A stretch of DNA of 23,854 bases from Paragordius varius. Taxonomy: Eukaryota; Animalia; Nematomorpha. Shown here one piece after another: positions 1-23,854 of the stretch. Every line of letters starts with the position of its first letter. Within the stretch, counting starts at the first letter, position 1. Under the pieces are notes generated by a model. The model worked only from the letters and a program-made list of their open reading frames with translations, was not told the origin of the DNA and made no database searches. The translations under genes and the position numbers were made by a program. The stretch is taken from positions 1 to 23,854 of the forward strand of contig CAXTSY010000017.1 in NCBI GenBank assembly GCA_964247055.1, read 5' to 3'.

Positions 1-2901
1 ACCCTAACCGCCCCAACCCCCCCCCCTACCTATCCTACCTAACCCCTAACCCGAACCCTAACCCCTAACCCTAACCCTAACCCTAACCCTAACCCTAACC
101 CCTAACCCTAACCCTAACCCTAACCCTAACCCTAACCCTAACCCTAACCCTAACCCTAACCCTAACCCTAACCCTAACCCTAACCCTAACCCTAACCCTA
201 ACCCTAACCCTAACCCTAACCCTAACCCTAACCCTAACCCTAACCCTAACCCTAACCCTAACCCTAACCTAACCCTAACCCTAACCCTAACCCTAACCCT
301 AACCCTAACCCTAACCCTAACCCTAACCCTAACCCTAACCCTAACCCTAACCCTAACCCTAACCCTAACCCTAACCCTAACCCTAACCCTAACCCTAACC
401 CTAACCCTAACCCTAACCCTAACCCTAACCCCTAACCCTAACCCTAACCCTAACCCTAACCCTAACCCTAACCCTAACCCTAACCCTAACCCTAACCCTA
501 ACCCTAACCCTAACCCTAACCCTAACCCTAACCCTAACCCTAACCCTAACCCTAACCCTAACCCTAACCCTAACCCTAACCCTAACCCTAACCCTAACCC
601 TAACCCTAACCCTAACCCTAACCCTAACCCTAACCCTAACCCTAACCCTAACCCTAACCCTAACCCTAACCCTAACCCTAACCCTAACCCTAACCCTAAC
701 CCTAACCCTAACCCTAACCCTAACCCTAACCCTAACCCTAACCCTAACCCTAACCCTAACCCTAACCCTAACCCTAACCCTAACCCTAACCCTAACCCTA
801 ACCCTAACCCTAACCCTAACCCTAACCCTAACCCTAACCCTAACCCTAACCCTAACCCTAACCCTAACCCTAACCCTAACCCTAACCCTAACCCTAACCC
901 TAACCCTAACCCTAACCCTAACCCTAACCCTAACCCTAACCCTAACCCTAACCCTAACCCTAACCCTAACCCTAACCCTAACCCTAACCCTAACCCTAAC
1001 CCTAACCCTAACCCTAACCCTAACCCTAACCCTAACCCTAACCCTAACCCTAACCCTAACCCTAACCCTAACCCTAACCCTAACCCTAACCCTAACCCTA
1101 ACCCTAACCCTAACCCTAACCCTAACCCTAACCCTAACCCTAACCCTAACCCTAACCCTAACCCTAACCCTAACCCTAACCCTAACCCTAACCCTAACCC
1201 TAACCCTAACCCTAACCCTAACCCTAACCCTAACCCTAACCCTAACCCTAACCCTAACCCTAACCCTAACCCTAACCCTAACCCTAACCCTAACCCTAAC
1301 CCTAACCCTAACCCTAACCCTAACCCTAACCCTAACCCTAACCCTAACCCTAACCCTAACCCTAACCCTAACCCTAACCCTAACCCTAACCCTAACCCTA
1401 ACCCTAACCCTAACCCTAACCCTAACCCTAACCCTAACCCTAACCCTAACCCTAACCCTAACCCTAACCCTAACCCTAACCCTAACCCTAACCCTAACCC
1501 TAACCCTAACCCTAACCCTAACCCTAACCCTAACCCTAACCCTAACCCTAACCCTAACCCTAACCCTAACCCTAACCCTAACCCTAACCCTAACCCTAAC
1601 CCTAACCCTAACCCTAACCCTAACCCTAACCCTAACCCTAACCCTAACCCTAACCCTAACCCTAACCCTAACCCTAACCCTAACCCTAACCCTAACCCTA
1701 ACCCTAACCCTAACCCTAACCCTAACCCTAACCCTAACCCTAACCCTAACCCTAACCCTAACCCTAACCCTAACCCTAACCCTAACCCTAACCCTAACCC
1801 TAACCCTAACCCTAACCCTAACCCTAACCCTAACCCTAACCCTAACCCTAACCCTAACCCTAACCCTAACCCTAACCCTAACCCTAACCCTAACCCTAAC
1901 CCTAACCCTAACCCTAACCCTAACCCTAACCCTAACCCTAACCCTAACCCTAACCCTAACCCTAACCCTAACCCTAACCCTAACCCTAACCCTAACCCTA
2001 ACCCTAACCCTAACCCTAACCCTAACCCTAACCCTAACCCTAACCCTAACCCTAACCCTAACCCTAACCCTAACCCTAACCCTAACCCTAACCCTAACCC
2101 TAACCCTAACCCTAACCCTAACCCTAACCCTAACCCTAACCCTAACCCTAACCCTAACCCTAACCCTAACCCTAACCCTAACCCTAACCCTAACCCTAAC
2201 CCTAACCCTAACCCTAACCCTAACCCTAACCCTAACCCTAACCCTAACCCTAACCCTAACCCTAACCCTAACCCTAACCCTAACCCTAACCCTAACCCTA
2301 ACCCTAACCCTAACCCTAACCCTAACCCTAACCCTAACCCTAACCCTAACCCTAACCCTAACCCTAACCCTAACCCTAACCCTAACCCTAACCCTAACCC
2401 TAACCCTAACCCTAACCCTAACCCTAACCCTAACCCTAACCCTAACCCTAACCCTAACCCTAACCCTAACCCTAACCCTAACCCTAACCCTAACCCTAAC
2501 CCTAACCCTAACCCTAACCCTAACCCTAACCCTAACCCTAACCCTAACCCTAACCCTAACCCTAACCCTAACCCTAACCCTAACCCTAACCCTAACCCTA
2601 ACCCTAACCCTAACCCTAACCCTAACCCTAACCCTAACCCTAACCCTAACCCTAACCCTAACCCTAACCCTAACCCTAACCCTAACCCTAACCCTAACCC
2701 TAACCCTAACCCTAACCCTAACCCTAACCCTAACCCTAACCCTAACCCTAACCCTAACCCTAACCCTAACCCTAACCCTAACCCTAACCCTAACCCTAAC
2801 CCTAACCCTAACCCTAACCCTAACCCTAACCCTAACCCTAACCCTAACCCTAACCCTAACCCTAACCCTAACCCTAACCCTAACCCTAACCCTAACCCTA
2901 A
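1..2901 (-). repeat. Telomeric repeat array (TTAGGG)n, seen as (CCCTAA)n; left end of a chromosome, about 480 units
   Basis: CCCTAA tandem from the window start to ...CCCTAA at 2901. C-rich strand 5' at the sequence start is the orientation expected for a true left chromosome end. Bases 1-60 are degenerate. Variant units are CCCCTAA at 62, 99 and 429 and CCTAA at 268; no variants seen from 436 to 2901. Confidence 0.98.
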
Positions 2902-2902
2902 C

Positions 2903-3492
2903 GGCGTCGTCAGTTCGTTTTCAGCATATTTTTTCAGCAATCATTCTATCCGTTGTCCGTCACTTTCTAGCCGTCGTCAGTTGGTTTGCATTCCCCCTAT
3001 CCGTCGTCAGTCATTTTTCGGCATTCCTCCTATCCTACGTCAGTCATTTTTTAGCAATCATTCTATCCGTCGTCAGTCTGTTTTTGTCCGTCACTTTCTA
3101 GCCGTCGTCAGTTAGTTTTTTGCATTCCCCCTATCCGTCGTCAGTCATTTTCCAACAATCATCCTATCCGTCGTCAGTCATTTTTCGGCATTCCTCCTAT
3201 CCGTCGTCAGTCTGTATTTGTCCGTCCTTTTCTATCCGTCGTCAGTTGGTTTTCCTGCATTCTCCCAATCCGTCGTCAGTCATTTTTCAACAATCATCCT
3301 ATCTGTCGTCAGTCTGTTCTTATCCGTCGTCAGTTTGTTTTAAGCATTCCTCTTATCCGTCGTCAGTCATTTTTCAGCGATCATCCTATCCGTCGTCAGT
3401 GATTTTTCGGCATTCCCCTATCCGTCGTCAGTCATTTTGAATTCTATGTGTCGTCAGTCTCTTCCTAGCAGTCGCCAGTTCGTTTGCATTCC
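2903..3492 (-). repeat. Subtelomeric array of about 18 diverged 33-bp-type units (core CTATCCGTCGTCAGT on +); outer domain of the left inverted arm
   Basis: Recurrent (C)TATCCGTCGTCAGT / TAGCCGTCGTCAGT about every 33 bp. It is the reverse complement of the array at 9490-11359 but more heterogeneous, with several deleted or eroded units. Confidence 0.93.
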
Positions 3493-4064
3493 TGAGGAAG
3501 TATTTTAAAAAATCGTTAGAAGATATTAAAAAACATATTTAAACATTTCCACCGGAATTCACTTTTAATCACACCATTATGTAGGGCATTAATTTTTTCC
3601 AGACAAATCACAAAATTAACAATTACACACCCAAATTAATATAAACACAAATTTCCAACTATACATTTGTTTAAGCTTTTTTATAAATGTTTTTAATACG
3701 AGTTTTCAATTATTATTTAATGGTATCTAAAAACTGAAAATATGCTTTTTTATGTGTTTTATTGTAATAATTAATATGATAACCTAGTATAAATCTTAGC
3801 ACTCCTTAATAATTATGATTTTTACAAATATCAATATAATGTTTGTTTAGTTATTTTAACTTACGCTTTATTTGTGTGTTTTAATTGTTAGCAATATTGA
3901 TATTTTTTATTAGGGTTATCAATGTTTTACTATGTTTTTTAGTACAAAAACTAATCATACTTTTCTCGTTATCGTTTAAAACGGTACTTTTGCAGCCGAT
4001 AACATGTTAGAGATAAAAACTATTATAATTTTTTTATAATCATGTTTTCATAGTTTGGTATTTT
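3493..4064. repeat. Inner AT-rich domain of the left inverted arm
   Basis: 3493-3830 is the reverse complement of about 9128-9471 (roughly 12-13 mismatches in the first 180 bp by eye). 3835-4064 is the reverse complement of 8031-8263. Homology stops at TAGTTTGGTATTTT (4064) / AAAATACCAAACTA (8031). Confidence 0.92.
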
Positions 4065-5170
4065 GATCCAATATGTACGCTATAGATGTGAGTATGATTA
4101 ATTTTTTTAATAGTATCAAAATTATAAAAATATATTTTTTTTTCTGTGTTTTATTATACAGGCTATTTATTAATAATTATAATAATCTAGTATGAATCTT
4201 GCCGCATATAAATAATATTTTGATATATCAGTACATTCATGTTTACTTGTTTTACCTTTTGGGTTATAAGTTTGGCAGCTGGCATCATAAATACGAAAGA
4301 TAATTATTCTATTTTTGTTGACAATTATGTGATTGGGGTATTAAGCTAGTATGAATCTTGCCGCCCCTAATTTCGATATATCAGTCTTCTGCGTTATTTG
4401 CGTGTTGATTTTTTTTGCAACATCGATATTTAATTTGGATTATTAATGTTTTTTTACATTTAAGCAATTTTTATTTTCTGATCATAGTTTTAATTGGAAC
4501 TTTCGCAGCTGGATAACATGTTAAATACAAAAGATAATTCTATTTTTGTTGACAATTATGTGATTTTTTTAGTTTAACTGTTTGGGGTATTATGCATTAC
4601 ACTATATATGTGTTTTTATATTTTCCGCTTAATTGATGCATGACTAATCTGTTTCTATCAAAAAAAAATATATATTTTTCTGTGTTTAATGGTACAGGCT
4701 TTTTAAATAATTAATATAATATTCTAGTAAGAATCTTAGCTCATTTAAATAATTATGATATTTTAAAATAGTATCCTGATGCTTACGTTATATTTCTAAT
4801 GCGTTTTTTGTCTGTTGACTTTGTTTGCACAATCGATATTTTGCATTAGAAACATGAATGTTTTACCAGGTTTTTTACAACATTTTAAAACGTTTATTTC
4901 TCGTCATTGTTTTAAACGGTACGTACGCAGCTTTATAACATGTTAAAGATAAAGGAATGTGATTTTCATAGTTTATTATACGTGGTCATTATGCATTAGG
5001 CTATATATGTGTTTATATATTTGTCTCTACCGATGTTTACTTATTTTGTCTTATGCGTTTTTTATGTTATAATTTTGTTATTTATATTTTTTATAACATC
5101 ATAGTTTGTTATTGTATTAAGCTATAGATTGTTTAATTGCCGCTAAAATTTGATGCGTGATTAATCTTTA
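3745..5170 (+). repeat. Old, degenerate direct repeats of a roughly 400-540 bp AT-rich module (3-4 copies, one partial)
   Basis: Shared anchors: CTAGTA(T/A)(G/A)AATCTT at 3784, 4187, 4346, 4724; GCAGC..ATAACATGTTA at 3992, 4505, 4927 (partial at 4275); TTTTTCTGTGTTT near 4139 and 4676; TTATGCATTA..CTATATATGTGTTT near 4590 and 4990. Boundaries are approximate. Confidence 0.75.
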
Positions 5171-5369
5171 TCAGTAACGTACAAATATGTAATTTGAACA
5201 AAATGTTTTTTAACAAAATTTATTAATAAATAAACAGAAAAGAATAATAAAAAAGTTTGATTTTATAGAAATATGTTTGAAATTTAATATTTGTTGAATT
5301 GCATAAATAATAATAATTTCAAGCCATTAAAGTCAGTTTTTTTAAATATCATTTAATAAACTTTCTTAA

Positions 5370-5900
5370 TTAATATTTTGCATTCAACTACAGCATGTAA
5401 TTTAAATATATTAAATTTAAATTTTACATTTTATAATATGTTTTTAATAAAAGACTATGTTATATAAAATTATTTATTTATATTGGAGTAAAATTACGTG
5501 TTACAATAAAAGTATTAAACTAAATTTTGCAGATTACTTTAATTATTATAATAAATAAATATGGTAGTGATTATTTTTTTTAATATTCAAAAAAATAAAT
5601 ATTTTCAATTATATTAATAAGTTGTTACATAAAACCGATTAATATTTCGCATTCAACTACAGCGTGAATTATATATAATCAAATTATTGAGAATTTGGAA
5701 TTTATTATTATGTTTTTAATGTAAGTCTTTTATATCCTATTATATATTTGAATTAGAACACAGTAATTACGTGTTACAATTAAAGTATTATAAAAAATTT
5801 TGTATATTGTTTATTATAATGAATAAATCTGGTATTAATCATTTTTTCTAATTAAATAAATAAAAATAATAATAATTTATGTGCAAGATGTTGTTAATAA
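5370..5900 (+). repeat. Diverged tandem duplication of about 270 bp
   Basis: CATTCAACTACAGC at 5381 and 5650; AATTACGTGTTACAAT at 5492 and 5765 (offsets 269 and 273). Confidence 0.75.
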
Positions 5901-6130
5901 ATATTATATCAATTATATTGATTATAAATTGTGATAAAATAATATCTAATCGACCTAAAACAAGACTAAGCGTTAACATAAAACTATTCTTTTATCTAGG
6001 TTTAACGAATACAAAAATTAATTATTATTAAAATAATTCTTTTAGTAAGTTTATTATTTTAAATTATAATCGCATCTAAAACTAAATTAGAATTTGTATT
6101 AAACTGTAGTTTAATGATAAAAAATTATTT

Positions 6131-6221
6131 TGTTTCATAATACTTTTATGGTAAAACATCTTTGATAGTGCCATTGTTTCATAATACTTTCTTTATGGTA
6201 AAACATTTATGATAGTGCCAT
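6131..6221 (+). repeat. Two-copy tandem duplication of 44-47 bp
   Basis: TGTTTCATAATACTTT(CTT)TATGGTAAAACAT..TGATAGTGCCAT at 6131-6174 and 6175-6221. Confidence 0.85.
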
Positions 6222-8030
6222 TTATAAGATATGTTTTGATATTTTAATTGCTAAAAATTTAACCTAAATAAAACAACATTTTTTTGTATAGCATAAAACA
6301 TTTTTGGTTTATAAAGATCAGAAACATGTTTTTTTAAAAAAATAATATTCATTTCTTATTTTAAAAAAGATATTTTTTTATTTTTTATGGACTAACATAT
6401 GCTATTGTAATATGTTGTCACTTTATAAATAATGTACATGAATTTAACTTTATTAAAACATAGTTCACTAGAATTTTTTATATAAATCAGTTCTTAGCGA
6501 ACGCACCATGTGTTTGCGGTTAATATATTTTTATTATAGCTGGTATGGAGTACAAACCATATTTATTTATTTCTATAATAATTCTATTTAGTTGTAAAGT
6601 GTGACCTAAAATTAATAAATGAATTATGTCTATTAATTAAACAGCATTTTCTATTATGTTTACTGAAATAATTAAATTATATTATTAGTTACGTTAATTT
6701 AATGATTTTGATAACTCACAAACTGGAAAAAATAAGTAGGATAAAACGTATAAAGCCTGTTAAATAAATCTAAATATTTAGATCATGAATTGAAATACAT
6801 TTTCAAAATTTTTTATAAGCTCTTCTATTGCTATAAATATTTTATCAGATAATTATATACATCAATATAATTATTTTGATATTTAATTACTTTTTGAAAG
6901 TAATTATAGTATTTTTTTCTAACAAACATTTTTTATTTAAAAATAATAAATGATTATTTATTTTTTTTAATGAAATATCTAGATAAAACAGGCAAAACGC
7001 AAAACAAATAATTATTAACAGTTTAAATTAACAAAAACGAGAACTATATTGTTAAAAACAATGTTTAATAAAAAAAATTTGCCGTATATATATTTTTACA
7101 GATTGTGCTCAAAATAAATAATATATTATTAAAAAATATTGTTAACAATAATATTATATATTTCAATTTACAAATAAATAAATTATGATATTTTTTTAAT
7201 TTAAATGTTAACTTAAGCGTGTAATTATTTCTATGCATTAATTAATTGACATTTATATTAAAAAATATAAAATATAAAAATTATTTTTTTGTAAAAATAG
7301 AAAATTAAGGTTATAGAAATTTTAACCATGTTTGGAATTTTTTTTATTTTAAAAACTATAAAAGTTATGTTATTAATACGAATTTATAAATGATTAAACA
7401 TATCATTTTATGCTTTTTATAAATAATAATATTTTTTGCAAATTTTTTTGAAGTTAACAACTTAAGTTAAAAAAGTAGCTTAAAAAACAATATTAGAATA
7501 TGTTTATAGCATAAATTTAATAAATGTTAGAATTTTGAAAAATATCTTTTTACGCTAATTTAAATTTAAAAATTATTGACACTCTTTGCATTTATTTTAA
7601 TTAATGAATATTTGTTGTTTAGATTTTTACTTTACTAAACTCGTTAATCCACTGACATTTTTTTGATTTTAAATAGATCTCTCAATATCACTTTGTTTTT
7701 TATAATCCTTTTGATTGATCTTTATTTTGTAAAAAATGATAACTCAGCTTTAAAATTAATAATTTTAACATATATTTACAATCTTAATTGGCCTATAATT
7801 TAGTTTCTATTTGCCTTGATTGGTTTAAATAAGCCTAAAAAACCCTATCTAAACAACTTAAAATTAACATCAAACAATTTTTAATATTTGAGGCAAAACT
7901 TCATTCAAAGTTTCTGACATATCACCATCATATAAGAGTTTTTTAAGGAAGAAAAGGTGGGTAGAATATAACACCAAAAAGGTAATAAAAAATTGGGATG
8001 CTATCATATATTTTTTTTTTGATATGTTTT

Positions 8031-8263
8031 AAAATACCAAACTATGAAAACATGATTATAAAAAAAATATAATTGTTTTTATTTTAACATGTTATCGGCT
8101 GCAAAAGTACCGTTTTAAACGATAACAAAAAAAAGGATGATTAGTTTGAAATGTACTAAAAAACATAGTAAAACATTGATGGCCCAAATAAAAAATATCA
8201 ATATTGCAAACAATGAAAACACACAAATAAAGCGTAAGTTAAAATAACTAAACAAACATTATT
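8031..8263. repeat. Inner domain of the right inverted arm, proximal piece
   Basis: Reverse complement of about 3835-4064, e.g. AAAGCGTAAGTTAAAATAACTAAACAAACATTAT and GTTATCGGCTGCAAAAGTACCGTTTTAAACGATAAC. Confidence 0.9.
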
Positions 8264-8265
8264 AA

Positions 8266-8817
8266 ATGCAGATATACCAAACAAATGAAATTGTACAGTA
8301 TTTAGCAACAAGGCTATCAAAAAGAATGGATTACAACAGCAGTAAACAAAATTTTAAAAAGAAATCTATCTCTTATTTCGGCAAATCCAGATGGTTGTGT
8401 AACATAAAAGTAGTTTATAAACCAACATCAAACGTTTTAAAAATGTTAAAGTCTAAGGAAGTGGAAATGGAAAACACGATATACAAGTTGAGATGCAAGA
8501 ATTGCCCGGCAATTTACATAGGCCAGTCAAAGCCAAACTTAAAGGTAAGATATAAGGAACATTAAAAAAGCAAAAGTTCGGCCATGTTTCTGCATTGCGT
8601 GGATAACAACCATGAATGCTCAAACAGAATTGACGTTTTCGTTGAAAGAAAACACAGCGCAAGTAACACAAAAAAAGCCCTCTTTATACAGAGCGCAGAA
8701 GATGGTTTGCTTAATCGCCGTAAAAAGAGGAAAGCTATAAATTCTGAAACTAAATCATTTATAAAAAATTATCGAATTTTTAATGACAAACCATTTTATA
8801 GTGTTGATATTACTTAA
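8266..8817 (+). pseudogene. GIY-YIG endonuclease domain with CCHH zinc-finger motif (Penelope-type), interrupted by an in-frame TAA at 8563-8565
   Basis: ORFs 8266-8565 and 8584-8817 are in the same frame (offset 318 nt). Joined translation: ...SYFGKSRWLCNIKVVYKPTSNVLKMLKSKE..TIYKLRCKNCPAIYIGQSKPNLKVRYKEH*KSKSSAMFLHCVDNNH...ALFIQSAEDGLLNR. This matches the PLE pattern VYxIxCxxCxxxYIGxT...RxxEH...SAxxxHxxxxxH...LNR, recognised by motif only, without a database search. Confidence 0.88.
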
Positions 8818-9033
8818 ATTTTAATAATTTTACGCTTATACATTTATTTACAATTAATTTTTGTGAAAAAAAATACACATTTGATTTTTTACATCACAAC
8901 GGTTTTCTAAGTGATCTTTCTTTCTTTTGTTCACTAACGGTTTGTGATTTTTTTCCTATATAAGTAATATCAACCATGATTTTGTTCATTTTTTTAATTA
9001 TTATTTTCTTATATTATATATATTTTTCTTAAC

Positions 9034-9072
9034 TAATCTCCTGATGATGCTATGGCAAAAATTTGAGAATTA
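9034..9072 (+). ncRNA. Probable degenerate minimal (type I) hammerhead ribozyme in the PLE 3' UTR
   Basis: Stem I TAATCTC (9034-9040) / GAGA(A)TTA (9065-9072); core CTGATGA (9041-9047); T plus a 2-bp stem II GC-TATG-GC; then AAAA where GAAA is required (G12 appears mutated to A); short palindromic AATT as stem III. It lies about 220 nt downstream of the endonuclease frame on the same strand. Confidence 0.55.
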
Positions 9073-9120
9073 AAAAATTATATTTTTATTATTTGCGTTA
9101 TTTTACGACGATTCCTACAT

Positions 9121-9471
9121 CATTATTTTATAGATATTTTAAAAAATCATAATTATTAAGGAGTGCTAAGATTCATACTAGGTTATCATATTAATTATTA
9201 CAATAAAACACAGAAAAAAACATATTTTCAGTTTTTAGATACCATTAAATAATAATTGAAAACTTGTATTAAAAACATTTATAAAAAAGCTTAAACATTT
9301 GTATATTTGGAAATTAGTGTTTATATTGATTTGGGTGTGTAATTGTTAATTTTGTGATTTGTCTGGAAAATATTAATGCCCTACAAGATAGTGTGATTAA
9401 AAGTGAATTCCCGTGGAAATGTTTAAATATGCTTTTTAATATCTTCTAACAATTTTTTAAAATACTTCCTC
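9121..9471. repeat. Inner domain of the right inverted arm, distal piece
   Basis: Reverse complement of about 3493-3840, e.g. GGAGTGCTAAGATTCATACTAGGTTATCATATTAATTATTACAATAAAACAC and GTGTGATTAAAAGTGAATTCC. Confidence 0.92.
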
Positions 9472-9489
9472 ATATCTCTCGAGAGGAGT

Positions 9490-11359
9490 AATGCAAACGA
9501 ATTGGCGACTAGGAAGAGACTGACGACACATAGGATGATTCAAAAATGACTGACGACGGATAGGGAAATACCGAAAAATCACTGACGACGGATAGAATGA
9601 TTGTTGAAAAATGACTGACGACGGATAGGGGGAATGCAAAAAACCAACTGACGACGGCTAGAAAGTGACGGACAAAAACAGTCTGACGACGGATAGAATG
9701 ATTGCTAAAAAATGACTGACGACGGATAGGAGGAATGCCGAAAAATGACTGACGACGGATAGGGGAAATGCAGAAAACCAACTGACGACGGCTAGAAAGT
9801 GAGGGGCAGAAACAGACTGACGACGGATAGGATGATTGCTAAAAAATGACTGACGACGGATAGGATGATTGTTGAAAAATGACTGACGACGGATAGGGGA
9901 AATGCAGAAAACCAACTGACGACGGCTAGAAAGTGAGGGGCAGAAACAGACTGACGACGGATAGGATGATTGCTAAAAAATGACTGACGACGGATAGGAG
10001 GAATTCCGAAAAATGACTGACGACGGATAGGATGATTGTTGAAAAATGACTGACGACGGATAGGGGAAATGCAGAAAACCAACTGACGACGGATAGGGGA
10101 AATGCAGAAAACCAACTGACGACGGCTAGAAAGTGAAGGACAGAAACAGACTGACGACGGATAGGATGATTGCTTAAAAATGACTGACGACGGATAGGAG
10201 GAATGCCGAAAAATGACTGACGACGGATAGGGTAATTGTTGGAAAATGACTGACGACGGATAGGGGAAATGCAGAAAACCAACTGACGACGGCTAGAAAG
10301 TGGGGGACAGAAACAGACTGACGACGGATAGGATGATTGCTTAAAAATGACTGACGACGGATAGGAGGAATGCCGAAAAATGACTGACGACGGATAGGAT
10401 AATTGTTGGAAAATGACTGACGACGGATAGGGGAAATGCAGAAAACCAACTGACGACGGCTAGAAAGTGAGGGGCAGAAACAGACTGACGACGGATAGGA
10501 TGATTGCTAAAAAATGACTGACGACGGATAGGAGGAATGCCGAAAAATGACTGACGACGGATAGGGGAAATGCAGAAAACCAACTGACGACGGCTAGAAA
10601 GTGAGGGGCAGAAACAGACTGACGACGGATAGGATGATTGCTAAAAAATGACTGACGACGGATAGGATGATTGTTGAAAAATGACTGACGACGGATAGGG
10701 GAAATGCAGAAAACCAACTGACGACGGCTAGAAAGTGAGGGGCAGAAACAGACTGACGACGGATAGGATGATTGCTAAAAAATAACTGACGACGGATAGG
10801 AGGAATTCCGAAAAATGACTGACGACGGATAGGATGATTGTTGAAAAATGACTGACGACGGATAGGGGAAATGCAGAAAACCAACTGACGACGGATAGGG
10901 GAAATGCAGAAAACCAACTGACGACGGCTAGAAAGTGAAGGACAGAAACAGACTGACGACGGATAGGATGATTGCTTAAAAATGACTGACGACGGATAGG
11001 AGGAATGCCGAAAAATGACTGACGACGGATAGGGTAATTGTTGGAAAATGACTGACGACGGATAGGGGAAATGCAGAAAACCAACTGACGACGGCTAGAA
11101 AGTGGGGGACAGAAACAGACTGACGACGGATAGGATGATTGCTTAAAAATGACTGACGACGGATAGGAGGAATGCCGAAAAATGACTGACGACGGATAGG
11201 ATAATTGTTGGAAAATGACTGACGACGGATAGGGGAAATGCAGAAAACCAACTGACGACGGCTAGAAAGTGAGGGGCAGAAACAGACTGACGACGGATAG
11301 GATGATTGCTAAAAAATGACTGACGACGGATAGGAGGAATGCCGAAAAATGACTGACGA
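9490..11359 (+). repeat. Array of about 57 units of 33-35 bp (core ACTGACGACGG(A/C)TAG plus one of five tails); outer domain of the right inverted arm, with an 802-bp higher-order repeat
   Basis: Tails: A GATGATTGCTAAAAAATG, B GAGGAATGCCGAAAAATG, C GATGATTGTTGAAAAATG, D GGGAAATGCAGAAAACCA, E AAAGTGAGGGGCAGAAACAG. HOR starts at 9682, 10484 and 11286 (truncated). The ORF track repeats at the same 802 offset. Confidence 0.96.
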
Positions 11360-14300
11360 TATAAATGTAATTTTTATGAATTTTTTAAATATTTAAAAAA
11401 TTTATTTTATACGATTTTAAAAATAAAAATGGCTACCTAAAATCCAAATTTGATCAGGTGATGTCACCATAATTTTTTTTGGGTAGCCCTATGGTAGTTC
11501 CATCATCACCCCAAATATTTTCGAGATCGGAGTATAAATGTAATTTTTATGAATTTTTTAAATATTTAAAAAATTTATTTTATACGATTTTAAAAATAAA
11601 AATGGCTACCTAAAATCCAAATTTGATCAGGTGATGTCACCATAATTTTTTTTGGGTAGCCCTATGGTAGTTCCATCATCACCCCAAATATTTTCGAGAT
11701 CGGAGTATAAATGTAATTTTTATGAATTTTTTAAATATTTAAAAAATTTATTTTATACGATTTTAAAAATAAAAATGGCTACCTAAAATCCAAATTTGAT
11801 CAGGTGATGTCGCCATAATTTTTTTTGGGTAGCCCTATAGTAGTTCCATCATCACCCCAAATATTTTGGGGATCGGACTATAAATGTAATTTTTATGAAT
11901 TTTTTAAATATTTAAAAAATTTATTTTATACGATTTTAAAAATAAAAATGGCTACCTAAAATCCAAATTTGATCAGGTGATGTCACCATAATTTTTTTTG
12001 GGTAGCCCTATGGTAGTTCCATCATCACCCCAAATATTTTCGAGATCGGAGTATAAATGTAATTTTTATGAATTTTTTGAATATTTAAAAAATTTATTTT
12101 ATACGATTTTAAAAATAAAAATGGCTACCTAAAATCCAAATTTGATCAGGTGATGTCGCCATAATTTTTTTTGGGTAGACCTATGGTAGTTCCATCATCA
12201 CCCCAAATATTTTGGGGATCGGACTATAAATGTAATTTTTATGAATTTTTTAAATATTTAAAAAATTTATTTTATACGATTTTAAAAATAAAAATGGCTA
12301 CCTAAAATCCAAATTTGATCAGGTGATGTCACCATAATTTTTTTTGGGTAGCCCTATGGTAGTTCCATCATCACCCCAAATATTTTCGAGATCGGAGTAT
12401 AAATGTAATTTTTATGAATTTTTTAAATATTTAAAAAATTTATTTTATACGATTTTAAAAATAAAAATGGCTACCTAAAATCCAAATTTGATCAGGTGAT
12501 GTCACCATAATTTTTTTTGGGTAGCCCTATGGTAGTTCCATCATCACCCCAAATATTTTCGAGATCGGAGTATAAATGTAATTTTTATGAATTTTTTAAA
12601 TATTTAAAAAATTTATTTTATACGATTTTAAAAATAAAAATGGCTACCTAAAATCCAAATTTGATCAGGTGATGTCGCCATAATTTTTTTTGGGTAGCCC
12701 TATAGTAGTTCCATCATCACCCCAAATATTTTGGGGATCGGACTATAAATGTAATTTTTATGAATTTTTTAAATATTTAAAAAATTTATTATATACGATT
12801 TTTAAAATAAAAATGGCTACCTAAAATCCAAATTTGATCAGGTGATGTCACCATAATTTTTTTTGGGTAGCCCTATGGTAGTTCCATCATCACCCCAAAT
12901 ATTTTCGAGATCGGAGTATAAATGTAATTTTTATGAATTTTTTAAATATTTAAAAAATTTATTTTATACGATTTTAAAAATAAAAATGGCTACCTAAAAT
13001 CCAAATTTGATCAGGTGATGTCACCATAATTTTTTTTGGGTAGCCTTATGGTAGTTCCATCATAACCCCAAATATTTTTGAGATCGGACTTTAAATGTAA
13101 TTTTTATGAATTTTTTAGATATTTAAAAAATTTATTTTATACGATTTTAAAAATAAAAATGGCTACCTAAAATCCAAATTTGATCAGGTGATGTCACCAT
13201 AATTTTTTTTGGGTAGCCCTATGGTAGTTCCATCATCACCCCAAATATATTGGGGATCGGACTATAAATGTAATTTTTATGAATTTTTTAAATATTTAAA
13301 AAATTTATTTTATACGATTTTAAAAATAAAAATGGCTACCTAAAATCCAAATTTGATCAGGTGATGTCACCATAATTTTTTTTGGGTAGCCCTATGGTAG
13401 TTCCATCATCACCCCAAATATTTTCGAGATCGGAGTATAAATGTAATTTTTATGAATTTTTTAAATATTTAAAAAATTTATTTTATACGATTTTAAAAAT
13501 AAAAATGGCTACCTAAAATCCAAATTTGATCAGGTGATGTCACCATAATTTTTTTTGGGTAGCCCTATGGTAGTTCCATCATCACCCCAAATATTTTCGA
13601 GATCGGAGTATAAATGTAATTTTTATGAATTTTTTAAATATTTAAAAAATTTATTTTATACGATTTTAAAAATAAAAATGGCTACCTAAAATCCAAATTT
13701 GATCAGGTGATGTCACTATAATTTTTTTGGGTAGCCCTATGGTAGTTCCATCATCACCCCAAATTTTTTGGGGATCGGACTATAAATGTAATTTTTATGA
13801 ATTTTTTAAATATTTAAAAAATTTATTTTATACGATTTTTAAAATAAAAATGGCTACCTAAAATCCAAATTTGATCAGGTGATGTCGCCATAATTTTTTT
13901 TGGGTAGCCCTATGGTAGTTCCATCATCACCCCGAATATTTTGGGGATCGGACTATAAATGTAATTTTTATGAATTTTTTAAATATTTAAAAAATTTATT
14001 TTATACGATTTTAAAAATAAAAATGGCTACCTAAAATCCAAATTTGATCAGGTGATGTCGCCATTATTTTTTTTGGGTAGCCCTATGGTAGTGCCATCAT
14101 CACCCCAAATATTTTGGGGATCGGACTATAAATGTAATTTTTATGAATTTTTTAAATATTTAAAAAATTTATTTTATACGATTTTAAAAATAAAAATGGC
14201 TACCAAAAATCCAAATTTGATCAGGTGATGTCACCATAATTTTTTTTGGGTAGCCCTATGGTAGTGCCATCATCACCCCAAATATTTTGGGGATCGGACT

Positions 14301-17300
14301 ATAAATGTAATTTTTATGAATTTTTTAAATATTTAAAAAATTTATTTTATACGATTTTAAAAATAAAAATGGCTACCAAAAATCCAAATTTGATCAGGTG
14401 ATGTCACCATAATTTTTTTTGGGTAGCCCTATGGTAGTTCCATCATCACCCCAAATATTTTCGAGATCGGACTATAAATGTAATTTTTATGAATTTTTTA
14501 AATATTTAAAAAATTTATTTTATACGATTTTAAAAATAAAAATGGCTACCTAAAATCCAAATTTGATCAGGTGATGTCACCATAATTTTTTTTGGGTTCC
14601 ATCATAACCCCAAATATTTTTGAGATCGGACTTTAAATGTAATTTTTATGAATTTTTTAGATATTTAAAAAATTTATTTTATACGATTTTAAAAATAAAA
14701 ATGGCTACCTAAAATCCAAATTTGATCAGGTGATGTCACCATAATTTTTTTTGGGTAGCCCTATGGTAGTTCCATCATCACCCCAAATATTTTGGGGATC
14801 GGACTATAAATGTAATTTTTATGAATTTTTTAAATATTTAAAAAATTTATTTTATACGATTTTAAAAATAAAAATTGCTACCTAAAATCCAAATTTGATC
14901 AGGTGATGTCACCATAATTTTTTTTGGGTAGCCCTATGGTAGTTCCATCATCACCCCAAATATTTTCGAGATCGGAGTATAAATGTAATTTTTATGAATT
15001 TTTTAAATATTTAAAAAATTTATTTTATACGATTTTAAAAATAAAAATGGCTACCTAAAATCCAAATTTGATCAGGTGATGTCACCATAATTTTTTTTGG
15101 GTAGCCCTATGGTAGTTCCATCATCACCCCAAATATTTTCGAGATCGGAGTATAAATGTAATTTTTATGAATTTTTTAAATATTTAAAAAATTTATTTTA
15201 TACGATTTTAAAAATAAAAATGGCTACCTAAAATCCAAATTTGATCAGGTGATGTCACCATAATTTTTTTTGGGTAGCCCTATGGTAGTTCCATCATAAC
15301 CCCAAATATTTTTGAGATCGGACTTTAAATGTAATTTTTATGAATTTTTTAGATATTTAAAAAATTTATTTTATACGATTTTAAAAATAAAAATGGCTAC
15401 CTAAAATCCAAATTTGATCAGGTGATGTCACCATAATTTTTTTTGGGTAGCCCTATGGTAGTTCCATCATCACCCCAAATATTTTGGGGATCGGACTATA
15501 AATGTAATTTTTATGAATTTTTTAAATATTTAAAAAATTTATTTTATACGATTTTAAAAATAAAAATGGCTACCTAAAATCCAAATTTGATCAGGTGATG
15601 TCACCATAATTTTTTTTGGGTAGCCCTATGGTAGTTCCATCATCACCCCAAATATTTTCGAGATCGGAGTATAAATGTAATTTTTATGAATTTTTTAAAT
15701 ATTTAAAAAATTTATTTTATACGATTTTAAAAATAAAAATGGCTACCTAAAATCCAAATTTGATCAGGTGATGTCACCATAATTTTTTTTGGGTAGCCCT
15801 ATGGTAGTTCCATCATCACCCCAAATATTTTCGAGATCGGAGTATAAATGTAATTTTTATGAATTTTTTAAATATTTAAAAAATTTATTTTATACGATTT
15901 TAAAAATAAAAATGGCTACCTAAAATCCAAATTTGATCAGGTGATGTCACTATAATTTTTTTGGGTAGCCCTATGGTAGTTCCATCATCACCCCAAATTA
16001 TTTGGGGATCGGACTATAAATGTAATTTTTATGAATTTTTTAAATATTTAAAAAATTTATTTTATACGATTTTTAAAATAAAAATGGCTACCTAAAATCC
16101 AAATTTGATCAGGTGATGTCGCCATTATTTTTTTTGGGTAGCCCTATGGTAGTGCCATCATCACCCCAAATATTTTGGGGATCGGACTATAAATGTAATT
16201 TTTATGAATTTTTTAAATATTTAAAAAATTTATTTTATACGATTTTAAAAATAAAAATGGCTACCAAAAATCCAAATTTGATCAGGTGATGTCACCATAA
16301 TTTTTTTTGGGTAGCCCTATGGTAGTGCCATCATCACCCCAAATATTTTGGGGATCGGACTATAAATGTAATTTTTATGAATTTTTTAAATATTTAAAAA
16401 ATTTATTTTATACGATTTTAAAAATAAAAATGGCTACCAAAAATCCAAATTTGATCAGGTGATGTCACCATAATTTTTTTTGGGTAGCCCTATGGTAGTT
16501 CCATCATCACCCCAAATATTTTCGAGATCGGAGTATAAATGTAATTTTTATGAATTTTTTAAATATTTAAAAAATTTATTTTATACGATTTTAAAAATAA
16601 AAATGGCTACCTAAAATCCAAATTTGATCAGGTGATGTCACCATAATTTTTTTTGGGTTCCATCATAACCCCAAATATTTTTGAGATCGGACTTTAAATG
16701 TAATTTTTATGAATTTTTTAGATATTTAAAAAATTTATTTTATACGATTTTAAAAATAAAAATGGCTACCTAAAATCCAAATTTGATCAGGTGATGTCAC
16801 CATAATTTTTTTTGGGTAGCCCTATGGTAGTTCCATCATCACCCCAAATATTTTGGGGATCGGACTATAAATGTAATTTTTATGAATTTTTTAAATATTT
16901 AAAAAATTTATTTTATACGATTTTAAAAATAAAAATGGCTACCTAAAATCCAAATTTGATCAGGTGATGTCACCATAATTTTTTTTGGGTAGCCCTATGG
17001 TAGTTCCATCATCACCCCAAATATTTTCGAGATCGGAGTATAAATGTAATTTTTATGAATTTTTTAAATATTTAAAAAATTTATTTTATACGATTTTAAA
17101 AATAAAAATGGCTACCTAAAATCCAAATTTGATCAGGTGATGTCACCATAATTTTTTTTGGGTAGCCCTATGGTAGTTCCATCATCACCCCAAATATTTT
17201 CGAGATCGGAGTATAAATGTAATTTTTATGAATTTTTTAAATATTTAAAAAATTTATTTTATACGATTTTAAAAATAAAAATGGCTACCTAAAATCCAAA

Positions 17301-20300
17301 TTTGATCAGGTGATGTCACCATAATTTTTTTTGGGTAGCCCTATGGTAGTTCCATCATCACCCCAAATATTTTCGAGATCGGAGTATAAATGTAATTTTT
17401 ATGAATTTTTTAAATATTTAAAAAATTTATTTTATACGATTTTAAAAATAAAAATGGCTACCTAAAATCCAAATTTGATCAGGTGATGTCACCATAATTT
17501 TTTTTGGGTAGCCCTATGGTAGTTCCATCATCACCCCAAATATTTTCGAGATCGGAGTATAAATGTAATTTTTATGAATTTTTTAAATATTTAAAAAATT
17601 TATTTTATACGATTTTAAAAATAAAAATGGCTACCTAAAATCCAAATTTGATCAGGTGATGTCACTATAATTTTTTTGGGTAGCTCTATGGTAGTTCCAT
17701 CATCACCCCAAATTTTTTGGGGATCGGACTATAAATGTAATTTTTATGAATTTTTTAAATATTTAAAAAATTTATTTTATACGATTTTTAAAATATAAAT
17801 GGCTACCTAAAATCCAAATTTGATCAGGTGATGTCGCCATAATTTTTTTTGGGTAGCCCTATGGTAGTTCCATCATCACCCCAAATATTTTGGGGATCGG
17901 ACTATAAATGTAATTTTTATGAATTTTTTAAATATTTAAAAAATTTATTTTATACGATTTTAAAAATAAAAATGGCTACCTAAAATCCAAATTTGATCAG
18001 GTGATGTCACCATAATTTTTTTTGGGTAGCCCTATGGTAGTTCCATCATCACCCCAAATATTTTCGAGATCGGAGTATAAATGTAATTTTTATAAATTTT
18101 TTAAATATTTAAAAAATTTATTTTATACGATTTTAAAAATAAAAATGGCTACCTAAAATCCAAATTTGATCAGGTGATGTCACCATAATTTTTTTTGGGT
18201 AGCCCTATGGTAGTTCCATCATCACCCCAAATATTTTCGAGATCGGAGTATAAATGTAATTTTTATGAATTTTTTAAATATTTAAAAAATTTATTTTATA
18301 CGATTTTAAAAATAAAAATGGCTACCTAAAATCCAAATTTGATCAGGTGATGTCACCATAATTTTTTTTGGGTAGCCCTATGGTAGTTCCATCATCACCC
18401 CAAATATTGTCGAGATCGGAGTATAAATGTAATTTTTTTGAATTTTTTAAATATTTAAAAAATTTATTTTATACGATTTTAAAAATAAAAATGGCTACCT
18501 AAAATCCAAATTTGATCAGGTGATGTCACCATAATTTTTTTTGGGTAGCCCTATGGTAGTTCCATCATAACCCCAAATATTTTTGAGATCGGACTTTAAA
18601 TGTAATTTTTATGAATTTTTTAAATATTTGAAAAATTTATTTTATACGATTTTAAAAATAAAAATGGCTACCTAAAATCCAAATTTGATCAGGTGATGTC
18701 ACCATAATTTTTTTTGGGTAGCCCTATGGTAGTTCCATCATCACCCCAAATATTTTGGGGATCGGACTATAAATGTAATTTTTATGAATTTTTTAAATAT
18801 TTAAAAAATTTATTTTATACGATTTTAAAAATAAAAATGGCTACCTAAAATCCAAATTTGATCAGGTGATGTCGCCAATATTTTTTTTGGGTAGCCCTAT
18901 GGTAGTGCTATCATCACCCCAAATATTTTGGGGATCGGACTATAAATGTAATTTTTATGAATTTTTTAAATATTTAAAAAATTTATTTTATACGATTTTA
19001 AAAATAAAAATGGCTACCTAAAATCCAAATTTGATCAGGTGATGTCACCATAATTTTTTTTGGGTAGCCCTATGGTAGTTCCATCATCACCCCAAATATT
19101 TTCGAGATCGGAGTATAAATGTAATTTTTATGAATTTTTTAAATATTTAAAAAATTTATTTTATACGATTTTAAAAATAAAAATGGCTACCTAAAATCCA
19201 AATTTGATCAGGTGATGTCACCATAATTTTTTTTGGGTAGCCCTATGGTAGTTCCATCATAACCCCAAATATTTTTGAGATCGGACTTTAAATGTAATTT
19301 TTATGAATTTTTTAGATATTTAAAAAATTTATTTTATACGATTTTAAAAATAAAAATGGCTACCTAAAATCCAAATTTGATCAGGTGATGTCACCATAAT
19401 TTTTTTTGGGTAGCCCTATGGTAGTTCCATCATCACCCCAAATATTTTGGGGATCGGACTATAAATGTAATTTTTATGAATTTTTTAAATATTTAAAAAA
19501 TTTATTTTATACGATTTTAAAAATAAAAATGGCTACCTAAAATTAAATTTGATCAGGTGATGTCGCCATAATTTTTTTTGCGTAGCCCTATGGTAGTTCT
19601 ATCATCACCCCAAATATTTTGGGGATCGGACTATAAATGTAATTTTTATGAATTTTTTAAATATTTAAAAAATTTATTTTATACGATTTTAAAAATAAAA
19701 ATGGCTACCTAAAATCCAAATTTGATCAGGTGATGTCACCATAATTTTTTTTGGGTAGCCCTATGGTAGTTCCATCATAACCCCAAATATTTTTGAGATC
19801 GGACTTTAAATGTAATTTTTATGAATTTTTTAAATATTTGAAAAATTTATTTTATACGATTTTAAAAATAAAAATGGCTACCTAAAATCCAAATTTGATC
19901 AGGTGATGTCACCATAATTTTTTTTGGGTAGCCCTATGGTAGTTCCATCATCACCCCAAATATTTTGGGGATCGGACTATAAATGTAATTTTTATGAATT
20001 TTTTAAATATTTAAAAAATTTATTTTATACGATTTTAAAAATAAAAATGGCTACCTAAAATCCAAATTTGATCAGGTGATGTCACTATAATTTTTTTGGA
20101 TAGCCCTATGGTAGTTCCATCATCACCCCGAATATTTTGGGGATCGGACTATAAATGTAATTTTTGAATTTTTTAAATATTTAAAAAATTTATTTTATAC
20201 GATTTTAAAAATAAAAATGGCTACCTAAAATCCAAATTTGATCAGGTGATGTCGCCATTATTTTTTTTGGGTAGCCCTATGGTAGTGCCATCATCACCCC

Positions 20301-23300
20301 AAATATTTTGGGGATCGGACTCTAAATGTAATTTTTATGAATTTTTTAAATATTTAAAAAATTTATTTTATACGATTTTAAAAATAAAAATGGCTACCTA
20401 AAATCCAAATTTGATCAGGTGATGTCACCATAATTTTTTTTGGGTAGCCCTATGGTAGTTCCATCATCACCCCAAATATTTTCGAGATCGGAGTATAAAT
20501 GTAATTTTTATGAATTTTTTAAATATTTAAAAAATTTATTTTATACGATTTTAAAAATAAAAATGGCTACCTAAAATCCAAATTTGATCAGGTGATGTCA
20601 CCATAATTTTTTTTGGGTAGCCCTATGGTAGTTCCATCATAACCCCAAATATTTTTGAGATCGGACTTTAAATGTAATTTTTATGAATTTTTTAGATATT
20701 TAAAAAATTTATTTTATACGATTTTAAAAATAAAAATGGCTACCTAAAGTCCAAATTTGATCAGGTGATGTCACCATAATTTTTTTTGGGTAGCCCTATG
20801 GTAGTTCCATCATCACCCCAAATATTTTGGGGATCGGACTATAAATGTAATTTTTATGAATTTTTTAAATATTTAAAAAATTTATTTTATACGATTTTAA
20901 AAATAAAAATGGCTACCTAAAATCCAAATTTGATCAGGTGATGTCACCATAATTTTTTTTGGGTAGCCCTATGGTAGTTCCATCATCACCCCAAATATTT
21001 TCGAGATCGGAGTATAAATGTAATTTTTATGAATTTTTTAAATATTTAAAAAATTTATTTTATACGATTTTAAAAATAAAAATGGCTACCTAAAATCCAA
21101 ATTTGATCAGGTGATGTCACCATAATTTTTTTTGGGTAGCCCTATGGTAGTTCCATCATCACCCCAAATATTTTCAAGATCGGAGTATAAATGTAATTTT
21201 TATGAATTTTTTAAATATTTAAAAAATTTATTTTATACGATTTTAAAAATAAAAATGGCTACCTAAAATCCAAATTTGATCAGGTGATGTCACTATAATT
21301 TTTTTGGGTAGCCCTATGGTAGTTCCATCATCACCCCAAATTTTTTGGGGATCGGACTATAAATGTAATTTTTATGAATTTTTTAAATATTTAAAAAATT
21401 TATTTTATACGATTTTTAAAATATAAATGGCTACCTAAAATCCAAATTTGATCAGGTGATGTCGCCATAATTTTTTTTGGGTAGCCCTATGGTAGTTCCA
21501 TCATCACCCCAAATATTTTGGGGATCGGACTATAAATGTAATTTTTATGAATTTTTTAAATATTTAAAAAATTTATTTTATACGATTTTAAAAATAAAAA
21601 TGGCTACCTAAAATCCAAATTTGATCAGGTGATGTCACCATAATTTTTTTTGGGTAGCCCTATGGTAGTTCCATCATCACCCCAAATATTTTCGAGATCG
21701 GAGTATAAATGTAATTTTTATAAATTTTTTAAATATTTAAAAAATTTATTTTATACGATTTTAAAAATAAAAATGGCTACCTAAAATCCAAATTTGATCA
21801 GGTGATGTCACCATAATTTTTTTTGGGTAGCCCTATGGTAGTTCCATCATCACCCCAAATATTTTCGAGATCGGAGTATAAATGTAATTTTTATGAATTT
21901 TTTAAATATTTAAAAAATTTATTTTATACGATTTTAAAAATAAAAATGGCTACCTAAAATCCAAATTTGATCAGGTGATGTCACCATAATTTTTTTGGGT
22001 AGCCCTATGGTAGTTCCATCATAACCCCAAATATTTTTGAGATCGGACTTTAAATGTAATTTTTATGAATTTTTTAGATATTTAAAAAATTTATTTTATA
22101 CGATTTTAAAAATAAAAATGGCTACCTAAAATCCAAATTTGATCAGGTGATGTCACCATAATGTTTTTTGGGTAGCCCTATGGTAGTTCCATCATCACCC
22201 CAAATATTTTGGGGATCGGAGTATAGCCCTATGGTAGTTCCATCATCACCCCAAATTTTTTGGGGATCGGACTATAAATGTAATTTTTATGAATTTTTTA
22301 AATATTTAAAAAATTTATTTTATACGATTTTTAAAATATAAATGGCTACCTAAAATCCAAATTTGATCAGGTGATGTCGCCATAATTTTTTTTGGGTAGC
22401 CCTATGGTAGTTCCATCATCACCCCAAATATTTTCGAGATCGGAGTATAAATGTAATTTTTATGAATTTTTTAAATATTTAAAAAATTTATTTTATACGA
22501 TTTTAAAAATAAAAATGGCTACCTAAAATCCAAATTTGATCAGGTGATGTCACCATAATTTTTTTTGGGTAGCCCTATGGTAGTTCCATCATAACCCCAA
22601 ATATTTTTGAGATCGGACTTTAAATGTAATTTTTATGAATTTTTTAAATATTTAAAAAATTTATTTTATACGATTTTAAAAATAAAAATGGCTACCTAAA
22701 ATCCAAATTTGATCAGGTGATGTCACCATAATTTTTTTTGGGTTCCATCATAACCCCAAATATTTTTGAGATCGGACTTTAAATGTAATTTTTATGAATT
22801 TTTTAGATATTTAAAAAATTTATTTTATACGATTTTAAAAATAAAAATGGCTACCTAAAAACCAAATTTGATCAGGTGATGTCGCCATAATTTTTTTTGG
22901 GTAGCCCTATGGTAGTTCCATCATCACCCCAAATATTTTCGAGATCGGAGTATAAATGTAATTTTTATAAATTTTTTAAATATTTAAAAAATTTATTTTA
23001 TACGATTTTAAAAATAAAAATGGCTACCTAAAATCCAAATTTGATCAGGTGATGTCACCATAATTTTTTTTGGGTAGCCCTATGGTAGTTCCATCATCAC
23101 CCCAAATATTTTCGAGATCGGAGTATAAATGTAATTTTTATGAATTTTTTAAATATTTAAAAAATTTATTTTATACGATTTTAAAAATAAAAATGGCTAC
23201 CTAAAATCCAAATTTGATCAGGTGATGTCACCATAATTTTTTTTGGGTAGCCCTATGGTAGTTCCATCATAACCCCAAATATTTTTGAGATCGGACTTTA

Positions 23301-23854
23301 AATGTAATTTTTATGAATTTTTACAGATATTTAAAAAATTTATTTTATACGATTTTAAAAATAAAAATGGCTACCTAAAATCCAAATTTGATCAGGTGAT
23401 GTCACCATAATTTTTTTTGGGTAGCCCTATGGTAGTTCCATCATCACCCCAAATATTTTGGGGATCGGACTATAAATGTAATTTTTATGAATTTTTTAAA
23501 TATTTAAAAAATTTATTATATACGATTTTAAAAATAAAAATGGCTACCTAAAATCCAAATTTGATCAGGTGATGTCACCATAATTTTTTTTGGGTAGCCC
23601 TATGGTTGTTCCATCATCACCCCAAATATTTTCGAGATCGGAGTATAAATGTAATTTTTATGAATTTTTTAAATATTTAAAAAATTTATTTTATACGATT
23701 TTAAAAATAAAAATGGCTACCTAAAATCCAAATTTGATCAGGTGATGTCACCATAATTTTTTTTGGGTAGCCCTATGGTAGTTCCATCATCACCCCAAAT
23801 ATTTTCGAGATCGGAGTATAAATGTAATTTTTATGAATTTTTTAAATATTTAAA
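11360..23854. repeat. 173-bp AT-rich satellite DNA, about 72 head-to-tail monomers, continuing past the window end
   Basis: Monomer ATAAATGTAATTTTTATGAATTTTTTAAATATTTAAAAAATTTATTTTATACGATTTTAAAAATAAAAATGGCTACCTAAAATCCAAATTTGATCAGGTGATGTCACCATAATTTTTTTTGGGTAGCCCTATGGTAGTTCCATCATCACCCCAAATATTTTCGAGATCGGAGT. Starts at 11361, 11534, 11707 (period 173). Only a few substitutions per copy. Confidence 0.98.

Follow-up and report, generated by a model that had tools for sequence, protein, structure and literature searches.

How a chromosome end comes to carry a mirror-image block between its telomere and a satellite is the question raised by the window, which is an entire contig of 23.9 kb from a strongly AT-rich assembly of 110.6 Mb. 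From the telomere inward, the contig consists of an outer array of 33-bp units, an outer arm of 572 bp, a spacer of 3,966 bp, an inverted inner arm, an inverted inner array and a 173-bp satellite (Table 1). A preliminary description of this DNA had proposed a layout of array, arm, spacer, inverted arm and inverted array bounded by telomere and satellite, with arms that are 90-95% identical, and both points are confirmed for positions 2903-11359, the two parts of the arm being 92.7% and 94.3% identical to their counterparts.

Table 1. Features of the window, with positions counted from the first nucleotide of the contig
Feature	Position	Strand	Description
Telomere	1-2902	+	CCCTAA repeats, ~477 units
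Outer array, 33/35-bp units	2903-3492	-	16 units, decayed; abuts telomere directly
Outer AT-rich arm	3493-4064	+	572 bp
Single-copy spacer	4065-8030	.	3,966 bp, 17-25% GC
Inner arm, spacer-side piece	8031-8262	-	Inverted copy of outer arm positions 344-572, 92.7% identical
Penelope-like retroelement fragment, 5'-truncated	8263-9124	+	862 bp, splits inner arm
Inner arm, array-side piece	9125-9472	-	Inverted copy of outer arm positions 1-348, 94.3% identical
Arm-to-array transition	9473-9517	.	Homologous to 3440-3492; ~15-bp palindromic indel; read directly
Inner array, 33/35-bp units	9518-11359	+	55 units
173-bp satellite	11360-23854	+	72 units in window, reaches contig end

Alignment of the spacer-side and array-side pieces of the inner arm with the outer arm gives E values of 5e-93 and 1e-153 (the latter over 348 nt), and the identities are far beyond chance expectation. 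Homology between the arms extends into the arrays, except at the indel in the arm-to-array transition. The two halves of the mirror are very unequal, measuring 1.16 kb on the outer side and 3.33 kb on the inner side, and the outer array (590 bp) is shorter and more decayed than the inner arrays, which range from 660 to 1,840 bp across the chromosome ends that carry the block. The inner array has higher-order periods of 134, 167 and 334 bp, and in the window it contains a recent tandem duplication of 802 bp. The G-rich strand of the outer array is a continuation of the telomeric G strand. The first ~60 nt of the telomere are degenerate, as is usual for the end of a read. Outside the telomere and the two arrays the GC content of the window is 17-29%; the arrays are GC-rich (45%), with a CpG observed/expected ratio of 1.4-1.5 (1.5 for the outer array). 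This composition, the Penelope-like element with its endonuclease and the 110-Mb genome size show that the contig is not human. Each array unit includes a 15-nt core that is nearly invariant across diverged unit types, while the remainder of the unit is variable.

The inverted arm is real, but it is split by a retroelement fragment that the preliminary description had overlooked (8263-9124, with boundaries accurate to about 7 bp). This fragment corresponds to the GIY-YIG endonuclease end of an ORF, broken by a stop codon, plus a 3' tail, and its 3' end points toward the satellite. The GIY-YIG match in Pfam (E 3e-4) is just under the cut-off. A paralogous fragment (L034:7372-8031) encodes a protein that is 57% identical to that of the window's fragment, and relatives of this paralogue are proteins of 675-866 aa that contain RVT_1 and, in most of them, a GIY-YIG behind it at the C-terminus, which is the arrangement that defines Penelope-like elements (definition taken from PMC8557442). 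More than 50 internal matches on contigs C1-C11 reach the 3' end of the query from varied 5' starts, as befits dispersed and often 5'-truncated Penelope-like copies, and in some related genomic copies the ORF is as long as 788 aa. A target duplication of 5-6 bp around the insert is possible. The same fragment is present at the same position in all seven inner arms found in the assembly and in none of the outer arms.

Coding and RNA genes in the spacer were considered and rejected, since the spacer has no ORF longer than 57 aa, no Pfam match among its eight ORFs, no Rfam match at E up to 0.1 (hence no hammerhead ribozyme) and no tRNA. Apart from a dispersed repeat of ~110 bp at 6286-6398, the spacer sequence is confined to the seven ends that carry the block. 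Its boundaries with the arms are sharp at 4064 and 8031. A run of TTTT/AAAA spans 8030/8031, where no clear microhomology is seen, and an arm divergence of 5-7% leaves nothing further legible. The outer arm heads a series of about three degenerate direct copies extending to about 5022, and the arm-like repeats within the spacer (4100-5022) are oriented as the outer arm.

A search of the whole 110.6-Mb assembly with the arm, spacer and array gave matches at seven contig ends only and at no internal site, which bears out the suggestion of a module recurring at many chromosome ends. The ends in question are the left ends of C1, C2, C5, C7 and C28 and the right ends of C3 and C4, and the polarity of the block relative to the telomere is constant at all seven. 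The same block in the same polarity beside the telomere of several contigs, without internal copies, is the distribution of a chromosome-end duplicon. The opposite ends of C1, C3, C4 and C5 have a telomere with a different junction (as judged from junction words only), which argues for one block per chromosome. The 173-bp satellite adjoins the block at the other six ends as well; on C3 and C4, matches to it are scattered over the terminal ~0.7-0.9 Mb, and on C1 it is only about 18 kb long. All of these distribution results come from one assembly. No 173-bp subtelomeric satellite with TTAGGG turned up in a search of the literature.

A palindrome at the end of a contig might be false, produced by fold-back chimeric long reads or by a mis-join. 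The window is a short unplaced contig ending in satellite, the 802-bp duplication in its inner array is 98-99.7% identical, and its satellite junction is unique to it, all of which would suit an assembly artefact. An artefact would yield identical arms without a spacer, however, whereas here the arms have diverged by 6-7% and one of them carries an 862-bp insertion, and the same structure occurs with a congruent phylogeny at six other ends on megabase contigs. The block as a whole can hardly be an artefact, which could at most concern the contig-specific inner junction at 11359/11360.

The two junctions of the block have different histories. In the window the telomere joins the array inside the core at 2902/2903, and the outer array finishes in GG before the first TTAGGG. 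This junction is identical in every base at all seven ends, except for one G/C difference that tracks the subfamilies described below, and it is a single event inherited by all seven. The array-satellite junction is identical at six of the seven ends, the exception being the window contig, in which the changeover to satellite at 11359/11360 falls within the core. The other six ends have their array-satellite boundary in the variable part of the unit, and the ancestral junction is outside the core. The earlier observation that both ends of the block are cut in the same core is thus correct for the window, but the inner cut is absent elsewhere. The proposal that the core serves as a preferred point of breakage or joining is not supported; separate breaks in the core at the individual ends are rejected, since all seven inherited one telomere junction and the ancestral junction with the satellite is not in the core.

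These junctions also bear on the proposal, raised in the preliminary description, that the block is a Foldback-type (FB/TU-like) DNA transposon or some other mobile unit that inserts at chromosome ends or builds them. Foldback transposons (Drosophila FB, Tetris, Galileo-like) carry tandem subrepeats in their inverted ends, together with an inner domain and a middle that does not code (PMC4079207). The block has a similar architecture, with 33-bp arrays and AT-rich arms inverted around a 4-kb non-coding spacer, and it is present in several genomic copies. Unlike Foldback transposons, it lacks target-site duplications, dispersed copies, a common terminal sequence and a transposase partner. Neither the arm, the spacer nor the subrepeat has a dispersed or internal copy in the 110.6-Mb assembly. 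Homology between ends crosses both boundaries of the block into common flanks (the telomere junction at seven of seven ends, the satellite junction at six of seven) so that there is no insertion boundary, and shared flanks indicate copying of the whole chromosome end rather than insertion of a Foldback element. No direct repeat flanks the block, which lies between telomere repeats and satellite, and the target-site duplication of 8-10 bp that flanks complete Foldback copies is impossible here; its termini are in different registers of the repeat unit, the outer within the core and the ancestral inner in the variable part. No transposase is encoded in the spacer or elsewhere in the block, the only coding capacity being the unrelated Penelope-like fragment. 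Non-autonomous Foldback elements also lack a transposase, but no partner element with matching ends was found, as the array occurs nowhere else in the assembly. In addition, the arms group by side rather than by element. On distribution, flanks, termini and arm phylogeny the transposon was rejected, and we regard it as highly improbable.

The grouping of arms by side comes from maximum-likelihood trees of two arm segments, which separate all outer arms from all inner arms, with support of 100/99 and 98/95. These two clades indicate that the inversion arose once. Arm-to-arm gene conversion within an end was not seen and is rejected, as the arms cluster by side. In the first arm segment the outer and inner clades each split into the same two subgroups, subfamily A (C28, C7, C3 and C4) and subfamily B (C1, C2 and C5). 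Outer and inner arms have diverged by 5-7%, the two subfamilies by 2-5%, and members of one subgroup by 0-2%. Subfamilies A and B differ by an indel of ~960 bp within 6100-8050, owing to which this region was compared by BLAST segments and not by MAFFT alignment. Because outer and inner arms form separate clades with the same two subgroups, the order of events was inverted duplication, then insertion of the retroelement, then spread among ends. Subfamilies with so little internal divergence are consistent with exchange between ends, although they do not prove it.

Taken together, the evidence favors a chromosome-end duplicon that originated as a fold-back terminal inverted duplication, was healed by a telomere and was later spread through recombination among ends with the satellite in common, a reading to which we assign a probability of about 0.78. 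Of the interpretations in the preliminary description, that of an old inverted duplication produced by end repair agrees with every test, and the parts concerning inverted duplication and many ends stand, while those concerning a Foldback transposon and breakage at the core do not.

The ancestral end would have consisted of satellite, 33-bp array and AT-rich arm. A terminal break would have been repaired by fold-back or sister-fusion inverted duplication, leaving ~4 kb of single-copy DNA as the loop, and the resulting dicentric would have broken inside one array copy, where telomerase healed the end. The product would be satellite, array, arm, spacer, inverted arm, truncated array and telomere. 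We infer this fold-back step from the layout. In human fold-back inverted duplications that have been sequenced, the spacers are 766-70,466 bp (median 3,428 bp), and the distal copy ends in added telomere, with microhomology of 1-4 bp in some cases (PMC3907307). The block likewise has inverted copies around a single-copy spacer whose length falls within this span of about 0.8-70 kb, and a truncated distal copy of 590 bp that abuts telomere repeats with a terminal GG. A point against the model is that the arm-like repeats at 4100-5022 have the orientation of the outer arm, so that the dicentric would need to have broken on the original side, which is allowed. In a second step, shown by the order of events, a Penelope-like retroelement inserted into the inner arm. 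In a third, which the pattern across ends shows, the entire end with both of its junctions was copied to other chromosome ends, likely through recombination or break-induced replication beginning in the common satellite, giving rise to subfamilies A and B. The present-day block is probably a passenger that is kept alike by exchange between ends. The conserved 15-nt core may have a role that depends on its sequence. Its near-invariance across diverged unit types hints at constraint, and a pure passenger model predicts none.

Alternatively, the block could be a selected module of the chromosome end, either one that, with its satellite, marks the centromere-near end of telocentric-type chromosomes, a part played in mouse by the truncated L1 and TLC repeats, or one whose CpG-rich arrays with their invariant core provide binding sites or a promoter of telomeric transcription. 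Its sharing among ends would then have a functional basis in addition to exchange. Among contigs found by search to run from telomere to telomere, each has exactly one block-bearing end, and the block always adjoins the satellite, which has the scattered matches on C3 and C4 noted above. A 5'-truncated retroelement is fixed in the block, as at mouse telocentric ends (PMC10880262), and the arrays are GC-rich islands with a near-invariant core. The satellite is short on C1, however, and concerted evolution by itself is able to keep the core alike. Such a module seems unlikely. Similarly doubtful, and quite unlikely as a whole, is a more elaborate version in which block and satellite would mark the centromere-near end of telocentric-type chromosomes, one per chromosome. 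On this view the block would amount to a miniature short arm that has been conserved, the CpG-rich arrays and their invariant 15-nt core would provide putative binding sites or a promoter needed at the end or at the centromere boundary, and the mirror symmetry and the repeated same-orientation Penelope-like insertions in the inner arm would belong to the way in which this type of end is built.

As a duplicon assembled by repair and copying, the block most likely represents an ordinary kind of subtelomere evolution, neither a jumping gene nor a new principle. It is a clean and datable case of subtelomere making, in which a repair scar was fixed, gained a retroelement and spread with its flanks to one end of several chromosomes. 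For genome annotation, it should be masked as a subtelomeric duplicon and kept out of the transposon library. It also provides a natural marker of chromosome polarity, and its strict one-end-per-chromosome pattern beside a large satellite raises the question of where the centromere is located.

The Y' and X elements of yeast and the duplicons of human subtelomeres are specific to chromosome ends, have a fixed polarity, form subfamilies, and are spread and kept alike by recombination between ends. The block shares these properties, with spread probably by exchange, but Y' encodes a helicase-like ORF, whereas the block is non-coding and mirror-symmetric. Mouse telocentric ends consist of telomere, 5'-truncated L1, TLC satellite and minor satellite (PMC10880262 and its reference 42), and thus also have a fixed short block with a 5'-truncated retroelement between telomere and large satellite, common to non-homologous chromosomes, each of which has it at a single end. 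The block in mouse lacks an inverted-repeat structure, though, the retroelement here is Penelope-like rather than L1, and the 173-bp satellite, at about 18 kb on C1, is only a candidate centromeric satellite. Human inv-dup-del chromosomes (PMC3907307) and products of breakage-fusion-bridge cycles resemble the block in having two inverted copies that flank a few kb of single-copy spacer (here 3,966 bp, versus a median of 3,428 bp) and a distal copy that is truncated and runs straight into TTAGGG repeats. They differ in that the segment duplicated here is only about 1-2 kb and microhomology at the loop boundary is no longer legible, and in that the event described here is old, as the arm divergence of 5-7% indicates, became fixed and was later copied to six further ends.

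Base composition of the window, a complete contig of 23,854 bp (C28) in an assembly of 110.6 Mb and 44 contigs, shows two islands of 45% GC with opposite GC skew, on either side of DNA of only 14-29% GC. The contig is not of human origin; it is extremely AT-rich and bears a Penelope-like element with an endonuclease. Self-comparison of the window established that the inverted repeat claimed in the preliminary description is real, and the two end sequences quoted there are correct for C28. The arrays on the outer (telomere) and inner (satellite) sides are inverted copies of one family of 33/35-bp units, with matches of up to 96% across 200-270 nt. The inverted arms of the proposed layout stand, but the inner arm is not undivided, since an 862-bp insert splits it. 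A recent tandem duplication in the inner array, which could be due to either unequal exchange or an assembly effect, reaches a satellite junction specific to this contig.

Features of the window (C28) and related loci on other contigs of the assembly; L034 and L004 are the pieces around the block-bearing ends of C1 and C4
Feature	Location	Details
Telomere	1-2902	~477 CCCTAA units
GC islands	2903-3492; 9518-11359	45% GC
Arms, first segment	3493-3840 vs 9472-9125	94.3% identical, 348 nt, E 1e-153
Arms, second segment	3836-4064 vs 8262-8031	92.7% identical, E 5e-93
Decayed direct arm copies, spacer start	4100-5022	two or three, 73-82% identical
Dispersed repeat in spacer	6286-6398	~110 bp, AT-rich
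Insert in inner arm	8263-9124	862 bp
Tandem duplication, inner array	9558-11359	802 bp, 98-99.7% identical
173-bp satellite	11360-23854	72 units, up to contig end
Local satellite variant	22000-22449	two units of 224 bp, via 51-bp internal duplication
Outer arm of C4, part-duplicated in tandem	L004:1501-2381	arm positions 17-390, then 24-572
Fragment in C1 inner arm, within the next entry	L034:7372-8031	57% protein identity to window's insert
Second Penelope-like fragment, C1	L034:7370-8313	equivalents in L032 (C5) and L033 (C2)
Close inverted pairs of Penelope-like copies	C5:6761465-6762962; C4:248571-249565; C7:2025043-2028411; C6:306010-309055	some ORFs 700-790 aa
Penelope-like copies with extra bases	C9:964685-965701; C2:7755300-7755999; C4:9577137-9578103	~143-155 bases vs window 8263-9124, at query position 138
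Junction word, C1-right	C1:15228239-15228294	identical to C4-left
Junction word, C4-left	C4:3138-3178	identical to C1-right

The arm, spacer and array each match only seven places in the assembly, every one a contig end: on the left in C1, C2, C5, C7 and C28, on the right in C3 and C4. Scoring covered every first-look candidate for the arm (24/24) and for the array (14/14). The module had been predicted to sit at many chromosome ends, and seven were found, with the order of telomere, outer arm, spacer and inner arm constant at all of them. The remaining spacer matches are only to a piece that resembles a small dispersed repeat of MITE type; its matches lie at many internal positions, on either strand and frequently as inverted pairs close together. 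A word that crosses from the telomere into the first array unit is present in exactly seven copies, one at each block-bearing end, and is identical at these ends save for one G/C position which tracks two subfamilies of the block. For the junction of the last array unit with the satellite, the corresponding word has exactly six copies, one at each block-bearing end other than C28, whose own version has a single occurrence. A search for telomere followed by nearby AT-rich DNA located telomere junctions of other kinds at C1-right, C3-left, C4-left, C5-right, C8-right, C9-right, C10-left and C11-left. C1, C3, C4 and C5 are therefore telomere-to-telomere and have the block at just one of their two ends. 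C1-right and C4-left have a junction word in common that differs from that of the block and therefore seem to represent a second family of shared subtelomeres; subtelomere sharing is thus general in this genome.

The preliminary description had suggested a Foldback-like transposon. Measured against the published description of the Foldback family (PMC4079207), this reading is not supported, as the block is without a target-site duplication or dispersed copies, no transposase was found in it, and its two termini lie in different registers of the array unit. Moreover, the arms group by side and not by element, and homology between ends continues through both of the supposed termini. The suggestion that the core, the conserved 15 nt of the array unit, is a preferred breakage point is likewise unsupported. 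Among 169 33-nt units from all ends, core positions 6-15 are near 1.6-2 bits and much of the remaining unit varies; positions 1-5 are fixed by the way the units were cut. Conservation of the core may reflect a candidate binding site, or only how the units arose. The arrays are CpG-rich islands (observed/expected 1.4-1.5), and the block outside the retroelement holds nothing coding and no match to an RNA family.

In trees of the two arm segments, the outer arms form one clade and the inner arms the other (support 100/99 and 98/95), and for the first segment both clades split alike into subfamilies A (C28, C7, C3, C4) and B (C1, C2, C5). Over aligned columns, outer and inner arms are 93-95% identical, A and B are 95-98% identical across the whole block, and identity within a subgroup is 97-100%. 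A spacer indel of ~960 bp also separates A from B. C28 represents an end of its own rather than a second copy of C7, because two indels of 119-174 bp set it apart from C7 and its structure resembles those of C3 and C4. The inverted duplication came first, followed by the first Penelope-like insertion, the A/B split and finally spread within subgroups.

Frame 1 of 8263-8820 in the insert reads through a GIY-YIG motif interrupted by one stop, and the Pfam match to GIY-YIG (E 3e-4) is just below the cut-off. Language-model neighbours, which serve only as a lead, are proteins from animals that contain GIY-YIG and HTH_animal domains. In a genome search C1-C11 gave more than 50 internal matches to the insert, with variable 5' starts and most extending to the 3' end of the query, and ORFs of up to 788 aa hold related copies, often as inverted pairs. 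A paralogous fragment in the C1 inner arm matches proteins of 675-866 aa that have a central RVT_1 domain and, for the most part, a C-terminal GIY-YIG domain. RVT_1 with a C-terminal GIY-YIG domain defines the endonuclease-containing Penelope-like elements, long known only from animals (PMC8557442). Because its relatives have this architecture, the insert is, judged from sequence, a Penelope-like element that is 5'-truncated and whose 3' end faces the satellite. A target duplication of 5-6 bp around it is possible, the reading being ambiguous. Penelope-like families may have been active recently in this genome. The extra bases in some dispersed copies may be a retained intron or an indel; retained introns are known for Penelope-like elements.

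All seven inner arms (7/7) carry a Penelope-like fragment at one common position. Only the B ends have a second, different one, which also sits in the inner arm and points the same way as the first, is 5'-truncated with an open frame of 221 codons, and is flanked by a TATAAT-like 6-bp repeat. The B ends thus show two independent hits within a 230-bp target, both with 3' ends facing the satellite.

A terminal inverted duplication would arise by fold-back or sister fusion, and the layout of the block matches such an origin. In sequenced human inverted duplications, single-copy DNA of 766-70,466 bp separates the copies as a spacer, and TTAGGG repeats have been newly added to the end of the distal copy, in half of the cases with 1-4 bp of microhomology (PMC3907307). 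The median human spacer is 3,428 bp, compared with 3,966 bp between the arms of the block. This match in layout supports the other possibility raised in the preliminary description, an old inverted duplication from end repair. Relative to the inner array, the outer one is both shorter and further decayed, and it terminates in GG ahead of the telomere. Since the spacer's decayed arm-like copies share the orientation of the outer arm, the outer copy would be the original, with the dicentric breaking on that side, as the model allows. The spread of the block to other ends, which kept both junctions intact and reached only ends with the same satellite, is the outcome that break-induced replication or ectopic exchange begun in the satellite would produce.

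A 21-mer of the satellite occurs 18,666 times (11,099 forward and 7,567 reverse), for a total of ~3.2 Mb, and satellite polarity relative to the block is constant at the ends examined. On C3 and C4, satellite matches are scattered across roughly the last 0.7-0.9 Mb, but the array on C1 is only ~18 kb. Overall, the block is a subtelomeric duplicon specific to this species, a tidy example of a kind already known. Mouse telocentric ends consist of telomere, 5'-truncated L1, TLC repeats and minor satellite (PMC10880262), and the block is close to these in logic, with the 173-bp satellite only a candidate for the centromeric counterpart.
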